Below, piece after piece: positions 1-61,312 of a stretch of DNA of 61,312 nt. The position numbers and the translations under genes are program-made. Under the pieces are notes generated by a model. The model saw only the letters and a list, made by a program, of their open reading frames with translations. It ran no database searches and was not told the DNA's origin. The stretch's first letter is position 1, and the number at the start of each line of letters is the position of its first letter. The DNA comes from a virus (taxonomy: Duplodnaviria; Caudoviricetes), in IMG/VR virus record IMGVR_UViG_3300025093_000022, positions 1-61,312 of that record; one strand, written 5' to 3'.

Positions 1-178
1 AAAAAAAGAAAAAGTTAAAGAACAACATCAAGGTAAATCCGTATATAAAATTAATATGGAGGAAGTTAATACTAAGTATGATATTATTAATGTTTTGAAT
101 TTATTTAATAATAGATTTACTTTTATATTAACAGATGAAGAAGCTGAAAAATTTAAACATTATTTAAAGAAGCAGTAA
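1..178 (+). CDS. partial hypothetical protein (5' end outside window)
   Basis: Open frame from base 2 (KKEKVKEQHQGKSVYKINMEEV...HYLKKQ) ends at TAA 176-178, overlapping the next ATG (TAATG). Confidence 0.6.
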   Translation, partial: KKEKVKEQHQGKSVYKINMEEVNTKYDIINVLNLFNNRFTFILTDEEAEKFKHYLKKQ

Positions 179-606
179 TGGCAGAAAAAGACGAAGAAGT
201 GTATACACATGCTAATGGCTTTAATTATAATGTTATTGAGCATGATGATTTAGAATTTAGATTATTTCACTCTATAGACAATGCTAGATTAGAGGGTGAG
301 GAATTTGCTGAATATAAGATAAGACAAAAATATGTTAAGAAATTCCTTAAAGAATCTAAAAAAGGTACGACTATATGGTATTCTAAGAATACAGCAACTA
401 TTACAGATTATAAGATTGCTGACTATCTTGTAGGATTAACTGCTACAACAGAAGATACTAATGAGGATAGTTTGAAGAAAGCTGTATATAATCTTAGAAA
501 TGCTGAAGAGTTAGCACTTAAAACTAATTTAGGTACTTATAATAAAAAGAAGGTTGAAGAAATAGTTAAGAAGCAAAATGAAGATAAAGAAAACAAAGAT
601 AAATAG
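178..606 (+). CDS. hypothetical protein
   Basis: 142-aa ORF, translationally coupled to its neighbours, with typical codon usage. Confidence 0.75.
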   Translation: MAEKDEEVYTHANGFNYNVIEHDDLEFRLFHSIDNARLEGEEFAEYKIRQKYVKKFLKESKKGTTIWYSKNTATITDYKIADYLVGLTATTEDTNEDSLKKAVYNLRNAEELALKTNLGTYNKKKVEEIVKKQNEDKENKDK

Positions 607-859
607 AGGTTATACAGATTTAGAAACTTTACAAGATGAAATCTTTAGGCTCCAGGCGGAAGATTATAGAGATGTTACAGATATAGAGCTTGAGGTGGAG
701 TTGTCTAAGGATGAGTACGCTAAATTCAGTAAAGACTTGGCTGCTTTTGTTGATGTATTTCAAAAATTACCAGAACAAGTTATTGATAATCCTCCAGCAG
801 TAAGAGAGTTTAACTTTACTGGTACAAAAGTAAAAGTAAGAGTAGATGAAGATAGGTAA
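578..859 (+). CDS. hypothetical protein; paralog of 1097..1381; weak resemblance to MCP residues ~296-394
   Basis: Shares a LxxxLSKDEYAKFSKDL / LTLKMTQAEYDSFSDDL segment and a C-terminal FTG-strand with 1097..1381. Confidence 0.7.
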   Translation: MKIKKTKINRGYTDLETLQDEIFRLQAEDYRDVTDIELEVELSKDEYAKFSKDLAAFVDVFQKLPEQVIDNPPAVREFNFTGTKVKVRVDEDR

Positions 860-1100
860 TAAACTAACTCAAGAAGAGTTTAACGATTTTAAGAAGGACT
901 ATAAGAAGTATACTTTTGGTGCTGACTATTACGTCTTTAATGATGATCTTAGATTTGAAAGAAAAGTAGATAGTGATATTCTTTATTGGGAACTTGTATC
1001 TACACATGAATCTAGAGTTAAAGATAGAGAAACAGGTCACCCTAATATACACAGACCTGAACAAAGAAAGTTTAAACGTTATTACGAAGGTAAGTCATGA
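846..1100 (+). CDS. hypothetical protein
   Basis: 84-aa ORF overlapping both neighbours within an operon. Confidence 0.7.
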   Translation: MKIGNKLTQEEFNDFKKDYKKYTFGADYYVFNDDLRFERKVDSDILYWELVSTHESRVKDRETGHPNIHRPEQRKFKRYYEGKS

Positions 1101-1381
1101 CACGAAGACGAAAAATAAAAGCTACTCTTAGATATGAGTATGATGGTAATCTGGAAAAGATGTATCATTTTATGATGCAACGTATTGGTTACGATACATT
1201 AACTTTAAAAATGACTCAAGCTGAATATGATAGCTTTTCAGATGATCTAGACTTTGATGATAGTAACGAAAGTTTTTATGGGTCACATTTTAGACCTACT
1301 ACAGATCAAACAGATAACTGTAACTTACAATGGGTATTTACAGGTAGATTAGAATTTAAAATTAAAATAATAACAGAATAA
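1097..1381 (+). CDS. hypothetical protein; paralog of 578..859
   Basis: ATGA and TAATG overlaps with neighbours; shared EYxxFSxDL and FTG motifs. Confidence 0.7.
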   Translation: MTRRRKIKATLRYEYDGNLEKMYHFMMQRIGYDTLTLKMTQAEYDSFSDDLDFDDSNESFYGSHFRPTTDQTDNCNLQWVFTGRLEFKIKIITE

Positions 1382-1785
1382 TGGAGACAACAAAACCACA
1401 AGTAGTAAGTGATGCTGCAGAGAAGAGTGAAGCAGCTACAATTTTAAAAAACGAACAAACAACTCAGTTTGTAGGTAACGGCAGAGGACAGGTAGCTGAT
1501 GGTTATCCTCTTATTCCAGTAGGTAGTCAAATCTTCCTTAAGTGGAATTTGAAAGAAGATTCTAAAATTATTGTTCAAGATGATAAGGCTAGAAAACCTC
1601 TTAACAACTATTGGGAAGTAGTAGGTATTGGTGCTAAAGTTTCGACAGTTAATATTGGTGATAAAGTGATATTGACTATGAAAGCACAACCTATGTCGTT
1701 TGATACAGAGAACATGGATGATATCCCTAATACTAAGTATCATATTATCTATGAGTTTGATATCTCAGCAATTTGTGATTTTTAA
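1381..1785 (+). CDS. GroES/Cpn10-like co-chaperonin
   Basis: LIPVGSQIFL...SKIIV...EVVGIG...VNIGDKVI...YHIIYEFDISAI follows the GroES pattern (PLxDRV, GIIL mobile loop, VVAVG, VKVGDKV, ExDILA). Confidence 0.75.
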   Translation: METTKPQVVSDAAEKSEAATILKNEQTTQFVGNGRGQVADGYPLIPVGSQIFLKWNLKEDSKIIVQDDKARKPLNNYWEVVGIGAKVSTVNIGDKVILTMKAQPMSFDTENMDDIPNTKYHIIYEFDISAICDF

Positions 1786-1787
1786 TT

Positions 1788-2342
1788 ATGAATTTATTTG
1801 AACTAAAAGATCATACTTTATCTTGGTTACCAGAGACATTATCTCTGAAACCATTTGAAGCTTTATGGAAAAGAGATAAAACAAAGAATAAGCTTACCGC
1901 TACAGGTGAGCTTTCTTTTATTTTCTTTTTTACTGATGGTAGAAGTGATTTTCACAATATCTTAGATGAAGACGAACGTACTAAAGAGATACTTGAACAA
2001 GTAGGGGGGTTACCTGAAAATTGGAAACCAGATGCTAAAGTTATGGCTGCCATTGATTTTTATAGAGAACGTAGTGAGACAGTTAGTAGTAGACTTCTTG
2101 AAGACGCAGAACATGCTGCTAAAAAGATATCTCAATTTTTGAGAAACGTTAATCTTTATGAGCGTGATGAAAAATCAGGCAGACCTGTATACAAACCTAA
2201 CGAAATTGTAACTGCTTTAAAGAGTATACCTACAGTAGTAGATGTACTACAAGAGACTAGAAAGAAAGTTCAAAAAGAGTTACAAGAAAAAGGTAATGCT
2301 AGAGGTTCTGTAGAAAAAGGTACATTTGAAGATGGTATATGA
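1788..2342 (+). CDS. conserved crAss-like protein upstream of terminase (possible small terminase subunit)
   Basis: Helical 184-aa protein (LWKRDKTKNK...ELSFIFF..D.RS) in the position just before terL; the function is inferred from synteny only. Confidence 0.55.
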   Translation: MNLFELKDHTLSWLPETLSLKPFEALWKRDKTKNKLTATGELSFIFFFTDGRSDFHNILDEDERTKEILEQVGGLPENWKPDAKVMAAIDFYRERSETVSSRLLEDAEHAAKKISQFLRNVNLYERDEKSGRPVYKPNEIVTALKSIPTVVDVLQETRKKVQKELQEKGNARGSVEKGTFEDGI

Positions 2343-2464
2343 AGAGGACTATTAAAAAAATTGAAAACTTTACTCCAAAACTTAAAACTAAAATTAGGAC
2401 TACAAATCCTTTTAGTTCTGGTATATCTATAAGAAAAGCTACTAGAAGTAATGATAACCAATAA
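2339..2464 (+). CDS. small basic hypothetical protein (41 aa, not in the ORF track)
   Basis: ATG overlaps the upstream TGA (ATGA); MKRTIKKIENFTPKLKTKIRTTNPFSSGISIRKATRSNDNQ fills the gap to terL. Confidence 0.5.
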   Translation: MKRTIKKIENFTPKLKTKIRTTNPFSSGISIRKATRSNDNQ

Positions 2465-4685
2465 ATTCCAAACAAATATATCAGAAGAGTTATTATCTGG
2501 ACTAGATGCAGAACATAAAGAGATGTTCCATGAGTATCTAGAAAAGATACCTATGATTCAGCGTTTGGTTAAGCCGGATAGAAAATATGCTAAAGATCTA
2601 GACACAGATGATAAAGGTAGAATTATAGTTGATCTAGCTAATCCACACATACTAGAAGATATGGATTACTTTAGAGAAGCAGCTTTAACATTTCAAGAAA
2701 CTGGTAAATATACTAATCTATATCCTAATAGAAACCCACAATCTGAATATGCTAAGTTCTGGAAAGAGGAGAGAAGACGTTGTTTAGAGGGTTATGTTAG
2801 AGAGTCTGATGGTGAGTGGATATCTGGTTATAATTATTTCTATTGGAATTACGCACCTATTATGAAAGTTATTCAAGTTGGTGAAGAGTCAGCTGATGGT
2901 AAAGTTAGATCAGAACGTATACATGATTTTGCTAATCCTTGGGATAGTGATTATTGGTACTTTCATTATATTGAACAAGGTGAACAATCTGGTCAATATG
3001 GTAAAGTATTAAAAACAAGGGGTAGAGGATATTCTTTTAAAGCCGGTGGTATTATGGGTAGAAATGCTGTCCATATCAAAAGAAGTAAATCTTATGCAAT
3101 GGCCTTTGAAAAAGAGTATCTTAATAAAGATGGTCTATTTAATAAAGCAATTGATTCTTTAGATTGGAACGCTAGACATACACCATTCCCTAGATTAAGA
3201 CTTAAAGATTCAGGTGAAAAGATGCATCTGATTTTAGGTTATAAAGATAGTGAGTTAGGTATTGATGCAGGACAGCTATCTGAGCTTATAGGGGTAACAT
3301 TAAAAGATAATCCAGATAAAGCACGTGGTAAGAGGGGTAAGATTATATTATGGGAGGAAGATGGTGTCTTTCCTGGTCTTAAAAAAGCTTGGGGTGTAGC
3401 CCGAATGTCACTTGAAGATGGTCGTAATGTCTTTGGTTATATGTGTTCATTTGGTACTGGTGGTACAGAAGGCGCAGACTTTGAAGCGTCTGAAGAGTTC
3501 TTTTATCATCCGGATGGTTATAATATATTAGGTATTGAAAATGTATACGATATGAATCCATCTGGAACATGTGGTTATTTCATTGCTGAGTATATGAATA
3601 AGTCCAACTGTTATGATGAAAATGGTAATAGTGATGTAATAAAGGCTTTAGTTGAGATATTAGAGGATAGACAAAAAGTAAAGAAAGGTGCATCTGATCC
3701 TAACACTATTATACAGGAGATGGCCGATAGACCTATTACTCCACAAGAAGCAGTAATGCGTAGAGAAGGTAGTTTATTTCCTGTTTATGAATTAAAACAA
3801 AGATTAGGTGAAATTGTAGTTGATAATAAATTATTAGATTCTTCTTGGAAAGGTAAAATGATATCTAATAGTAATGGATTTGCTCATAAAGTTACTACTA
3901 CAGTTAAAGTAATAAATAAGTTTCCACACACAGAACAAAGACCGGGTGGTATTGAAATATTTGACCATCCTGTTACAGATGCTAATGGAGAAATACCTAG
4001 ATGGAGATATATAGCTGGATGTGACCCCGTTGATGATGATGGTTCTGGAACAAACTCATTATTATCTACTTTTATAATGAATACTCTTACCGGAGATATT
4101 GTAGCTGAATATACAGGTAGACCTCAAATAACAGATGATTATTTTGAACAACAAAGACAACTTTTATTATATTATAATGCTACAATGAATTATGAGAATA
4201 ATAAAAAGGGACTTTACGTTTACTACAAACATAAAAACAGCCTCCACCTTCTATGTGAAACCCCGGAGATCCTCCGTGACCAAATGAATATTACTATTAG
4301 TAAAGTAGGTAACAAACGTTTTGGTACACCTGCTAGTAAGTCAGTTAACGTATACGGCTTAGATCTTATTAAGAAATGGCTGTTAAGCGAATCTTTACAT
4401 CAACCTGAGACTAAAGATGATGAAGTAGTTGAAACAGTTCTTAATTTACATAGAATTAGATCTAAACCTTTATTAGAAGAATTAATTGGTTGGCATAGTG
4501 ATGGTAACTTTGACCGTGTATCAGCTTTAGGTATGTTAATGATTTATAGAGAAGATATTTATAAACTAATAACACAAAATAAAAACAACACTGTAGGAAC
4601 TGTAGAAAATGCTGACTTTTGGTTTAGACAGTTTCCCAACATGAAAAATAATATGAGCTATAATAGATACAAGTTTCCTAATTAA
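2451..4685 (+). CDS. terL: terminase large subunit
   Basis: crAss-type Walker A LKTRGRGYSF, Walker B IILWEEDG, motif III FGTGG, RNase H-like nuclease YIAGCDPVD and NFDRVSA. Confidence 0.93.
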   Translation: MITNKFQTNISEELLSGLDAEHKEMFHEYLEKIPMIQRLVKPDRKYAKDLDTDDKGRIIVDLANPHILEDMDYFREAALTFQETGKYTNLYPNRNPQSEYAKFWKEERRRCLEGYVRESDGEWISGYNYFYWNYAPIMKVIQVGEESADGKVRSERIHDFANPWDSDYWYFHYIEQGEQSGQYGKVLKTRGRGYSFKAGGIMGRNAVHIKRSKSYAMAFEKEYLNKDGLFNKAIDSLDWNARHTPFPRLRLKDSGEKMHLILGYKDSELGIDAGQLSELIGVTLKDNPDKARGKRGKIILWEEDGVFPGLKKAWGVARMSLEDGRNVFGYMCSFGTGGTEGADFEASEEFFYHPDGYNILGIENVYDMNPSGTCGYFIAEYMNKSNCYDENGNSDVIKALVEILEDRQKVKKGASDPNTIIQEMADRPITPQEAVMRREGSLFPVYELKQRLGEIVVDNKLLDSSWKGKMISNSNGFAHKVTTTVKVINKFPHTEQRPGGIEIFDHPVTDANGEIPRWRYIAGCDPVDDDGSGTNSLLSTFIMNTLTGDIVAEYTGRPQITDDYFEQQRQLLLYYNATMNYENNKKGLYVYYKHKNSLHLLCETPEILRDQMNITISKVGNKRFGTPASKSVNVYGLDLIKKWLLSESLHQPETKDDEVVETVLNLHRIRSKPLLEELIGWHSDGNFDRVSALGMLMIYREDIYKLITQNKNNTVGTVENADFWFRQFPNMKNNMSYNRYKFPN

Positions 4686-4737
4686 AAACTTGATAAATTA
4701 TATTATTTTTACAAATTATCTAGATTAAACAAACAAT

Positions 4738-7182
4738 ATGTCATATTTAAGTAATACTTCAGCAAATGGTTTTGCTACTTTTCCTAGCCAAAAGTTATCG
4801 GAAAAGAAAAAGACTAAAGAGTGGGTAAAGCGAACTATTAATGCTGCAGAAGACTTAGCTCTATTTAGAGATCCCCTTATCAGACAATCATATAGAAATA
4901 AACAAGTTAATTATGACTTGTATAACGATATATTAGATACTAAAGATATTGAAAGGGTATGTAATCCAATGGGACTAGAGTTAGGTGCTTTTCCAGCTAC
5001 TATGCAAAACTATCCATTAGTGTTACCTAAGATAGATGTACTAATTGGCGAAGAAAGAAAAAGACGTTTTGACTATCAAGTTAGAACTATTAATGATGAA
5101 GCAATTTCAACTGCTGAAAGAGAAAGAAAACAAGAACATAAAAAGTTTATTCTAGCTAAGATCTCTAAAGATGAAGAACCTAATAAAAATGAATTAAAAA
5201 GAGAGATTGAGCAATATCAAAGCTACATGAGTTATGAATGGCAAGATCAACTTTCTCGTAGAGCTAGACATATTGTTAATTACTTATACAAAAAGAACAA
5301 TCTAAAGGAAGTTTTCTCTAGAGGATTTGAAGATGTATTATTAGCTGGTGAAGAAATTTATTGCGTTGATATTGTATCTGGTGAACCTGTTCTTAGAAAA
5401 GTAAATCCACTTAATCTACATACATTAAGATCTGGAGAATCTCCGTGGATCAATGATGCTGATATTATTATTGAAGATGGTTATTACTCTCATGGTCAAA
5501 TTCTAGATGATTTTCATGAAGAACTTACTGATAGTCAAGTTAAATTAATTGAAAATAATTTTGCTACTGAGGGTAGTGAAGGTTTTATCAGTATTGGTGA
5601 AACTGAAGCTTCATTAATGTTGAGAGATACAGATCTTATTGATATTGAAGGTGATATTAGAAATCAATTTGGACATACATATGATTCTGAAGGTAATATC
5701 AGAGTTATGCGTGTTGTTTGGAAATCTAAACGTAAAGTTGGTAAACTTGAATACTTTGATGAAGATGGTAACAAGTTTGAAAAGATTGTAGACGAAAGAT
5801 ATAAAAAGAAACCTGGAGAAAATATTAAATGGGTTTGGATTAACGAGTGGTGGGAAGGTACTCGTATTGGTGGTGGTGGACTAGGTGGTGTAGATAAAAA
5901 AGCCATCTATGTTAAGATGAAAAAAAGACCTATCCAATTTAGAAGTATTCATAATTTATCTAGATGTCATTCTGGTTATGTAGGATTAGCTTATAATACA
6001 AACGTATCAAAAGCTAAATCTTTAATGGACCGAATGAAACCTTACCAATATCTATATAATGTTTTCATGTATAGAACAGAGCTTGCTTTCGCTAAGAGTA
6101 AAGGTAAGATTGGTAGACTAGATAAAGCAGAAATGCCTGATGGTTGGACACCTGAAATCTGGATGCATTACGCTGAGTTAAACGGTTGGTTAGTTGTTGA
6201 CTCTTTTAATGAGGCCAAGAAAGGGGCTGCTCAAGGTAAGTTGGCTGGACAAATGTCTGGTTCTGCAACAGCTATTGATTTAGAAATGGGTAACTATATA
6301 CAACAACATGTATTAATGTTACAGTTTATTGAACAACAACTAGGTCAAATTGCTGGTATTACTAAACAACGTGAAGGGCAAATTGAGTCTAGAGAAACTG
6401 TTAGAGGAGTAGAAAGATCTGTTTCTCAGTCTAATATTATTACAGAGAAGTATTTCGGTTTACATGATATGGTTAAAGTTAAAGCTTTAACTGCATTATT
6501 AGAAACAGCTAAAGTTGCCTGGAAAGGTAAAAAGAAAATATTGTCTTATGTAACAGACGAGTTTACAGAACAAACTTTTACTATTGAAGCAGATGATCCA
6601 GTTATGGATTGTGATGCTGGTGTAGTACTAACATCAGGTCAAAATGATGTAGAACTTATGCAGTCTCTTAAAGAGTTTGCACATGCAGGATTACAAAACG
6701 ATAAAATATCATTTAAAGAATTAATTGATATTTATATGAATCCATCTATTAATGCTACTAGAAGACGACTTGAAGGCGCTGAAGCTAAAAGAGAACAACA
6801 ATTACAAGAGCAACAAGAACAACAAGCTAAAATTAATGAAGCTAACATACAAGCTGCTAAAGAGAAAGATGCTTTAGATAAACAGCATGATATGAATAAG
6901 ATTGATAAAGAGTATGGCTACAAGATGCAAATTGAAGCTATGAAACAAGCAGCCAATTCAGATTTAGATAGAGATCAAGATGATGATGGTATTATTGATG
7001 AAATTGAATATGCTAGAGAGAATACTAAAATCAATATAGCTAAGTTAAAGGCAGAAAGTGATAAGCTAAAATTAGATAAACAACTACAACATGAACGTGT
7101 AGAAAATGCTAAAGATAGATCACATAAAGAAAAGATAGAGAGAATGAAACCTAAACCTACAGCTAATACAGGTAAAAAGTAA
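4738..7182 (+). CDS. portal protein
   Basis: 814 aa directly after terL; crAss portal-like motifs (PSQKL, NYDLYN, KIDVLIGEE, WINEWWEG, SLMDRMKPYQYLYN, GITKQREGQI) and a C-terminal coiled coil. Confidence 0.9.
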   Translation: MSYLSNTSANGFATFPSQKLSEKKKTKEWVKRTINAAEDLALFRDPLIRQSYRNKQVNYDLYNDILDTKDIERVCNPMGLELGAFPATMQNYPLVLPKIDVLIGEERKRRFDYQVRTINDEAISTAERERKQEHKKFILAKISKDEEPNKNELKREIEQYQSYMSYEWQDQLSRRARHIVNYLYKKNNLKEVFSRGFEDVLLAGEEIYCVDIVSGEPVLRKVNPLNLHTLRSGESPWINDADIIIEDGYYSHGQILDDFHEELTDSQVKLIENNFATEGSEGFISIGETEASLMLRDTDLIDIEGDIRNQFGHTYDSEGNIRVMRVVWKSKRKVGKLEYFDEDGNKFEKIVDERYKKKPGENIKWVWINEWWEGTRIGGGGLGGVDKKAIYVKMKKRPIQFRSIHNLSRCHSGYVGLAYNTNVSKAKSLMDRMKPYQYLYNVFMYRTELAFAKSKGKIGRLDKAEMPDGWTPEIWMHYAELNGWLVVDSFNEAKKGAAQGKLAGQMSGSATAIDLEMGNYIQQHVLMLQFIEQQLGQIAGITKQREGQIESRETVRGVERSVSQSNIITEKYFGLHDMVKVKALTALLETAKVAWKGKKKILSYVTDEFTEQTFTIEADDPVMDCDAGVVLTSGQNDVELMQSLKEFAHAGLQNDKISFKELIDIYMNPSINATRRRLEGAEAKREQQLQEQQEQQAKINEANIQAAKEKDALDKQHDMNKIDKEYGYKMQIEAMKQAANSDLDRDQDDDGIIDEIEYARENTKINIAKLKAESDKLKLDKQLQHERVENAKDRSHKEKIERMKPKPTANTGKK

Positions 7183-7198
7183 TAGCTATACATTTAGT
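7179..7198 (+). promoter_or_regulatory. repeated intergenic motif GTAATAGCTATA-CATTTAGT (copy 1)
   Basis: A near-identical copy lies at 12932-12954 (GTAATAGCTATATAACATTTAGT); both overlap a stop codon at the start of a long intergenic gap. Confidence 0.45.
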
Positions 7199-7273
7199 TT
7201 CAAATATAATTTTTTTTATTATAATGTCTAAATTATTTTGTTAATTTGACATCAATTATTTAAAACAAACGTA

Positions 7274-8443
7274 ATGAATAAAGACGGAGACAACGATTTG
7301 TTTAAAGATATCAGCTTTGAAGACGATTTAATTATAGAAGGAGCTGAGACATCTTCAAACACTTCAAACGAACAAACGATAGAAGAAGCAAAAGACGGTA
7401 ATACTGATACTAGTGTGAATAGTAACGAAACTAGTGCTACCGCAGCCCAACCAAACGAGGATGGGTTAATTGAATTTGATGAACCTTCTACCACCGCAGA
7501 GTCGAGTAGTGATGCTTCTGCTAGTGAATCTAGTGATAGTGAAACTAGTGCTTCTTCTTCGTCTCCTTTTTCTTTTATCACTAACGCTCTCGGTGCTGAA
7601 GGCTTTATCGAAGTTAGTGATGATGAGTTAGATGGAGTTGAAGACCATGCAGAGTTTTTAAGAAATAAACTAAACGAAGCTATTGATAAAAAAGTTAAGT
7701 CTGGTTTAAGTGAAAGGAAACTTAAAGCTTTAGAGGCTTTTGAAAAAGGTGTTCCAATGGAAGACTATGTTAATAGTAATGCTAGAGAAACACAATATGC
7801 TAGTATTTCTGCCGAACAAATTGATGAAAATGTTCAACTGCAACAACAACTAATTGCAAGATCTCAACAAGCTAGAGGCTACTCTGAAGAAGAAATTCTA
7901 GATAATCTTAAAACTTACCAAGATGTAGGTGGGGATAAGATGAAAGAAAAAGCTCTTGCTGCTCAAAAACACTTGATAAGTATTGAACAAGATAACAGAG
8001 AGAAAATGTTAGAGCAAGCGGAAGCTGCTAAAAAAGCTCAAGAAGAACAAAGAAAAGATGAGCTTAATAACATTAAAGATTTTGTTACAAAACAAAAAGA
8101 AATTATTCCTGGTTTAGAATTAACAGATTCAACTAAGGATGATATTTATAAGATAATGACTACTCCAACTGGTCAAGATAAAAACGGTAACCCCGTTAAC
8201 GCTATAGGAGCAGTTAGAGATAAAGATCCAAATAGATTTAATATGTTAATGACATATTATTATCATTTAGGTCTGTTTGATGAGAAGCCTAACTTGAGTA
8301 AACTTGAAAAAGTTGCTGAAACAAAAGTATCAAAAGGGTTAGATAACCTTTTACAGGAAGGTACTAGTTTCATGACTCAAAGTGGAGGAACAAAAGATGC
8401 TAATCTAAGATCAGAAGATGATTTCGGATTAGACTTTATTTAA
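7274..8443 (+). CDS. putative capsid scaffolding/assembly protein
   Basis: Acidic, Ser-rich low-complexity N-terminus plus coiled coil; lies between portal and MCP. Confidence 0.6.
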   Translation: MNKDGDNDLFKDISFEDDLIIEGAETSSNTSNEQTIEEAKDGNTDTSVNSNETSATAAQPNEDGLIEFDEPSTTAESSSDASASESSDSETSASSSSPFSFITNALGAEGFIEVSDDELDGVEDHAEFLRNKLNEAIDKKVKSGLSERKLKALEAFEKGVPMEDYVNSNARETQYASISAEQIDENVQLQQQLIARSQQARGYSEEEILDNLKTYQDVGGDKMKEKALAAQKHLISIEQDNREKMLEQAEAAKKAQEEQRKDELNNIKDFVTKQKEIIPGLELTDSTKDDIYKIMTTPTGQDKNGNPVNAIGAVRDKDPNRFNMLMTYYYHLGLFDEKPNLSKLEKVAETKVSKGLDNLLQEGTSFMTQSGGTKDANLRSEDDFGLDFI

Positions 8444-8471
8444 TTAGTAAACTATATAAAAATAAAATAAA

Positions 8472-9950
8472 ATGCCAAAAATTAGTCCGTTTCAAATGAC
8501 CGAAGCTAAGTCTTGGGCTGGATTGACAACTAAAAATCACTTGGGTTCTATTTTTCAAAGCGAGCCGCAAAAAGCTAGTAAACTACTTACTAGAATTGCA
8601 CAAACTAACTTTGGGCTAGACCTAGATACTTATTTAGATCAGTTCTCACCATTGTACTTAGATACTGATGATGACTTTACTTGGGACTTGGTAGGTTCTG
8701 GTAAAAAGAATGTACCTCTAGTTGAAGCTCGTATTAATGATACTGCTTTAGCTGCTACAGATACAGCTGGTTTAAACTTTACTGCTTTTGAACTTGTTTT
8801 CGCAGAGCAATGGTTTACTGACGAGCATGTAATCGTTGGTCACAAGAATGAGAAGTACCAACTTCAAATTCAATCAGATCCAGTTCCAGATGGATCATAT
8901 TGGGTATATACAGTTAAACTTTTAACTGGTGATCCAGATTTGTTTATGCCATATGAAGAGTTAACTGCCGGGACTAGATTCTCAAAAGACTTCTCTTTAG
9001 TTGAGCAAACTCTATCTAAAAAAGGTGGTGGAATTAACTTCACTTCTCCTTTCAAAATGAGAAACGCTTTCTCAATGATTCGTATGCAACATACGACTCC
9101 AGGTAACATGATTAACAGACCACTTATGACAGGTTGGGTTGGAGATCAAGGTAAAAAATATGCTACTTGGACTCAATATGAAGATTACGAGTTTGAAAGA
9201 CAATTTAGAGAAGAGAAAAACAAACTTGTTATGTTCTCAAGAGCTAACAAGAAAGATGATGGTTCTTATCAAAACACTGGTAAATCAGGTCACGTTAAGA
9301 AACAAGGAGCTGGTCTTCGTCAACAAATGGAAGCTGCTAATACAGTAGTTTATTCAACATTTGATATTGACTTCTTACTAGACACATTGTTAGAGCTTTC
9401 AGAAGGAAAACTTCCAACTGATAAGAGAGAGTTCGTAATGATGACTGGTGAAAGAGGAGCTGTTCAATTTCATGAAGCTATTGAGAACTATTCTCAATTG
9501 TTTACTAAAATGAATGACGGTTCAAGAATCTATGGTGCATCTTCAGATAATGGAGCTAAAATGCCTTTAGGTTACGGAGGTCAATTCGTTGAGTACATGG
9601 GACCACAGGGAATCAAAGTTACTCTTAAAGTTCATTCATTATATGATGATAGAGAGAGAAACAAGATTTATCACCCTGATGGTGGTGTAGCTGAATCGTA
9701 CAGATATGACATCATGGATGTTGGTACTTCTGACGGTGAGCCTAACATCAGAAAAGTATACGTTAAAGGTCAAGATGATATCATGGGATATGTACCAGGA
9801 TTTAGAGATCCATTCTCACCAACTGGTTCAAGAGCTAGAATCATGGCTGATCCAACTGACGGTTATACTATTCATAGAGGTTCAATTTGTGGTGTAATGG
9901 TGAAAGATCCATCTAGAACTGCAACGTTGTTACCTAATACTTTAGTGTAA
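8472..9950 (+). CDS. major capsid protein (HK97 fold, crAss-like)
   Basis: 492 aa; WAGLTTKNHLG, GAGLRQQME, TGERGAVQF, HPDGGVAESYRYDIMD are typical of crAss-like MCPs; highly biased codon usage; followed by a terminator. Confidence 0.92.
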   Translation: MPKISPFQMTEAKSWAGLTTKNHLGSIFQSEPQKASKLLTRIAQTNFGLDLDTYLDQFSPLYLDTDDDFTWDLVGSGKKNVPLVEARINDTALAATDTAGLNFTAFELVFAEQWFTDEHVIVGHKNEKYQLQIQSDPVPDGSYWVYTVKLLTGDPDLFMPYEELTAGTRFSKDFSLVEQTLSKKGGGINFTSPFKMRNAFSMIRMQHTTPGNMINRPLMTGWVGDQGKKYATWTQYEDYEFERQFREEKNKLVMFSRANKKDDGSYQNTGKSGHVKKQGAGLRQQMEAANTVVYSTFDIDFLLDTLLELSEGKLPTDKREFVMMTGERGAVQFHEAIENYSQLFTKMNDGSRIYGASSDNGAKMPLGYGGQFVEYMGPQGIKVTLKVHSLYDDRERNKIYHPDGGVAESYRYDIMDVGTSDGEPNIRKVYVKGQDDIMGYVPGFRDPFSPTGSRARIMADPTDGYTIHRGSICGVMVKDPSRTATLLPNTLV

Positions 9951-9966
9951 TATACTATCACACATA

Positions 9967-10005
9967 AATAAAGCTGGTGGGGTAGAAATATCCCGCCAGT
10001 TTATT
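9967..10005 (+). terminator. intrinsic terminator/stem-loop after MCP
   Basis: AATAAAGCTGGTGGGGTA-GAAA-TATCCCGCCAGTTTATT hairpin with a GNRA loop and G-U pairs. Confidence 0.75.
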
Positions 10006-10017
10006 AAATAAATAAAA

Positions 10018-10890
10018 ATGACAGAAGAAGTAAAAAAAGAAGCTAAGACACCTTTTACGCTACCTAATAAAAAAGTAAAGGTTGTTCCAGTAAGAAGAAA
10101 AGGTGGTTGGTTAAATGATCTACATCCAGATCACGAAGCTAACTTTTTGGTAGCAAATGCAAAAATTAAATATGCTGCTCCGACAATTGGTAGAGGTAGG
10201 GTTGCAAACCCACTTACTCCAGAAGAGAGAGCTTATTTAGAAAAAGAGCTAGATGAAGATCTAAATCCATTGAAGAAAGATAATAACTTTTGGACAAAAA
10301 GATTTGCAGTTCTAGACAGAGGTATTAGAGTTTTAGATTTAACTAATCCATTGGATTATATAGATTATAAAATTTTACTAATGCAAAAAGATTTTATAGC
10401 TCCTTCAGGTGAAAAGAAATTCGCTAAAGGAACTTACAAGTTCTTCATTGATGATTTAGAATATGAAGATAGAACTAAGTTCAAAGCTGCTACAGCTAAA
10501 AAGGAAGCTTACAAGTTCTTTGGTAAATTAGAGGAAAAAGGCAAGACAGCTCTTGTTGACTTTCTTACAGTTTATTATAAACATAAACCAGGTAAGAGAG
10601 CTGATAGCTCAATGAGTCTTGAGAAACTAGTATCAACTATTGATGGTATCATTGATAATGATGTTGATGGTTTCTTACAAGTAGCTGCTGATGCTGAATA
10701 TGACAATAAAGTATTTATTACTAAAGCACTTAGATATAAAGCGATTCTAGTAGAAGAAGGTAAATATTACCTACCAGAAGGTGCATTAATTGCTTCTTCA
10801 CAATCTGATCTAGTAGCTTGGTTAAAAGATGGTAATAATAGCGAAGAGTATTTGCAGATTAAACTAAGAATACAAAACGCAGAACAATAG
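10018..10890 (+). CDS. conserved crAss-like protein downstream of MCP
   Basis: NNFW...LDLTNPLDYIDYKIL motif and syntenic position after the MCP. Confidence 0.65.
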   Translation: MTEEVKKEAKTPFTLPNKKVKVVPVRRKGGWLNDLHPDHEANFLVANAKIKYAAPTIGRGRVANPLTPEERAYLEKELDEDLNPLKKDNNFWTKRFAVLDRGIRVLDLTNPLDYIDYKILLMQKDFIAPSGEKKFAKGTYKFFIDDLEYEDRTKFKAATAKKEAYKFFGKLEEKGKTALVDFLTVYYKHKPGKRADSSMSLEKLVSTIDGIIDNDVDGFLQVAADAEYDNKVFITKALRYKAILVEEGKYYLPEGALIASSQSDLVAWLKDGNNSEEYLQIKLRIQNAEQ

Positions 10891-10896
10891 ATATAG

Positions 10897-11613
10897 ATGA
10901 CTGCAAACGAAATGGCAGATGAGTTAGAAGTATTGTTTGATAAAATTACAAACAATGATTCTCCTGGATATGAAGACGCAGAACTTTCAACTGTTTTAAC
11001 AAAAGCACAAGAAAGATTTGTATTCCAAAATTATGCAGGAACTAACAAATTAAAAGAGGCTTTTGAAGAGACTGAAAAAAGAAGAAAAGATTTAAATGAG
11101 TTAGTTAGTAACTCTACTATCTCAACTTCTTCTTCAACTCAAACAGGAGCATTACCTAATGGTGTCTTTTATGATTTGCCAACTGACTTTATGTATGCTA
11201 TATCAGAACAAGTAACTATTAGTTCTACAGACACTTGTCATGACGGCAATAGAATAAAGGTTAAACCAATTACTCACGACTTATATGCTGAGAATGTTAG
11301 TAATCCTTTTAAAAAGCCTGACACTAGTTTAGCTTGGAGATTAGATTTCAGTAGATCAACTTCTGGAACAGATCCAAAAAGACATGAACTAATTACAGAT
11401 GGTAATTATACTATTACTAGTTATCATCTTAGATACTTAAGACAATTACCAAATATAGTAGTAGATAGAACTACTACAACAAACCAGGTAAACTGTATAC
11501 TTAATGAAACCACTCATAGACGTATCATTGATACTGCAGTAGAAATATTACTAGAGATTACAGTAGATGGAAGGTTACAAACCAACTTGATACTTAATCA
11601 AACAAACGAGTAA
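10897..11613 (+). CDS. tail ring/connector protein
   Basis: MTANEM..F, PGYEDAELS..LTKAQ, FEETEKRRKDL, NPFKKP, Y.LRYLR.., C.L....H..I...AV pattern of crAss-like ring proteins. Confidence 0.7.
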   Translation: MTANEMADELEVLFDKITNNDSPGYEDAELSTVLTKAQERFVFQNYAGTNKLKEAFEETEKRRKDLNELVSNSTISTSSSTQTGALPNGVFYDLPTDFMYAISEQVTISSTDTCHDGNRIKVKPITHDLYAENVSNPFKKPDTSLAWRLDFSRSTSGTDPKRHELITDGNYTITSYHLRYLRQLPNIVVDRTTTTNQVNCILNETTHRRIIDTAVEILLEITVDGRLQTNLILNQTNE

Positions 11614-11654
11614 ATTATAAATAAATATATTGTTTAATTAAATTTTAAAACAAC

Positions 11655-12935
11655 ATGCGAACGCAAAGAAACGTAGAACACCTTTTTATTGGTGGAACTG
11701 CAACAAAAACAACAGCGAATTATCCAAATTCAATGAACGCAGGTGAGATTGGTATCTTTACTCCAGAGGGAATTAGAGTTACTGAAGCAACAGCTGCTAC
11801 TATTGATGAGTTTGTAGTTGCTCTTGAAGATGCTAATGGGGTTGAGTATGTATCACCTGTATACAACAAAAACGACATTAAATCTGCAAAGAGAACTGTT
11901 TACGCTGCTGCTACTGCACAACTTGATTATTTAGGGTACAATGGAACTACTGGTTCAATTGACGCTATCAATAACAACTTGTACAAAATCAATATCCAAG
12001 TTCAAGAATTATTGAGAGCTAATACTGACGGTAGAAAAACTAAATTCGGAGTTTATAAGTCAGATTCATCTGCTACTCAAGCTGAGATTGCTATCGGTCT
12101 AGCTGGTTCATTAGTTAATAACTTTGATAGAGAGGCTGAAAAGTTTATCACTTTCAATGCTATTTGTAGTGATGCTCTTGATACTAACTACACAATGGAT
12201 GAAACTGTAACTGTAACTAATGGTTCAAAAGCAATTTCAATTGCAACTGACTACGATTATAATACAGGTACAGATTTAGCTGTAGGTGATTTTATTAGAA
12301 TTGCAGATACAGATACTACTGTAGCTCTTACTGATGATGTTTATAGAATTGAGACTATCAACTCTACTTCAGATATCAGATTGGATAGACCTTATCAAGG
12401 TACTTCTGGAACAAGAACTCACGGTAATAACTCTACACAAGCAATTACTGCTGCTGATGGAGCTGCTGCTGATTGGGGTATCTCAATGACAGGTGCTGCT
12501 CTTGACTTCGTAGCTGGTAAAGAAAACTATGAAGTTGTTAGATGGGAAACTCAAGTTGTTGATTTCGGAACTACAACTCAAAACTTTAAATCAACTGCTG
12601 CTTCTAGAGGTAACGGTACGATTAACGAAGTTGCTGAGTTAGAATGGTTCTTACAAGGTAACGAAGGTGAATACTACAGAGAAGGATTCTCTACAGTCCA
12701 CACTCCGAGATCATTAGTTGACTCATCAGTAACTGGTGGTGGATACGATATGACTACTATTACTTTTGATTCTGCTCACACAAATGCATTTCAAAATGTA
12801 ATCTCTCCAAGAGTATTAACTCTTGCGACTCCAGCAACTGCACCTAACTATGCAATTACTGGTACTTCAGATGACATTACAGATGTATTGGAAGTTTTAG
12901 CTTTCGGTTCAGCTAACGGTAACTTAGCACTGTAA
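11655..12935 (+). CDS. abundant virion structural protein (auxiliary capsid protein-like)
   Basis: Thr/Ala-rich beta protein with GNG..EVAELEWFLQG.EG..YR motif, highly biased codon usage and its own terminator. Confidence 0.6.
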   Translation: MRTQRNVEHLFIGGTATKTTANYPNSMNAGEIGIFTPEGIRVTEATAATIDEFVVALEDANGVEYVSPVYNKNDIKSAKRTVYAAATAQLDYLGYNGTTGSIDAINNNLYKINIQVQELLRANTDGRKTKFGVYKSDSSATQAEIAIGLAGSLVNNFDREAEKFITFNAICSDALDTNYTMDETVTVTNGSKAISIATDYDYNTGTDLAVGDFIRIADTDTTVALTDDVYRIETINSTSDIRLDRPYQGTSGTRTHGNNSTQAITAADGAAADWGISMTGAALDFVAGKENYEVVRWETQVVDFGTTTQNFKSTAASRGNGTINEVAELEWFLQGNEGEYYREGFSTVHTPRSLVDSSVTGGGYDMTTITFDSAHTNAFQNVISPRVLTLATPATAPNYAITGTSDDITDVLEVLAFGSANGNLAL

Positions 12936-12954
12936 TAGCTATATAACATTTAGT
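12932..12954 (+). promoter_or_regulatory. repeated intergenic motif (copy 2)
   Basis: GTAATAGCTATATAACATTTAGT; compare 7179-7198. Confidence 0.45.
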
Positions 12955-12990
12955 ATGGTGGTGTGCTTAATTGTATACCACTATACTTTT
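12952..12990 (+). terminator. intrinsic terminator
   Basis: AGTATGGTGGTGTGC-TTAATT-GTATACCACTATACT stem (with G-U pairs) followed by a T-rich tract. Confidence 0.75.
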
Positions 12991-13017
12991 GTTTATTTTT
13001 GTTTATAATCAGAAATT

Positions 13018-13581
13018 ATGGCTTTTTCTCCGACCTTAAAACTCTGTCAACCAAACTGTAAAACAATCACTTTTATAGACATTACTAATGTTTATAATGC
13101 AACTACTAATGATGATGGGTGGGGTGCTGCTAATAGTGTTACTGGAGCAACAGTAACTGCAGCTACAATTACAGTTAAAGATTCAGATGGCGATACAGTG
13201 TTTACTTATGATGTTTTATCTCAAATACCAGATCCTGTAACTGGTGACATAACATTTACTGATTATTCATATTCCTTAAGTGATGGTAGATATACTGTTA
13301 CTTATTCAATTACAGTAGGAGAAGCAGAAGATACTTATACTCATAATCAAACAGTTTTAATTACTTGTAATTTTGAATGTTGTATAAGTAAACAGTTAGC
13401 AAAGATTGCTAAAGCTTATTGTGAAGATCAATGTGATACTTCAACAATAGATGATTACCTTTTAATTGAAGGTTTACTGCATGCTTATAAGTCTGCAGAA
13501 ATGTGTGAGAAAGACACTATTAAAGATAATATTAAAGCAAGACTACAAAGGTTTTGCGATTACCAATGTGATGATTGTTAA
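13018..13581 (+). CDS. Cys-rich tail hub/fibre-attachment protein (Ig-like N-terminus)
   Basis: D.T..Y.....GWG beta domain, LSDGRYTVTY, then CNFECCI...C..CD and terminal FCDYQCDDC. Confidence 0.6.
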   Translation: MAFSPTLKLCQPNCKTITFIDITNVYNATTNDDGWGAANSVTGATVTAATITVKDSDGDTVFTYDVLSQIPDPVTGDITFTDYSYSLSDGRYTVTYSITVGEAEDTYTHNQTVLITCNFECCISKQLAKIAKAYCEDQCDTSTIDDYLLIEGLLHAYKSAEMCEKDTIKDNIKARLQRFCDYQCDDC

Positions 13582-13583
13582 TT

Positions 13584-14219
13584 ATGAGTTGTACAGATTG
13601 TGATGATAATAAAATTCCATTATCGTTAGCTACTGGTGCTGACGGTACAAATGGTGATGACGGTAACAGTATTTATGTAGCTTTTGCTACAGATGAAAAC
13701 GGTACTGGATTTACATATACACCTACAGATTTAACAGAGTACATCTCTTTTGTATCTAAAGTAGGTGATACAGTAACTCAACCTGAATTTACTACATGGA
13801 CTAAATTTCATGGTGAAGATGGTTTAGATGGTCAAGACGGTGCTGGTACTTCAGCTCCAGTTTGGAAAGATTTAATCCTTATGAATGGTTGGGTAGCTAA
13901 TTCTGGATTAGGAGGTAAAATTACTGTTACACCCCAATACTCAGTACATAATGGATTTATATATTTTAGAGGAGAGGGTGATGCTACTAATGCAACATCT
14001 GGATCATGTGCTATAACACCTTCAATAAGTGGAGTAGATGGAATACCTCCAAATCTTATAGTGTATACACAAGCGGTAGGATTTACTTCAGGCTCTGTGT
14101 TTTCTACTAAATATATAAAAGTGTCTTATACTGGAGGGGTTTATACTTTAGAGGTAGATGGAGATTACTCTGATTTTATTGACTTTGGATCTATTCCTCC
14201 TATATCAGTAACTAACTAA
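13584..14219 (+). CDS. tail fibre-like protein with short collagen triplets
   Basis: Likely start is ATG 13584 (MSCTDCDD); GADGTNGDDG and GEDGLDGQDG triplets; C-terminal WKDLILMNGW...GFIYFRG fibre-tip-like domain. Confidence 0.6.
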   Translation: MSCTDCDDNKIPLSLATGADGTNGDDGNSIYVAFATDENGTGFTYTPTDLTEYISFVSKVGDTVTQPEFTTWTKFHGEDGLDGQDGAGTSAPVWKDLILMNGWVANSGLGGKITVTPQYSVHNGFIYFRGEGDATNATSGSCAITPSISGVDGIPPNLIVYTQAVGFTSGSVFSTKYIKVSYTGGVYTLEVDGDYSDFIDFGSIPPISVTN

Positions 14220-14509
14220 TGACTACAGATTTAGACAAACAAAAGATAGTTACAAAATACCAATGTAAATTGGCTTGTTTAGGTAATAGTGTTGCTACTA
14301 AATTATCTAAACATAAAATGTGTGATTTTAAAGATGAGATTAGAGATCTCAAATTCGCTAGAGCATTACTTTGGCGAATTACTGCTTATGATACAAGTGC
14401 AGGTACAGACGCAGGTAATGCGTTAGTTAACTGTTTAACTAAGACAGAATTATGTCAAATGTTAAATGCTTTATATTGCACTTTAGATAAGTATTGTGAT
14501 TGCGAATAA
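14219..14509 (+). CDS. small Cys-rich structural (tail hub-like) protein
   Basis: Eight Cys in 96 aa, NCLTKTELC motif, ends YCDCE. Confidence 0.55.
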   Translation: MTTDLDKQKIVTKYQCKLACLGNSVATKLSKHKMCDFKDEIRDLKFARALLWRITAYDTSAGTDAGNALVNCLTKTELCQMLNALYCTLDKYCDCE

Positions 14510-14543
14510 TTAAAATAAACATAAACTAAAAATTTAAAATAAA

Positions 14544-15125
14544 ATGGGAGTTACAGTTTTTACTGATGATGGTAACGGAATGACATTTTCAGGTGTACTT
14601 TTAGATGATGGAGATATCAAATTAAAAGGTTCTGGTAAACTATACTTAGATAATGATAATGATTCATATTTTGAAGCTAGTACTGATGATACTATTGATT
14701 TATATATAGCAGGTTCAAAAGACTTTGTTTTTAAATCAAATAATTTACAAGTACAAACAGCTTCATATATTACATCAGAAAGTGCTATTGCACAATGTTT
14801 TCACTTGTCTACACCAAATGCAGCTATGCAGTCTTTATCGGGGGCAGGTGCTATTGGTAATACTCAATATTACACAGCTTGGACAACTACTAGTACTGAT
14901 GCTGGTACTTTAGCTGACGCTGACGTTGTTGGACAACATAAAAAAATTCAAATGATTGTTGACGGAGGTGATGGTACTCTAACACCAACAACTTTAGTAG
15001 GAGGTACTACAATTACCTTTGCTGACGCTGGTGATACTGCAGAACTTATGTGGACAAATTCTGGTTGGAGAGTCCTTGCTCTTTATAATGTAACAGACGG
15101 GGCTACAGCACCAGTTTTAGCATAA
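14544..15125 (+). CDS. virion fibre/decoration protein
   Basis: Gly/Thr-rich; LYLDNDNDSY..ASTDDTID and TLAD..GQ.K.I....GDGTLTP...TITF...GD...L.W...GW are motifs seen in phage fibre proteins. Confidence 0.55.
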   Translation: MGVTVFTDDGNGMTFSGVLLDDGDIKLKGSGKLYLDNDNDSYFEASTDDTIDLYIAGSKDFVFKSNNLQVQTASYITSESAIAQCFHLSTPNAAMQSLSGAGAIGNTQYYTAWTTTSTDAGTLADADVVGQHKKIQMIVDGGDGTLTPTTLVGGTTITFADAGDTAELMWTNSGWRVLALYNVTDGATAPVLA

Positions 15126-15155
15126 TAATTTTAACATAAATAAAACTATAATAAA

Positions 15156-15722
15156 ATGGCTATAGCAACAAAAGTAACTGCGAATAATCATTTACCTGGA
15201 GAAGGTGATGGTAGATTTGTAGTTTATTCAAAACAATTCAACGAACTTGTTGATGCGTTTTTAGAGATTGAAGGTACAGATGGTACTTTTACAATTGACA
15301 CAATTAATGAGTCTACTTCAGGGTCTGGAGTAACTGTTGATTCAGTATTACTTAAAGATGGTGGAGCTACCTTCACATCTATTAGTGGATATGGTACTGG
15401 TGCAGGTGGAACTGTAACTCAGCTTACATCTATTGCTACAGGAGTAACTCTTAGTAAAGCTTGTGGTGCTATTACTACAGTATCTAGTACATTAGCTGCT
15501 GGAGCAGAAGCTACATTTACAGTAACTAATACTGTTGTAGGCTCTACTGATACAGTAATCGCTAATCTACAATCTACATCTTCAGCAGGTACACCAGTTG
15601 TATTTGTTACAGCAGTAGCTGATGGATCTTTTGACATCACTATCGCTAACTTACATGCTTCAAATGCCCTAGACAATACGCTAGTTATTAACTTTGCGCT
15701 TGTTAATGGTGTAACAGCATAA
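15156..15722 (+). CDS. virion fibre/decoration protein
   Basis: DTINESTSGSGVTVDSVLLKDG and GAGGTVTQLTSIATGVTL...GAITT motifs; beta-rich. Confidence 0.55.
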   Translation: MAIATKVTANNHLPGEGDGRFVVYSKQFNELVDAFLEIEGTDGTFTIDTINESTSGSGVTVDSVLLKDGGATFTSISGYGTGAGGTVTQLTSIATGVTLSKACGAITTVSSTLAAGAEATFTVTNTVVGSTDTVIANLQSTSSAGTPVVFVTAVADGSFDITIANLHASNALDNTLVINFALVNGVTA

Positions 15723-15737
15723 TTAATTTTAACTTTC

Positions 15738-15777
15738 AAGTCTACCTCATTTTTCGTATATTGGGGTAGACTTTTTT
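15738..15777 (+). terminator. intrinsic terminator
   Basis: AAGTCTACCTCA...TGGGGTAGACTT stem followed by TTTT. Confidence 0.75.
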
Positions 15778-15789
15778 ATAATTACTATT

Positions 15790-16068
15790 ATGGCAACTAA
15801 AAAAAATTACGATAGTGCTGCGGCAGAAGTTTTAGTTTCAAAATCATTACTTAACACTAAACCTTATTTTATTTCTGATACTAATGCACATTCAGATTTA
15901 AATGGTTATGCAATTCAAGCAATTGAAGATACAGTTATTTCTGCCATTAGCTCAAATGTACAAGGTAATGCTTTAGCAAGCGAGACTATTCTAGCTGGAC
16001 ATGTTTGGTATATGGATGTTTACTCTATAACTTTAACATCAGGGGCAGTATTTATTCATAGACGATAA
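15790..16068 (+). CDS. small beta-rich structural protein
   Basis: 92 aa ending SITLTSGAVFI; precedes the MLGIALG-type fibre gene. Confidence 0.55.
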   Translation: MATKKNYDSAAAEVLVSKSLLNTKPYFISDTNAHSDLNGYAIQAIEDTVISAISSNVQGNALASETILAGHVWYMDVYSITLTSGAVFIHRR

Positions 16069-16080
16069 AATCAACCAACC

Positions 16081-16779
16081 ATGTTAGGTATAGCATTAGG
16101 TACGAGAGGTTCTAGTTCTGGGGGCGGAGGTAGTAATACTAGTTCGTTGTTTGTAACTGGACAAACTACTTCTTACACATCAGGAGATGATGGTGATAGA
16201 GAAAGAGACAGAGGTACAGATTTCTATAACCTAGATATTAATAATGGTTTTGATAATAATACTAAAAGATTTACTGGAACAACTGGAGGTTATTTTGATG
16301 AAGTGAACAACGTTTATTATGATGTAGATGATGTTTCTACTACAAGAGCTGGTGCATTTCCAAATGGTTTAATAATTGATTGGTCAGCTTGGGATCAAGT
16401 AAATAATAAAGTATTGTGTTTAGACTATAATTATTTACAAACTGGTACCAATACATCAATGATGAGTGGTGCTCCCTATACTAGAGGCAGTATAGCTGGA
16501 TTTTATGTAGCTAATATTCAAGAATTACATAATTTCTTTTTCTATAGTGGAAAATCTTATGGTTGGGGTACGCCTGCTTATTATAATTGGCCGCCACTAT
16601 CTTTTAATATTGGCTCACCTAGTACGACTTTTAGAGTTGCAAGTTCTACTTATTTTGGAACATCTCAAACTTATTGTATGGCTGGAACGACAAATTTAGC
16701 GGTTTCGATTTCGCATACTCAAAGTTACACGACTTTTCTAGTTAATTATTTAGACACTGTAACAGACTTAGGACTTTAA
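16081..16779 (+). CDS. putative receptor-binding protein (DUF1566/Lcl-like C-type lectin fold)
   Basis: MLGIALG anchor, Gly/Ser linker, TGQTTSYTSGDDG and FYVANIQEL (cf. WRLPNIxEL) motifs. Confidence 0.5.
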   Translation: MLGIALGTRGSSSGGGGSNTSSLFVTGQTTSYTSGDDGDRERDRGTDFYNLDINNGFDNNTKRFTGTTGGYFDEVNNVYYDVDDVSTTRAGAFPNGLIIDWSAWDQVNNKVLCLDYNYLQTGTNTSMMSGAPYTRGSIAGFYVANIQELHNFFFYSGKSYGWGTPAYYNWPPLSFNIGSPSTTFRVASSTYFGTSQTYCMAGTTNLAVSISHTQSYTTFLVNYLDTVTDLGL

Positions 16780-16788
16780 TTATAGATT

Positions 16789-17037
16789 ATGGCAAATTAT
16801 AAATTTGAATGGTTAAATGGTGGGGCAGAAATAATAAACCCTACAATAACTATCAACCCTGATAATATTAGTATATTTCCATCTAATATGACGATAGATG
16901 TAGATATTCTATTAACTACTCCAAATGGAACTTCTTTTGGAGTTAGATTATTTGATATTCCAGTGGAGAATTTAAACTATGATGTTGGTACTTTACAAAC
17001 TAGAGTATTATCTAAATTAGAAAATTTTAAGGTTTAG
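16789..17037 (+). CDS. hypothetical protein (possible fibre accessory)
   Basis: 82-aa ORF directly after the receptor-binding candidate. Confidence 0.6.
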   Translation: MANYKFEWLNGGAEIINPTITINPDNISIFPSNMTIDVDILLTTPNGTSFGVRLFDIPVENLNYDVGTLQTRVLSKLENFKV

Positions 17038-17040
17038 ATT

Positions 17041-17181
17041 ATGAAACAAAGAAATATAGATAATCCATTAGATAGATTTAATGTAACTAAATCAAAAGTA
17101 ATTATTGAGCCAGGTAAAAAAGGTAAAGTAGTTAAATATAATTGGTTACAAAGATTAATAATTAAATTATTTAAATTATAA
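17041..17181 (+). CDS. small basic hypothetical protein (46 aa, not in the ORF track)
   Basis: MKQRNIDNPLDRFNVTKSKVIIEPGKKGKVVKYNWLQRLIIKLFKL; starts 3 nt after the previous stop. Confidence 0.55.
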   Translation: MKQRNIDNPLDRFNVTKSKVIIEPGKKGKVVKYNWLQRLIIKLFKL

Positions 17182-17240
17182 TGATAGGTATAGGATTAAG
17201 TATTTTAAAACCCCCGGTAACACCACCTGTTACTCCATGA
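17181..17240 (+). CDS. 19-aa micro-ORF MIGIGLSILKPPVTPPVTP
   Basis: TAATG-coupled start, ends 8 nt before the amidase; the N-terminus resembles MLGIALG of 16081..16779. Confidence 0.4.
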   Translation: MIGIGLSILKPPVTPPVTP

Positions 17241-17248
17241 TATAATAT

Positions 17249-17944
17249 ATGAATATAACACAAGAAGCAGAAGAACAAAGAAAAATGGCGATTGAAAAAT
17301 TAAATAACATACAAGCTGAATCTAAATACTTATATATTTTAGATCCAGGACACGGTGGTATGAAAAATGGTGTATATCAAACATCAGGTAAAAGATCTCC
17401 TATATGGGATGATGGTACTCAATATTTTGAAGGTGTTGGTAATAGGGAGGTTGCTAAAAAAGTAGGAGATAAACTAAAAGATTTAAAGATTGATTTTGCT
17501 TATACAGTAGAACCAACTGATGCTACAGATGTATCTCTAAAAGAAAGAGTTAAATGGGTAAACGAATTACCATATAAAAACGTTATATTAATATCACTAC
17601 ACTCCAATGGAGCTAGTGCTGAAGCTGCTCAAGGTTGGGAAATATATACATCACCTGGAGAAACTACGTCTGATAGAATAGCTACTGTTTTCTATAATAG
17701 ATTTCAAGATAAATTCTTAGATAGAAAATTTAGAAAAGATACAAGAGATGGTGATCCAGACAAAGAGGCTAATTTTTACATAATTAAAAAAACCGTATGT
17801 CCCGCAATTTTGTTAGAGAACTTCTTTCATACCAACGAATACGAGTGTAAAAATATCTTAATGACAGATGAAGGACAAAATAAAATTGTTGATGCTATTA
17901 TAGAATCTATTACCTTTATAGAATTAAATGGAATACCTAAATAA
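17249..17944 (+). CDS. endolysin, N-acetylmuramoyl-L-alanine amidase (Amidase_3)
   Basis: ILDPGHGG, FE, SLKERV, ISLHSN, GWEIY and PAILLE zinc-amidase motifs. Confidence 0.9.
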   Translation: MNITQEAEEQRKMAIEKLNNIQAESKYLYILDPGHGGMKNGVYQTSGKRSPIWDDGTQYFEGVGNREVAKKVGDKLKDLKIDFAYTVEPTDATDVSLKERVKWVNELPYKNVILISLHSNGASAEAAQGWEIYTSPGETTSDRIATVFYNRFQDKFLDRKFRKDTRDGDPDKEANFYIIKKTVCPAILLENFFHTNEYECKNILMTDEGQNKIVDAIIESITFIELNGIPK

Positions 17945-18549
17945 TGCAATACGATTGGTCACATACAATTAAAAATTTAATCATAGTATTACTATTGTTA
18001 TTAGTAGTATTTAAATGTGGTGGCAGAGGTGAAGAACCCAATGACGTAGAAGTAGTAACTTATACTGATACCACATTTATAACTCATATTGATACAGTAA
18101 CTTTTATAAAAGATACTACTGTTACAAAGACGGTACTCTCGTATACATATGTAGAACGTGTTGCAAAAGATACTAGTAAAGCGTATACTTTTAAAACTCA
18201 TGTATCAGATAGTCTTATTTCAGGTGATATTACTACTAAAGTGAAGGTGAAAGACAGTGTAGCTACTTTAATTAACCAAAGTATTGCTTATCAACCACTT
18301 TTTCCTAAATATATTTACCAGACAGATAGTATCATTATTCACGATTCTACAGTAGTTACAAAATATAATACAAAGCCTAGATTATTACTAGGAGCTGACA
18401 TTGTATTTGGTAATTCTCAAAACAATGGAACAATAATACCAAAACTTGCACTAGAACTAAAAGATCAAACTGTCTTAGAAGGTGGTTATGATATTTTTAA
18501 TAATCAAATTGTTTTTGGTGCCAAATATAAATTTAAAAGAAAAAAGTAA
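17944..18549 (+). CDS. membrane-anchored lysis-cassette protein (spanin-like candidate)
   Basis: N-terminal hydrophobic helix ending in Cys (VVFKCGG), DT-rich stalk, C-terminal amphipathic beta strands. Confidence 0.5.
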   Translation: MQYDWSHTIKNLIIVLLLLLVVFKCGGRGEEPNDVEVVTYTDTTFITHIDTVTFIKDTTVTKTVLSYTYVERVAKDTSKAYTFKTHVSDSLISGDITTKVKVKDSVATLINQSIAYQPLFPKYIYQTDSIIIHDSTVVTKYNTKPRLLLGADIVFGNSQNNGTIIPKLALELKDQTVLEGGYDIFNNQIVFGAKYKFKRKK

Positions 18550-18553
18550 TACA

Positions 18554-18793
18554 ATGGAATCAGTACTAAATACTCCAATGGGTGAAGCTGGAGGAATTAC
18601 AACCCTATTAGCTTCAGTCGGCTTTCAAGCCGCAAGTATGTTGGATTTAGCAAATATTAACCCTTATTTAACTTTCTTTACTACCGTTGGTGGTATAGTG
18701 TATTTGTGGTATAAAATTAAAAATGAACGTTTAAAAAATAAAGAACTTAAACGTAAACTAGAAAATGCCGACAGAGAAAATAAAAAAGGCTAA
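18554..18793 (+). CDS. holin-like membrane protein
   Basis: Likely start is ATG 18554 (MESVLN); hydrophobic segments followed by a highly basic C-terminus. Confidence 0.5.
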   Translation: MESVLNTPMGEAGGITTLLASVGFQAASMLDLANINPYLTFFTTVGGIVYLWYKIKNERLKNKELKRKLENADRENKKG

Positions 18794-19109
18794 TGAAATA
18801 AGTTCTCTAATTACTGGTTGGGGGAAAATTCTATTTATAATAGGGTCAGCAATTGGTAGTGGGTTTTTATTATATTATCAAATACAAAATAATTCTACTA
18901 GTATACAAAATTTAGAGTTAAAGATAGATGATAATAATAAAGCCAACGAAAGAGAATTTGAAATAAACGAAGAACGTAGTAATAAACGATACGACAGAGC
19001 TATGAAAACAGGCGATATTCTTCTAAAGCAAAACGCTAAACAAAATGACTGGCTACTTGACTTAGATAAAAGAATATCTTATATTGAAGGAAATTTAAAA
19101 CATGAATAA
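18765..19109 (+). CDS. single-TM coiled-coil protein (lysis cassette)
   Basis: WGKILFIIGSAIGSGFLLYY transmembrane segment followed by a coiled coil ending RISYIEG. Confidence 0.55.
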   Translation: MPTEKIKKANEISSLITGWGKILFIIGSAIGSGFLLYYQIQNNSTSIQNLELKIDDNNKANEREFEINEERSNKRYDRAMKTGDILLKQNAKQNDWLLDLDKRISYIEGNLKHE

Positions 19110-19374
19110 TTGGTTTACAAATACTTGGGAATGGTTTAAATCATTCTTTGATGGTAAAACAGTAGCATCAATGATGAGATTACTTAACTTTTTAGCTGTA
19201 GTTAATGGTTTAGGAGTTATTTGGTATTGTGCTATTGCAGAATCTGAATATGCTCATTATGGTTTAGAACTTGTAATGATTGGTATATTTGGTAAAGGTT
19301 ATCAAGACTATAATAACTATCGTAGAGATAAAACTAAAAAAGATGGCGAGAATATACAGTCTGACATATCTTAA
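19102..19374 (+). CDS. two-TM holin-like protein
   Basis: SMMRLLNFLAVVNGLGVIWY and GLELVMIGIFGK..Q hydrophobic helices. Confidence 0.55.
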   Translation: MNNWFTNTWEWFKSFFDGKTVASMMRLLNFLAVVNGLGVIWYCAIAESEYAHYGLELVMIGIFGKGYQDYNNYRRDKTKKDGENIQSDIS

Positions 19375-19618
19375 AGAGTTACATAGAAATAAAAAAGCTG
19401 AAAATGGTGTATTATATTACACTGATGAAAAAGTTTTTAAAGGTACTGATAAAGGTTATTTAGAAGATGTTACTGATATAAAGCTTTCTACTGAAGAAAC
19501 CAATAATTCTTTAGTTATTATAGAAGGTGATATTGAAGATAATAGTATTAGAATAACTAATTTAGAGAGCAATAAAGCTGATAAATGTCAGGCATTAGCT
19601 TGGTCAATTATATTTTAA
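19343..19618 (+). CDS. hypothetical protein
   Basis: Likely start is ATG 19343 (MARIYSL); short coiled coil with a hydrophobic C-terminus. Confidence 0.55.
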   Translation: MARIYSLTYLKELHRNKKAENGVLYYTDEKVFKGTDKGYLEDVTDIKLSTEETNNSLVIIEGDIEDNSIRITNLESNKADKCQALAWSIIF

Positions 19619-19999
19619 ATGGAAAAAGTTATATTAGATAGTGTTAATTATAATTTTGATGCTTCAGCTAAAACTATAACTTTTACTCAAAGTTATGGGA
19701 CTGTAGAATTAAATCATGTATTATTAATTACTAATGTTACAGATAACGTAATTATATATAACTTTGGATGTACTGGGTACGGCGGGTCAATGTCTGGTCT
19801 AACTTTAACTTTAGATTACGATACTACTAGTATGGCAGACACTGATGATTTGCAAGTAGTATTATATGTAGAGAGTACTGAAAATAGCTCTAATATGTTA
19901 AAAGAACTAGAGGTACAGTCTGAGACATTAAGTTGTCTACAAAACATATTAGAAGAATTAAAATTAAATAATAAATTAATTAAAGAAATTCTAAGATAA
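19619..19999 (+). CDS. structural hypothetical protein
   Basis: YNFDASAKTITF...LLITNVTDNVIIYNF...LTLDYDTTSM...DDLQV is a motif seen in phage tail-associated proteins. Confidence 0.55.
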   Translation: MEKVILDSVNYNFDASAKTITFTQSYGTVELNHVLLITNVTDNVIIYNFGCTGYGGSMSGLTLTLDYDTTSMADTDDLQVVLYVESTENSSNMLKELEVQSETLSCLQNILEELKLNNKLIKEILR

Positions 20000-20586
20000 T
20001 GGCAGAATATAAAATAAAAGACGGTACTGGTACCGGGGAAATGGCCAAAGTAAATGGTGATAATAGATTATATACCCAAGCAGTTACTACTACCGAAAAT
20101 GATGATGCTAATAAAAAAGGTGCAGCATATAATATAAATACCGGAGTTATTACTCTTACGGATTCAGCAGATACTGCAGTAATGTATCTAAAAAATGATG
20201 AAGAAAAGACTCTTCATATTACAGCTATTGCCATAGGACTAGGTCCCTCAACAGGTGGTACTGGAGGTATACCTAAAATTACTGTAGTTAGAAATCCAGC
20301 TAGTGCTAGTTTTAGTACAGATGTTGATATTAAAAGTAATAGAAATTACGGCTCTCAAAATGCTTTAACAGATGTTACTGCTTACAAAGGAGCAACAGGG
20401 GCTACCCTAACGGGAGGAGAAGATCATCTAATTTTCTTTCAAACATCTAGTGGTAGATTATTTGCTGCTATTGATGAGATTTTACCTAAAGGTAGTAGTA
20501 TTGGAGTTAAAATTGACCCACAACCAAGTAATACGTCTCAAGATGTTTACGTGGCTCTTATTTGTCACCAAGAAATACTTGAATAA
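19999..20586 (+). CDS. fibre/spike-like protein, paralog 1 (IKDGTG N-terminus)
   Basis: Shares its N-terminal motif and a C-terminal [LI]PKG..IG strand with the next gene. Confidence 0.6.
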   Translation: MAEYKIKDGTGTGEMAKVNGDNRLYTQAVTTTENDDANKKGAAYNINTGVITLTDSADTAVMYLKNDEEKTLHITAIAIGLGPSTGGTGGIPKITVVRNPASASFSTDVDIKSNRNYGSQNALTDVTAYKGATGATLTGGEDHLIFFQTSSGRLFAAIDEILPKGSSIGVKIDPQPSNTSQDVYVALICHQEILE

Positions 20587-20605
20587 TAAAAAATTATAAA
20601 AAATT

Positions 20606-21163
20606 ATGGAAACTACAATAAAAGATGGTACAGGTTCTCAACAAGAAGCACATGTTGATGGCTTTGGTAGATTACATGTTTTTTCAGTAACAGAACCAGA
20701 AGATAAACATATTGCTAGAGATGGTAAAACGTGGAGTTATTACTTTACTACCACTCCAGCAGGAGCCAATGATTATTTTTTCTATTTTGAAAATACTGGT
20801 GAAGAAATATATACTATCACAGACATTAGAATTATGTCTGCTTCTGCTGATACCATTAATGTGAATGGGGTTAGTGGAACACCTTCCTATACAGCTAGTG
20901 CAGATGTAGATGCTGTAAATAGAAATAGAGGATTAACTTCTATTTTACCTTCAGCTACTGCTAAAAAAGATACAGATACTACGGGACTAACCAATGATGG
21001 TACAATCTTTTTTATAAGATGCGATACTGCGAACGAAATGGAACATCTAAGAACATCTTCTAATATTCATATACCTAAAGGAGCAGCTATTGGATTACAA
21101 GCTGTTACAGGTACTGCTTTAATTACTTGTGTAGTATCAGTAAGTGTTCTCGAAGAACTTTAA
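20606..21163 (+). CDS. fibre/spike-like protein, paralog 2
   Basis: METTIKDGTGSQQEAHVDGFGRL; IPKGAAIG; ends EEL. Confidence 0.6.
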   Translation: METTIKDGTGSQQEAHVDGFGRLHVFSVTEPEDKHIARDGKTWSYYFTTTPAGANDYFFYFENTGEEIYTITDIRIMSASADTINVNGVSGTPSYTASADVDAVNRNRGLTSILPSATAKKDTDTTGLTNDGTIFFIRCDTANEMEHLRTSSNIHIPKGAAIGLQAVTGTALITCVVSVSVLEEL

Positions 21164-21167
21164 TTAA

Positions 21168-22262
21168 ATGGGACTAGAAACTAAAATAATAGATGGTGAA
21201 GGTTCCAAAAAAAGAGTAGGCTCTAAAACTACTGAAGAATTTGGTACTGGTTTAAAGGTATATACTTTTGAAGGTAATCCTCTTGGATTTCAAAGTGCTA
21301 CATTTATTAATGATACATACGGAGCAGCTTTAAATCAAGATGCTTCAGTAGGTGGTACACCTGACCAAGTACATAATGGGATTGATTCTGTTTTATGGAC
21401 AGCTGCAGCTACAGTTGGTACTTGGACTTTTAATTCTACAGCTCAAGCTAAAAGTGGTACTAATAGTATTGATGCTACAGCTACTGTAAATAATGATTTA
21501 GCAACAATATCTAAAGGGTCTTCTCTGACCATTGCTAATTATCAAGCTTTGACAGGTTGGATATACATAACCTCTTGGTCTACTAGCGGTACTAAAGATG
21601 TTCAAGTCGAAGGATATGTAGGAGCTACTGCAACTGTAGTAAGTTCAGTTTTAAATCTTAGTTCTTATATAGATACTACCTTATTTAATACTTGGCAAAA
21701 ATTTACAATACCCTTTGCAGATTTTTCTTTTACTTCAAGTACTTTGGACACAATTAGAATTAGAACAATTGATATTGGTGCCGGTGCGCCTCCTAATTAT
21801 TACTTAGATGATATTCAATTTGAAGAAACTGGAGGACCTATTATATTTACAGTAGGACCAGCCCCAGGTAAAAAGTGGAGAATAACTAGTTTAAATTACA
21901 TATTAGCTGATGCATATGCAGGTACTGTCACAAATGGAACAATGCCCTCTATACCATATACAGGTTTCTTAGGTGTAGGTAGTCTCACAAATGGTACCGT
22001 AATTAGAAGAATACAATACGGTGAAATAAGATTCTCAAATACTACAACAGATTTTATTGATTATATAAGTACTGCTGCTCCTAAAACTGTTATTAGCGGT
22101 AGTGACGGCACTAATACATGGGTACGTTTAGAAGCAAATTTTAAAGACCCTATTATATTTGATGGGGATAAGGGTGATAGATATGAATTAGTTATTAATG
22201 ATGATCTCTCTGGTTTGCTTTACTACAGAGCAGTCATTTCTTACTCAGAAGAACTAGAATAA
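21168..22262 (+). CDS. fibre/spike-like protein, paralog 3, with a carbohydrate-binding-like insert
   Basis: LETKIIDGEGS N-terminus; WQKFTIPFADF...YYLDDIQFE resembles galactose-binding-like CBMs; ends EELE. Confidence 0.55.
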   Translation: MGLETKIIDGEGSKKRVGSKTTEEFGTGLKVYTFEGNPLGFQSATFINDTYGAALNQDASVGGTPDQVHNGIDSVLWTAAATVGTWTFNSTAQAKSGTNSIDATATVNNDLATISKGSSLTIANYQALTGWIYITSWSTSGTKDVQVEGYVGATATVVSSVLNLSSYIDTTLFNTWQKFTIPFADFSFTSSTLDTIRIRTIDIGAGAPPNYYLDDIQFEETGGPIIFTVGPAPGKKWRITSLNYILADAYAGTVTNGTMPSIPYTGFLGVGSLTNGTVIRRIQYGEIRFSNTTTDFIDYISTAAPKTVISGSDGTNTWVRLEANFKDPIIFDGDKGDRYELVINDDLSGLLYYRAVISYSEELE

Positions 22263-22272
22263 AATATTAGTT

Positions 22273-22701
22273 ATGAAATTTTTATTATTGCTAATAGCCT
22301 TTATACCTACCACCATTTTAACGGTGATATGGTTGCCTATTAACATTTTTTATCATATATTTACATTTAAATGGAAAACAGGTTCTAAAAAAATAGGCCA
22401 ATATTTTTACCAAATGGCATTGTCCATAGATCAATTCGCTAACGTATCGTTACAAACCCCACTTAATTTTTTAATGATAAAAAGAGGTGTTTATGATTTT
22501 CATTTATTTGGAGATGAAGATGATACTATTTCTTATTGTATAGCAATGAACCAAGATAAAGATTCATTATCTAAATTTGGTAAATTTTGGGCATGGTTCT
22601 TAGATAAAGTTGATAGAGATCACTTATTAAAGACTATGAAAAATAAACGAAAAAGAGATTTAGAAGCCTGTAAGAGAATTAGTAAAATATACTTAAACTA
22701 A
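22273..22701 (+). CDS. membrane-associated phage protein (IDQxxN...GxxDxTIS family)
   Basis: N-terminal TM helix, then ALSIDQFANV, FGDEDDTISY and LDKVDRDH. Confidence 0.6.
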   Translation: MKFLLLLIAFIPTTILTVIWLPINIFYHIFTFKWKTGSKKIGQYFYQMALSIDQFANVSLQTPLNFLMIKRGVYDFHLFGDEDDTISYCIAMNQDKDSLSKFGKFWAWFLDKVDRDHLLKTMKNKRKRDLEACKRISKIYLN

Positions 22702-22702
22702 T

Positions 22703-23641
22703 ATGGTAAGTAAGAAGATAGAAGTCCTTGTAGAGAAGTTTTTAAAAAACAGAGTTTATTTAACAAATGGCGCAGGGTTCCTGGCTAAGAAATGGAAAGT
22801 TTCAAGAGCCGAGATCTATGAAGCTAGAGACGAAGCTAAAAGAAGATTAAAAGCCGAGCAGGCTGTAAAATGCAAAAGATTGTTCTTTGATATTGAAACC
22901 TCTCCAAATGTATGTTACGTTTGGGAAACAGGTTGGAAGAAAACAGTTCCACATAACACTATCATACAAGAAAGACAAATTATGTGTATTTCTTATAAGT
23001 GGTGGGGTGAGGATAAAGTTCACAACATCTGGTGGAAAGATCAAGATGATAGAAACGTTCTAGAAGAATTTTTACCTATTATCTTTTCTGCTGATGAAGT
23101 AGTAGCTCATAATGGTGATAGATTTGATATACCTATGATGTTAGGTAGAGCAGCCTTCCACAGATTAAAAGCCCCTACTAAATATAGAACGTTTGATACA
23201 TATAAGAAGATTAAAGCTCAATTCAAATTAAATAGTTATTCATTAGACTATTGTACTAGATTCTTTAATGTACGTGGTAAAATGGAAACTGGTGGATTTG
23301 ACTTATGGAAAGATATCTTACAAGATAGAGATAAGAAAAGACGTAAAGAGGCTAAAGAAAAAATGATTGAGTATTGTAATAGAGATGTTATAGCAATGGA
23401 AGATCTTTATAACACTATTCAACCATACACTAAAGCAGTTACTAATATGTCTGTTTTGCAAGGCGAATCTAAATGGGGGTGTCCTTCATGTGGTTCACAA
23501 GATGTGTCATATGCTAAACCTGATGTAACACCAAGAGGTATTATACAAAGACATATGGAATGTGATACTTGTGGTAACTACTACCACATATCAAGTAAGA
23601 CTTATTTTACTTGCAAAGAATATAAAAAGATACATGAGTAA
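22703..23641 (+). CDS. DEDDy/RNase H-like 3'-5' exonuclease with C-terminal Zn ribbon
   Basis: ExoI FFDIETS, ExoII HNGDRFD, ExoIII YCNRDV; CPSCG...CDTCG. Confidence 0.85.
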   Translation: MVSKKIEVLVEKFLKNRVYLTNGAGFLAKKWKVSRAEIYEARDEAKRRLKAEQAVKCKRLFFDIETSPNVCYVWETGWKKTVPHNTIIQERQIMCISYKWWGEDKVHNIWWKDQDDRNVLEEFLPIIFSADEVVAHNGDRFDIPMMLGRAAFHRLKAPTKYRTFDTYKKIKAQFKLNSYSLDYCTRFFNVRGKMETGGFDLWKDILQDRDKKRRKEAKEKMIEYCNRDVIAMEDLYNTIQPYTKAVTNMSVLQGESKWGCPSCGSQDVSYAKPDVTPRGIIQRHMECDTCGNYYHISSKTYFTCKEYKKIHE

Positions 23642-24342
23642 TGGTTACTTTAAATGAATTAATTTACGATTTATGGGAGATTGTCAGACCAAATATATCT
23701 GATGATGACCCCTTTGATAAAAGACAATTTGCCTTCTGGATTAAAAACCAGAGGGCTTTATGGCTTAGAAACGAGTTAAATAAAAATCGTACTATAGATG
23801 ATAATGTAATTCAAGATTTAGGTTGTGTTGAACTTGAAGTAGCAGATCGTGCCGATTGTTGTGAACTATCAGCTGGATGTAAAATACTTAGAACCAAACT
23901 AACAATACCTAATACAATTGAGTTGCATAATAAAACTGGACTTACTAGAGTAGCTCCAATTGATAAATTATCAGTACCATTTAGTTTTGTAGACTATGAA
24001 AGAGCTATATGGTCTGGAAATGGTAGATACAATTCTAGTCAAATTTTTGCATTTTTGTTAAATGATAGAATTTATCTTTCATCTAAGTCAAATGAAAGTC
24101 TTAAATATATTACACATATTAATGTGAGAGGTGTATTTGAAGATCCGACTGAAGCTGCTGTTTTTAGTCATTGTGATAATACACCTTGTTATACAGACGA
24201 TAGTGCTTATCCAGTTAATAGTTGGATGATTGATTATATGAAAGAGGCTATCTTAAAGTTAAATGTAGGTATGGCTTTACAAGCTGTAAATGATACTACA
24301 AATAACGCTAAACCAGATAATACAAATGAACCACAGCAATAG
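23641..24342 (+). CDS. tail ring/adaptor protein
   Basis: TLNELIYD, IKNQRALWL, IQDLGCVELE, CC...C.ILRT...IP, VRGVFEDP, C...D..YP pattern of crAss-like ring proteins. Confidence 0.7.
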   Translation: MVTLNELIYDLWEIVRPNISDDDPFDKRQFAFWIKNQRALWLRNELNKNRTIDDNVIQDLGCVELEVADRADCCELSAGCKILRTKLTIPNTIELHNKTGLTRVAPIDKLSVPFSFVDYERAIWSGNGRYNSSQIFAFLLNDRIYLSSKSNESLKYITHINVRGVFEDPTEAAVFSHCDNTPCYTDDSAYPVNSWMIDYMKEAILKLNVGMALQAVNDTTNNAKPDNTNEPQQ

Positions 24343-24901
24343 TTTAAATCCAGGTAGAAAACCTAATAGTAAAGGTAAGATACCAGTTCATGCTGGCTTA
24401 TCTGAGTTTTATAAGTTTTATAAAAATAGATATGCTGAGTCACCTCATGAAACAGTAGATTACCCCACCTATGCAAAGGTTATCAGAGCTATAAATAAGA
24501 GAATAGCGAAAGCTATTATTTATGAGGGCTTTGAATTAAGACTTCCTGGTAAACTAGGATACATTTCTATTATTAGAAAAAAACATAAATTAAAGACAAC
24601 AGAAGACGGAAGAGTTGATACTAGATATTTACCAGTAGATTTTCAAGCTACTAGAAAACTATGGAAAGAACTCTATCCAGATCTTACTTACGAAGAAATA
24701 TTAAAAATACCAAATAGAAAGAGAGTGTTTCAAAAGAACACTCACACTTCTGGTTTTATATTTAAATGGAATTACAATAAGTTTACATCAAATGCTGTAA
24801 ACAAATCTGTATACTTTTTTAAACCATCAAGAACAAATCAAAGAGAACTTGCTTCTTATATAAAATCAGAAGATTTTCAAAATCATTACTTTACAATATA
24901 A
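24326..24901 (+). CDS. IHF/HU-like DNA-binding protein (crAss-like tail module)
   Basis: Likely start is ATG 24326; basic; G..LRLPGKLGYISI, VDFQATRKLW, N.HT.G, Y.FKPSR.N.RELA. Confidence 0.7.
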   Translation: MNHSNSLNPGRKPNSKGKIPVHAGLSEFYKFYKNRYAESPHETVDYPTYAKVIRAINKRIAKAIIYEGFELRLPGKLGYISIIRKKHKLKTTEDGRVDTRYLPVDFQATRKLWKELYPDLTYEEILKIPNRKRVFQKNTHTSGFIFKWNYNKFTSNAVNKSVYFFKPSRTNQRELASYIKSEDFQNHYFTI

Positions 24902-24910
24902 ATATAAGTT

Positions 24911-25648
24911 ATGTACAATACAGGCAAACTAGTTAGTATAAAAAGAGTCGTTGAAAAAGTATATAGAGATTATCCTTTTACAGATATTCAATGGGCTGAT
25001 ATTATCGAGTGGATATCAGAGGGTATTAACTTATTAGGAGTAGCTCCTTCATATATTGATAAGGTTTCTAAAGAACTTACATTAGTTAATGGTAGAGCTG
25101 AGTTGCCTTGTGATATTATGTACATTAAAGGAGTAAGAGATTTTGAGACTCAAGAGGTATTAATTAGATCATTTGACCAGTTTCATTCATCTAATTATTT
25201 TAGATGTAGTGATGAACAAGTAGCTACACATGAAGATTATTGCCATCCTGTAAACACATATATAACAAACTCAAATTATATTTATACTAGCTATGATGAA
25301 GGTTCATTAGAAATATCCTATAAAGCTATGCCAACAGACGAAGATGGTTTGCCTATGATACCAGATGATGACAAATATATTAGAGCAATGGCTGCTTATG
25401 TAGCTGAACGAATTGTTACTAGACAATTTTATCAAGGTAAAGTAGCTGCTGGTATATTACAACATGTTGAGAGAGAAAGAGATTGGGCGTTTGGGTCTGC
25501 TAAAAATAAAATGGTTATTCCAGATGTTGACGGTATGGAAGCTTGGAAAAATGGTTTCTTAAGATTAATACCAAACTTTTCAGCACACTCAGCTTCATTT
25601 AAATTCCTATCACAACCATCTCAACAGAGAAATCATAACTCTTACTAA
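24911..25648 (+). CDS. tail tubular/ring protein (P22 gp4-like)
   Basis: GRAELPCD, ISYKAMPTDEDGLPMIPD; lies directly before the muzzle gene as in crAss-like phages. Confidence 0.75.
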   Translation: MYNTGKLVSIKRVVEKVYRDYPFTDIQWADIIEWISEGINLLGVAPSYIDKVSKELTLVNGRAELPCDIMYIKGVRDFETQEVLIRSFDQFHSSNYFRCSDEQVATHEDYCHPVNTYITNSNYIYTSYDEGSLEISYKAMPTDEDGLPMIPDDDKYIRAMAAYVAERIVTRQFYQGKVAAGILQHVERERDWAFGSAKNKMVIPDVDGMEAWKNGFLRLIPNFSAHSASFKFLSQPSQQRNHNSY

Positions 25649-25650
25649 TT

Positions 25651-28600
25651 ATGCAACATAAAGTAGGTTTTACAAAAGGTATTAATCAAGACCTAGCAAA
25701 AGACAAATACAGTAATCAAAATTACTTTACTGCTAATAATATAAAAGTTATTACTGGAGCCGGTATGTCCACTGGTTCTATTGAAAATGAAAAAGGTAAT
25801 AGTTTATTATTTCAATTCCCTACTGTAGGGGTTAGATATAAAGTTGCTAAAGGGGCTGCAGGTACTACTACTATTAACGGACAACTAGGTACTCTTCTAG
25901 GTAGTGAGACTATAGAGGAAGCTTATAATAAAATTATAGGTATTACGGGCGTACAAACATTAATTGATAACAGTCAACTATATATCTTTTATAATGATTT
26001 AGGAGTATTTATTCAAGTATTAGATACATCAGTTGCGGTAACTGGAAACGCTTACACAACTCAATCTGCAGCTACATCAGATATTTATATTTGTGGGTGG
26101 ACTAGATTAAATGAGTGGCTAATTGTATTTACTTCAGATAGTGAGACAAATGAACCGACCTCTGCTTTATGTCAAATATGGAAATTTAAATTTAAATCTG
26201 GCTCTAGAACTCAAATAGATGGTACACTTACTGCAACGCCTACAACATTAGAAACAACTGAACACCTTATATATAACGATAATCTTAATTACTCTACAGT
26301 AACTTACATTAGAGATGTTGTAGCTAATTATGAAACTAGTGCCAAAGGTAGAGTTTATTGGACAGATTATTTTAATGATGTTAGAGTAGCCAATGTATTA
26401 GATGATACATTAATGGAAACTAAACCTAATGATTTAAATCTAGTTGCTGAAGTTACATTCGGTAAGCCAATTATTACAGAGGTAGGTGACGGTAATTTAC
26501 CGTATGGGGCTACTTATCAATATTATTATAAATTACTAAGTTTAGATGGAAGAGAATCTATATTCTCACCAGGATCTGCTTTAATAGATGTTCAAGAGAA
26601 AAGATCTGACGATCCAGGTGTAGGTTATTTTGATTTAGATTCCTCGCCAGCAGGGTCTGGTAATGGCAAATCAGTTACAATAAATATTAATGACTTAGAT
26701 TCAGATTATGATGTTGTAGAGTTATATGCAGTTATCTACGAATCTTTAGATTCTCCTGTTATATATAAAGTAGATGATTACGCTATTTCTGGAGATAGTA
26801 TTACATTAGTACACTCTACTTTAGAGGGTAATATTAATATATCTAGAGCTGAGTTTATGGAAATAGGTACTCCATTTACATGTAAAACTTTAGAAGATAG
26901 GGATAAACAATTAGTAGCAGGTAATATTAAAGAAACTAAATTTGACCCTACATTTGATGCTAGAGCTTATAGATTTGACTCAGGTTCTACATTTGACCTA
27001 TTAGATTCTGAAGGTAATGTTGAGTATTCAGCTAAGACATCTTCTCAATATACAGATATAGCTGATGATGCTGACGCAGTTAATCCCACTAATGATGACA
27101 CTAACGCTACATATAATATAGACTCTGCTAATAAACAAATATATAAAGCAGATGGTTCTACTGTAGGAGGAGAAGGTCCCAACATATCTTATACCTTCGC
27201 TAGTGTTAATAAAGTAGGCTCCACAGGTTCTGACGCATTAAAAGACGATTCAGCTATTGATGAGGGTTATAATATAAATGACTCTAGGATTACTTGGTCT
27301 ATTGATAGTGGTATTGATAATTTAGATGGTACTAACATTGTGTTAGATCTAAATGGTGAGATGCGTAGCGAAAAATCAGTATTAGTTGATGCTAATTTTC
27401 AAGGCTACGCTAGGGGTGAGGTATATAGATTTGGTATAGTATTCTATTCTAAATCTGGACAACGTTCATATGTTAAATGGATAGGTGATATTAAAATGCC
27501 AGATCCATCTTACACTGATGGTACTAATGGTGATGACTATAGAATATCAGATGCAGCTAATCCAACTCATTGTGTTCCTGGGGATCAAACAGATACACAA
27601 ACGTATACATTTGATTTATATCCAGTATTTACTGTGGATATATCATCTATACAGTCAGATATTTCAGGTTTTGAAATAGTAAGAGTACAGCGAACTGCTC
27701 AAGATAGAACTAGACTAGGTACTGGTATTATACACAATTTAGTAGACTATGCTACAGGTGATGGTACTGCTTTAGGAGGGTCTGGACTACAAGCTAATTC
27801 TATATTAAGAACATATACTAACACTGCTGCTGGTAGTTTTTATGAAGGTAGTACTAATACAACTACAGCTTATACTAGTGCTGGTACTAGAGTTATTGGT
27901 TCTAAAGTAACCGTAGGTACAACCACTTATGGAGATAGTGCTACAGGTGGATCTGGAACTCCAAATACAACATTAATGTTACCAGATATACCTATCATGG
28001 TAGGTCATAGAAATTCTACATTTGGCGGAGTAACTGATACAGAGCTTAAGAGACTAAATGTATTTCATTCTCCATTAACAGAGTTTGATAATTATACTGG
28101 GTTTAAAGTACAAACTTCTACGGATTATATTAGAGAGTATGGTTACTATACAGTAAGTCCATTTATATATAATGATGATTTTCAAAATGGAAGTAAATCT
28201 TCTGCAGATTTTGATGATTTTGATATAGGTATATTATATAGAGCTAAACAATTTCATTCAGAGAGAAGTAATTCTAATACACCAAGATTCTTTGAATTAT
28301 CTGCCGGTAGAAAATTAGGTTTAGGGGAAGTTATATTTGATAGTACTGACGATTTATTAGATGATATTACTTTTCCAATTAGTATAACTAGTGGAGGCAA
28401 CACTCCAGATGTAGAAGCAATTAGTAATACATCTTTTACTTATTCAGATGGAGCAGCTGCTAAAATAGGAGTACCATTTGGTTTGGGGACTGCTAAATAC
28501 TTTTTAAATTTAAAGCAAACTGGCTCATGGACTTGGTCACAACCAGCTTCACAAATAAACTTTCATTCAGGATCTGTTGTTATAGGTAATAACTGGTCAG

Positions 28601-30372
28601 GGTATCATGACGATACTAATAACTTATATATGAAAGAGGTAGCTTATTGTAGACAAGTTACTAATCAATATGGAGGTTCATCATATGAAGCTAGAAGTAA
28701 AAATGAATACATTACTACAGGAGCTTACCAAATTATAGATAATGATTCCGCTACATCACAAACAGTAAGTGCTTTTGGTGGAGATGTTTATACTGTATCA
28801 TTTGATAATTTATACATGCGACCTTATCATACATGGCAGAGAGATGATGGTCACACACAAGTACCTTTTAAAGATGCAGGGTCTAAATTTTCAGTAGGTT
28901 TAGTTTATTGTGCTGAAACACCTATTAATACATCATGGAGAACTGGTGTTCATTTTGGTAACGAGAATGATGGAGACACCACTAATAGACATAGAGGTTC
29001 CCTTGATTCATCTGGACTATTAACTAAAGGTGAATTATCTAGCGGAGAATCTTTTGTGTTTGATGATAGGCATAACCAGGAAGATATTGTTAGAACAGAT
29101 TATATTGCTAAAGATTTTTTAGCTCAAGATGAAACAATTTTTCCTAATAGATTTAGAGTTTCTAGAACTAAACTAGATGGAGAGCTTGTAGATAACTGGA
29201 GATCTTTTCCTCCTAATCAATTAGATCATGTAGACGGCTCACTAGGAGAAATACATAAATTAATATCATATAAAGATCAATTAGTTTTCTTCCAAGATAG
29301 AGGTGTAGGTATTATACCTATTAACGAAAGGTCTTTAATTGAAGATGTTACTGGAGCTGAACTTGTACTAGGTGATGGAGATCTTATTGGTAAATATAGA
29401 TATCTAACCGAGACATCAGGTACCAAACACCAACATTCAGTAGTAGCTACTGATAAGGGTGTTTATTATTATGATTCATCACAACAAAAGATTTATGCAT
29501 TACAGGGTGAATCTTTAACCGAAGCTCTTGGACTACATGGTTTCTTTCACAGTGACATAAAAGAAATCTTAAGAGATTCTGATGAACTATATAAAGCTTC
29601 ACCAGTTGGTGTACATGGTGTATATGATAAAAAGAATGAAAGAGTGCTTTGGTCTTTCCTTGGAGCTAATACTATAAGAACTACGTCAAAAGATCAATCC
29701 GAGTATTATGAAGTAGGTGATATAGTATCCACTGCTTCTGGTTATTTACAATGTATTGTACAAGGACAATATCTACCTGACGCAGTTATAAGTTCTAACA
29801 ATTTTTTGTTATTGTCTAACTATACTCCAGGGTTTACTCTAGGCTACAGAGAAAGATTACAGGCTTTTGAATCATTCTATGACTTTAAACCTGGTAAGTT
29901 TTTAAACATAGATGACAAGCTCTTATCTATTGGTACTACTAGAGATAACGGGTATATACACGAAGAAGGTAACTACGGTGAGTTCTATGGAAACACATTC
30001 GATTCAGATATAACTTTGGTAGTTATGCCTAATCCAAATCTAATATCAATATTCAATAACTTAGAGTATTATAGTGAAGTAACTATTGATAAGGAAGATG
30101 TTGTAGGTGATACACTAGACGATATTATTTGTTGGAACGAACATCAAAATACTGGTCAGATCTCTCTAACCGTTGGCACTATTGCTAAGAGACGTATGAG
30201 AACTTGGCGACATAAACTTAAAAGAGACACATTAGGAACTACATTAAATTCTATTTCTAACCCTAGACTTAGAAACTATTACATCCTAATGAAACTATCT
30301 TTCACTAACGGATCTAACAAAAGACTAGTATTATCAGATGTTGTTATTAGCTATACGCCTACTAAAATGTAA
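25651..30372 (+). CDS. tail stabilization/muzzle protein (P22 gp10-like)
   Basis: 1573 aa; FTKGINQD, VYWTD..N, GEVYRFGIVFY, FGGDVY, DNWRSF, G.IHKL, FFQDRG, FESFYDFKP. Confidence 0.8.
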   Translation: MQHKVGFTKGINQDLAKDKYSNQNYFTANNIKVITGAGMSTGSIENEKGNSLLFQFPTVGVRYKVAKGAAGTTTINGQLGTLLGSETIEEAYNKIIGITGVQTLIDNSQLYIFYNDLGVFIQVLDTSVAVTGNAYTTQSAATSDIYICGWTRLNEWLIVFTSDSETNEPTSALCQIWKFKFKSGSRTQIDGTLTATPTTLETTEHLIYNDNLNYSTVTYIRDVVANYETSAKGRVYWTDYFNDVRVANVLDDTLMETKPNDLNLVAEVTFGKPIITEVGDGNLPYGATYQYYYKLLSLDGRESIFSPGSALIDVQEKRSDDPGVGYFDLDSSPAGSGNGKSVTININDLDSDYDVVELYAVIYESLDSPVIYKVDDYAISGDSITLVHSTLEGNINISRAEFMEIGTPFTCKTLEDRDKQLVAGNIKETKFDPTFDARAYRFDSGSTFDLLDSEGNVEYSAKTSSQYTDIADDADAVNPTNDDTNATYNIDSANKQIYKADGSTVGGEGPNISYTFASVNKVGSTGSDALKDDSAIDEGYNINDSRITWSIDSGIDNLDGTNIVLDLNGEMRSEKSVLVDANFQGYARGEVYRFGIVFYSKSGQRSYVKWIGDIKMPDPSYTDGTNGDDYRISDAANPTHCVPGDQTDTQTYTFDLYPVFTVDISSIQSDISGFEIVRVQRTAQDRTRLGTGIIHNLVDYATGDGTALGGSGLQANSILRTYTNTAAGSFYEGSTNTTTAYTSAGTRVIGSKVTVGTTTYGDSATGGSGTPNTTLMLPDIPIMVGHRNSTFGGVTDTELKRLNVFHSPLTEFDNYTGFKVQTSTDYIREYGYYTVSPFIYNDDFQNGSKSSADFDDFDIGILYRAKQFHSERSNSNTPRFFELSAGRKLGLGEVIFDSTDDLLDDITFPISITSGGNTPDVEAISNTSFTYSDGAAAKIGVPFGLGTAKYFLNLKQTGSWTWSQPASQINFHSGSVVIGNNWSGYHDDTNNLYMKEVAYCRQVTNQYGGSSYEARSKNEYITTGAYQIIDNDSATSQTVSAFGGDVYTVSFDNLYMRPYHTWQRDDGHTQVPFKDAGSKFSVGLVYCAETPINTSWRTGVHFGNENDGDTTNRHRGSLDSSGLLTKGELSSGESFVFDDRHNQEDIVRTDYIAKDFLAQDETIFPNRFRVSRTKLDGELVDNWRSFPPNQLDHVDGSLGEIHKLISYKDQLVFFQDRGVGIIPINERSLIEDVTGAELVLGDGDLIGKYRYLTETSGTKHQHSVVATDKGVYYYDSSQQKIYALQGESLTEALGLHGFFHSDIKEILRDSDELYKASPVGVHGVYDKKNERVLWSFLGANTIRTTSKDQSEYYEVGDIVSTASGYLQCIVQGQYLPDAVISSNNFLLLSNYTPGFTLGYRERLQAFESFYDFKPGKFLNIDDKLLSIGTTRDNGYIHEEGNYGEFYGNTFDSDITLVVMPNPNLISIFNNLEYYSEVTIDKEDVVGDTLDDIICWNEHQNTGQISLTVGTIAKRRMRTWRHKLKRDTLGTTLNSISNPRLRNYYILMKLSFTNGSNKRLVLSDVVISYTPTKM

Positions 30373-30395
30373 AAGGGTAGCTAATAATTAATTGG

Positions 30396-30403
30396 TATAT
30401 TTG
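30396..30403 (+). promoter_or_regulatory. Bacteroidota sigma-A -7 box (TAnnTTTG)
   Basis: TATATTTG ending 16 nt before the ATG at 30420; no clear -33 TTTG. Confidence 0.45.
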
Positions 30404-30419
30404 TCTATATTGTACAATT

Positions 30420-33400
30420 ATGCCTAAGAAGAAATCTAAAGCAGCTTCAACAAAAGCTCAAAAGTTTACAGATCATCAAGTTAAACCTAGACATGGTGTT
30501 AGGTTAAATGAAGATGGTTCTAAATCATCTCACTTAATGAGACGAGAGTATGTTAAAGATAGAGGTTGGGTTGCATTTCCTACATTATATCAAGATCAAA
30601 ACGGTGAATGGTTAGACCTTGGTAATCAGTATGGTGACGACTGGGAACCTATTCTAGACTATGCTACTAACACTGGTGAAGTATATGACTTCGGTGAAGA
30701 TATAGATGCAGCTATCAACTTTGCAGATAAAGGTTCTTGGAAACAACAATTTGCAGGAGGAGGTAAATTATTTGGTAGTGGTAAAATAGGAGATGCCTTT
30801 AAATTGTACGGTGATTATGCATTATCAACAGTAGGTCTTACTGATGTTATTGGAGATGACGCTTATAGAAATCAAGGTATGGCTGATGCTTCCAGAGTAG
30901 CAGAAAATTTTGGTAAAGGGGCTGGTAAAGTAGCTGCTAATTTATTACTACCTGGTGTGGGAGGTGCTTTAATGAACACTGCTCAAAATACTTTAGGTAA
31001 TATTGACGGTGAAGATTCAGAGAGAGCTAGAGTTGAACAGATGAGAGCTAACCCTGAAGCTTGGGGTAAATATGCTGGTACGATAGATCAAATGAGTGGA
31101 GCAATAGACCCTTTAGCTCAAGGTGCATCTTTAGCTGGTGAAGTAGGTTCAGTTGCTGCTGGTAACTTTATGCAACACGGCAATGTACTAGGTGATCTAT
31201 CTGGTATGAAAAATTCTTTTGGTCAAGGGCTATTTGGTAAATCAATGTCAACTACTGTTCCATCAGGAATAACAGGTAATATTCCAATGGGAAATATTAT
31301 GACTAAATCACCAGTTAATTTAATTAATACAGGACAAAGCGTACTTGACGCTAATCAAGGACAATCATTATTAGGACCAGATCCATTTGCAAATGAAATT
31401 GCGGTACCTGGTCTAGCTTATGGAGGAACTATGAAAAATAAAAAATATGCTAACGGCGGTCCAATTAAAATGGGTGAACAAGTAACACCAGGTTCTGCTA
31501 GACATAAAGAAATTTTAGAGTTAGAAAAACAAAATCAAGCTTATCAAGATAGAATAGCTCAATTGGCTCCTATGATTGAGAAGTATGGAGATCCTCAAAC
31601 TTATACTTCTGAACAAATTTCAGCAATGAGTCCAGCATTTGATCCAAGTACTGTACCTAGTGGTTCTAGTATTTTAGGATTTAATGTCAATCCAAATGAA
31701 GAAACAATGGGAGAATCTCCATTTTTTGCTTTTGCTCCTGAATCTGGAAAAGCTGAACAAGCTTATAATTTTTTCACAGCACCGACTCAACCAGACGCTG
31801 TACCGGAATATGATCTAATAGAAGATGATATTGATATGTCAATCTCTCCAGAAAAAGTATTTTCACCTATTCAAGGAGAAGTATTTTCACATGCTAGCGG
31901 TAATCCAGTTACTAGAGATATTGGATATACATATGGTTACGAAGGACAAAAACCTGAGTCAATAACAACAGTTAATCCATATACCAGAGAACAAATGTTC
32001 GGAGCTAATGACTCATTTACATCTGGATTTATGAATCAAGATTTTGGTTCTTTACCTGGTATGCAAGGCGTACCTATGGATAATGTTATGACTAACGATC
32101 AACTTAGAGAGCAAGCTATTCAAAACGAAATAGCTCGAAGAGGTGGTCGTACAGCTTTAGCATATGGTGGATCTTTAGATCAACTACCTGACGGGGGTAA
32201 GTTTATAGAATATCAAGGGCCATCTCATGACGGTGGGGGTATAGATGTTGATGCGTCTGGTGTACCTACTGCTGCTAGTGGTGTTGCAGAAGTTGAAGGT
32301 GGGGAGACTTTACATGACAATGGTATTGAAAACTATATCTTCTCTGATAGATTAGTTGTTAATCCTGGAGATAAAAAGAAAAAGACATTTGCTGATTTAT
32401 CTAAAAAGATTAACAATAAATATAAAAACACTGACGAAGATCCAATTGCTCAAAACACTAGAAAGCTAGAACTTGAAAATCTTAAAGTTCAACAAGAGAA
32501 TCTAAAACAAATGATGAGTGGTGGAACTGAAGATGATTTTGCTTGTGGTGGTAAGATGAAACATGCTGTTGGTGGTGGATTAGGTATTGATCCAATGAGT
32601 GAAAAAGTATATGGTAATCTTAATACAGCTTTAGCTGGATATAATCCACTATTACCTCCATCTGGAATAGATAACGCTTTAAGTATGTTATCAGCTTCCC
32701 CAATGGATAGATTACAAGCTACTACAAATCAATTTGATGTAGACTCTTCATTAGCTGCTAATTTAGCTGATAAAGGTGAGTACTTTGATAAACGTCAACG
32801 TAGTGGTAAATTAGAGAGTGGAGATGTAATGCCACAAAATCAAGCTAATGGATTACCACAAGATACTATTAACCCATTAGGTTACTTAGCATCTAACGTT
32901 GGTAATATTTATGATTTAGCACAAGCTTCTAAAGAAACTCCTAAAAATCAATTTGGTAGAATGACACCAGAGACTATTGATTTAGAAGCACAAAGAACAG
33001 AGCTTAAAAACCAAGCTGCTACATCAAGAGCTATCGCTAGAGAGAACGCTAGAAATGCTCCGTCTGCAGGTGGAGCTATGACTAATAGAGTTATCGCTAA
33101 CGCACTTATTAACTCTGGTCTTGGTTCACAACTATCACAAAGTTATATGACAGAAGCTAACCAAAATGCTGCTATCAAGAACCAAGCTAAACAAATCAAT
33201 TTACAAACTCAAATACAAGAAAAATTAGCTGACCAACAAGACTTAGCAATGAGAAAGTCAACTATCTCACAAGCTATGCACAACATTGGTATGAATACTC
33301 AAGGTTATGCTAGAGATCTTAAGTCAGCCAAAGTAGGTAACATCAACAATAAGATGTGGTTTGACATGGTGAAAGAAGGTAAATATGTAGACTACGCTTT

Positions 33401-33503
33401 CGATAATACTACAGGTACTTTTATCATGAAACTAAAAGATGGTAGAGTCATTACTAAAAAGGGTGATGAAATTACTGAAATTAAACCTGACAGTAAAGGA
33501 TAA
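30420..33503 (+). CDS. internal virion cargo/ejection protein 1
   Basis: Gly/Ala-rich; GPSHDGGGI...AEVEGGET...YIFSDRL motif; Ala/Gln/Asn-rich helical C-terminus; first gene after the muzzle. Confidence 0.7.
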   Translation: MPKKKSKAASTKAQKFTDHQVKPRHGVRLNEDGSKSSHLMRREYVKDRGWVAFPTLYQDQNGEWLDLGNQYGDDWEPILDYATNTGEVYDFGEDIDAAINFADKGSWKQQFAGGGKLFGSGKIGDAFKLYGDYALSTVGLTDVIGDDAYRNQGMADASRVAENFGKGAGKVAANLLLPGVGGALMNTAQNTLGNIDGEDSERARVEQMRANPEAWGKYAGTIDQMSGAIDPLAQGASLAGEVGSVAAGNFMQHGNVLGDLSGMKNSFGQGLFGKSMSTTVPSGITGNIPMGNIMTKSPVNLINTGQSVLDANQGQSLLGPDPFANEIAVPGLAYGGTMKNKKYANGGPIKMGEQVTPGSARHKEILELEKQNQAYQDRIAQLAPMIEKYGDPQTYTSEQISAMSPAFDPSTVPSGSSILGFNVNPNEETMGESPFFAFAPESGKAEQAYNFFTAPTQPDAVPEYDLIEDDIDMSISPEKVFSPIQGEVFSHASGNPVTRDIGYTYGYEGQKPESITTVNPYTREQMFGANDSFTSGFMNQDFGSLPGMQGVPMDNVMTNDQLREQAIQNEIARRGGRTALAYGGSLDQLPDGGKFIEYQGPSHDGGGIDVDASGVPTAASGVAEVEGGETLHDNGIENYIFSDRLVVNPGDKKKKTFADLSKKINNKYKNTDEDPIAQNTRKLELENLKVQQENLKQMMSGGTEDDFACGGKMKHAVGGGLGIDPMSEKVYGNLNTALAGYNPLLPPSGIDNALSMLSASPMDRLQATTNQFDVDSSLAANLADKGEYFDKRQRSGKLESGDVMPQNQANGLPQDTINPLGYLASNVGNIYDLAQASKETPKNQFGRMTPETIDLEAQRTELKNQAATSRAIARENARNAPSAGGAMTNRVIANALINSGLGSQLSQSYMTEANQNAAIKNQAKQINLQTQIQEKLADQQDLAMRKSTISQAMHNIGMNTQGYARDLKSAKVGNINNKMWFDMVKEGKYVDYAFDNTTGTFIMKLKDGRVITKKGDEITEIKPDSKG

Positions 33504-33509
33504 TTTTTC

Positions 33510-33517
33510 TATATTTG
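33510..33517 (+). promoter_or_regulatory. Bacteroidota sigma-A -7 box (TAnnTTTG)
   Basis: TATATTTG ending 12 nt before the ATG at 33530; identical to the box at 30396. Confidence 0.45.
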
Positions 33518-33529
33518 TAAAAGACAATC

Positions 33530-36238
33530 ATGGCACTTAATAGATATTTTCGTAGAGGTCAATCTCAATATGCATCACAGTATGTACCATTGAAGATGCC
33601 TTTTCAATTAATGCAACAAAATCTAGCACAGAAAGATGCTCAGATTGATTCATTTAAAGCAGGTTTAAATATAGACCCACAAGTTACTGGAGAGTCTTCT
33701 CTTAATATGGGTAGATATGGTAAAGGATATTATTCAGATGATAGTACCATTTCAACATATGTACAAAACTCTGAAGATCTCTTATTAAGAGATAGAGAGA
33801 ACTCTCAAAAGTCAGCACAAAATTTACAAGGACAAGTAGACGCTATGTTATCTGATGACTTTATTATGAAGGCTGCATCTGGAGAAATTGCTGATGGTAT
33901 TATTAAATTAAATAGAGATTTAAAATTACATCAACAAAAAAATGCTGCTTACGAAGAAAGAAAAAAAGCTTTTACAGACATTTACAGTACGTTAGCTAAC
34001 AATAAAGATTGGGAAAAAGATCCTACTTTGAGATTTGCTTTAGATGAAGAAATAAGAAAAGCTGCTAATGACCCAACTGGTCAATATATTCCTAAGAATG
34101 TTGGTGTTGGAGAATACTTTGATAGAACAGCTTATATGTTACCTAAAGTTAATATGATTAAAGATAGTGGTAGTAAATCATACAATTTAAATGATCCTGA
34201 TTTAATTCAATGGTCTGAGTGGCATGGTGTTCCAGCTAGTAAGTATGCTGCATTTGTTAAAGATCTAATGGCTGATGAAGGTTCAGAACTTTATGCTGAT
34301 GTACAAAGAGAACTTAATGCAATGGTTCAAGCTGGACATTTAAAGTCAGGAGAAGATATGCAAAAAGCTAAAGCTAGTATTGAAAGAGGCTTAATTAAAA
34401 CTGCAGAAAATTTAGCTCATGGTAAATCTGATGAAGGTATATCATACAAACCACAAGATGTTAGAGAGAAAAATGCTGCAGATCAAATCCATACATTATT
34501 ATCTGCAGATAGTGATGTAGTACCAGCTAATACTATGTCAGGTAATGAAGTAAATTCAATTACTGGTAATTTAGGCGAGAAGAAAATTAAATACGAAGAA
34601 GTATTGGCTGACATATTCCCTGAAAGATTTATTGCTGAAAAAGGTGGTTTACAAGGGGCACTACAAGCATTTAAACATGCTCTGCCTGCGGATCTTGAAG
34701 CTTGGGGACTTACTAATATAGGTGGATATAATATTAAAACTATACAAGAAGGATATCGAAATACAAGTAGCGATTATGCTCATTGGAAAGCTCAATCTTT
34801 AGATATAGAAGATAGTTTCAGAACTGATACTGGTTATACAGATGAAACTGAAACTAAATATAATACATTAGAATATATTAAAAACAATCCACAAGAAGCT
34901 ACTAGATTTTTGTCGCAACTTGCTAAATATGAAAGAGGTGAGTTAAATGCTTTTGATAAAAGAAACTTGGAAAATGATCCAAGATTCTCAGAATTTACTT
35001 CACTAAAAACAACAGGTAATAAGGAAGACTCTCAATTTTATGTAGATATGTTATCTATGAACGCTGATGGTAATTTAGTAGGTCAGATTAGAAATGCTAC
35101 AACAACAGTAGATGATTTTTATTCAATTCAAATTAACCCTAAAACAGGAGAACCTATTAGTGATAGAGAGGTGTGGAATCCAAATAAAGTAAAAAATTAC
35201 TTTAATAGTATGGGACAAGACGTTCCGTTAGGATTAGATGTTAATAACCCAGTAGCTGTAAAAAGATATTTAAAAGAACATTCGTTTAAAGGCATCAATG
35301 AAATTTATTCTAAAAAGGAAAGTTATGATGATGCCTATAGTAACAACATTGTACAAACATATCAATCAGGTATAGTTACTCATCCAGGAGTAGTAGTTAA
35401 TTTAGATGATACTGAATTAGGATTTTTATTTAATGAAAATATTTCTAATCCAAATGATTCAGAGGTATACGATCAAAATGGTCAGATAATTAAAAATCCT
35501 AAAGTATCTAGATTTTTACATGCAGTAGTAGCAGAAAATGCTAAAAAAGCTCCAGGTAATTTACCTGTAACTATGACATCAAAAGGTGAGTGGTCTGCTA
35601 GTGGTATATCAACTCAACAAATTATGGGAGGATATGATCCAACTGACGCTGCTTCAATGGAAAAACTAGCTCAAGATTACGAAATGTATATGGGCGAAGA
35701 ATTAGATGGTGATACTGAAGAAAATTTGAAATCATTTATGGAGTCTTCTCAAGGGTTTACTATTAAATTTAAATCTACTTCTCCTAGCTTTAATAATCAA
35801 ATGTTTAATAAGATTACTGAATCTAATAGTCAGAAAGCTATGAATGGCGAGATTACTTCTCAAGATGTTTCAACTGAAGTTTCTATGAATAATAGATCTG
35901 CTATTAAACAATTAGAAAATGAATTGGGGGATGTTATTACTTATAATAATGGAGATACTCAATATAAAACAACAGCTCCAACTAATATAGTTATTAAAGT
36001 ACCTGTATATCAACAAGGTGGGGGATTAGTAGGTGAAAATAAATTTATAGTTACTAAAGTAGAAAGAGCTGAAAATGAAAGAGGAGAACCTATTAAAGAC
36101 TTTAATGGTAGATTTATTTATAACTATTATGTAGATGGTTTAACTGATGAAGATGGAAATCCAAAACCAATTCCAGCAAATACTACAGAAGGGTTTATTA
36201 ATCAAATAAGTAACCCAATACAAACGACACAATTTTAA
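33530..36238 (+). CDS. internal virion cargo/ejection protein 2
   Basis: NRY...Y.SQYVPLKMPF N-terminus typical of crAss-like cargo proteins; synteny. Confidence 0.65.
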   Translation: MALNRYFRRGQSQYASQYVPLKMPFQLMQQNLAQKDAQIDSFKAGLNIDPQVTGESSLNMGRYGKGYYSDDSTISTYVQNSEDLLLRDRENSQKSAQNLQGQVDAMLSDDFIMKAASGEIADGIIKLNRDLKLHQQKNAAYEERKKAFTDIYSTLANNKDWEKDPTLRFALDEEIRKAANDPTGQYIPKNVGVGEYFDRTAYMLPKVNMIKDSGSKSYNLNDPDLIQWSEWHGVPASKYAAFVKDLMADEGSELYADVQRELNAMVQAGHLKSGEDMQKAKASIERGLIKTAENLAHGKSDEGISYKPQDVREKNAADQIHTLLSADSDVVPANTMSGNEVNSITGNLGEKKIKYEEVLADIFPERFIAEKGGLQGALQAFKHALPADLEAWGLTNIGGYNIKTIQEGYRNTSSDYAHWKAQSLDIEDSFRTDTGYTDETETKYNTLEYIKNNPQEATRFLSQLAKYERGELNAFDKRNLENDPRFSEFTSLKTTGNKEDSQFYVDMLSMNADGNLVGQIRNATTTVDDFYSIQINPKTGEPISDREVWNPNKVKNYFNSMGQDVPLGLDVNNPVAVKRYLKEHSFKGINEIYSKKESYDDAYSNNIVQTYQSGIVTHPGVVVNLDDTELGFLFNENISNPNDSEVYDQNGQIIKNPKVSRFLHAVVAENAKKAPGNLPVTMTSKGEWSASGISTQQIMGGYDPTDAASMEKLAQDYEMYMGEELDGDTEENLKSFMESSQGFTIKFKSTSPSFNNQMFNKITESNSQKAMNGEITSQDVSTEVSMNNRSAIKQLENELGDVITYNNGDTQYKTTAPTNIVIKVPVYQQGGGLVGENKFIVTKVERAENERGEPIKDFNGRFIYNYYVDGLTDEDGNPKPIPANTTEGFINQISNPIQTTQF

Positions 36239-36247
36239 TCTTTTATT

Positions 36248-39200
36248 ATGCCTAAAGGAGATGATAAATTAAATCCTTTAAACAAGGATATAAAACAGTA
36301 CGATCAAGATTTAAATAGTACTATAGATATTTTTGCCAAACCTTCTGCACCTAAGTATACAGAGGGTATTGATATAAAATTGTCTGAATATGAAGAGGCT
36401 AAAAAAGCTGGAGCTGGTGACCTACTAACCCCAGAATCTTTTCTACAGAATAAAGAAGACTTTCAAAAAATAGCTACTGAGAAAGAAAGGTTATTAAATG
36501 ATAGTCGAGCTAGACAACAATCTTTAGGAGATAAAATAGGTAACGGTTTAGTTAAATTTGGTGGTAGAGTTTTTACATCTATCGCTGGTTCTACCATTGG
36601 TACATTACATGGATTATATGCCTGGGCAAGAGATGGTGAGTTTAAATCATTTTACGACAATGAATTTCAAGATGGTTTAGATGGTATTAATGATTATCTA
36701 TCTGAAGAGTTTCCTCATTATTATACTTCAAATAAAAATGATTGGGAGATCTCTAACTTTATATTTGACAAAGTTTTTGATGGATTAGGTTTCGCTGTAG
36801 GTGCTGTTGGGTCTTCTATGTTAGGAGGCGGAGCTACTAATGCTCTTACTAAGTCATTAGGTTGGTCTAAATACATGAAAGCTGGAGCAGTTAATAAATT
36901 AAATAAAACACTTCAGTCAACTACAGCTTCATCTGATGATGTATTAAAAGCTACAGAAAAATTTACTAGAGATATTAGAAGAATTGATAAAGCTAGTAAA
37001 ATTCCTCATACAATATCTAGTATGACTACTGGTGCTGTTTATGAATCAGGTGTTGAAGCTAGACATACTTTTGATGAGATAAAAGAAGATCTAATTAATT
37101 CATATAAGTTAGAATATGGGAAAGCTCCTACTGGACAACAACTAGAAGAGATAAATAAAATAGCTGGTGAATCTGCTAATGGAGTATTTGCAGCTAACAT
37201 GGCTGTAGTAGGTGGAAGTAATATTCTTCAATTTAGTAGACATTTAGGTTTAGATTTTAGTGATGCTAAAAAACTTTTTACTAATAAACGAATTGCTACA
37301 GAAACCGCTGAAGGCTTTACTAAAAAAGGTAGTTCAACTTTAAGAGGAGTTAAACAAGTATTATCTAAGCCTATTGTAGAGTCACAAGAAGAAATGATAC
37401 AATCAGTTATTTCTGGCACTGGTAAAGATTACGCTAAAAAGAAATATAATAATGACGGTAAAGCAGATTTAACAGATTTATTAAACTCATCCATTAAATC
37501 ATTTAAAAAAACATATTCTTCTAAAGAAGGTTGGGAAGAAGGTTTGATTGGTGCTATTGTTGGTTCTATTGGTGTATATAATGCTAATAAAGTTAAAAAA
37601 GGTTATGAGGGAAATAAACTACCTTCATTAGCTGTTATTGAATCATTTAAAGATTGGAGATCAGACGAAAACTTTAGAAACACTATGGTTGGATTTTTAA
37701 ATGAGACTGATGCTATTTCATCATTAACATCTTCAATTCAGCATATGTTGCAAGATGGTCAATATGAAAAAGCTAAAGAATCTGCTTTAATATTAAATAA
37801 TGTTAAAGCGTATAAAGATACTCAAGATGAACAATTCCATTCTTATGTAACAGCTCGTATTGATGCTGGTATGTCAGATCAAATTTATTCTGATTTAAAT
37901 AAATTAAGAAACATACCTTTAGAAGAGTTCAAAGAGACGTTTAGTATTCCAGCAGAAACTAAATATACTGAAGTAGATAAGTTAAAACAAATTGAATCAT
38001 TTGAGCGTAGGGCTAGAGATATTCAAGAGTCTACTGAATTTATTGAAAAGAATTACCCTAATCAAGAAGAGATTCATGATGCATTAATTTTCAACCATGC
38101 AATGTTGAAAAGAATTTCTGATAGAAAAGACAATATTTCTAGAGAGATTGAAGAGTTAACTGGTAATGCAGCTATTACTTTAAACGTTACAAATAAAGAA
38201 ACAGGAGTAAAAGCTACTGCTAAAGAGATATTTAAAGATGTAGATAAAAAGTATCAAGCTAACAAAAAAGCTTATACTGATTTATATAAAGATTATATTG
38301 ATCTAAGTGAGCGTGAAGATAAGATGTTAACTGAGTTTGTTGCATACACTACTGTACCAGAAGCAGCTAAAGCTTTAATTGACGAACTAGATGAAACCGA
38401 ACAAAAAAATGCGAAAGAGGCAAATAAAGGAAAACGCCAAAAGGAGAAAACAAAAGCTAAAGAGAAACAAGAGGCGAAAGTTGATTCTGCTAAAGCGGTA
38501 GCTAAAGCTGAAGAAGATGTCTTAGTTGAAAATCAAAGCGTAGTTGATGATATAGATGCTGCTCAAAACGAAGAAGAGTATACTATATTAGATCCTAACT
38601 TAAAAGATGCGTTAGAAAATGATAAAGAAGGTCGTCAAAAAATTATAGATGAAGTAAATAAACTTAAAAAAGATGAATCAGGTGTTGATCCTGGAACTCC
38701 AGAGTCAGCAAAGACTAAGCTTAAGAGAGATCAAAAAATAAACAAAAAGAGTGAAGATAGTAAAGTAGCTCCTAAAGATTATACTAAAGATTCAAAAACA
38801 AAAAAGAGTGCAGAAGAAAAAATTGCTAGGGCCAACAGAGGTGAGACAACAGAGGGCTTTGAAAATGAAGAGGTGCAAAAAGAGGCAACAGGCGTATACA
38901 GAGTTGGCAAACGTTTGGTTAATGCGTTCAACGCTATTGCTGTTCGTACCAGAAATTTTATAGACACACCATCAGGTATTAAAGAGTCTACTGATGAAAT
39001 TAAATCAGCAACTAGCCTAAGAATACTTGATCCTAAATTTATTAAAGCTAAAGATAAAGTTGAGATTAAGTTAAACAATGATCCTAATTTTATCTTTTAC
39101 AAACCAGACGGAACAGTTGATCCAGATAAACGAAATGAGATTGGTACTGATAATCAAATCATGGAAATTTATTTTGATGAAGAACTTGTTGGTTACTTAC

Positions 39201-42200
39201 ACGGTACAGATTATATTACTGAAAGAAGAGTTGTTCCTATTGTTGATGGGGCCGATAATATAAATAGAAACATTGAAGAGTTAGCTAAAGCTAGAAAAGA
39301 GATTAGAAAACATCTCCAAGATAACCCATCTTATTCAGTAAAAGTAGTTTCTAAAACTGCTGGTCAAATAAGAGTTAAAGCTAATGAGAAGTATGATGCT
39401 AAGTTAACTGATGTAGTACAAGATGATACTAGACCAGAATTACTTGTTATTAAAGATGGTACTATTTATCATAAAGATCAACCATTAGAAGATTCTCCAC
39501 TAGCAGATAAACTAGTATTTAATCCAGAAGATGTTTACACTTTAGAAGATTCATTTGCTGAAGAGTTTAATGGTGCAACAATGATTGCTGTACCTGGAGC
39601 TAATGGACAATATGTTGTTTCGTTAGTTAGAAATGGTTCTATTCAAGAGGCTGATGCTAAAGTTAAAGATACTGTATTAGAAGTATTAAATGCTTATGTA
39701 GCTAATGATACTGAAGCTTTAGCTGAGTTTGGTTTAGCTGATAGTAAAACAGGCGAAGTATATCCAGAGTTAGTTTCTGAATATATTAATAACTTTATTT
39801 ATACAACATCAGATGTAGATAGTCCACATTATATGTTCTTAGGGTTAAATTCTAAAGGAAACCCTCAAATAAGATTTACACATAAACCTGGGGAAAAACC
39901 AACAATACTTGAAGGTAATACAGAGGCACCAGAATACAAATTTCTTGAAGAGAGAATTGATGGTTCATTAATATCTACTAACCTTAGATCACTTAATGAT
40001 AATGTACAACTTACTTTAACCGGTGGGGAAAAAATATCTTACAAAGATTTCATCTATGATAATCTATATGCAAACTTTGTAGGTGAAAAGATTCCAGGTA
40101 CTAATGTAATGTCTTATACAGACAACCCTATTATACTTTTAGATTTAGGTAATCCATTAGATATGACATCTAAACCTAAAGCTAAAAAGAAAGATAGACC
40201 ATCTGAAGGACCACTATTAGATTCGGCTATTGATAAGAAAAAAGATTCTAAAAAAACAGTATCTAAAGATAACCCACTTCTTAAATCTAACTTTAAAAGA
40301 GGTAAGAAATCTCCAAAGAGAGATTACAATCCAGAAGATTTATTTAAAAGTCTTAATCCAATTGTAGATGCTGCTACAGGTAGTTTAGTAATGTCACAAG
40401 ATACTATTGATATTACTATGTCACTAACTAATACTGTTTACGATATTATTAGTTCAGAAGAAAAGATTTCTGTTAGTGAAGCATTTAAACAATTAGAAGC
40501 CGCACTAGTAGAGTTTAGAGATATGTACGAGAGTCATGGCGATACTGCAGGTGAAAATGCAGTTGAGACAGTTCTTAATAATATGGACTCTTTCAAATTA
40601 TTAGTATCTCAAAAACTTAGAGTTCTTGGTTATAATATTAAAGGTGGTAAAATGTCAGAGATCTTTTTTGAATCTAATAGACAAGAAGCTTTTGACCAAG
40701 CTGAAGAAGAAACTTTATATGGAGATACTCCAGATATTACAAAGTCATTTAATGAAGACGCTATCTTTACAGATAACCCATTAAATAAACTATCTGCTCA
40801 AATCAAAATGAAGTTAGCTACTATTCCAAATGAAGAAGCTAACGTTCTAGGTATGGATAGTTACTATGAGATGGAAACTGTTTACAATGCTTTATTAGAA
40901 ACTTTATCAGATAAACCTGATATGTCTATCAGCCAAATGATAGAAGTTCTTAAATCTAAAGCTGTAGAAAAACCATATCTACTTTATGTTATTAATAACA
41001 TACTAGAAAATCCAGAGATAGATCAAAGTGTTAAATATGCGTTTAACTCTCACTTTAAAATGTCTTACTTAGAGAAAGAGTTAGTTAAAGCTGATAGTGA
41101 AAATGATATAAGAGTAATTGAATCAAATAGAGTTTCACTTACTAATTTAATTTTTGAAACTTGGCTTAATAGAGGTAAACTTCAGAACTTATTAACTGCA
41201 TCTGCAGAAGGAACACAAGTTGTTAATAAAGATTACGTCACTGAAGTAGTTGATCCTTTATGGGAAACAGCTAAAGAAACTAAATCAGTTGAAGATACTC
41301 ACGCTTATTTACAAGCAGTTGGTATAGATATTTCTTTAGATGCTTTAAGAGAGATGGAAAGTAATTCTAAAAATTTAGAAGGGTTTAAAAGAACTACTTG
41401 GAAACAATTGTTTACTCATAAAAATAGAGGTGTCTTTAGAAAGATTAGAGAGGCATTAGATGCTGAATTACCAGACAATGTTCATCCGTTTAAAAATGAA
41501 GGTTATATTAAAAAGATTGCTGGAGTTCAAGCTAAATACGCTAGTGACATAGCAACCAAATCTTATCGTGATGTAGAAGGTAAATCAAACTATAGTTATG
41601 TATTACCAACTTGGATTACTGATAGATTTAGTAGACTTAAAAATAATAAAGGTCTTATTAATAAATTACAAAAGATTCCTTTTCTAGAAAGATCTTGGTA
41701 TTTAACAATGCTAAAGACAGATGAAAAGTTTAGAGAAGTTTTTGATTTAAAAGTAATAGACTCTATTAAGTTTAAAGGAAGAGATGGTCAAAAGTTTAAT
41801 AAGCTTACTAAAAAAGAACAACTAATTGCTCAGATTGGTTTCTTTGCAAATAGTAATCAAGGTAAACCTGGTAAAAGAATTGGTAAGTTCTTTGTTTCTA
41901 AATCAGATAAGAGTAACGTACATGTACTTACAGCTCTTAGACATAACACAACTAGTACTCCAGAACAGATCAGAGATAACAAATGGTCTGAAGAAGATAA
42001 AAGACAAATACTAGATAATATTATTGGTAGTGAGTATTCTAGAATTAAAGACGCTCAAGAGAGAAGAGATGCTGGTGTAAACTTTGGTGACATTAAAGGA
42101 TATAATCCATTTATATTTTACACATTCCCGGAGTTAAATGATCTAGATTCTATTAAAGATGAAGATGGTAATCTATTAGACTTTGAAGATGCTAGAGATA

Positions 42201-45200
42201 CTATGTGGAAAGCTATTTCTCAACCTCAAGAAGACGGAACTCCATCTACATTAAAACAAATACATACTTCAACAAAAGCTGAACTTGAGAAATACGGTAT
42301 CATTGAAAATAACAAACTAAAATATGTAGATAGAGTTTATAAAGGACAAAATCGTACAGGTAATGTAGACTACTTTATAAGAGATTATACTCTTAACTAC
42401 ATGATAGCTACGTTTAACTATTCTCAATTATTTCAAAGTGATGTAGCGTTTGCTGCTAAAAAGAATAAAGGAGTAGATGTTGCTTATGCTAATATGTTTA
42501 AACGTCTAGCTAAAGATATGGCTCCGGCTGTAAGAAGTGCTACATCTGTATCTGCAGATTATAATCATTATAATCAAATAGTATTAGCAGATGCTTTTAA
42601 CTCATCTAATAATATAGATCAGCTTAGAGAAATGTTCCCAGATTTAGTTCCTGATTATTCAGGTATAGAGGGAACAGATGCTCAAGAGGTAACACTATTA
42701 TCTGAACATATTAATGTTATGTATCATCATGGTAAAATTACTGATGAGCAATATAATAAGTTTTATCCTAAAGCTGTTAAAGGTGAGTATTACACACCTG
42801 CTGAACTTGAAGAACTTATTGATATAATTAAAAATGCACACAAACCAGTATATGTTACTAATAAATATATGCCGGAATATGGTGCAGAAGTTCCAGTTTA
42901 TTTAAAATCATCATCTTTCCCATTAGTACCACAATTAGTTGAAGGTACTGCTTTTGAAACATTAGAGAGATTGATGAGAACTAACACTAGAAAGATTGGT
43001 AATAAAAATATGCCAATGCCTATTCATAGAGCTATCTTTGAATCAGGAGCTAAACTAGGAGCTTTCAAAACAATTGATGCTTGGAATAAAGCCACTAATC
43101 CAGAAGGAGACTTTATTACTTATAAAGATAAAGCTATTACTGATGGTACTTTTAATGAAGAGGCTATCAAAGAAGCTCTTAAAAATAATAACTACTTAAC
43201 ATTAGATAGAGCTGGTTTTGGTATTCAGCAAGATGTTCCATTTGATGAATCTAAAGATAAAATTCCAGAAGGTTCACAGTTAATGAAACTTATTCAAACT
43301 GGTATTGAAGATCCTACTGTAGTTGAAGAGTTTAATCAATTACATATTGATATAACAGAAAAAGCTTTTCAAAATCTATTAGATGAATTAGGTGCTACAG
43401 ATAATGGAGATGGTACTTATTCTGGATTAGATCTTAAAAAATTAAGAACACTTCTTAAAGAAGAACTCATTGATAGAGGTTCTTATACAGAAAATGATTT
43501 AGTAGCTTTAGATATTCAAGAAGATGGTAAAGGTAATTTACAATTTTCTACACCACTATGGGCTACTCCTAAATCAGTGCAGTTTGAATCATTACTTAAC
43601 TCTATAATTAATAAGAGAGTTATTAAACAAAAGATGCCTGGTAAATCTTATGTACTAGCTACAGAAGAAGGTTGGCAAGGGTTTACTTCTGATATTGAAA
43701 GAATTACTAGCGGTCTTAAAGGAACTAAATATAATCCTAAAACTGGACTTAAACCACAACGTATTGGTTATCTTAATGAAGAGACTAATGAAAAACAAGA
43801 GAGAGAATATATTTTAAACCTCATTAAAAAGGAAAAAGATATTTCTAAACTTTCGGAGGAAAAAATTTCTGAATTAATAAAAACTAAAGCTAAAAAATTA
43901 GGTTTTAAAGAAGTTGTATTCCCTGCTCAAGTATTAATGACTAAAGGTAAGTGGAATCAAAAACAAATGGTTGGGTATCGTATTCCAACTCAGGGATTAA
44001 ATTCAATGTCTGCTATGGAGGTAGTAGGTTACTTGCCTGATTATATGGCTGACCTTATTATAGCTCCAAAAGATTTCGTTACTCAAATGGGATCTGACTT
44101 TGATATTGATAAACTATATGTACATAGATGGCACGAAACTAGAGCTGGTAGAAAAGTTTCTAAACAATCAGTACAAACTGGTTGGGAATATTATTTAGAG
44201 TCTAGAGAGAAACAAGAGTTTCAAGCTGAAAGTCAAGTTAAACAATTAGCTAAAGTAACAGCGTTCCTGAACAATACTTTTGATAAAGTAGATCTTGAAG
44301 TTTCTGAAGAAGATGTTAGAGAGATATATGATAAAGTTGTTACTAAAACTTTAACTGAAGAAGATTATAAAGCTCTCCATGAGAAAAAACAAAAACAAAA
44401 TCGTATCATGGATATTTATTGGGAAACACTTACCAATAAAAATAATCTTAAAGATGTATTAAAGCCGTTAGACTTTGGTAATCTGCCAGAGGTTGTTAAG
44501 AATATCAAAGCTTCTAAACAACACCACCCTCTATCGCCTATCAGACAAATTAATAACTATCAAAATGGAAATGCCGGTAAGTTTGGGGTATCAGTTACCT
44601 CACTAGCTTCTACCACTAATGCACTTTTACAGGTAGTTAAAAATGTTATTACTTTAAAAACATTTACTGGTAAAGCATATACTCCAGTTAAGTTTAAGTT
44701 TAAAATTAATGGTGAGGTTATAGAAGTAAGTGATCTTAATGGGGAGATGACTCTAGATGGTTCTATGAAAAAGATTGATGTAATATCTGCATTTCAGTCT
44801 GCGTCAGTAGATAATATTAAAGAGCTACTTATTAAAATCATTAATTATAATAAGCATACACATGATGCATTTTTAACATTATCTTATTTAGGTTTAGATG
44901 ATAAGTATATCTCATATTTATTAGCTCAACCTATTATTAAAAAGTATGTTGAAAATAGAGAAGCTTTATCTGGAGGCTTTACAGATATTAATGTTTCTGA
45001 AATTGAAGATGAAGCTTACCGAATGACATTTGAAGAGTTTGGTACTACTAATCCAGTTACTAACTGGAATAAAGCGTTTAGTGAAAAAGCATTAATTACT
45101 GCTTTAAATAATCCTGAAAATTTAGAAAATCAACAAATACTATTAGAGAAGTTTAAAAGACTTTCTGAATCAGGTAAAGAGATTAATGATTTAATCAGAG

Positions 45201-48200
45201 CTTTACAACCTGGTACATCTGGTGTTGGTAAAAATAGAATATCTGCTAATCTTAAACAAGCTAAAGTTGAGGACTTGTTAAATAGTCAAACAATTACTGG
45301 TATAGATGAAATGTTTGGTGATGTTGAAAGATTACAAAACGGAGAGATTAACTTAACTCCTAAAACTATTGCAGGTCAAGGTTACGAGATACTTAAAAGA
45401 TCTAATAACTTATTTAATTCATTATTCTCAATCAATAGTGTAGCTATGAAATTAGCTCAAGCTGTTGCTAATAATAATGATGTTAATGTTAAAGGATTTA
45501 CTGAAAAACAATTAACTCAATTAAGTAAGTTTGTTAAGAGTTATGTATTCAGCGATAAATCTAATATGTATAGTGATGAAACTGCTGTAGCATATAGAAA
45601 TAGATTAATGTTAGGTGAAAACTCTTTAGCTCATAGAGTAGAGAAGTTTAAACAATCTAATCCTAGAAATCCATTATCTCTAGCCATTAGAACGAACATC
45701 AGTAAAATTGAAGGAGTTCCTTCGACTGTTTATTATAATGCATCATCTGCTGAAAGAGGTGATGAGATGAAATACACTATTGCTATTTTACAATTATTAA
45801 ATAGTGAAGTAGCTGATGAAGTAGAGTTAGGAGAAGATCTTATTGCTTATACTTATTTAACAGGTGGTAATCAAGATGCTAAGTCTTTGTTAAAACTTTT
45901 ACCTAATACTTATTTACACTTGGTAAATTTCGGTAAAGATGTGGAAAGTTCTTCGCAGAAGATCGTGAAGGGGGAGGTTGAGATGTACCCTGTAATGAAA
46001 CAGTTGTTTCAACATTTTCCTTACCTGGCTAAGAGTGTGAGTTTAGACGAAGCTGGTACGTTAGAAGAAAATGGTAAACTTATTGTAAATACAAAACAAC
46101 CTAGATTCATTAGTATATCTTTAGATAGAGAAAGTAAACCAGTTGTTTATGAAAAAACTACAGAAAAATCAATAGATGGTATAGTTTACAAACCACTTAA
46201 TCATTTAGGTACTTATGAGTATAGTGAAACTGAATATAATGCTAAAGATCTTTCATCAGTATTAGCTGAAAATAATGTTGGTGAAGATGTTGTTGTTGTA
46301 GAAAGCCAAACTCCACCTAAAAAAGATGAGTCTATTTTAGATCCTAATGTAGCTAACGTAGCTAAGAAAGTAAACCAAACTGCTACTAGATATAGATTAG
46401 GAGAGAAAAATACTAAAGCTGTACTAGATGCTATATCTAATGCTGGTATAAGTGAAGAGAATAAAGCATTAGCTAAATCATTAGCTAGTGCAATTGGTAA
46501 TGTTCCTATTATTCAAACTGAATTACCGCCATATGCTGATGGTATTTATCAAGAAGAGAACAATGCTATTTTAATTAACAATAATCTAAAAGATCCAGTT
46601 GAGTTTGAGAGAGTAGTTTTGCACGAAGCTATGCATGCAGTACTAGCTAATGTAATTAAAAACCCAACCACTAAACAACAGAAAGAGATTATTGATTCGT
46701 TAGAAGCAGTGTTAAAAGTTGCTCAAAAAAATGAATCAGCTTTTAGTTTTAAAAATGGACTTAAAGATTTAGACGAGTTTATTTCTGAATTAATGACTGA
46801 TGTAACATTCCAAAGAGAACTAGCTACATTAGACTTTAATAAAGATATAAACTTACTACAAAGAATCTGGAAATTAATTTCAGATATCTTATCAGAAGTA
46901 ACTGGTGATGTAGTAACTCAAAGTTCTATTGAAGCAGTTGGTGAGCTAATTAAATCTACCTCTCCAACAGTAGTATCTGTTAGTGAATCTACTAATGAGT
47001 TAATAAAAGAGGCTGTTAGTTATAAAGATGTTCCAATTGTTGATTCTACTGATATAATTAATGCGGAAGGTAAAAAGGGTGCTGCTCAATACGATAGAAC
47101 TAATAATAGAATTTTAGTTGATAGATCTTTACTTAAACAAAAGTTTTCAGAACAAGCTTGGACTAATCCAAGAGATTTGATAGAGTCTATTGATGGAGTT
47201 GAAGTAACTTCTACTATGACACCAATGATGGCAGATCAGTTTTTATCTTATAAACAATTTGAAGATTTTGTTATTGCTCATGAATTTGAACATTCTAAAT
47301 ACACTAGAGAAATGCATGAGGCATTAACTTCAGATACCACTAAAGGTCAATATGAAGATGAGATTAATCGTAGAGCATTAGAGTCTTTAGGAATACCGTT
47401 TAAACCAATGCCTAAAAAGGTAACAAAAACTGAAGCTCCTGTAGAAAGCAGTCCTATTGTTTTGAATAAAGAACAACAAGCTGCTGTAGATAATACTGTA
47501 GACTTTATTAAAAATGGTAATCCAAACGAATACTATGTTATAGAGGGTAAAGCTGGTACTGGTAAAACTACTATTGCTGAAAAGATAGCTAAAGAGTTTC
47601 CAGGACAAATTATTAAGTTAGCTGCTTTATCACATAAAGCTAAAGGAGTAATTAGTAAAAAGTTTTCTAAAGCTAAAATACCAGCTACTTCACATAGTAT
47701 TGCTGGTTTATTAGGAATGACATTAGATTTATCTTCAGGTAAATTTAAAGTTGATAGAAACAGATATACACCACCTCCAATAGGTGAAGCAGATATTATA
47801 ATAATTGATGAAGCATCTATGGTTAATGAAGAGGCTTTAGAAATGATTATGCAAGGTAAATCAGCTAAAGCTAAAGTTGTTTTCTTGGGAGATATAGGAC
47901 AATTAAAACCTATTAGATCTGTTAGTAATCCATATTATAAAACAAAGAAACATTTACTAGATAAAAAATCTCCTGTATTTGAATCTACTAATAAGTCTAT
48001 GCTGACTGAAAGAGTTAGACAAGGAGAAGAATCACCTATCTTACCTTATGCTGATAACTATTGGGAAAATTCACAAATTGAAAAACCAGTATTAAATCCA
48101 ACATCACATAAAGAATCTATCTATAGTGATAAAGGTAATTTAGTATTTGCTAATGAATTTAGTGAAATTGAAAAAGAAGTTCTATCTAAATTTAAAGAGG

Positions 48201-49528
48201 CAGTTAAAACTAATAATCCTAATTTAATTAAGATAGTAGCTTATAGAAATAATGCTAAAGCTAGTTACAATAAAAAAGTACATGACGCTGTATTTGGAAA
48301 AGATGCTGCTCAATTTAATGAGGGAGAGATTATTATCTTTAATGATAACTATAAAGATTTGAAAATTCCTAATTCAACTGAAGCCGTAGTTAGTTCTGTG
48401 GATAATAAAGTACACAAACACAATAGAAGTGATATAAGATATAGATATATATCTGTTAAATTTGGAAATAGAACTGAAGTTATTCCAGTTGTAATATCTG
48501 AAGACAAACAAAAATATAAAGATTACTTAAATGTCTTAGCCAAAGAAAAGAGATGGCCTTTATTTTATAAAATTAAAGAAAACTTTGCCGATATTGATTA
48601 CGCATATGCTATTACATCTCATAAATCACAAGGTTCAACTTATGAAACTGTAATAGTAGATGCTAAAGATATCAAAGGAGTTTCTAAAATTGATAATGCT
48701 GAAAAATCAGAGAGTATTTATACTGCATTAACTAGAGCTAGTAATACAGCAATAGTTCTTGAAGGTGGTGCAAAAGCAACTGCAGGTACTACATTATACT
48801 CTGAAGAGTCATCTACTCCTCCAGACTTAGGTAAGGTACCAATTTTTGATCCTGAAACTGGAACACAACTTTTTTCACCTAGTAGAAAAGCAGCTCCTGC
48901 TGTAGCTAAAGTGTTTAAAGATAATTCAGAACTTAGTATGTTAGGAACTGCTACTCAATACCAAGATTATTTAGCAACGGTATTTCCTAGTAGTAAAGTT
49001 CCTGGAATTGTTTATCATGGAACTATAAATAAAAACATACCTTCAGAAGGATTTATTGGTAAAACTATGTTCTTCACAAAAGACCATAAAACAGCCGCTA
49101 GATATGCTGCTCAAAAAGATTCAGCTAAGTATGATATTTATTTAGAAGATTTCCAAAATGGTAAAATCTCTGAAAATGATTTATCTCCATATGTAGTACC
49201 AGCATTAGTTAATATTACTAATCCATTTATAGAAACATCTTCTAAAACATATTTAGAAAATGCTAAAACTATAAATAGAATTTCAGATATTAATGATGGT
49301 TTTGTAGCTAGTTCTGTAAAAGATACTAAAGGTATTGAAGATCAGATAGCTGTTTTTGATAGTGCTAATATTCATATATTAGGATCACAAGCTGACGTAA
49401 ATATGTTTAGAGAATATCTACAAAATGAAAACCTTCTAAATGAGAGTTTTGATAACCCATCAAAAAATAGTATTTTTAAAGAATCTTCTACTAAAGATGT
49501 AGATGAACATAAAAAACAATGTAAGTAA
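36248..49528 (+). CDS. giant virion RNA polymerase polyprotein (double-psi barrel RNAP + zincin motifs + SF1B helicase + ART-like domain)
   Basis: GTDAQ, GYRIPTQG and catalytic GSDFDIDK (44096); HEAMH (46622) and HEFEH (47279); GKAGTGKTT/IIDEASMV/GDIGQL/HKSQGST/YTALTRA; VYHGT...MFFT. N-terminal hydrophobic Gly-rich helices. Confidence 0.9.
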   Translation: MPKGDDKLNPLNKDIKQYDQDLNSTIDIFAKPSAPKYTEGIDIKLSEYEEAKKAGAGDLLTPESFLQNKEDFQKIATEKERLLNDSRARQQSLGDKIGNGLVKFGGRVFTSIAGSTIGTLHGLYAWARDGEFKSFYDNEFQDGLDGINDYLSEEFPHYYTSNKNDWEISNFIFDKVFDGLGFAVGAVGSSMLGGGATNALTKSLGWSKYMKAGAVNKLNKTLQSTTASSDDVLKATEKFTRDIRRIDKASKIPHTISSMTTGAVYESGVEARHTFDEIKEDLINSYKLEYGKAPTGQQLEEINKIAGESANGVFAANMAVVGGSNILQFSRHLGLDFSDAKKLFTNKRIATETAEGFTKKGSSTLRGVKQVLSKPIVESQEEMIQSVISGTGKDYAKKKYNNDGKADLTDLLNSSIKSFKKTYSSKEGWEEGLIGAIVGSIGVYNANKVKKGYEGNKLPSLAVIESFKDWRSDENFRNTMVGFLNETDAISSLTSSIQHMLQDGQYEKAKESALILNNVKAYKDTQDEQFHSYVTARIDAGMSDQIYSDLNKLRNIPLEEFKETFSIPAETKYTEVDKLKQIESFERRARDIQESTEFIEKNYPNQEEIHDALIFNHAMLKRISDRKDNISREIEELTGNAAITLNVTNKETGVKATAKEIFKDVDKKYQANKKAYTDLYKDYIDLSEREDKMLTEFVAYTTVPEAAKALIDELDETEQKNAKEANKGKRQKEKTKAKEKQEAKVDSAKAVAKAEEDVLVENQSVVDDIDAAQNEEEYTILDPNLKDALENDKEGRQKIIDEVNKLKKDESGVDPGTPESAKTKLKRDQKINKKSEDSKVAPKDYTKDSKTKKSAEEKIARANRGETTEGFENEEVQKEATGVYRVGKRLVNAFNAIAVRTRNFIDTPSGIKESTDEIKSATSLRILDPKFIKAKDKVEIKLNNDPNFIFYKPDGTVDPDKRNEIGTDNQIMEIYFDEELVGYLHGTDYITERRVVPIVDGADNINRNIEELAKARKEIRKHLQDNPSYSVKVVSKTAGQIRVKANEKYDAKLTDVVQDDTRPELLVIKDGTIYHKDQPLEDSPLADKLVFNPEDVYTLEDSFAEEFNGATMIAVPGANGQYVVSLVRNGSIQEADAKVKDTVLEVLNAYVANDTEALAEFGLADSKTGEVYPELVSEYINNFIYTTSDVDSPHYMFLGLNSKGNPQIRFTHKPGEKPTILEGNTEAPEYKFLEERIDGSLISTNLRSLNDNVQLTLTGGEKISYKDFIYDNLYANFVGEKIPGTNVMSYTDNPIILLDLGNPLDMTSKPKAKKKDRPSEGPLLDSAIDKKKDSKKTVSKDNPLLKSNFKRGKKSPKRDYNPEDLFKSLNPIVDAATGSLVMSQDTIDITMSLTNTVYDIISSEEKISVSEAFKQLEAALVEFRDMYESHGDTAGENAVETVLNNMDSFKLLVSQKLRVLGYNIKGGKMSEIFFESNRQEAFDQAEEETLYGDTPDITKSFNEDAIFTDNPLNKLSAQIKMKLATIPNEEANVLGMDSYYEMETVYNALLETLSDKPDMSISQMIEVLKSKAVEKPYLLYVINNILENPEIDQSVKYAFNSHFKMSYLEKELVKADSENDIRVIESNRVSLTNLIFETWLNRGKLQNLLTASAEGTQVVNKDYVTEVVDPLWETAKETKSVEDTHAYLQAVGIDISLDALREMESNSKNLEGFKRTTWKQLFTHKNRGVFRKIREALDAELPDNVHPFKNEGYIKKIAGVQAKYASDIATKSYRDVEGKSNYSYVLPTWITDRFSRLKNNKGLINKLQKIPFLERSWYLTMLKTDEKFREVFDLKVIDSIKFKGRDGQKFNKLTKKEQLIAQIGFFANSNQGKPGKRIGKFFVSKSDKSNVHVLTALRHNTTSTPEQIRDNKWSEEDKRQILDNIIGSEYSRIKDAQERRDAGVNFGDIKGYNPFIFYTFPELNDLDSIKDEDGNLLDFEDARDTMWKAISQPQEDGTPSTLKQIHTSTKAELEKYGIIENNKLKYVDRVYKGQNRTGNVDYFIRDYTLNYMIATFNYSQLFQSDVAFAAKKNKGVDVAYANMFKRLAKDMAPAVRSATSVSADYNHYNQIVLADAFNSSNNIDQLREMFPDLVPDYSGIEGTDAQEVTLLSEHINVMYHHGKITDEQYNKFYPKAVKGEYYTPAELEELIDIIKNAHKPVYVTNKYMPEYGAEVPVYLKSSSFPLVPQLVEGTAFETLERLMRTNTRKIGNKNMPMPIHRAIFESGAKLGAFKTIDAWNKATNPEGDFITYKDKAITDGTFNEEAIKEALKNNNYLTLDRAGFGIQQDVPFDESKDKIPEGSQLMKLIQTGIEDPTVVEEFNQLHIDITEKAFQNLLDELGATDNGDGTYSGLDLKKLRTLLKEELIDRGSYTENDLVALDIQEDGKGNLQFSTPLWATPKSVQFESLLNSIINKRVIKQKMPGKSYVLATEEGWQGFTSDIERITSGLKGTKYNPKTGLKPQRIGYLNEETNEKQEREYILNLIKKEKDISKLSEEKISELIKTKAKKLGFKEVVFPAQVLMTKGKWNQKQMVGYRIPTQGLNSMSAMEVVGYLPDYMADLIIAPKDFVTQMGSDFDIDKLYVHRWHETRAGRKVSKQSVQTGWEYYLESREKQEFQAESQVKQLAKVTAFLNNTFDKVDLEVSEEDVREIYDKVVTKTLTEEDYKALHEKKQKQNRIMDIYWETLTNKNNLKDVLKPLDFGNLPEVVKNIKASKQHHPLSPIRQINNYQNGNAGKFGVSVTSLASTTNALLQVVKNVITLKTFTGKAYTPVKFKFKINGEVIEVSDLNGEMTLDGSMKKIDVISAFQSASVDNIKELLIKIINYNKHTHDAFLTLSYLGLDDKYISYLLAQPIIKKYVENREALSGGFTDINVSEIEDEAYRMTFEEFGTTNPVTNWNKAFSEKALITALNNPENLENQQILLEKFKRLSESGKEINDLIRALQPGTSGVGKNRISANLKQAKVEDLLNSQTITGIDEMFGDVERLQNGEINLTPKTIAGQGYEILKRSNNLFNSLFSINSVAMKLAQAVANNNDVNVKGFTEKQLTQLSKFVKSYVFSDKSNMYSDETAVAYRNRLMLGENSLAHRVEKFKQSNPRNPLSLAIRTNISKIEGVPSTVYYNASSAERGDEMKYTIAILQLLNSEVADEVELGEDLIAYTYLTGGNQDAKSLLKLLPNTYLHLVNFGKDVESSSQKIVKGEVEMYPVMKQLFQHFPYLAKSVSLDEAGTLEENGKLIVNTKQPRFISISLDRESKPVVYEKTTEKSIDGIVYKPLNHLGTYEYSETEYNAKDLSSVLAENNVGEDVVVVESQTPPKKDESILDPNVANVAKKVNQTATRYRLGEKNTKAVLDAISNAGISEENKALAKSLASAIGNVPIIQTELPPYADGIYQEENNAILINNNLKDPVEFERVVLHEAMHAVLANVIKNPTTKQQKEIIDSLEAVLKVAQKNESAFSFKNGLKDLDEFISELMTDVTFQRELATLDFNKDINLLQRIWKLISDILSEVTGDVVTQSSIEAVGELIKSTSPTVVSVSESTNELIKEAVSYKDVPIVDSTDIINAEGKKGAAQYDRTNNRILVDRSLLKQKFSEQAWTNPRDLIESIDGVEVTSTMTPMMADQFLSYKQFEDFVIAHEFEHSKYTREMHEALTSDTTKGQYEDEINRRALESLGIPFKPMPKKVTKTEAPVESSPIVLNKEQQAAVDNTVDFIKNGNPNEYYVIEGKAGTGKTTIAEKIAKEFPGQIIKLAALSHKAKGVISKKFSKAKIPATSHSIAGLLGMTLDLSSGKFKVDRNRYTPPPIGEADIIIIDEASMVNEEALEMIMQGKSAKAKVVFLGDIGQLKPIRSVSNPYYKTKKHLLDKKSPVFESTNKSMLTERVRQGEESPILPYADNYWENSQIEKPVLNPTSHKESIYSDKGNLVFANEFSEIEKEVLSKFKEAVKTNNPNLIKIVAYRNNAKASYNKKVHDAVFGKDAAQFNEGEIIIFNDNYKDLKIPNSTEAVVSSVDNKVHKHNRSDIRYRYISVKFGNRTEVIPVVISEDKQKYKDYLNVLAKEKRWPLFYKIKENFADIDYAYAITSHKSQGSTYETVIVDAKDIKGVSKIDNAEKSESIYTALTRASNTAIVLEGGAKATAGTTLYSEESSTPPDLGKVPIFDPETGTQLFSPSRKAAPAVAKVFKDNSELSMLGTATQYQDYLATVFPSSKVPGIVYHGTINKNIPSEGFIGKTMFFTKDHKTAARYAAQKDSAKYDIYLEDFQNGKISENDLSPYVVPALVNITNPFIETSSKTYLENAKTINRISDINDGFVASSVKDTKGIEDQIAVFDSANIHILGSQADVNMFREYLQNENLLNESFDNPSKNSIFKESSTKDVDEHKKQCK

Positions 49529-52500
49529 TGGCGAAGTGTCCTAATAAAAATAGTAGTTTATATAAACGTTTATCAAACCAATTTTCTGAAGATAATATCT
49601 TTAGAATTTGGGATGCTATAACTACACCAGAGTTTGATGCTTGGTATGGTAATAACACTAGAGATAAAGATGGTATGCCTTTTATTAATAAGTATTTTCA
49701 AATACAAAATGATAAAGGTCAAGTAGGTAATTTATTACAAGATACAGTCAAACTAACATCTGTTACTGAAGTAGAAAAACTATTATCTGCTCAAAAGACC
49801 GAAGGCATATCTTTATATAAAGGTAGATACTATGTATCTAAAAATAAAAAGATGCAAGGGGAAAATATGGTTAAATTACTTAACCGTTATTATCCTGGTC
49901 TTTTAGAGAGAACCTCTTATTTCACTGCATCACAAGCTATTGGTGTTAGTGATCCGTCTCTACCTACGACTTACCTTACAATTAATAATGTATTTACTGC
50001 TCAAGGTAGAATACTTTATTCTCCATCTAGAAGTACTTTATTAGAGGCTCCTGAATCTGAAACAGGTGAAATGGAATATCTAATAAATAGATTAGATGAA
50101 TATAAAGAGAGAGTTCATGACCAATTAATAAATGCTAAAGAAGAAGCGAAACAAACTAAAGATTACCGTAAAGTAGAAAGTTTAACAAATAAACAAGATG
50201 AATTAGAACTAGCTATTGATGAATTAAAAATAGATCAAACAGTTCAAAATATATCTAAAATTGCTAATATTAATTTAGATTATGTAGAAAAACTTTTAGA
50301 GAAGAAAGACACTATTAGTATTACAGAGCTTAATGAAATTAATGATATCTTAGGTTTCTATGAACATCTAGATTCTACTGAAAAATCTAAACATCCTGTA
50401 TCTTTTTTAACTAAATCTGATTTTGTTAAGAGAAACACTGTTAAGATAGATGCTCAAGGTAATGAGACTATTGAAAAAGATTATCCAGAATCTACTAAAA
50501 AAATACAAGGTATAGCCTTAACAGCCAGAAATCTTAGAGAAGATTACAACGTTCTTATTAAAGAAGCAGTTACTAAGTATTATAATGAAACATACGAGAA
50601 AAATAAAACTATTGAAGAATTATTTGAAAATATAAAAGATATTACAGCTTCAGCTAAAATGACTAGAGATGCTGCTAGTGTTAATAACTCTTTACTTAGT
50701 TTATTACACTCTGTTAATAATGATGCATCTAGAGTAGCTAATGCTAAAACCACCCAAGATCAAAAAGAAAGAGAAGAAATGCTTGAGACATTAGAAAAAA
50801 GTTCACCTTCTTCTTTGTATAAAAGATTGGGTAGAAAAAAGTTTATGCAAATGTTTTGGCAAAAAGATGATAAAGGTAATAATACTGGTGGATTAATTAA
50901 TGAATATTCTCATAAATATAAAAAAGTAAAGGGTAGATTGTTTAACAAGATGTTTTATTCTGATTCTGTGGAAGAGGTTAAAGCTGCTAAAGAAGAATTT
51001 AATGCTACTCACGAATTTGTTAATTATTTCTTAGTAGAAAATAAAGATGGAACTATAAATGAAGAGGCTACTGCTATTGCTAAAGAGAAAGAGTTTAATA
51101 GATTAGCTGAAATTTTTGATAAAGATAGAGTCAAAGAAATTATAGATGAAATGCACATTGAGTTTAAAAACTTTAGGACTAGACGAGAAGATGCTTATGC
51201 TGAAATAGACTCATTAGAAATTACAAATAATGCTAAAATTGCAAAAAAAGAGCGTTGGTATTATCGTAACCATCCTACTATAAGTATTAATGACATTAGA
51301 GATGGAAATGTTCGTATAGATAAATTTGGAAATATGATTAAATTTAATTCTGAATTTGTTAGAGCTATTCCTTTAAAAATAAATAGAGGTGGAGAGCAAA
51401 CTAATTTTTATGATAGTGCTTTTGAAGCAATAAAAAAAGATGCTACAGCTTATGAGTATTATAAATACGTAAATGGTACTATTAAAAAACTTTTAGCCTT
51501 CTATCCAAAATCACATCTAGATGCAAAAGGTATACATGAAGGATTTATACCAACTCTCAAAAAAAGCTTATTACAACAATTTATGCAAGACGGTATGGGG
51601 TTATCTTTGTCCAAAATGCATGAAACTGCTAGAAGATGGTTTAGTATAAAAACTTATTCTAAATCTTACGATCATATAGACGTATCAACTGGTCAAGTAA
51701 AAGATTCATTAAATATTAGAATGTTATCTCCAAATTATAAATATGTAGATGGTGGAGAAGTAATAGATACTTCAGATATTGTAACTGATTTAGATGAAAT
51801 TTTAAATCAATTTATACCTGTTACTAATATGTATAGATATAAATCTAAATTAGAAGCTACTCATAATATGATTTTAAACTCCATTGACCAAATGCAAGGA
51901 GTACAACAAACACCAACTGGAGTTAATCTTACTGGGGGCTTAGAAGGAGCTGATATTGTAGACAATTTAAACCATTTAAAAGAGTTAGCTAGATTTCTTA
52001 ATGAAATTTATTATGAAAAACAAGAAAAAGACGTTGCTAGTAAACAAAAAGTTTTAAGTAAAGAGGAGAAAAAACAAAAAGATAATTTAGAAGAAAAAAT
52101 AGATGAACTTAAAAAGAAATTAATAGACGAAAGAGATACATTAACTCAAGAACAACAAGAGGGTATTAGAAATTCTATTGAGGGGATAAAAAGAAAATTA
52201 TCCGATTTAGGTACAAATGTTTCTAGTACCAAATCAATAAAATCAATCTTAAAATATTTTCAATTAGTTTCACAAGGTTGGAATTTGAGTTCAGCTAGTA
52301 TAGAGCTTGTTTATGGATTTGCATCTAATAATATGCATGCAGCTGGTGGAATTGAATATACAACTAAACAAATATCAGCTGCTTATAAAATAGCAATGGC
52401 GGCTACTATGCCTGGAGCTAACACTAAAACTATTAGAAAGTTCCTTTCATTAATTGAAAAGTTTGATGTTATTGGTGAGGTTGCTGAAAACGAAAGAAAT

Positions 52501-53541
52501 AGCGCACATCATTCTCGTAAATCTAAGTTTAGTGCAAAGAAAGCTTTAGCTCCATACGAAATGATGAGAAGGGCGGATATGGTTTCTAAAGGGTCGGTGA
52601 TGATTGCTATGATGATGAATACTAATCTTGAAGGTAATCCATTACAAGAGGGTGAAACTTCTTTATGGGAAGCTTTCAATGAAGATGGCGAGATCAAGGA
52701 AGACTATGCTGAACATAAAGAGACTTGGGAACCTATAGATGCTAATAAGTCTTTAAGATTTGCTACTAAAATAGCTCAAGTCAATAAAAGAAATCATGGT
52801 AACTACGATCCTAATTCTCAAATTATGGCTAACTCTACCGCTTTAGGGAAAGCGTTACTTCAATTTAGACGTTGGATGTTAGAGGGGTTTGCTACTAGAT
52901 TTGAAAAACAAGATTATAATGATAATTTACAAAGACTAGTTAAAGGTCGTTATAGAACTTACGGTACTCTAGTTACTCAATTAGGAGGTGGAAATATTGT
53001 TAAAGGATCTGTTAAAACTACTTCGCTAATGTTTAAGGCATTGCTGCATAATTTTGCCTTTAGAAATATGTCTGACGAACAATTAAAAGCAGCTGGGGTA
53101 GAAGGTGCTGAGTTTTCTGAAGCTGACCTAGAAAACATTAGAAAAAATGCTTCAGGTCTTAAGTGGTTGATAATAGTATTTAGTGCTTTAGGAATGATAA
53201 AAGCTGCTCTAGATGATGATGAAGATAATATTGGTGTAGTAAATTTCTTGCTAAATCAAGGTGGTCGTCTACAACAGGATTTAAATTTCTACGCTAATCC
53301 GTCAACAATGGGAGATATCACTAAAAATATCGTTCCAGCATTTAAACTATTTGATCGTGCAAGTTCTTGGCTTGAAGCTATGAAAAATACGGTATTAGAT
53401 TTAGACCCTGAATATTCAACAGTTTATGAGAGGGGGGATTTTAAAGGTAGTAGTAAATTACTTATAAAATCTGGTGAGATGTTACCTGGTACTTCAACTG
53501 TTATTAGAACAATGAGAAATGCCGCTAAACTATACGATTAA
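49528..53541 (+). CDS. large internal virion cargo/ejection protein
   Basis: 1337 aa; MAKCPN start; HGNY...LLQFRRWM...GRYRT and late hydrophobic helices typical of crAss-like cargo proteins. Confidence 0.7.
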   Translation: MAKCPNKNSSLYKRLSNQFSEDNIFRIWDAITTPEFDAWYGNNTRDKDGMPFINKYFQIQNDKGQVGNLLQDTVKLTSVTEVEKLLSAQKTEGISLYKGRYYVSKNKKMQGENMVKLLNRYYPGLLERTSYFTASQAIGVSDPSLPTTYLTINNVFTAQGRILYSPSRSTLLEAPESETGEMEYLINRLDEYKERVHDQLINAKEEAKQTKDYRKVESLTNKQDELELAIDELKIDQTVQNISKIANINLDYVEKLLEKKDTISITELNEINDILGFYEHLDSTEKSKHPVSFLTKSDFVKRNTVKIDAQGNETIEKDYPESTKKIQGIALTARNLREDYNVLIKEAVTKYYNETYEKNKTIEELFENIKDITASAKMTRDAASVNNSLLSLLHSVNNDASRVANAKTTQDQKEREEMLETLEKSSPSSLYKRLGRKKFMQMFWQKDDKGNNTGGLINEYSHKYKKVKGRLFNKMFYSDSVEEVKAAKEEFNATHEFVNYFLVENKDGTINEEATAIAKEKEFNRLAEIFDKDRVKEIIDEMHIEFKNFRTRREDAYAEIDSLEITNNAKIAKKERWYYRNHPTISINDIRDGNVRIDKFGNMIKFNSEFVRAIPLKINRGGEQTNFYDSAFEAIKKDATAYEYYKYVNGTIKKLLAFYPKSHLDAKGIHEGFIPTLKKSLLQQFMQDGMGLSLSKMHETARRWFSIKTYSKSYDHIDVSTGQVKDSLNIRMLSPNYKYVDGGEVIDTSDIVTDLDEILNQFIPVTNMYRYKSKLEATHNMILNSIDQMQGVQQTPTGVNLTGGLEGADIVDNLNHLKELARFLNEIYYEKQEKDVASKQKVLSKEEKKQKDNLEEKIDELKKKLIDERDTLTQEQQEGIRNSIEGIKRKLSDLGTNVSSTKSIKSILKYFQLVSQGWNLSSASIELVYGFASNNMHAAGGIEYTTKQISAAYKIAMAATMPGANTKTIRKFLSLIEKFDVIGEVAENERNSAHHSRKSKFSAKKALAPYEMMRRADMVSKGSVMIAMMMNTNLEGNPLQEGETSLWEAFNEDGEIKEDYAEHKETWEPIDANKSLRFATKIAQVNKRNHGNYDPNSQIMANSTALGKALLQFRRWMLEGFATRFEKQDYNDNLQRLVKGRYRTYGTLVTQLGGGNIVKGSVKTTSLMFKALLHNFAFRNMSDEQLKAAGVEGAEFSEADLENIRKNASGLKWLIIVFSALGMIKAALDDDEDNIGVVNFLLNQGGRLQQDLNFYANPSTMGDITKNIVPAFKLFDRASSWLEAMKNTVLDLDPEYSTVYERGDFKGSSKLLIKSGEMLPGTSTVIRTMRNAAKLYD

Positions 53542-53549
53542 CGGTAGGT

Positions 53550-53579
53550 AAAAAGGGGCAACCAGCCCCTCTTTTTTTT
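53550..53579. terminator. bidirectional intrinsic terminator at the strand switch
   Basis: AAAAAGGGGC-AACCA-GCCCCTCTTTTTTTT between convergent genes. Confidence 0.85.
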
Positions 53580-54384
53580 ATTTTAATGTTGGAAATTTCT
53601 CTTTACCTTTATCCCATCTGATATATTTAACTTCTTCAACACCACTTCTAAAGTGATTCCAAGTTTTAAAGATTAAAGCTAATCTATGAGTTTGTTTAAG
53701 TTTAGTTGTATTAACATATTTATCGTCAAACAACTTTCTTCTTAAGAAATCAATTGGACTTTTAGGTGCAACATCTAATCCAGTACATAATTTATTCCAA
53801 AATGTTTCAGAATCTGTAACACTTCTTTCATGTGTTAAGTACATTAATCCTGCAATTTGTGAAGGAGACATTACTCTATTAAATCTTTTATAAAGTTCTT
53901 CAGCTTTTACTGCAAATTCAGATATTTCTGGATGTTCATTATAATAATTTAAAATATCAGTATTTGAAGGCTTTGTTGCTCCTGAATCACCTCTACTTCT
54001 GTCACCACTTTTAATATTCATAATAAGTCTAGTAGCTGCAGATGTAGTTTGGTAATGTGGAATACCTTCTATTGAAAAAATATCTCCAGCTGATCTAGAT
54101 TTACCGGTATCCATAACTTTAAAAGCTTCTTCGTCAACACCTTTAATAACTAAAAACTGTTGTTCTTTTTCAGATTTAACAACTGCGCTTAATCTATGTT
54201 GTCCGTCTAATAAAGCACCTGATTCACTTAGCCTAATAGGTTGTGCATCAAACAACCAATTACCAACAGTCATTTCTTTAGCTAAAAAGTTAACATGACT
54301 TTCTGATAATCTACGATTATTAGGATTACGCTTAAGCATTTCTTTAGCTATTTCTGGAGTAATCACTCTAATTTCTGGTTTCAT
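53578..54384 (-). CDS. ParB/Srx-like DGQHR-domain protein
   Basis: ITPEIAKEML..N..NR.L...V..LA..M..G.W and LLDGQHRLSAVV motifs. Confidence 0.75.
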   Translation of the reverse strand: MKPEIRVITPEIAKEMLKRNPNNRRLSESHVNFLAKEMTVGNWLFDAQPIRLSESGALLDGQHRLSAVVKSEKEQQFLVIKGVDEEAFKVMDTGKSRSAGDIFSIEGIPHYQTTSAATRLIMNIKSGDRSRGDSGATKPSNTDILNYYNEHPEISEFAVKAEELYKRFNRVMSPSQIAGLMYLTHERSVTDSETFWNKLCTGLDVAPKSPIDFLRRKLFDDKYVNTTKLKQTHRLALIFKTWNHFRSGVEEVKYIRWDKGKEKFPTLK

Positions 54385-54403
54385 ATATTTATTTAAGTTT
54401 AGT

Positions 54404-54450
54404 AAAAAATAAAACCCCCAAAGCTTTTTACAGCTTTATAGGGGGGTTTC
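54404..54450 (-). terminator. probable intrinsic terminator (minus strand)
   Basis: AAACCCCC...GGGGGTTT inverted repeat followed on the minus strand by TATTTTTT; large loop. Confidence 0.55.
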
Positions 54451-54467
54451 TGTCATCAATCATCAAT

Positions 54468-54776
54468 CTATGTATTCTTGATGTCTTTAATTCTTTTATA
54501 AGCAGCATGCCACTCATCTTCATCATCAAATATCACAAAACGTTTAATACCCACTTCAATTTGATCTTCTTCGTTTTTTCTGAAGATTAGTTCTATTTCA
54601 AACCCTTCAGCCAGATCTGTTGTATGAGTAGGTGCAAATAAATATGGAAAATTAATCTGATTATCTAATGTTAAATCTTCAGTATCAATTTCAGCATATA
54701 TTTGTTTAATTGCGGTATTTAATTGTTCTTGAGTTAACGGTATGTTTCTTATATCTCTAGTATCTATTTCTGTCAT
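54468..54776 (-). CDS. hypothetical protein
   Basis: 102-aa ORF within an operon. Confidence 0.65.
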   Translation of the reverse strand: MTEIDTRDIRNIPLTQEQLNTAIKQIYAEIDTEDLTLDNQINFPYLFAPTHTTDLAEGFEIELIFRKNEEDQIEVGIKRFVIFDDEDEWHAAYKRIKDIKNT

Positions 54777-54777
54777 A

Positions 54778-55485
54778 TTAAAAACTATCTACAAAAAATT
54801 TATTATTAATATGCTCTGTAACTTGTTTGTGTTGTTTAAAATATAGACTAGGATGTGATTTTCTTTCTATTGAGTCTGTAAAGATGTTATAGATATTCCA
54901 TAGATTATTTTTATCTACTTTATAATCATAAGTAGGATTATTATACTCTTTTCTAAAGAAAGTCAATTGTTCAGTTCTAAGAATATCATCCTGGATAAAT
55001 AATTCACCAATTAATTCATTAAGAACGTCTTGTGAAATATCTATACCTTTCATGTCATTCCTAAGAGTAACAGTCTTTTCAAAATTATCTACAGATTTAT
55101 TAATAGCGTCACTGATAAATACATTTAAATCATAGTCACTAGTACCAGTATGTTTTCTTTTAAATGTATGTTCACCATTAACCATACCATTAGAACAAAT
55201 AAATACACTAGCTCCAACTGCAAACTTAACACTTAAAGATTTATCGTATGAATTTTGAAATGCGATCATACATCCAATATCATCATCTTTTAAATTAAGT
55301 GTATATTTACCAGTTACTTTATGAAAGTCTTTATCATGTTGATATGATCTATCAGTAATATATAAACCATTATCTTCACACATATCCTCAATTCTAGTAA
55401 TTATACTACTATGAGAAGTAGGTGTATAGGTCTTTGTTCTAGCAGGTACCTCTGCTTCAATTATCTCTTTTTCAATTTCTAACAT
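54778..55485 (-). CDS. DUF932/DUF945-like phage protein
   Basis: Y.P.SH, NSYDKS, VFICSNGMV, RKHT and NLWNIYN..T motifs. Confidence 0.75.
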   Translation of the reverse strand: MLEIEKEIIEAEVPARTKTYTPTSHSSIITRIEDMCEDNGLYITDRSYQHDKDFHKVTGKYTLNLKDDDIGCMIAFQNSYDKSLSVKFAVGASVFICSNGMVNGEHTFKRKHTGTSDYDLNVFISDAINKSVDNFEKTVTLRNDMKGIDISQDVLNELIGELFIQDDILRTEQLTFFRKEYNNPTYDYKVDKNNLWNIYNIFTDSIERKSHPSLYFKQHKQVTEHINNKFFVDSF

Positions 55486-55488
55486 AAA

Positions 55489-56094
55489 TTATTTCTCTTT
55501 TAAAATATTTTTAATAGTAGATACACCAACATTATATAATTCAGCAAGTTCAAGTTGAGTTAACTTTCCTCTATTATAATAATATTTTATATTTTGTTTT
55601 TTAGTTTCTTTAAGCTCAGTAATAGTCTCAGCTATTCCTTTACGTTGTCTAATTCTATGAACTTTTTCAACTGATATACCATAAAATTCAGCAACATCCT
55701 TAGATTTTATACCCTTTTTAATCATAAAACCTATAGTATCTCTTTCAAAATTAGTAAGCTCTTTTTTATAATAAATAGGATCTTTTCTACATACTCTTTC
55801 ATTAAAATAAGAAAGTGCTTTCATAAACATTCTATCATTACTCTCTAAAAACTCTCTATATTTTCGTAAACCGTGAGTTATTGTTGCATGATTTCTACCT
55901 CCATATCTAGCTCCTATTTTACCAAGAGTCATAGCTGTAGTTGTATGTAAATATTCAAAACAAAGATATCTAGCAATAGCTGCTGCTGCAGACCCTCTAG
56001 TAGCTCTCGCCCCGTCTCCTTTATCTCCATATAAATCTTCTAAAGTAATATCAACAGCATCACAAGCTATTTGTTCAAAACTCCAATCTATCAT
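55489..56094 (-). CDS. DnaA domain IV-like HTH protein with two extra HTHs
   Basis: AIARYLCFEYL...MTLGKIGARYGGRNHATITHGLRK matches DnaA_C (ARQIAMYL...IG..FGGRDHTTV.HA); KDVAEFYGIS and ELAELYNVGVSTI HTHs. Confidence 0.7.
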   Translation of the reverse strand: MIDWSFEQIACDAVDITLEDLYGDKGDGARATRGSAAAAIARYLCFEYLHTTTAMTLGKIGARYGGRNHATITHGLRKYREFLESNDRMFMKALSYFNERVCRKDPIYYKKELTNFERDTIGFMIKKGIKSKDVAEFYGISVEKVHRIRQRKGIAETITELKETKKQNIKYYYNRGKLTQLELAELYNVGVSTIKNILKEK

Positions 56095-56318
56095 AAATCT
56101 TTTATTTTATATTTAAACCAATATAAACCTTGATATGTAGTTTTTAATTTATACATCCAACCCTCTCCTTCTGGTATTGGTTCATTTATAACTTCAGCTT
56201 CATGTCTATATCTAAATCCTAATATTTTAAAATACCAGGGCATAAATTTTATGTTGTAGCTTATTATATCTCCAGATTCAAAATCTTTTTTATTAAATTT
56301 TAAATTGTAAAATTTCAT
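56091..56318 (-). CDS. small protein resembling MCP residues ~105-150
   Basis: EVINEPIPEGEGWMYKLK vs MCP QIQSDPVPDGSYWVYTVK; FYNLKFNKKDFESGDII vs AFELVFAEQWFTDEHVI. Confidence 0.65.
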   Translation of the reverse strand: MKFYNLKFNKKDFESGDIISYNIKFMPWYFKILGFRYRHEAEVINEPIPEGEGWMYKLKTTYQGLYWFKYKIKDL

Positions 56319-56728
56319 ATATCTAACATTTTCATTAATTTTTTTAACTCTGATTTGTTTTTAATGTTACCTTGAAACACAAATTCACTGTTCCAATTAT
56401 AAATCTGTATAAACCAGAAACCATCTTCTAAATTATCATGTAAATACATTTGAAATTCATTATTTTTATCTCTATGATTATAAATAAAACAACTCATTGC
56501 AAACTTTTCACCATCTACCCAACCCAAACTCTTTATATCTTCTTGGTCTAGGTGTTTGACTCTCATTGATTTTAAGCCTATTTCCTGAATACCTCTTGCA
56601 GTATCAGCGAATCCATAGGTTTGTTTTCTCCATGTAGTATCTACAAGGTTATCATGTATGTCTTCTATTTCATACTCAAACCCAACATGGAACTCTTCTA
56701 TCTCTGGTGTGTAATACTTATCTTCCAT
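56315..56728 (-). CDS. hypothetical phage protein (YYTPxIEEFHVGFEYE type)
   Basis: 137-aa ORF; RVKHLDQEDIKSLGW and F.G.IKNKSELKKLMKML. Confidence 0.7.
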   Translation of the reverse strand: MEDKYYTPEIEEFHVGFEYEIEDIHDNLVDTTWRKQTYGFADTARGIQEIGLKSMRVKHLDQEDIKSLGWVDGEKFAMSCFIYNHRDKNNEFQMYLHDNLEDGFWFIQIYNWNSEFVFQGNIKNKSELKKLMKMLDI

Positions 56729-57308
56729 TATGTATTTTATTTAATTCAATAACTACTCTAGCAAATCCGCCTGCTTTAGGGGTTGCTATTAAATTTTCGG
56801 CTAAACTTAATTGAATAAGATCTATATCAACATCTTCATTTGAATATATTAGTACATCTCTATCAATTTTATCTATAAAGTCTTCTAATAGTTTAAAATT
56901 ATGTTCTTCTTTTTCAATAGACCAAGCTCTACCTGGAAAATGCATAGCTGTTACTATAACTATAGTTTTACTAGAATCATATTTGTTAATTTCATTTAAA
57001 TAAAAGTCAACATTACCTTGATTATCTAATCCTCTAACAATAGTCTCATCTCCTGTTCTAACATGAACTAAAACATGATTATTATCAAATAACTCTAATC
57101 TTTTAGATCTTTCTATTATTATCTTATAAAGAACTTCCAAATCAAATTTATCATGAGGAGTTTTAAAATACTCTTTCATAATACTATCTTTAAATTTAGA
57201 ATCACTTAATAATTCTTTGACTGTAAAATAGTCATCTGGAAAATTTAATAAATCATGTATTCTATAAACAGAATTGCCTTTTAGAATTTTTATATCACTT
57301 CTTCTCAT
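56718..57308 (-). CDS. glycosyltransferase family 11/23-like (fucosyltransferase-like) protein
   Basis: VLVHVRTGD (cf. HxRRGD), Y..., DIDLIQLSLAENLIA...GGF motifs. Confidence 0.5.
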   Translation of the reverse strand: MRRSDIKILKGNSVYRIHDLLNFPDDYFTVKELLSDSKFKDSIMKEYFKTPHDKFDLEVLYKIIIERSKRLELFDNNHVLVHVRTGDETIVRGLDNQGNVDFYLNEINKYDSSKTIVIVTAMHFPGRAWSIEKEEHNFKLLEDFIDKIDRDVLIYSNEDVDIDLIQLSLAENLIATPKAGGFARVVIELNKIHNGR

Positions 57309-57492
57309 AATTAGTAATTAATCGTTCTAAATACCACTTAGCCTTTTTAAGATCTTCAATTCCATTTTTATTCTTATATCTAGAAACATATTTAACGATA
57401 TTTCCTTGATAAAAATCTAACTCCATAGAATCTATTAAATCTATAGGTTGAATATCTTTACCTTTATAATGCTTTGGATTTATTTTATTCAT
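57295..57492 (-). CDS. DUF3310 (SaV-like / T7 gp1.7-related) protein
   Basis: INPKHY...IQPIDLI...FYQGNIVKYVSRY..KNGIEDLKKAKWYLERL. Confidence 0.85.
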   Translation of the reverse strand: MNKINPKHYKGKDIQPIDLIDSMELDFYQGNIVKYVSRYKNKNGIEDLKKAKWYLERLITNYEKK

Positions 57493-57782
57493 ATTTTATA
57501 ATTCTTTAAAAACAAAAGAAGGCCGGCCGGAGACAGACAGAGGGGGGGTGAGGGGTATCTTTCAAACCACACATCTAATTTTTCCATAAATTTATTTAGA
57601 TCTATATCATATTCTTTTTTAGGATCAAACTTTCCATTAGAAGCTTTTAACAGTTGCTCGTAATATTTTTTAGCCTTTTCTTGCTTAAAAATATAAGATG
57701 TAGTTTCTGATTTAGATTTTTCTTTAAAAGTTTTACTATGATGTTTTAATAAATCATCTATTGTTAAATTAACTTTCTTCAT
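57489..57782 (-). CDS. hypothetical protein
   Basis: 97-aa ORF overlapping its neighbours. Confidence 0.6.
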   Translation of the reverse strand: MKKVNLTIDDLLKHHSKTFKEKSKSETTSYIFKQEKAKKYYEQLLKASNGKFDPKKEYDIDLNKFMEKLDVWFERYPSPPLCLSPAGLLLFLKNYKI

Positions 57783-57990
57783 ACCCTTTTAAATTATGTT
57801 TAAACTTTGGGTAACCTTTCCAAACTCCTTCACCATCTTCATCTGTAGTACCATACCAAAAATTTAAAGTCTGCTTAAAAATATAAACTGTGGTAGGTTT
57901 TCCAAAACTAACTAGCTCTAAAGTACCAATGTATCTGCCCTCATATTTTATATAATCTATAAAATCATCTAACTTTATACTTTTATTCAT
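57769..57990 (-). CDS. hypothetical protein
   Basis: 73-aa ORF overlapping its neighbours. Confidence 0.6.
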   Translation of the reverse strand: MNKSIKLDDFIDYIKYEGRYIGTLELVSFGKPTTVYIFKQTLNFWYGTTDEDGEGVWKGYPKFKHNLKGYEES

Positions 57991-58402
57991 CTTTCAATTT
58001 ATTAATTTCATCAATAGTTAAAGCTCTAGTTATTTTACCATCTACAATTTCATATCCTTCAATACCAAAAAGTATTTGAGTTTTAACACCTTTCTCAATA
58101 ATTTCATCATCTATTTCATCATCTATTTCTCCCCACTCTAAACTTTCTTCTATAGTAGCTGGTTTACTATAAATATCACTTGATCTAGTAGCGTATGTAT
58201 AAGTTTCCCATTTAAACTCTTTATCTACAGGAACAGCATCCCACATATCTTTAAGCATTTTCTCCATCTTTTCAGATGTTAGCTTATCAGCTTTATATAC
58301 AGTAGAACTTTTTTCCATTTGAGCTAATATTCCATCACCTGTTTTTATAGAATCGTCATCCTCTATCTCAAGTCTTTTTGACTTAATCTTTTTCTTCTTC
58401 AT
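57983..58402 (-). CDS. protein whose N-half resembles MCP residues ~276-322
   Basis: IKTGDGILAQMEKSSTV...VPVDKEF vs MCP KKQGAGLRQQMEAANTV...LPTDKREF. Confidence 0.7.
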   Translation of the reverse strand: MKKKKIKSKRLEIEDDDSIKTGDGILAQMEKSSTVYKADKLTSEKMEKMLKDMWDAVPVDKEFKWETYTYATRSSDIYSKPATIEESLEWGEIDDEIDDEIIEKGVKTQILFGIEGYEIVDGKITRALTIDEINKLKDE

Positions 58403-58544
58403 CTATACCTAAATTAAAATTTTTATCTCCCTTTTTTATAACAATGGGCTTTTTTAGTAAACTAGGATTAGCTTTACCATTTCTGTCATAAAATATAAAA
58501 CCTAGAAAGTAAGTATCCCCTTTTTTAAAGCCTATTTTACTCAT
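58383..58544 (-). CDS. 53-aa protein resembling a conserved muzzle-protein motif (not in the ORF track)
   Basis: MSKIGFKKGDTYFLGFIFYDRNGKANPSLLKKPIVIKKGDKNFNLGIDEEEKD; fills the gap between UDG and 57983..58402, overlapping both. Confidence 0.65.
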   Translation of the reverse strand: MSKIGFKKGDTYFLGFIFYDRNGKANPSLLKKPIVIKKGDKNFNLGIDEEEKD

Positions 58545-59325
58545 TTTCTTCATCTTTAGGTGGTATTATTTCTATTTTATCATGTTCCATAAATAATGGG
58601 TTAGGCATTAAAGTAACTTTAGTCTCCCCATATTGTAGTGTCTGGAATCCATTTAACCAATTAATAGGTAATTTTAGATATTCATTACACTTACTAAAAG
58701 GTTTAGTACCAAAGAAGTTCTTACAACTAAATGGACTAGGATGTGCTGATTCTATAAATTTATGAGTAGGATTATTTAAATACTTCTTATATGATTTAGC
58801 ATGATTACCCCAAAGAATAAACACTAAATCATCTTTAGTATTTAAAGTTTTCATTACTTGTTTAGTAAATCCATTCCAATAATAAGCATGAGAACCAGGT
58901 TGCCCTTTAGTTACAGTCAAAGCTGTATTTAAAAGTAAAACACCTTGATCTACCCAATGTTGTAAAGTATAGTCAAAGCCTTCAACAGAACCTATATCGC
59001 TTTCTAACTCTTTAAAAATATTTTTTAGACTAGGTTGAACTCTATACCCTCCATCACAAGCAAATGCTCTACCAAGAGCTGCAGGTGTGTTATCATAGTA
59101 AGAGTTATGGTATGGATCTTGCCCAATAATCACAACTCTTACATCTGATAACGGTGTTTCATCAAAAACTCTAAATATATTTTCTTTTAAAGGATATACC
59201 TCACTAGTTTTTCTATCTTCAACTATTTTTTTATTTAATTGTTTAAATTCATCAGATTGAAAATAAGGCCATAAAGCATTAGCCCAATCTAATTGCATTA
59301 AACTTTGTAGTTTAGCTTTTGTCAT
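58537..59325 (-). CDS. ung: uracil-DNA glycosylase family 1 with C-terminal extension
   Basis: GQDPYH, QPSLKNIFKEL, QGVLLLNTALTV, FILWG and HPSP motifs. Confidence 0.92.
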   Translation of the reverse strand: MTKAKLQSLMQLDWANALWPYFQSDEFKQLNKKIVEDRKTSEVYPLKENIFRVFDETPLSDVRVVIIGQDPYHNSYYDNTPAALGRAFACDGGYRVQPSLKNIFKELESDIGSVEGFDYTLQHWVDQGVLLLNTALTVTKGQPGSHAYYWNGFTKQVMKTLNTKDDLVFILWGNHAKSYKKYLNNPTHKFIESAHPSPFSCKNFFGTKPFSKCNEYLKLPINWLNGFQTLQYGETKVTLMPNPLFMEHDKIEIIPPKDEENE

Positions 59326-59714
59326 ATTAAATGATTTTCTAACAAATATTCTTTAACTTTATCCCAATCAACATAAGGTCTATCTAATAAATTTTTTGGG
59401 TAAATTAGTGGACATCCTAATGCCGCATCATCAATATATAATTGACCATATGCCTTCGGAGAAGTTGTCCAAGTATGTTGTTCTGGATTTTTTTGAATAC
59501 CATATAGCTCTATATCATTAGTATCAAACCAATTTACAGCGTCACCTAATTCAGAACCATCTCTCATTGTAAATAAAATAAGATCATGTCCATTTTCTAT
59601 TAATTTTTTTAATATAGGAACTGCTCCAATATCTTCACCAACTTTAGGATATTTATGTTTTACACAAGTACCATCAAAATCAACACATATTTTTAATCTA
59701 TTTCCTGTTTTCAT
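59322..59714 (-). CDS. HAD-superfamily phosphatase-like protein (BT0820-like)
   Basis: ICVDFDGT motif I, LILFTMR motif II, K...LYIDD motifs III/IV. Confidence 0.8.
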   Translation of the reverse strand: MKTGNRLKICVDFDGTCVKHKYPKVGEDIGAVPILKKLIENGHDLILFTMRDGSELGDAVNWFDTNDIELYGIQKNPEQHTWTTSPKAYGQLYIDDAALGCPLIYPKNLLDRPYVDWDKVKEYLLENHLI

Positions 59715-59715
59715 A

Positions 59716-59961
59716 TTAAATTAATTTTTCTACTATTTCACATAACCATTTTTCCAATTCTTTATAGTTGTTACTACCTTCAACATATTCACATTGTAAT
59801 CCACCGAAATATCTATATTGATCTTTATATTCATCTTTACAAATACTATTTGATTTAGTATAAGAAAACATAAAAGATTTTCCAGTAATCATTATAGTAT
59901 CTTCTCCTAACTTATTTATAGTATAGTTTTTAAGTATCTCTTTCTTTTTCATATCATACAT
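59716..59961 (-). CDS. hypothetical protein
   Basis: 81-aa ORF within an operon. Confidence 0.6.
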   Translation of the reverse strand: MYDMKKKEILKNYTINKLGEDTIMITGKSFMFSYTKSNSICKDEYKDQYRYFGGLQCEYVEGSNNYKELEKWLCEIVEKLI

Positions 59962-60385
59962 AACTAAAATGTTTCTCTAACCATTTATTTAATTTAGTAG
60001 AGGATTCTTTAACTAGATGTATACATTCTCTAACATCTGTTTTAGGATACCAAACTACATAACCTTTATGAGTTCTAAGATCAATACCTTTACCGGAAGT
60101 TTTATTAGCTAGTACTTTATTGCCGGTATATTTTAACCAGTAATGCATACCATTGTTTTTAGTTTTATAATTAAAAGTAGAATCTAATTCTTCTATTATA
60201 TCATCAGGAATATTATCAAAACCATCAGTATCACCATGCCTATCGACATCTATTACAACATATCCTTTAGAAGGAGTAACGGCCAGAGAAAATCCCTCTG
60301 GCACATTACCCTTAAAATATGTTTCATCTGGCAACATCCCCCACTTAATAATAGGACGTTTGCCTTTAAGTAGGAAACTTTTCAT
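59954..60385 (-). CDS. stand-alone bifunctional DNA primase/polymerase (Prim-Pol) N-terminal domain
   Basis: KRP...W, VVIDVDRH, T..NGMHYW and GIDLRT..GYVV. Confidence 0.8.
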   Translation of the reverse strand: MKSFLLKGKRPIIKWGMLPDETYFKGNVPEGFSLAVTPSKGYVVIDVDRHGDTDGFDNIPDDIIEELDSTFNYKTKNNGMHYWLKYTGNKVLANKTSGKGIDLRTHKGYVVWYPKTDVRECIHLVKESSTKLNKWLEKHFSYV

Positions 60386-60388
60386 ATT

Positions 60389-60739
60389 TTAAAATTTATA
60401 CATTTTTTTAGCTTCAGAAGTTCTCCAATAATTACCGTAATTATTATTATAAGCATAATTTAAAACTCTTTCTAACTCTTCTACATACGCTTTTCTATAA
60501 CCAGTAGTTTTAGCTGGTCTTCTAATAAAAGATTTATCTACTGCTATATTTAAATCTTCATAACTAAATTCAAAAGCAGGATCGCTATTTTCTTTTTGAA
60601 TTTCTTCTTCTAAGTAAATAGCGAAGCCACATAAAGCTACACAAGCCCCATTAAGCCCACTTCCACTATCGTTAAAGTTCAACCCATTATCTATTACAAA
60701 CTTTGTTAGTGTCTGTATTCCTTGTTCTTTACTCTTCAT
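60389..60739 (-). CDS. hypothetical protein
   Basis: 116-aa ORF. Confidence 0.65.
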   Translation of the reverse strand: MKSKEQGIQTLTKFVIDNGLNFNDSGSGLNGACVALCGFAIYLEEEIQKENSDPAFEFSYEDLNIAVDKSFIRRPAKTTGYRKAYVEELERVLNYAYNNNYGNYWRTSEAKKMYKF

Positions 60740-60748
60740 ATCAATATT

Positions 60749-60961
60749 TTAAATATCTGAATAAGGATTGTCTTTCACCCATTCAGCCAAGAATTTTTCT
60801 AATTCACCTGGTTCTAAACCAAGTTCTTCAAATTTATCTTTACTACCAATTCTACTCCAAGTTTCTCTAATGTTTTTTAATTCACCTGGAGACAAGTTTT
60901 CTGGATTTTGTAAAGAGTTCAACAAATCATCTATTGTTGGTTTTTTAACTTTTACTGCCAT
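60749..60961 (-). CDS. hypothetical protein
   Basis: 70-aa ORF with an internal LSPGEL/LEPGEL repeat. Confidence 0.6.
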   Translation of the reverse strand: MAVKVKKPTIDDLLNSLQNPENLSPGELKNIRETWSRIGSKDKFEELGLEPGELEKFLAEWVKDNPYSDI

Positions 60962-60962
60962 A

Positions 60963-61312
60963 TTATATTTCTTTAATTTTCACTTTTAACAATTCTAATT
61001 GTTCATCAGTAATTTCATGTGTTTCTAACCACAATTCACAAAGTTGCTTAACAATTAAAGTATTTCTTTGAGTAACTTTTAATTTTTCATTAAAGTTATC
61101 CGAATTGAAAATACTATGATAGTCTTGTAATCTTTGTATTAACTCTATATACTTTTGAACTAACGCATCTGTATTATATCCTCTTCTGTGATATTTAAAA
61201 CATCTTTCTAACTGTCTTAGTATTCTACTAATTTGCCAAATCTCATTACTATAGAAAACAGTATTCCATTTGTTCCAAGTAGCAACTTTTTTACCTTTAT
61301 TTTCAGATAAGT
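60963..61312 (-). CDS. partial hypothetical protein (5' end outside window)
   Basis: Open frame LSENKGKKVATWNKWNTVFYSNEIWQ...LKVKIKEI ending at TAA 60963-60965. Confidence 0.65.
   Translation of the reverse strand, partial: LSENKGKKVATWNKWNTVFYSNEIWQISRILRQLERCFKYHRRGYNTDALVQKYIELIQRLQDYHSIFNSDNFNEKLKVTQRNTLIVKQLCELWLETHEITDEQLELLKVKIKEI

What the first reader, a model, noticed from the sequence alone, without database searches (positions are those of the whole stretch)
56091..58653. Cluster of non-structural genes encoding stand-alone fragments of the phage's own capsid and tail proteins (candidate mimic/decoy system)
Seen: within about 2.6 kb of the opposite-strand, non-virion region, four coding segments resemble different pieces of virion proteins encoded in this window. 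They are 56091..56318 ~ MCP 105-150, 57983..58402 ~ MCP 276-322, the UDG tail ~ MCP 370-393, and 58383..58544 ~ muzzle ~585-607. The last three are consecutive overlapping genes. The matches are at protein level and diverged, and the frames are intact and coupled to their neighbours, which argues against recent duplication debris. Known: some defence systems are triggered by virion proteins (CapRel and Lit by MCP, Avs by portal/terminase). Inference: these could be decoys that occupy host sensors without activating them, dominant-negative poisons of a co-infecting relative's assembly, or assembly regulators. I know of no description of such a set in crAss-like phages, but I cannot search the literature.
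Basis: partly seen in the sequence, partly recalled or inferred. Interest (0 to 1): 0.88.

Follow-up and report, generated by a model that had tools for sequence, protein, structure and literature searches.

The report
Small phage genes copied from capsid-protein domains
A marine crAss-like phage carries, among its replication genes, two small genes that are old, diverged copies of two different pieces of its own capsid protein; what they do is untested, but molecular mimicry is the leading idea.

Summary
By pairwise comparison all four resemblances sit at chance level: the all-against-all Smith-Waterman results look the same as the shuffled and reversed controls. Family profiles change that for two of them.

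(1) ORF 56091-56318 (75 aa) belongs to a family of at least 28 small proteins. The family is homologous to the first half of the crassvirus capsid-protein I-domain: hhalign probability 96.3%, E 1.6e-9, 55 columns. The only Pfam family hit is Crass_capsid.

(2) The N-terminal ~60 residues of ORF 57983-58402 and its relatives match capsid-protein residues ~276-338 in the A-domain: hhalign probability 94.4%, E 8.4e-8. Crass_capsid is again the best or only Pfam hit.

(3) The muzzle-like motif of ORF 58383-58553 is tentative (11.2 bits, E ~0.01).

(4) The UDG tail shows no signal.

The genes are real. ORF 56091 has dN/dS 0.14. They are patchily distributed accessory genes, and similar capsid-like mini-ORFs recur in other crassviruses. 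Profiles of terminase, portal, auxiliary and ring proteins gave at most one weak unexplained small-ORF hit (portal).

A decoy or mimic role is plausible but untested. The genes are not a fixed, co-conserved "system". Earlier AI notes of this scan report similar mini-capsid genes on other phage DNA.

The parts
56091..56318 (-). 75-aa gene for a stand-alone I-domain-like small beta protein. It belongs to a family of 49-98-aa proteins.
   Evidence: 29 proteins at E<=1e-3 in 1.84 billion representatives; this includes the query itself and one repetitive 1110-aa junk hit that I dropped. Family vs MCP alignment: hhalign probability 96.3%, E 1.6e-9, 55 columns. The two halves land independently on MCP 97-123 and 128-151. 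dN/dS 0.14 against L048. No Pfam or PHROG family for this protein itself.
57983..58402 (-). 139-aa gene: an N-terminal capsid A-domain-like module, a variable acidic middle, and a conserved C-terminal beta/alpha part with no MCP similarity.
   Evidence: Homologues P0005 and P0006 at 64-68% identity. Diverged homologue L048:8643-9170. Its only Pfam hit at E<=1 is PF23898 Crass_capsid (E 0.022). C-terminal part vs MCP: E 0.75-0.97.
58232..58357 (-). The MCP-like module itself, aa 16-57 of the 139-aa protein (motif G-x-G-[IL]-x-x-Q-M-E).
   Evidence: Full MCP profile 9.3 bits; a profile of MCPs <=53% identical to the window's gives 10.7 bits; 1 of 5000 shuffles reaches 9.3. Five-sequence module alignment vs MCP: hhalign probability 94.4%, E 8.4e-8, 63 columns, 32% identity.
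58383..58553 (-). 56-aa ORF (53 aa from the second ATG) with a 20-residue beta-hairpin motif resembling the most conserved motif of that muzzle-protein region. Tentative.
   Evidence: Muzzle-segment profile (19 sequences): 11.2 bits, E 0.0095 among 971 ORFs. Decoy maxima 3.7 (reversed) and 7.9 (10x shuffled). Homologue P0008, 83% identical, scores 13.7 bits. No Pfam crAss_MUZ hit at E<=1.
58537..59325 (-). Uracil-DNA glycosylase superfamily gene. Its C-terminal tail (aa 219-262) is not capsid-like.
   Evidence: PF03167, 52.3 bits. Tail vs MCP: 46 of 300 shuffles reach its score. No MCP-profile hit.
8472..9950 (+). Major capsid protein (MCP), the source or relative of both modules.
   Evidence: phrog_11589, E 8.5e-115. 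PF23898, 520.9 bits. 390 bits to crAss001 gp32 (7qof_A).
8760..8924 (+). MCP residues 97-151, the first half of the I-domain (a beta-barrel inserted in the E-loop). This is the part matched by the ORF 56091 family.
   Evidence: It maps to crAss001 gp32 ~99-154, inside the I-domain 79-180 defined in PMC10172136 (section read).
9297..9485 (+). MCP residues 276-338 (A-domain helix-strand-helix-strand), matched by the ORF 57983 family module.
   Evidence: That this is the A-domain is my inference from its position in the HK97-type fold; I did not check it on coordinates.
27400..27471 (+). Muzzle protein residues 584-607, a conserved motif of the Y-R-F-G-I-x-F type.
   Evidence: The muzzle is identified by PF25731 crAss_MUZ, 510 bits. 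The motif column block is conserved in 19 of 19 aligned relatives.
11655..12935 (+). Auxiliary capsid protein. In crAss001 it is the partner of the I-domain on the capsid surface. Context only.
   Evidence: PF25650 crAss_AuxCP, 45.2 bits. The partner role is taken from PMC10172136.

Best explanation
SHOWN. The window is a marine crAss-like phage contig. Its minus-strand block 53.6-61.3 kb is a replication and nucleotide-metabolism module: Prim-Pol, UDG, DUF3310, a DnaA_C/sigma-r4 HTH protein and DUF932, interspersed with small accessory genes. Two of these accessory genes are genuine, old, selectively maintained derivatives of capsid-protein modules.
- ORF 56091 is a free-standing relative of the first half of the capsid I-domain, the surface-exposed beta-barrel inserted in the E-loop. 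It carries an extra ~15-residue insert (P-W-Y-[LF]-[RK]-x-L-G-F) and its own C-terminal strand.
- ORF 57983 begins with a ~60-residue copy of an A-domain segment that contains several of the capsid protein's invariant residues, followed by an unrelated C-terminal part.

INFERRED, not shown. Because each keeps a recognisable piece of the capsid protein and is dispensable and patchily distributed, I think the two proteins most likely act as molecular mimics. They would be made from the replication-gene operon and would compete with the capsid protein for something that binds it. That could be a host immune sensor of capsid protein (decoy) or a capsid-assembly partner of this or a co-infecting phage. 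I cannot say which partner.

ORF 58383 may be a third case (muzzle motif), but that is tentative. The UDG tail is a chance resemblance.
For: HOMOLOGY OF THE I-LIKE FAMILY
- A profile of 29 family sequences hits the window MCP at 128-151 with 22.5 bits; the next-best of 27 virion proteins scores 5.2.
- The profile hits 32 of 32 full-length MCP relatives (45-84% identical) at the same place with 10.8-24.1 bits. Reversed MCPs score at most 1.9. 10 of 42 sequences, truncated to <440 aa, were left out.
- In the reverse direction, 27 of 29 members score above 0 at MCP profile positions 101-160 and 20 of 29 score above the 5.1-bit decoy ceiling. No reversed sequence scores above 0.
- In six-frame searches of 5 crassvirus records, and of phage phi14:2, the only hits of the family profile are in the MCP gene.
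- Among 24,736 Pfam models the only family hit is Crass_capsid (2 of 29 members, best E 3.1e-4). In PHROGs, one member hit the crass major-head family (E 0.0035) and one member hit an unnamed family (phrog_13536, E 0.0091).
- hhalign gives probability 96.3%. The N half alone maps to MCP 97-123 (E 1.7e-4) and the C half alone to 128-151 (E 5.2e-8), collinear.
- In the ESM Atlas structure search, the top two rows are Crass_capsid clusters (TM 0.61 and 0.60, 55 residues aligned).

HOMOLOGY OF THE A-LIKE MODULE
- Among 971 six-frame ORFs of the window, L001 and L048, the best non-MCP hits of the MCP profile are L048:8643-9170 (24.3 bits, E 5.7e-7) and ORF 57983 (9.3 bits, E 0.021). The maximum over 10,681 decoys is 5.1.
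- Pfam Crass_capsid is the best hit of the L048 protein (E 6e-6, residues 5-66 to profile 280-342) and the only hit of ORF 57983.
- hhalign gives probability 94.4%.

REAL GENES
- dN/dS is 0.14 over 75 codons, and each gene has conserved homologues.

RECURRENCE AND SPECIFICITY
- In 4 further crassvirus genomes (4,825 ORFs), three small ORFs hit the MCP profile at 12.0-14.2 bits against a decoy maximum of 5.9.
- Equally built 5-sequence profiles of TerL, AuxCP and ring protein gave no small-ORF hit above decoys apart from true paralogues and one locus-boundary artefact. The portal profile gave one weak hit, 8.4 vs 4.8.

A PUBLISHED PRECEDENT FOR MIMICRY
- DSAD1 is reported to mimic the tail tube protein and occupy its pocket in DSR2 (PMC10973363, abstract read).
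Against: - No result here bears on function. Mimicry is an inference from homology, dispensability and gene position.
- The residues shared with the MCP are largely hydrophobic strand and turn positions, as expected from mere conservation of a fold.
- The family profile does not find crAss001 gp32 among PDB sequences at E<=10; the only hit is a laccase hairpin at E 0.52. It also does not find the MCP of G006, the other complete crassvirus that carries a family member. The sequence signal is therefore lineage-limited.
- Structure comparison with solved chains does not discriminate. 7qof_A reaches Z 4.0-4.1 at ranks 31-32, tied with many small beta-barrels (top Z 5.0-5.2), and the AF2 model has pLDDT of only 63.
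- One homologue, in L048, carries a 1-nt deletion that truncates it.
- The genes are absent from cultured phi14:2 and cr111_1, so no expression or proteomic data exist for them.
- Pairwise, the window's own ORFs are at chance level.
Confidence: 0.45

Rival explanations
1. Shared ancestry without any present link to the capsid. The I-domain may have entered the capsid gene from a pool of small beta-barrel genes, or fragments of the capsid gene may have been captured as raw material for new accessory genes. Either way, the small proteins would now do something unrelated to capsid, such as binding a nucleic acid or a host protein in the replication module.
For: - The homology is ancient: 56-58% nucleotide identity with no third-position excess.
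- The family has its own insert and C-terminus that are absent from MCPs.
- The C-terminal part of ORF 57983 is unrelated to MCP.
- The genes sit among replication genes.
- The fold is a generic small beta-barrel that also resembles bL21, PilZ and PUA-like domains.
Against: - An A-domain core segment is an integral part of the HK97-type fold, so for that module the direction must be capsid to small gene.
- The module keeps the capsid protein's invariant G, Q, M, E and Y positions in three independent lineages: the window, L048 and G002.
- Among the virion proteins tested, the clear small-ORF signal came from the capsid protein; the portal gave one weak hit.
Confidence: 0.35
2. The small proteins are assembly factors or minor decoration proteins of the phage's own head. 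For example, the free I-like domain could occupy auxiliary-protein sites, or could chaperone the capsid protein.
For: In crAss001 the I-domain forms a three-fold assembly with the auxiliary protein on the capsid surface (PMC10172136, section read). The window encodes that auxiliary protein.
Against: - Distribution is patchy. Neither module is found in L001, G003, G005, phi14:2 or cr111_1, which is not expected of a needed head component.
- The genes lie on the opposite strand, outside the virion module.
Confidence: 0.12
3. All four resemblances are chance or convergent beta-hairpin and helix motifs in AT-rich, lysine-rich small ORFs.
For: - The pairwise all-against-all scores are indistinguishable from shuffled and reversed controls.
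- A multicopper-oxidase hairpin matches the same family motif at E 0.52 in PDB.
- The ORF 58383 match is only 20 residues long.
Against: For the first two ORFs: reciprocal profile hits lie far above 10,681 decoys, collinear halves match independently, library-wide Pfam best hits go to Crass_capsid, and hhalign gives probabilities of 96% and 94%. For the UDG tail, this rival is my conclusion. For ORF 58383 it remains a serious possibility (about 0.4).
Confidence: 0.05

Closest known systems
I-domain of the crassvirus major capsid protein (crAss001 gp32 residues 79-180; PDB 7QOF; PMC10172136)
   Same: Sequence homology to its first half over 55 columns. The predicted small beta fold aligns to 7qof_A 106-157/159 at Z 4.0-4.1. 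The top ESM Atlas structural rows are Crass_capsid clusters.
   Different: It is free-standing rather than inserted in an E-loop. It covers only about half of the domain, has a ~15-residue insert and its own C-terminal strand, and is encoded among replication genes.
Pfam PF23898 Crass_capsid (A-domain segment, profile positions ~278-342)
   Same: Best or only Pfam hit of L048:8643-9170 (25.3 bits) and of ORF 57983 (13.6 bits). 32% identity over 63 columns at profile level.
   Different: It covers 40-63 of the 496 profile positions, scores below the 27-bit gathering cut-off, and the rest of the protein is unrelated.
DSAD1 of phage SPbeta, inhibitor of DSR2 (PMC10973363; abstract read)
   Same: A small phage protein said to mimic a virion protein (the tail tube) and to occupy the sensor pocket without activating it.
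   Different: Here the mimicry is inferred from sequence homology to the capsid protein, and no sensor or binding partner is known. For DSAD1 the binding is shown by cryo-EM.
Phage T4 vs.8, a stand-alone protein homologous to the terminase ATPase domain (PMC13601566; passages read)
   Same: A free-standing paralogue of one domain of a core virion or packaging protein, restricted to some phage taxa, with an unknown role.
   Different: [quoted passage not shown] Here the proteins are sub-domain pieces of the capsid protein.
Gol region of T4 gp23, trigger of the Lit protease (recalled from memory; no call)
   Same: It shows that a short internal capsid-protein segment can by itself be what a defence system recognises.
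   Different: Gol is part of the capsid protein, not a separate gene. No relation of sequence or position was tested.

Membership tests
Crassvirus major capsid protein (Pfam PF23898 / HK97-type fold) | Whole-protein score over the curated cut-off (27 bits) with near full-length coverage of the 496-position profile | tested here: not met
   ORF 57983 scores 13.6 bits over profile 278-316. The L048 homologue scores 25.3 bits over 280-342. ORF 56091 itself has no hit at E<=0.01, and 2 of 29 family members hit at E<=0.01. These are fragments, not capsid proteins.
Crassvirus capsid I-domain (beta-barrel inserted in the E-loop) | Sequence homology to the I-domain segment of crassvirus MCPs | tested here: met
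   hhalign probability 96.3%, E 1.6e-9. 32 of 32 MCPs are hit at the same segment. The two halves map independently and collinearly.
Crassvirus capsid I-domain (beta-barrel inserted in the E-loop) | Same three-dimensional fold | tested here: inconclusive
   The AF2 model has pLDDT 63.4. 7qof_A 106-157 reaches Z 4.1, rmsd 2.6, 52 residues aligned, at rank 31 of 630, and Z 4.0 at rank 32 of 48,161. These are tied with many small barrels. The top two ESM Atlas rows are Crass_capsid clusters.
Crassvirus capsid I-domain (beta-barrel inserted in the E-loop) | Located as an insertion within the capsid protein's E-loop | tested here: not met
   It is a separate 75-aa gene on the opposite strand, 46 kb from the MCP gene.
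Phage anti-defence decoy of a virion-protein sensor (DSAD1-like) | Resembles the virion protein that triggers the sensor | tested here: met
   Homology to MCP segments. Whether the MCP triggers any sensor in the unknown host was not tested.
Phage anti-defence decoy of a virion-protein sensor (DSAD1-like) | Binds the sensor at the trigger's site and blocks its activation, rescuing the phage | not testable with these tools
   The host and its defence systems are unknown, and no cultured relative carries the genes.
Crassvirus muzzle protein (Pfam PF25731 crAss_MUZ), for ORF 58383 | Significant match to the family profile | tested here: not met
   No crAss_MUZ hit at E<=1. Only a 20-residue match to my lineage-specific segment profile, 11.2 bits.
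Uracil-DNA glycosylase superfamily (PF03167), for 58537-59325 | Score over the curated cut-off | tested here: met
   52.3 bits against a 24.3 cut-off, residues 54-218. The tail 219-262 lies outside the domain.

The most novel reading that the evidence does not exclude
Crassviruses, and other phages according to this scan's earlier notes, maintain a turnover-prone repertoire of "mini-capsid" genes. Each is one exposed module of the major capsid protein, expressed with the replication genes before the capsid protein itself. Their role would be to saturate or blunt host immune sensors that recognise capsid protein, or to poison the heads of competing phages. The free I-domain-like family and the A-domain module would then be two independent inventions of the same counter-defence strategy.
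Probability: 0.22. Interest if true: 0.9.

Novelty: new variant of a known kind. Interest (0 to 1): 0.68.

Why it matters
Capsid proteins are among the phage molecules that bacterial immune sensors recognise. One published phage inhibitor is reported to work by mimicking a virion protein (DSAD1; abstract read).

This locus supplies two concrete gene families, defined by sequence and under purifying selection, that are stand-alone pieces of a capsid protein. They occur in a major phage order and have no Pfam or PHROG family of their own. That turns the "virion-protein mimic" idea into something testable by binding partners, deletion phenotypes and structures.

The I-like family also bears on how capsid insertion domains arise, since a free relative of the crassvirus I-domain exists.

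My literature searches and the passages read turned up no description of such genes. The searches were few and cover open-access text only.

Tried and rejected
- BLASTP of the 18 minus-strand ORFs against the 27 virion ORFs gave E>=0.87 for every claimed pair. It missed the ungapped 22-residue match, which a two-sequence BLASTP scores at 23.9 bits, E 5e-4.
- An AF2 model of ORF 57983 was useless (pLDDT 36.7).
- Foldseek against PDB and BFVD gave no match at E<=0.001 for the ORF 56091 model. crAss001 virion entries appeared at PDB ranks 4, 9 and 12 with E 1.0-1.7, which I treat as a lead only.
- Neither VIA search singled out any fold.
- Complex prediction with the auxiliary capsid protein (alignment A8) and the I-like family (A3) returned "no answer" with a score of 0.00. 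This says nothing for or against binding.
- The look-up of sequencing runs listed no RNA holder.
- The ESM Atlas gave nothing usable for the L048 175-aa protein.
- A PDB sequence search with the family profile and with the L048 protein did not find crAss001 gp32.
- Scans for more relatives found little. P0011 in IMG/VR gave none. The ORF 57983 alignment in IMG/VR gave none. The family motif in 185,579 prokaryote genomes gave none. L068 was only a motif match inside an HNH-like protein.
- The genome search with PF23898 reported only the full MCPs, because weak short matches do not pass its first look.
- The C-terminal part of the ORF 57983 family shows no MCP similarity, so it is not a "mini A-domain".
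- The promoter-like count equals the shuffle expectation, and no terminator-like site lies within 56-58.6 kb on the minus strand.
- I considered that the small ORFs are exon fragments carried along by a mobile intron, because cr111_1 has a GIY-YIG intron inside the I-domain hairpin. No endonuclease gene lies near them in the window, and the family match spans the insertion point. I left this as an observation.

Full report
WHAT THE WINDOW IS

The window is a 61.3-kb virus record at 31.6% G+C. A run holding all sampled words of the 55.4-59.4 kb stretch, and marked as its possible source, is labelled a marine metagenome.

The plus strand carries a crassvirus virion module:
- Terminase at 2451-4685, portal at 4738-7182 and capsid protein (MCP) at 8472-9950, all identified in PHROGs. 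The MCP scores 520.9 bits against PF23898 and 390 bits against crAss001 gp32.
- A ring protein, the auxiliary capsid protein at 11655-12935, and the muzzle protein at 25651-30372 (PF25731, 510 bits).

The minus-strand block 53.6-61.3 kb holds replication and nucleotide-metabolism genes. These are Prim-Pol, a UDG-superfamily gene, DUF3310, a DnaA_C/sigma-70-r4 HTH protein and DUF932. Between them lie small ORFs with no Pfam or PHROG family. The four ORFs of the finding are there as described and overlap their neighbours by 4-20 nt.

PAIRWISE SIMILARITY IS AT CHANCE LEVEL

Taken one pair at a time, two claims look striking.
- ORF 56091 against the MCP gives a Smith-Waterman score of 56, against 30.4 +/- 4.6 for shuffles (0 of 300).
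- ORF 58383 against the muzzle gives 56, against 32.8 +/- 4.2 (0 of 1000).

- Across all 18 x 27 pairs the real maximum is 60, and 5 pairs reach 56.
- In 200 shuffled sets the mean maximum is 62.0 and on average 2.6 pairs reach 56. 11.5% of shuffled sets have 5 or more such pairs.
- Reversed virion proteins give a maximum of 57 and 4 pairs at or above 56.

The window's own sequences alone therefore cannot show that any of the four is more than chance.

THE 75-AA ORF (56091-56318) IS A REAL RELATIVE OF THE CAPSID I-DOMAIN

Family. A profile search of 1.84 billion representative proteins found 29 proteins at E<=1e-3. This count includes the query itself and one 1110-aa repetitive translation that I dropped. 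The rest are proteins of 49-98 aa.

Family profile against virion proteins and MCPs.
- Among the 27 virion proteins, the 29-sequence family profile hits the window's MCP at residues 128-151 with 22.5 bits. The next-best protein scores 5.2.
- It hits 32 of 32 full-length MCP relatives from IMG/VR (45-84% identical) at the same segment, with 10.8-24.1 bits. Reversed MCPs score at most 1.9. Ten truncated sequences were left out.

Reverse direction.
- An MCP profile scores 27 of the 29 members above zero at positions 101-160.
- 20 of the 29 score above the 5.1-bit ceiling of 10,681 decoys.
- The signal persists with a profile built only from MCPs <=53% identical to the window's.

Whole-genome and library-wide checks.
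- In six-frame searches of five other crassvirus records and of cultured phage phi14:2, the only hits of the family profile lie in the MCP gene.
- Among all Pfam models, the only family any member hits is Crass_capsid (2 of 29).
- In PHROGs, one member hit the crass major-head family and one member hit an unnamed family at E 0.0091.

Profile-profile comparison.
- hhalign gives probability 96.3%, E 1.6e-9, over 55 columns (family 3-72 to MCP 97-151).
- Split in two, the N half lands on MCP 97-123 (E 1.7e-4) and the C half on MCP 128-151 (E 5.2e-8). They are adjacent and collinear.

Location in the capsid protein. The window's 97-151 corresponds to crAss001 gp32 ~99-154. That lies inside the I-domain. 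[quoted passage not shown] It forms much of the exposed capsid surface and assembles with the auxiliary protein (PMC10172136, section read).

Structural evidence agrees but is weak.
- The AF2 model (pLDDT 63) is a small beta protein. It aligns to 7qof_A 106-157 at Z 4.1, tied with many barrels.
- In the ESM Atlas structure search, using the Atlas's own model, the top two rows are Crass_capsid clusters.

The gene is under purifying selection: dN/dS 0.14 and dS 0.66 against L048.

THE 139-AA ORF (57983-58402) STARTS WITH A COPY OF AN A-DOMAIN SEGMENT

On its own the evidence is thin.
- The MCP profile gives 9.3 bits (1 of 5000 shuffles reaches this), and the distant-MCP profile gives 10.7 bits.
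- hhalign with only three close sequences gives probability 30%.

The case rests on more distant relatives.
- The metagenome contig L048 is syntenic: its UDG is 68% identical, and the ORF 56315, ORF 56091 and HTH genes are in the same order. At the matching place it has a 175-aa protein that aligns with ORF 57983 at both ends.
- The N-terminus of that 175-aa protein is the best non-MCP hit of the MCP profile among 971 six-frame ORFs (24.3 bits, E 5.7e-7).
- It has Crass_capsid as its best Pfam hit (E 6e-6, residues 5-66 to profile 280-342).
- It is 43% identical to the window's MCP over 53 residues.
- ORF 57983's only Pfam hit at E<=1 is also Crass_capsid.
- A complete crassvirus, G002, has a further ~55-aa ORF with the same module (14.2 bits).
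- The five-sequence alignment gives hhalign probability 94.4%, E 8.4e-8, 63 columns and 32% identity, mapping to MCP 276-338.
- The rest of the protein is unrelated to the MCP.

THE OTHER TWO CLAIMS

ORF 58383.
- Its 20-residue motif is the best non-muzzle hit of a muzzle-segment profile built from 19 mostly distant relatives (11.2 bits, E 0.0095, decoy maximum 7.9).
- The motif is kept in its one homologue (13.7 bits).
- Against this, the match is short and of a common aromatic-strand/D-x-x-G-turn type, Pfam crAss_MUZ does not see it, and no such ORF appears in four other genomes.
- I rate it about even.

UDG tail.
- It has no support. It fails the shuffle test, has no profile hit, and the segment is not conserved in two related UDGs.

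DISTRIBUTION

Presence of the window's three ORFs in relatives:
- L001 (UDG 67% identical) is syntenic but lacks all three ORFs at BLAST level. A 68-aa ORF right after its UDG scores 11.9 bits with the family profile, no better than the best decoy at 11.1.
- L048 has the I-like and A-like genes. Its I-like gene carries a 1-nt deletion.
- G006, a 96%-complete crassvirus, has an I-like gene as the last gene of its non-structural block. It also has, 35 kb away, a 108-aa ORF that matches MCP 321-350 (12.4 bits).
- G003, G005, phi14:2 and cr111_1 have none above decoys.

Overall, 4 of 9 records examined carry at least one capsid-like mini-ORF.

The signal is largely specific to the capsid protein. 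Equally built profiles of terminase, auxiliary protein and ring protein gave no unexplained small-ORF hit above decoys. The portal profile gave one weak hit, 8.4 vs 4.8.

These are accessory, fast-turnover genes, not a conserved cassette.

MECHANISM

What is shown is homology, selection and dispensability. What follows is inference. A protein that keeps a recognisable exposed module of the capsid protein, and is encoded with the replication genes, most plausibly works by competing for something that binds capsid protein. That could be a host sensor (decoy) or an assembly partner of this or another phage. I put this at about 0.45.

The main rival, at 0.35, is that the relationship is purely historical: a domain donated to, or captured from, the capsid gene, and the proteins now do something unrelated.

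A structural or assembly role in the phage's own head (0.12) fits poorly with the patchy distribution.

COMPARISON WITH WHAT IS KNOWN

Closest by sequence are the crassvirus I-domain and the Crass_capsid A-domain. Neither small protein is a capsid protein, because both fail coverage and the score cut-off.

Closest by proposed mechanism:
- DSAD1, reported to mimic the tail tube protein and occupy its pocket in DSR2 (PMC10973363, abstract).
- T4 vs.8, a stand-alone terminase-ATPase paralogue that was toxic with EcAvs2 (PMC13601566, passages).

My four literature searches and the passages read found no description of stand-alone capsid-fragment genes in crassviruses. That is a limited search of open-access text without supplements.

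Earlier AI notes of this scan (unchecked by me) report similar mini-capsid genes in jumbo, T4-like, temperate and one other marine crAss-like phage. The pattern has therefore been seen before on other DNA within this scan.

Noticed in passing
L095 (MT774387.1, uncultured phage cr111_1) 301-2716: The capsid gene of cr111_1 is split by an insertion that carries a GIY-YIG-type endonuclease ORF. The break falls between window-MCP residues 142 and 146, inside the I-domain hairpin that forms the core of the match to the 75-aa family. Whether this is more than coincidence is unknown.
   Followed up: partly
L048 10001-10227: The homologue of ORF 56091 (84% identical) has a 1-nt deletion in an A/T run that truncates it to 44 aa. 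The downstream frame is still 81% identical, so this is either a recent frameshift or an assembly error.
   Followed up: partly
G002:C1:77165-77365 (-) and G006:C1:68028-68351 (+): Two further small ORFs in complete or near-complete crassviruses match MCP profile positions 284-323 (14.2 bits) and 321-350 (12.4 bits); the decoy maximum is 5.9. Both lie in the block of small genes upstream of the terminase gene.
   Followed up: partly
L001 512-718 (+): A 68-aa ORF directly after the UDG of the syntenic relative scores 11.9 bits with the I-like family profile. That is no better than the best reversed decoy at 11.1, so it is a borderline possible family member.
   Followed up: partly
L048 9148-9420 (+): A 90-aa ORF scores 5.5-5.7 bits against MCP profile positions ~35-91 (N-terminal arm region), E 0.23-0.28. 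This is at or just above decoy level.
   Followed up: no
Neither appears among MCP-profile hits at E<=10 over 971 six-frame ORFs.
   Followed up: partly
G005:C1:43418-43873 (+): A 152-aa ORF scores 8.4 bits against a 5-sequence portal profile (decoy maximum 4.8). It is the only unexplained small-ORF hit above decoys for a virion protein other than the capsid protein.
   Followed up: no
window 36248-49528 (+): A single 4426-aa ORF, presumably the virion RNA polymerase giant protein of crassviruses.
   Followed up: no
window 56670-56720 / KC821624.1 94916-94966: A 51-nt stretch is 88% identical to Cellulophaga phage phi14:2, within or next to its gp116, at the junction of window ORFs 56315-56728 and 56718-57308.
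   Followed up: no
window 58537-59325 and the UDGs of L001 and L048: The three UDG-superfamily proteins share a conserved C-terminal motif, I-E-I-I-P-P-K followed by acidic residues, beyond the Pfam domain. Its function is unknown.
   Followed up: no

Follow-up and report, generated by a model that had tools for sequence, protein, structure and literature searches.

A rare small-protein family in a crAss-like phage with a module very probably related to the major capsid protein

Introduction

In the genome of a marine crAss-like phage, a small gene outside the structural region encodes a protein, P0002, part of which recalls a stretch of the phage's own major capsid protein (MCP). The original prediction for this locus was that a capsid-derived segment had been repurposed in a non-structural gene, so it is of interest to know whether the likeness is due to common ancestry or to chance and, if ancestry is the answer, what a piece of a capsid protein would do in a small protein of this kind. 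To our knowledge, capsid-protein fragments are not known as parts of small accessory phage proteins. Full-text literature searches for such fragments in such proteins found no phage case, which is no proof that none is in print. This paper describes the gene, the small family to which its product belongs and the relationship between this family and the Crassvirales MCP, and then discusses the possible modes of action.

The gene and its genomic setting

The window, that is, the whole stretch of DNA that was analysed, is a crAss-like phage record of 61,312 bases (CheckV completeness, 64%), and the source phage is a marine crAss-like phage. The plus strand carries packaging, structural and giant-protein genes over about 53 kb, and this is followed by a minus-strand block which extends from about 53.5 kb to the end. 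A 389-aa ORF (7274-8443) adjoins the MCP gene, and the plus-strand block ends with two very long ORFs, 36248-49528 (4426 aa) and 49528-53541 (1337 aa). The minus-strand block around P0002 is a replication block, tightly packed with overlapping starts and stops, in which the neighbours listed in Table 1 are encoded.

The 139-aa ORF of the original prediction, which gave no strand, is real and lies on the minus strand. At its start it shares bases with the end of a 56-aa ORF, and at its stop with the beginning of a 73-aa ORF; no plus-strand ORF of at least 40 aa overlaps positions 57983-58402. A promoter and terminator scan of 56500-60500 gave nothing near the ORF above shuffles. P0002 is presumably non-structural, in view of the place of its gene in the replication block.

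Table 1. Coordinates in the window of the P0002 gene and its parts, of neighbouring genes and of the MCP gene
Feature	Position	Strand	Remarks
Whole ORF, protein P0002	57983..58402	-	139 codons plus stop, ATG start; member of six-member small-protein family
P0002 residues 1-18, lysine-rich N-terminal tail	58349..58402	-	M-K-K start in five of six members, M-S-K in P0006; net charge +2; modelled disordered, AF2 pLDDT below 50
P0002 residues 19-56, MCP-like module, G-x-G-hydrophobic-x-x-Q-M-E	58235..58348	-	very probably homologous to MCP 276-312; modelled helix 25-31, strand 34-38, helix 43-56 (pLDDT 55-60, low)
P0002 residues 57-104, variable linker	58091..58234	-	acidic in P0002; insertions and deletions between relatives; includes non-conserved VPVDKEF
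P0002 residues 105-139, C-terminal domain	57986..58090	-	most conserved part of the family; modelled three strands plus helix; not MCP-related, no known family
Uracil-DNA glycosylase (UDG)	58537-59325	-	neighbour, same direction as P0002 gene
Prim-Pol protein	59954-60385	-	neighbour, same direction as P0002 gene
DUF3310 protein	57295-57492	-	neighbour, same direction as P0002 gene
DnaA_C/HTH protein	55489-56094	-	neighbour, same direction as P0002 gene
Major capsid protein (MCP) gene, 492 aa	8472..9950	+	presumed source family of the module; Pfam Crass_capsid E 2.7e-156; PDB 7qof, gp32 of crAss001, E 1.6e-115
MCP residues 276-312, stretch matched by the small family	9297..9407	+	holds MCP-invariant G279, G281, Q285, E287

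Alternatively, the ORF might be what is left of an MCP fragment in decay, or a frame that is open by chance, and the tiny size of the family would suit such a non-functional sequence. Against this, the reading frame, the module and the C-terminal domain have been retained in five relatives, the most distant of which is 36% identical, and the genes on either side are fitted closely to the ORF, head to tail. We therefore regard a non-functional sequence as extremely unlikely. Variation between contigs is in line with this judgement. A contig from another run, about 93% identical and covering 57880-58154, differs at nine listed places in the ORF (four synonymous, three I/V, one K to T as in relatives and one I to N), and another contig has an in-frame deletion of three bases in the ORF. 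These variants would argue weakly for a coding constraint on the P0002 ORF. The sequencing runs listed for this sequence included no RNA run. Of the four DNA runs compared, one possibly supplied the window itself, and the rest contributed only short, diverged pieces. A contig of run X3 joins 57844 to 58395, skipping 550 bases, that is, nearly the whole ORF; its shorter side consists of 20 letters at 80% likeness, maybe from another organism, and this joint is regarded as unreliable.

The small-protein family and its anatomy

P0002 has five relatives (P0003-P0007) in the protein collections searched, which makes a family of six members. An exhaustive phmmer search over 1.84 billion representatives gave four of them, with E values from 6.6e-43 to 2.9e-6, and word-indexed and profile searches added one. 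The relatives are 36-68% identical to P0002 in the family alignment, in which one architecture is found throughout the six members: a lysine-rich tail, an MCP-like module, a variable linker and a conserved C-terminal domain. Within the module, G24, Q28, M29, V35 and T42 are invariant in the family. The loci encoding the relatives were sought with the family alignments and with P0007 in viral, metagenome and genome contig collections, and none was found there. In tblastn against the phage collection, P0002 gave nothing and P0007 gave one row only, at E 0.6.

Outside the module, P0002 had been described as acidic and as unrelated to MCP. The second part of this description stands: hhalign of the C-terminal part against the MCP profile gave a probability of 0.1%, and on this figure the idea that the C-terminal domain is a colinear continuation of the MCP A-domain was rejected. 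The first part holds for P0002, with its pI of 4.70, but not for the family, in which the pI extends up to 9.22. Acidity is consequently no family trait, and the idea of an acidic DNA mimic was rejected.

Structure prediction by AF2 gave a mean pLDDT of 36.7 with three sequences and 46.1 with six, the values being 55-63 in the module and the C-terminal part of the latter model. In this low-confidence six-sequence model, the helix-strand-helix of the module (Table 1) is followed by disorder at residues 58-105 and then by the C-terminal part, with strands at 107-112, 115-120 and 123-127 and a helix at 130-138. A Foldseek search with the same low-confidence model found no match in PDB at E up to 0.001, and the ESM Atlas gave no usable hit by features, every structure row having a TM below 0.5. 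As for sequence families, the C-terminal domain matched nothing in Pfam, PHROGs, NCBIfam or PADLOC. The whole of P0002 matched no PADLOC or NCBIfam family at E up to 1, and its matches in PHROGs were of E 0.03 or weaker only and were to families of unknown function. The P0002 family belongs to no named family.

Another minus-strand ORF of the window, 54468-54776 (102 aa), was considered as a paralogue of P0002 and was not supported as such (hhalign probability, 4.7%). This ORF scores 11.5 bits with the family HMM, over the helix, the linker and the start of the C-terminal domain, and 21.9 bits against MCP in BLASTP.

The match between P0002 and the MCP of the same phage

The likeness had been described as an ungapped alignment of P0002 residues 20-35 with MCP 277-292, with 8 identities among 16 residues, and this alignment was reproduced with a BLOSUM62 score of 38. 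Taken as a single pair, the match is ordinary and not beyond chance. BLASTP of P0002 against its own MCP gives 18.5 bits and E 0.11; when the ORF is shuffled 1000 times, 3.4% of the shuffles reach its best ungapped score against MCP; and among the 74 window ORFs compared with MCP, of which 71 gave any alignment, 14 unrelated ones outscore P0002. Because of these three results, the P0002/MCP pair alone would be called chance.

The original prediction also carried the match onwards, through an amphipathic helix, to VPVDK-EF in P0002 and LPTDKREF in MCP. L41-W54 of P0002 does pair with F297-S310 of MCP, but a one-residue gap is needed, which hhalign puts in the same spot. The last element fails: it is deleted in P0004, different in P0005-P0007 and outside the profile-profile alignment.

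Homology of the module at the family level

If the G-x-G/Q-M-E motif and the amphipathic helix had arisen independently, by chance or convergence and without common ancestry, a single pair of such ordinary significance and an aligned stretch as short as 37 columns would be understandable. Nevertheless, such an origin becomes very unlikely when the family, not P0002 alone, is compared with MCPs. In hhalign, the family against 32 MCPs from related contigs gave P 1.5e-6 and a probability of 90% over the 37 columns, with one single-residue gap, residues 19-56 corresponding to MCP 276-312; against an alignment of 16 MCPs, P was 1.8e-6. The lack of any significant match to MCP profiles had been named beforehand as fatal to the claim, and a match was thus found with both alignments. 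Furthermore, the order of helix, strand and helix is colinear in the two proteins, which chance would not readily produce.

Profile searches in both directions gave the same result. With an HMM of the 32 MCPs, P0002 has the highest score of the 73 non-MCP ORFs in the window, and five of the six family members, P0005 being the exception, align to HMM positions 276-319. Composition-matched shuffles almost never attain the scores of the real proteins with the MCP HMM, since among 3000 of them one exceeds P0002 and none exceeds P0007, and this also tells against chance. Conversely, with a family HMM built without P0002, residues 273-311 of the window MCP rank next after the ORF itself among 74 ORFs (12.8 bits, E 1.1e-4). 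Moreover, the distant members P0006 and P0007 are more like the MCP stretch than P0002 itself is, another point which is hard to reconcile with convergence: P0007 is identical to the window MCP at 19 of 35 positions (31.6 bits, E 5e-6) and P0006 scores 26.6 bits against it (E 2e-4).

The Pfam results are weaker and speak, as far as thresholds are concerned, on the side of chance, for every Pfam match of the family lies below the gathering score. Among 24,736 Pfam families the sole match of P0002 is Crass_capsid (PF23898, curated cut-off 27 bits, profile of about 496 positions), with E 0.022 and 13.6 bits, residues 17-56 corresponding to profile positions 278-316. The sole Pfam match of P0007 is likewise Crass_capsid (E 0.01, 14.7 bits, profile positions 269-315), and P0006 alone matches PF05065 Phage_capsid, the HK97-type family (15.2 bits against a cut-off of 24.2, E 0.014, residues 19-77 to positions 125-182 of 280). 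The Pfam scan gave no Crass_capsid match in P0003-P0006, and no Pfam capsid match of any kind in P0003 or P0005. The search of PDB sequences with the family profile, in which crAss001 gp32 was not found and the best match was an importin (E 0.025), speaks on the same side. P0002 is not a member of the MCP family, as it falls below the score cut-off and covers 37 of the approximately 496 positions.

A six-frame search of 24 crAss-like records with the family profile matched the MCP stretch in 19, with no match in four and a non-MCP match in one. The 19 comprise three of the five long IMG/VR records, four of the five Steigviridae genomes, including crAss001, and 12 of the 14 shorter contigs; as all 24 records hold related MCPs, the 19 matches are not independent. 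The MCP stretch was the only six-frame match in these 19 records, so the matches are clearly specific to it, and this again argues against an independent origin.

The residues concerned are among those that MCPs hold constant. The alignment of 16 MCPs has 57 invariant columns, including G279, G281, Q285 and E287, with M286 nearly invariant, and these pair with P0002 as G279-G22, G281-G24, Q285-Q28, M286-M29 and E287-E30. The original prediction had proposed that homologues should conserve the residues of GxGxxxQME, and they do so in part: G24, Q28 and M29 are present in all six members, but G22 and E30 in four only.

On these grounds, the module of about 37 residues is very probably homologous to MCP 276-312. 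The claim of a capsid-derived segment is accordingly upheld at the family level, by the Pfam matches, the distant relatives, hhalign, the HMMs and the six-frame searches.

Age, source and probable direction of the capture

The transfer probably took place from MCP to the small gene, because every one of the 32 MCPs in the alignment has the stretch, as does the Pfam model, and the small family has six members. It had been suggested that P0002 should be compared with many MCPs to see whether its module is closest to the MCP of its own phage. It is not, with 9 of 35 identities to its own MCP versus up to 13 of 35 to MCPs of other contigs. The module of P0007 is closest to the window-type MCP, at the 19/35 identities given above. 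At the nucleotide level, codon-aligned P0002 and its own MCP are identical at 30 of 60 bases in the first 20 codons. A recent copy from the phage's own MCP was rejected on these two figures, 9/35 identities and 30/60 bases. Because the P0002 module is not closest to its own MCP, the capture appears to be old relative to the divergence of the family, and not recent.

A stand-alone module in another crAss-like record

A complete crAss-like record of 99.8 kb (G002) has an MCP 52% identical to that of the window, and the only match of the family profile in it is not the MCP but a 60-aa ORF (L043 1489-1671, minus strand, at about 77.2 kb of G002, E 3.8e-5). AGGAGG stands six bases ahead of its TTG start. 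The ORF scores 20.7 bits with the family HMM, the best of 2000 shuffles reaching 9.4, and is 42% identical to P0007 over 43 columns (E 3.6e-5). In BLASTP it finds the same MCP stretch in 29 of the 32 MCPs, the best being its own MCP, which shares the top score of 25.0 bits with one other.

This ORF has in common with the P0002 family the module, including a one-residue insertion relative to MCPs, and differs from it in consisting of the module only, with neither linker nor C-terminal domain. The module can thus stand alone, as a putative 60-aa ORF. The packaging and structural genes lie downstream of this ORF on the same strand, and it shares about 50-70 bases with each of its flanking ORFs.

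Both records encode a protein of about 185 aa immediately ahead of the terminase (window 1788-2342, plus strand; G002 L043 990-1553, minus strand). The two are alike by eye, with W-K-R-D-K-T-K in common, and have no Pfam family at threshold.

Possible modes of action

The best explanation of the whole combines a real gene, an old MCP-derived module, the module as the working part and mimicry of the MCP element; it is put forward tentatively, and we would rate the combination at slightly less than an even chance. According to it, the module would be an old copy of MCP 276-312 inside a four-part protein and would be the working part of that protein, presenting the same surface as the MCP element and binding the usual contact of that element. 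The partner of the mimic would be a neighbouring MCP subunit or an assembly partner, a chaperone, or a host sensor of unassembled MCP, and the C-terminal domain would supply oligomerisation or a second contact. That the module would imitate the MCP element is suggested by two properties, namely that it keeps residues which MCPs never change and that it can exist alone. Mimicry by itself, as the mode of action, is a possibility which we consider somewhat unlikely.

In terms of the HK97 fold, MCP 276-312 (about 285-321 in crAss001 gp32) is presumably the junction of the P- and A-domains, where the glycine-rich loop that follows the spine helix comes to its end and gives way to a short helix, a strand and the first helix of the A-domain. 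This placing would follow from the general course of the fold, from the position just behind the predicted spine helix and a glycine-rich loop, and from a low-confidence secondary structure. In the part of the crAss001 capsid structure paper that was used here, the sole domain borders given are those of the insertion domain, residues 79-180 (PMC10172136). The MCP stretch may be largely buried in the folded MCP, and this would favour a plain structural unit over surface mimicry. A complex prediction for MCP and P0002, both as alignments, gave a score of 0.00, which is neither for nor against binding.

Such a plain unit is the core of a second explanation, structural exaptation, in which a new small alpha/beta protein with a job unrelated to capsids, whether replication-linked, regulatory or in host take-over, uses the MCP piece as an ordinary helix-strand-helix building block. 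In that case the strand of the module may pair with the three C-terminal strands, and G, Q and M may be kept for the folding of the module. The AF2 model, which has one strand in the module (34-38) and three in the C-terminal part (107-127), would permit such a sheet, but it is of low confidence. The location of the gene among replication genes, on the strand opposite to the structural genes, is in favour of exaptation, and so is the fact that the most conserved part of the family is the C-terminal domain, which is not MCP-like; however, the module occurs alone in the 60-aa ORF, so the C-terminal domain is not required. Likewise, other MCPs are at least as close to the module as its own MCP is, and its nucleotide identity is that of 30 bases in 60; nothing here indicates that the two genes still co-evolve or undergo gene conversion, which agrees with a job outside the capsid. 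On the other hand, the positions invariant in the family coincide with those invariant in MCPs, which speaks against a mere building block. We consider exaptation, the main rival of mimicry, about as probable as mimicry itself, and thus somewhat unlikely.

Returning to mimicry of the MCP element, a special case of it is an anti-defence decoy, an early protein which would occupy a host immune sensor or chaperone of new MCP and so block the sensor before the capsid protein appears. Bacterial proteins of the required kind exist: as described in parts of two published reports, Avs7 and Dsr1 are sensors that bind phage MCPs (PMC13581612) and CmdTAC is a system that senses phage MCP (PMC11618068). 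The P0002 gene lies in a block expected to be expressed ahead of the structural genes, and its family has few members with a patchy distribution, which is common among accessory counter-defence genes. Nevertheless, the PADLOC and NCBIfam models gave no match, a copy of the trigger could equally activate the sensor, and the stand-alone module of G002 adjoins packaging and structural genes, not early genes. A decoy is therefore held to be quite improbable.

In its broadest form, mimicry of the MCP element would make the module a portable capsid-protein mimic, used by phages of this clade alone or fused to a small domain, which would occupy a partner of unassembled MCP. The partner would be either a host sensor or chaperone, the mimic being a decoy ahead of the real trigger, or an MCP assembly interface, the mimic being a timer or poison of assembly, possibly directed against competing phages. 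This generalisation is improbable.

Comparison with known systems and significance

With the Crassvirales MCP (PF23898; crAss001 gp32, PDB 7qof), P0002 has in common the colinear stretch and the MCP-conserved G, G, Q, M and E positions within it. It differs in that about 37 of the 492 MCP residues are shared and the rest of P0002 is unrelated, and in that its gene belongs to the replication block. A complete HK97 fold is absent from P0002, which has 139 residues of which 37 are MCP-like, and it cannot form an HK97-fold shell subunit.

Phage satellites encode MCP homologues that redirect capsid size, for example Ccm of the cos-type PICIs, and these are full HK97-fold proteins. Only under mimicry would P0002 resemble them, as a capsid-derived sequence outside the main capsid gene acting on assembly. 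Unlike Ccm, which is a full-fold protein of a phage parasite, P0002 has a 37-residue fragment within a small protein of the phage itself.

Short regions of MCPs are also known as immunity determinants, as with the Gol peptide of T4 gp23, which is recognised via the Lit protease. Gol/Lit, Avs7/Dsr1 and CmdTAC resemble the proposed mimicry in showing that another protein can bind specifically to one particular part of a capsid protein. They differ in that they are host sensors of MCP and not phage-encoded MCP fragments, and P0002 has no match to the defence-system models of PADLOC.

If mimicry is true, nature would have provided in the module a minimal handle on a single element of the Crassvirales MCP, and the module would reveal which part of MCP is a binding determinant; capsid assembly or the sensing of MCP could also be inhibited with it or monitored through it. 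Should the module be a building block and nothing more, the family would still show cleanly, and with statistical support, how part of a structural gene has gone into a new small protein of a phage. Being very rare, the family has only limited general importance at present.

In the phage cr111_1, a record in which the family profile gave no match, the annotation splits the MCP gene (MT774387.1, 10881-13487) in two around an ORF of 531 bases, which is named a homing endonuclease in the RefSeq copy.
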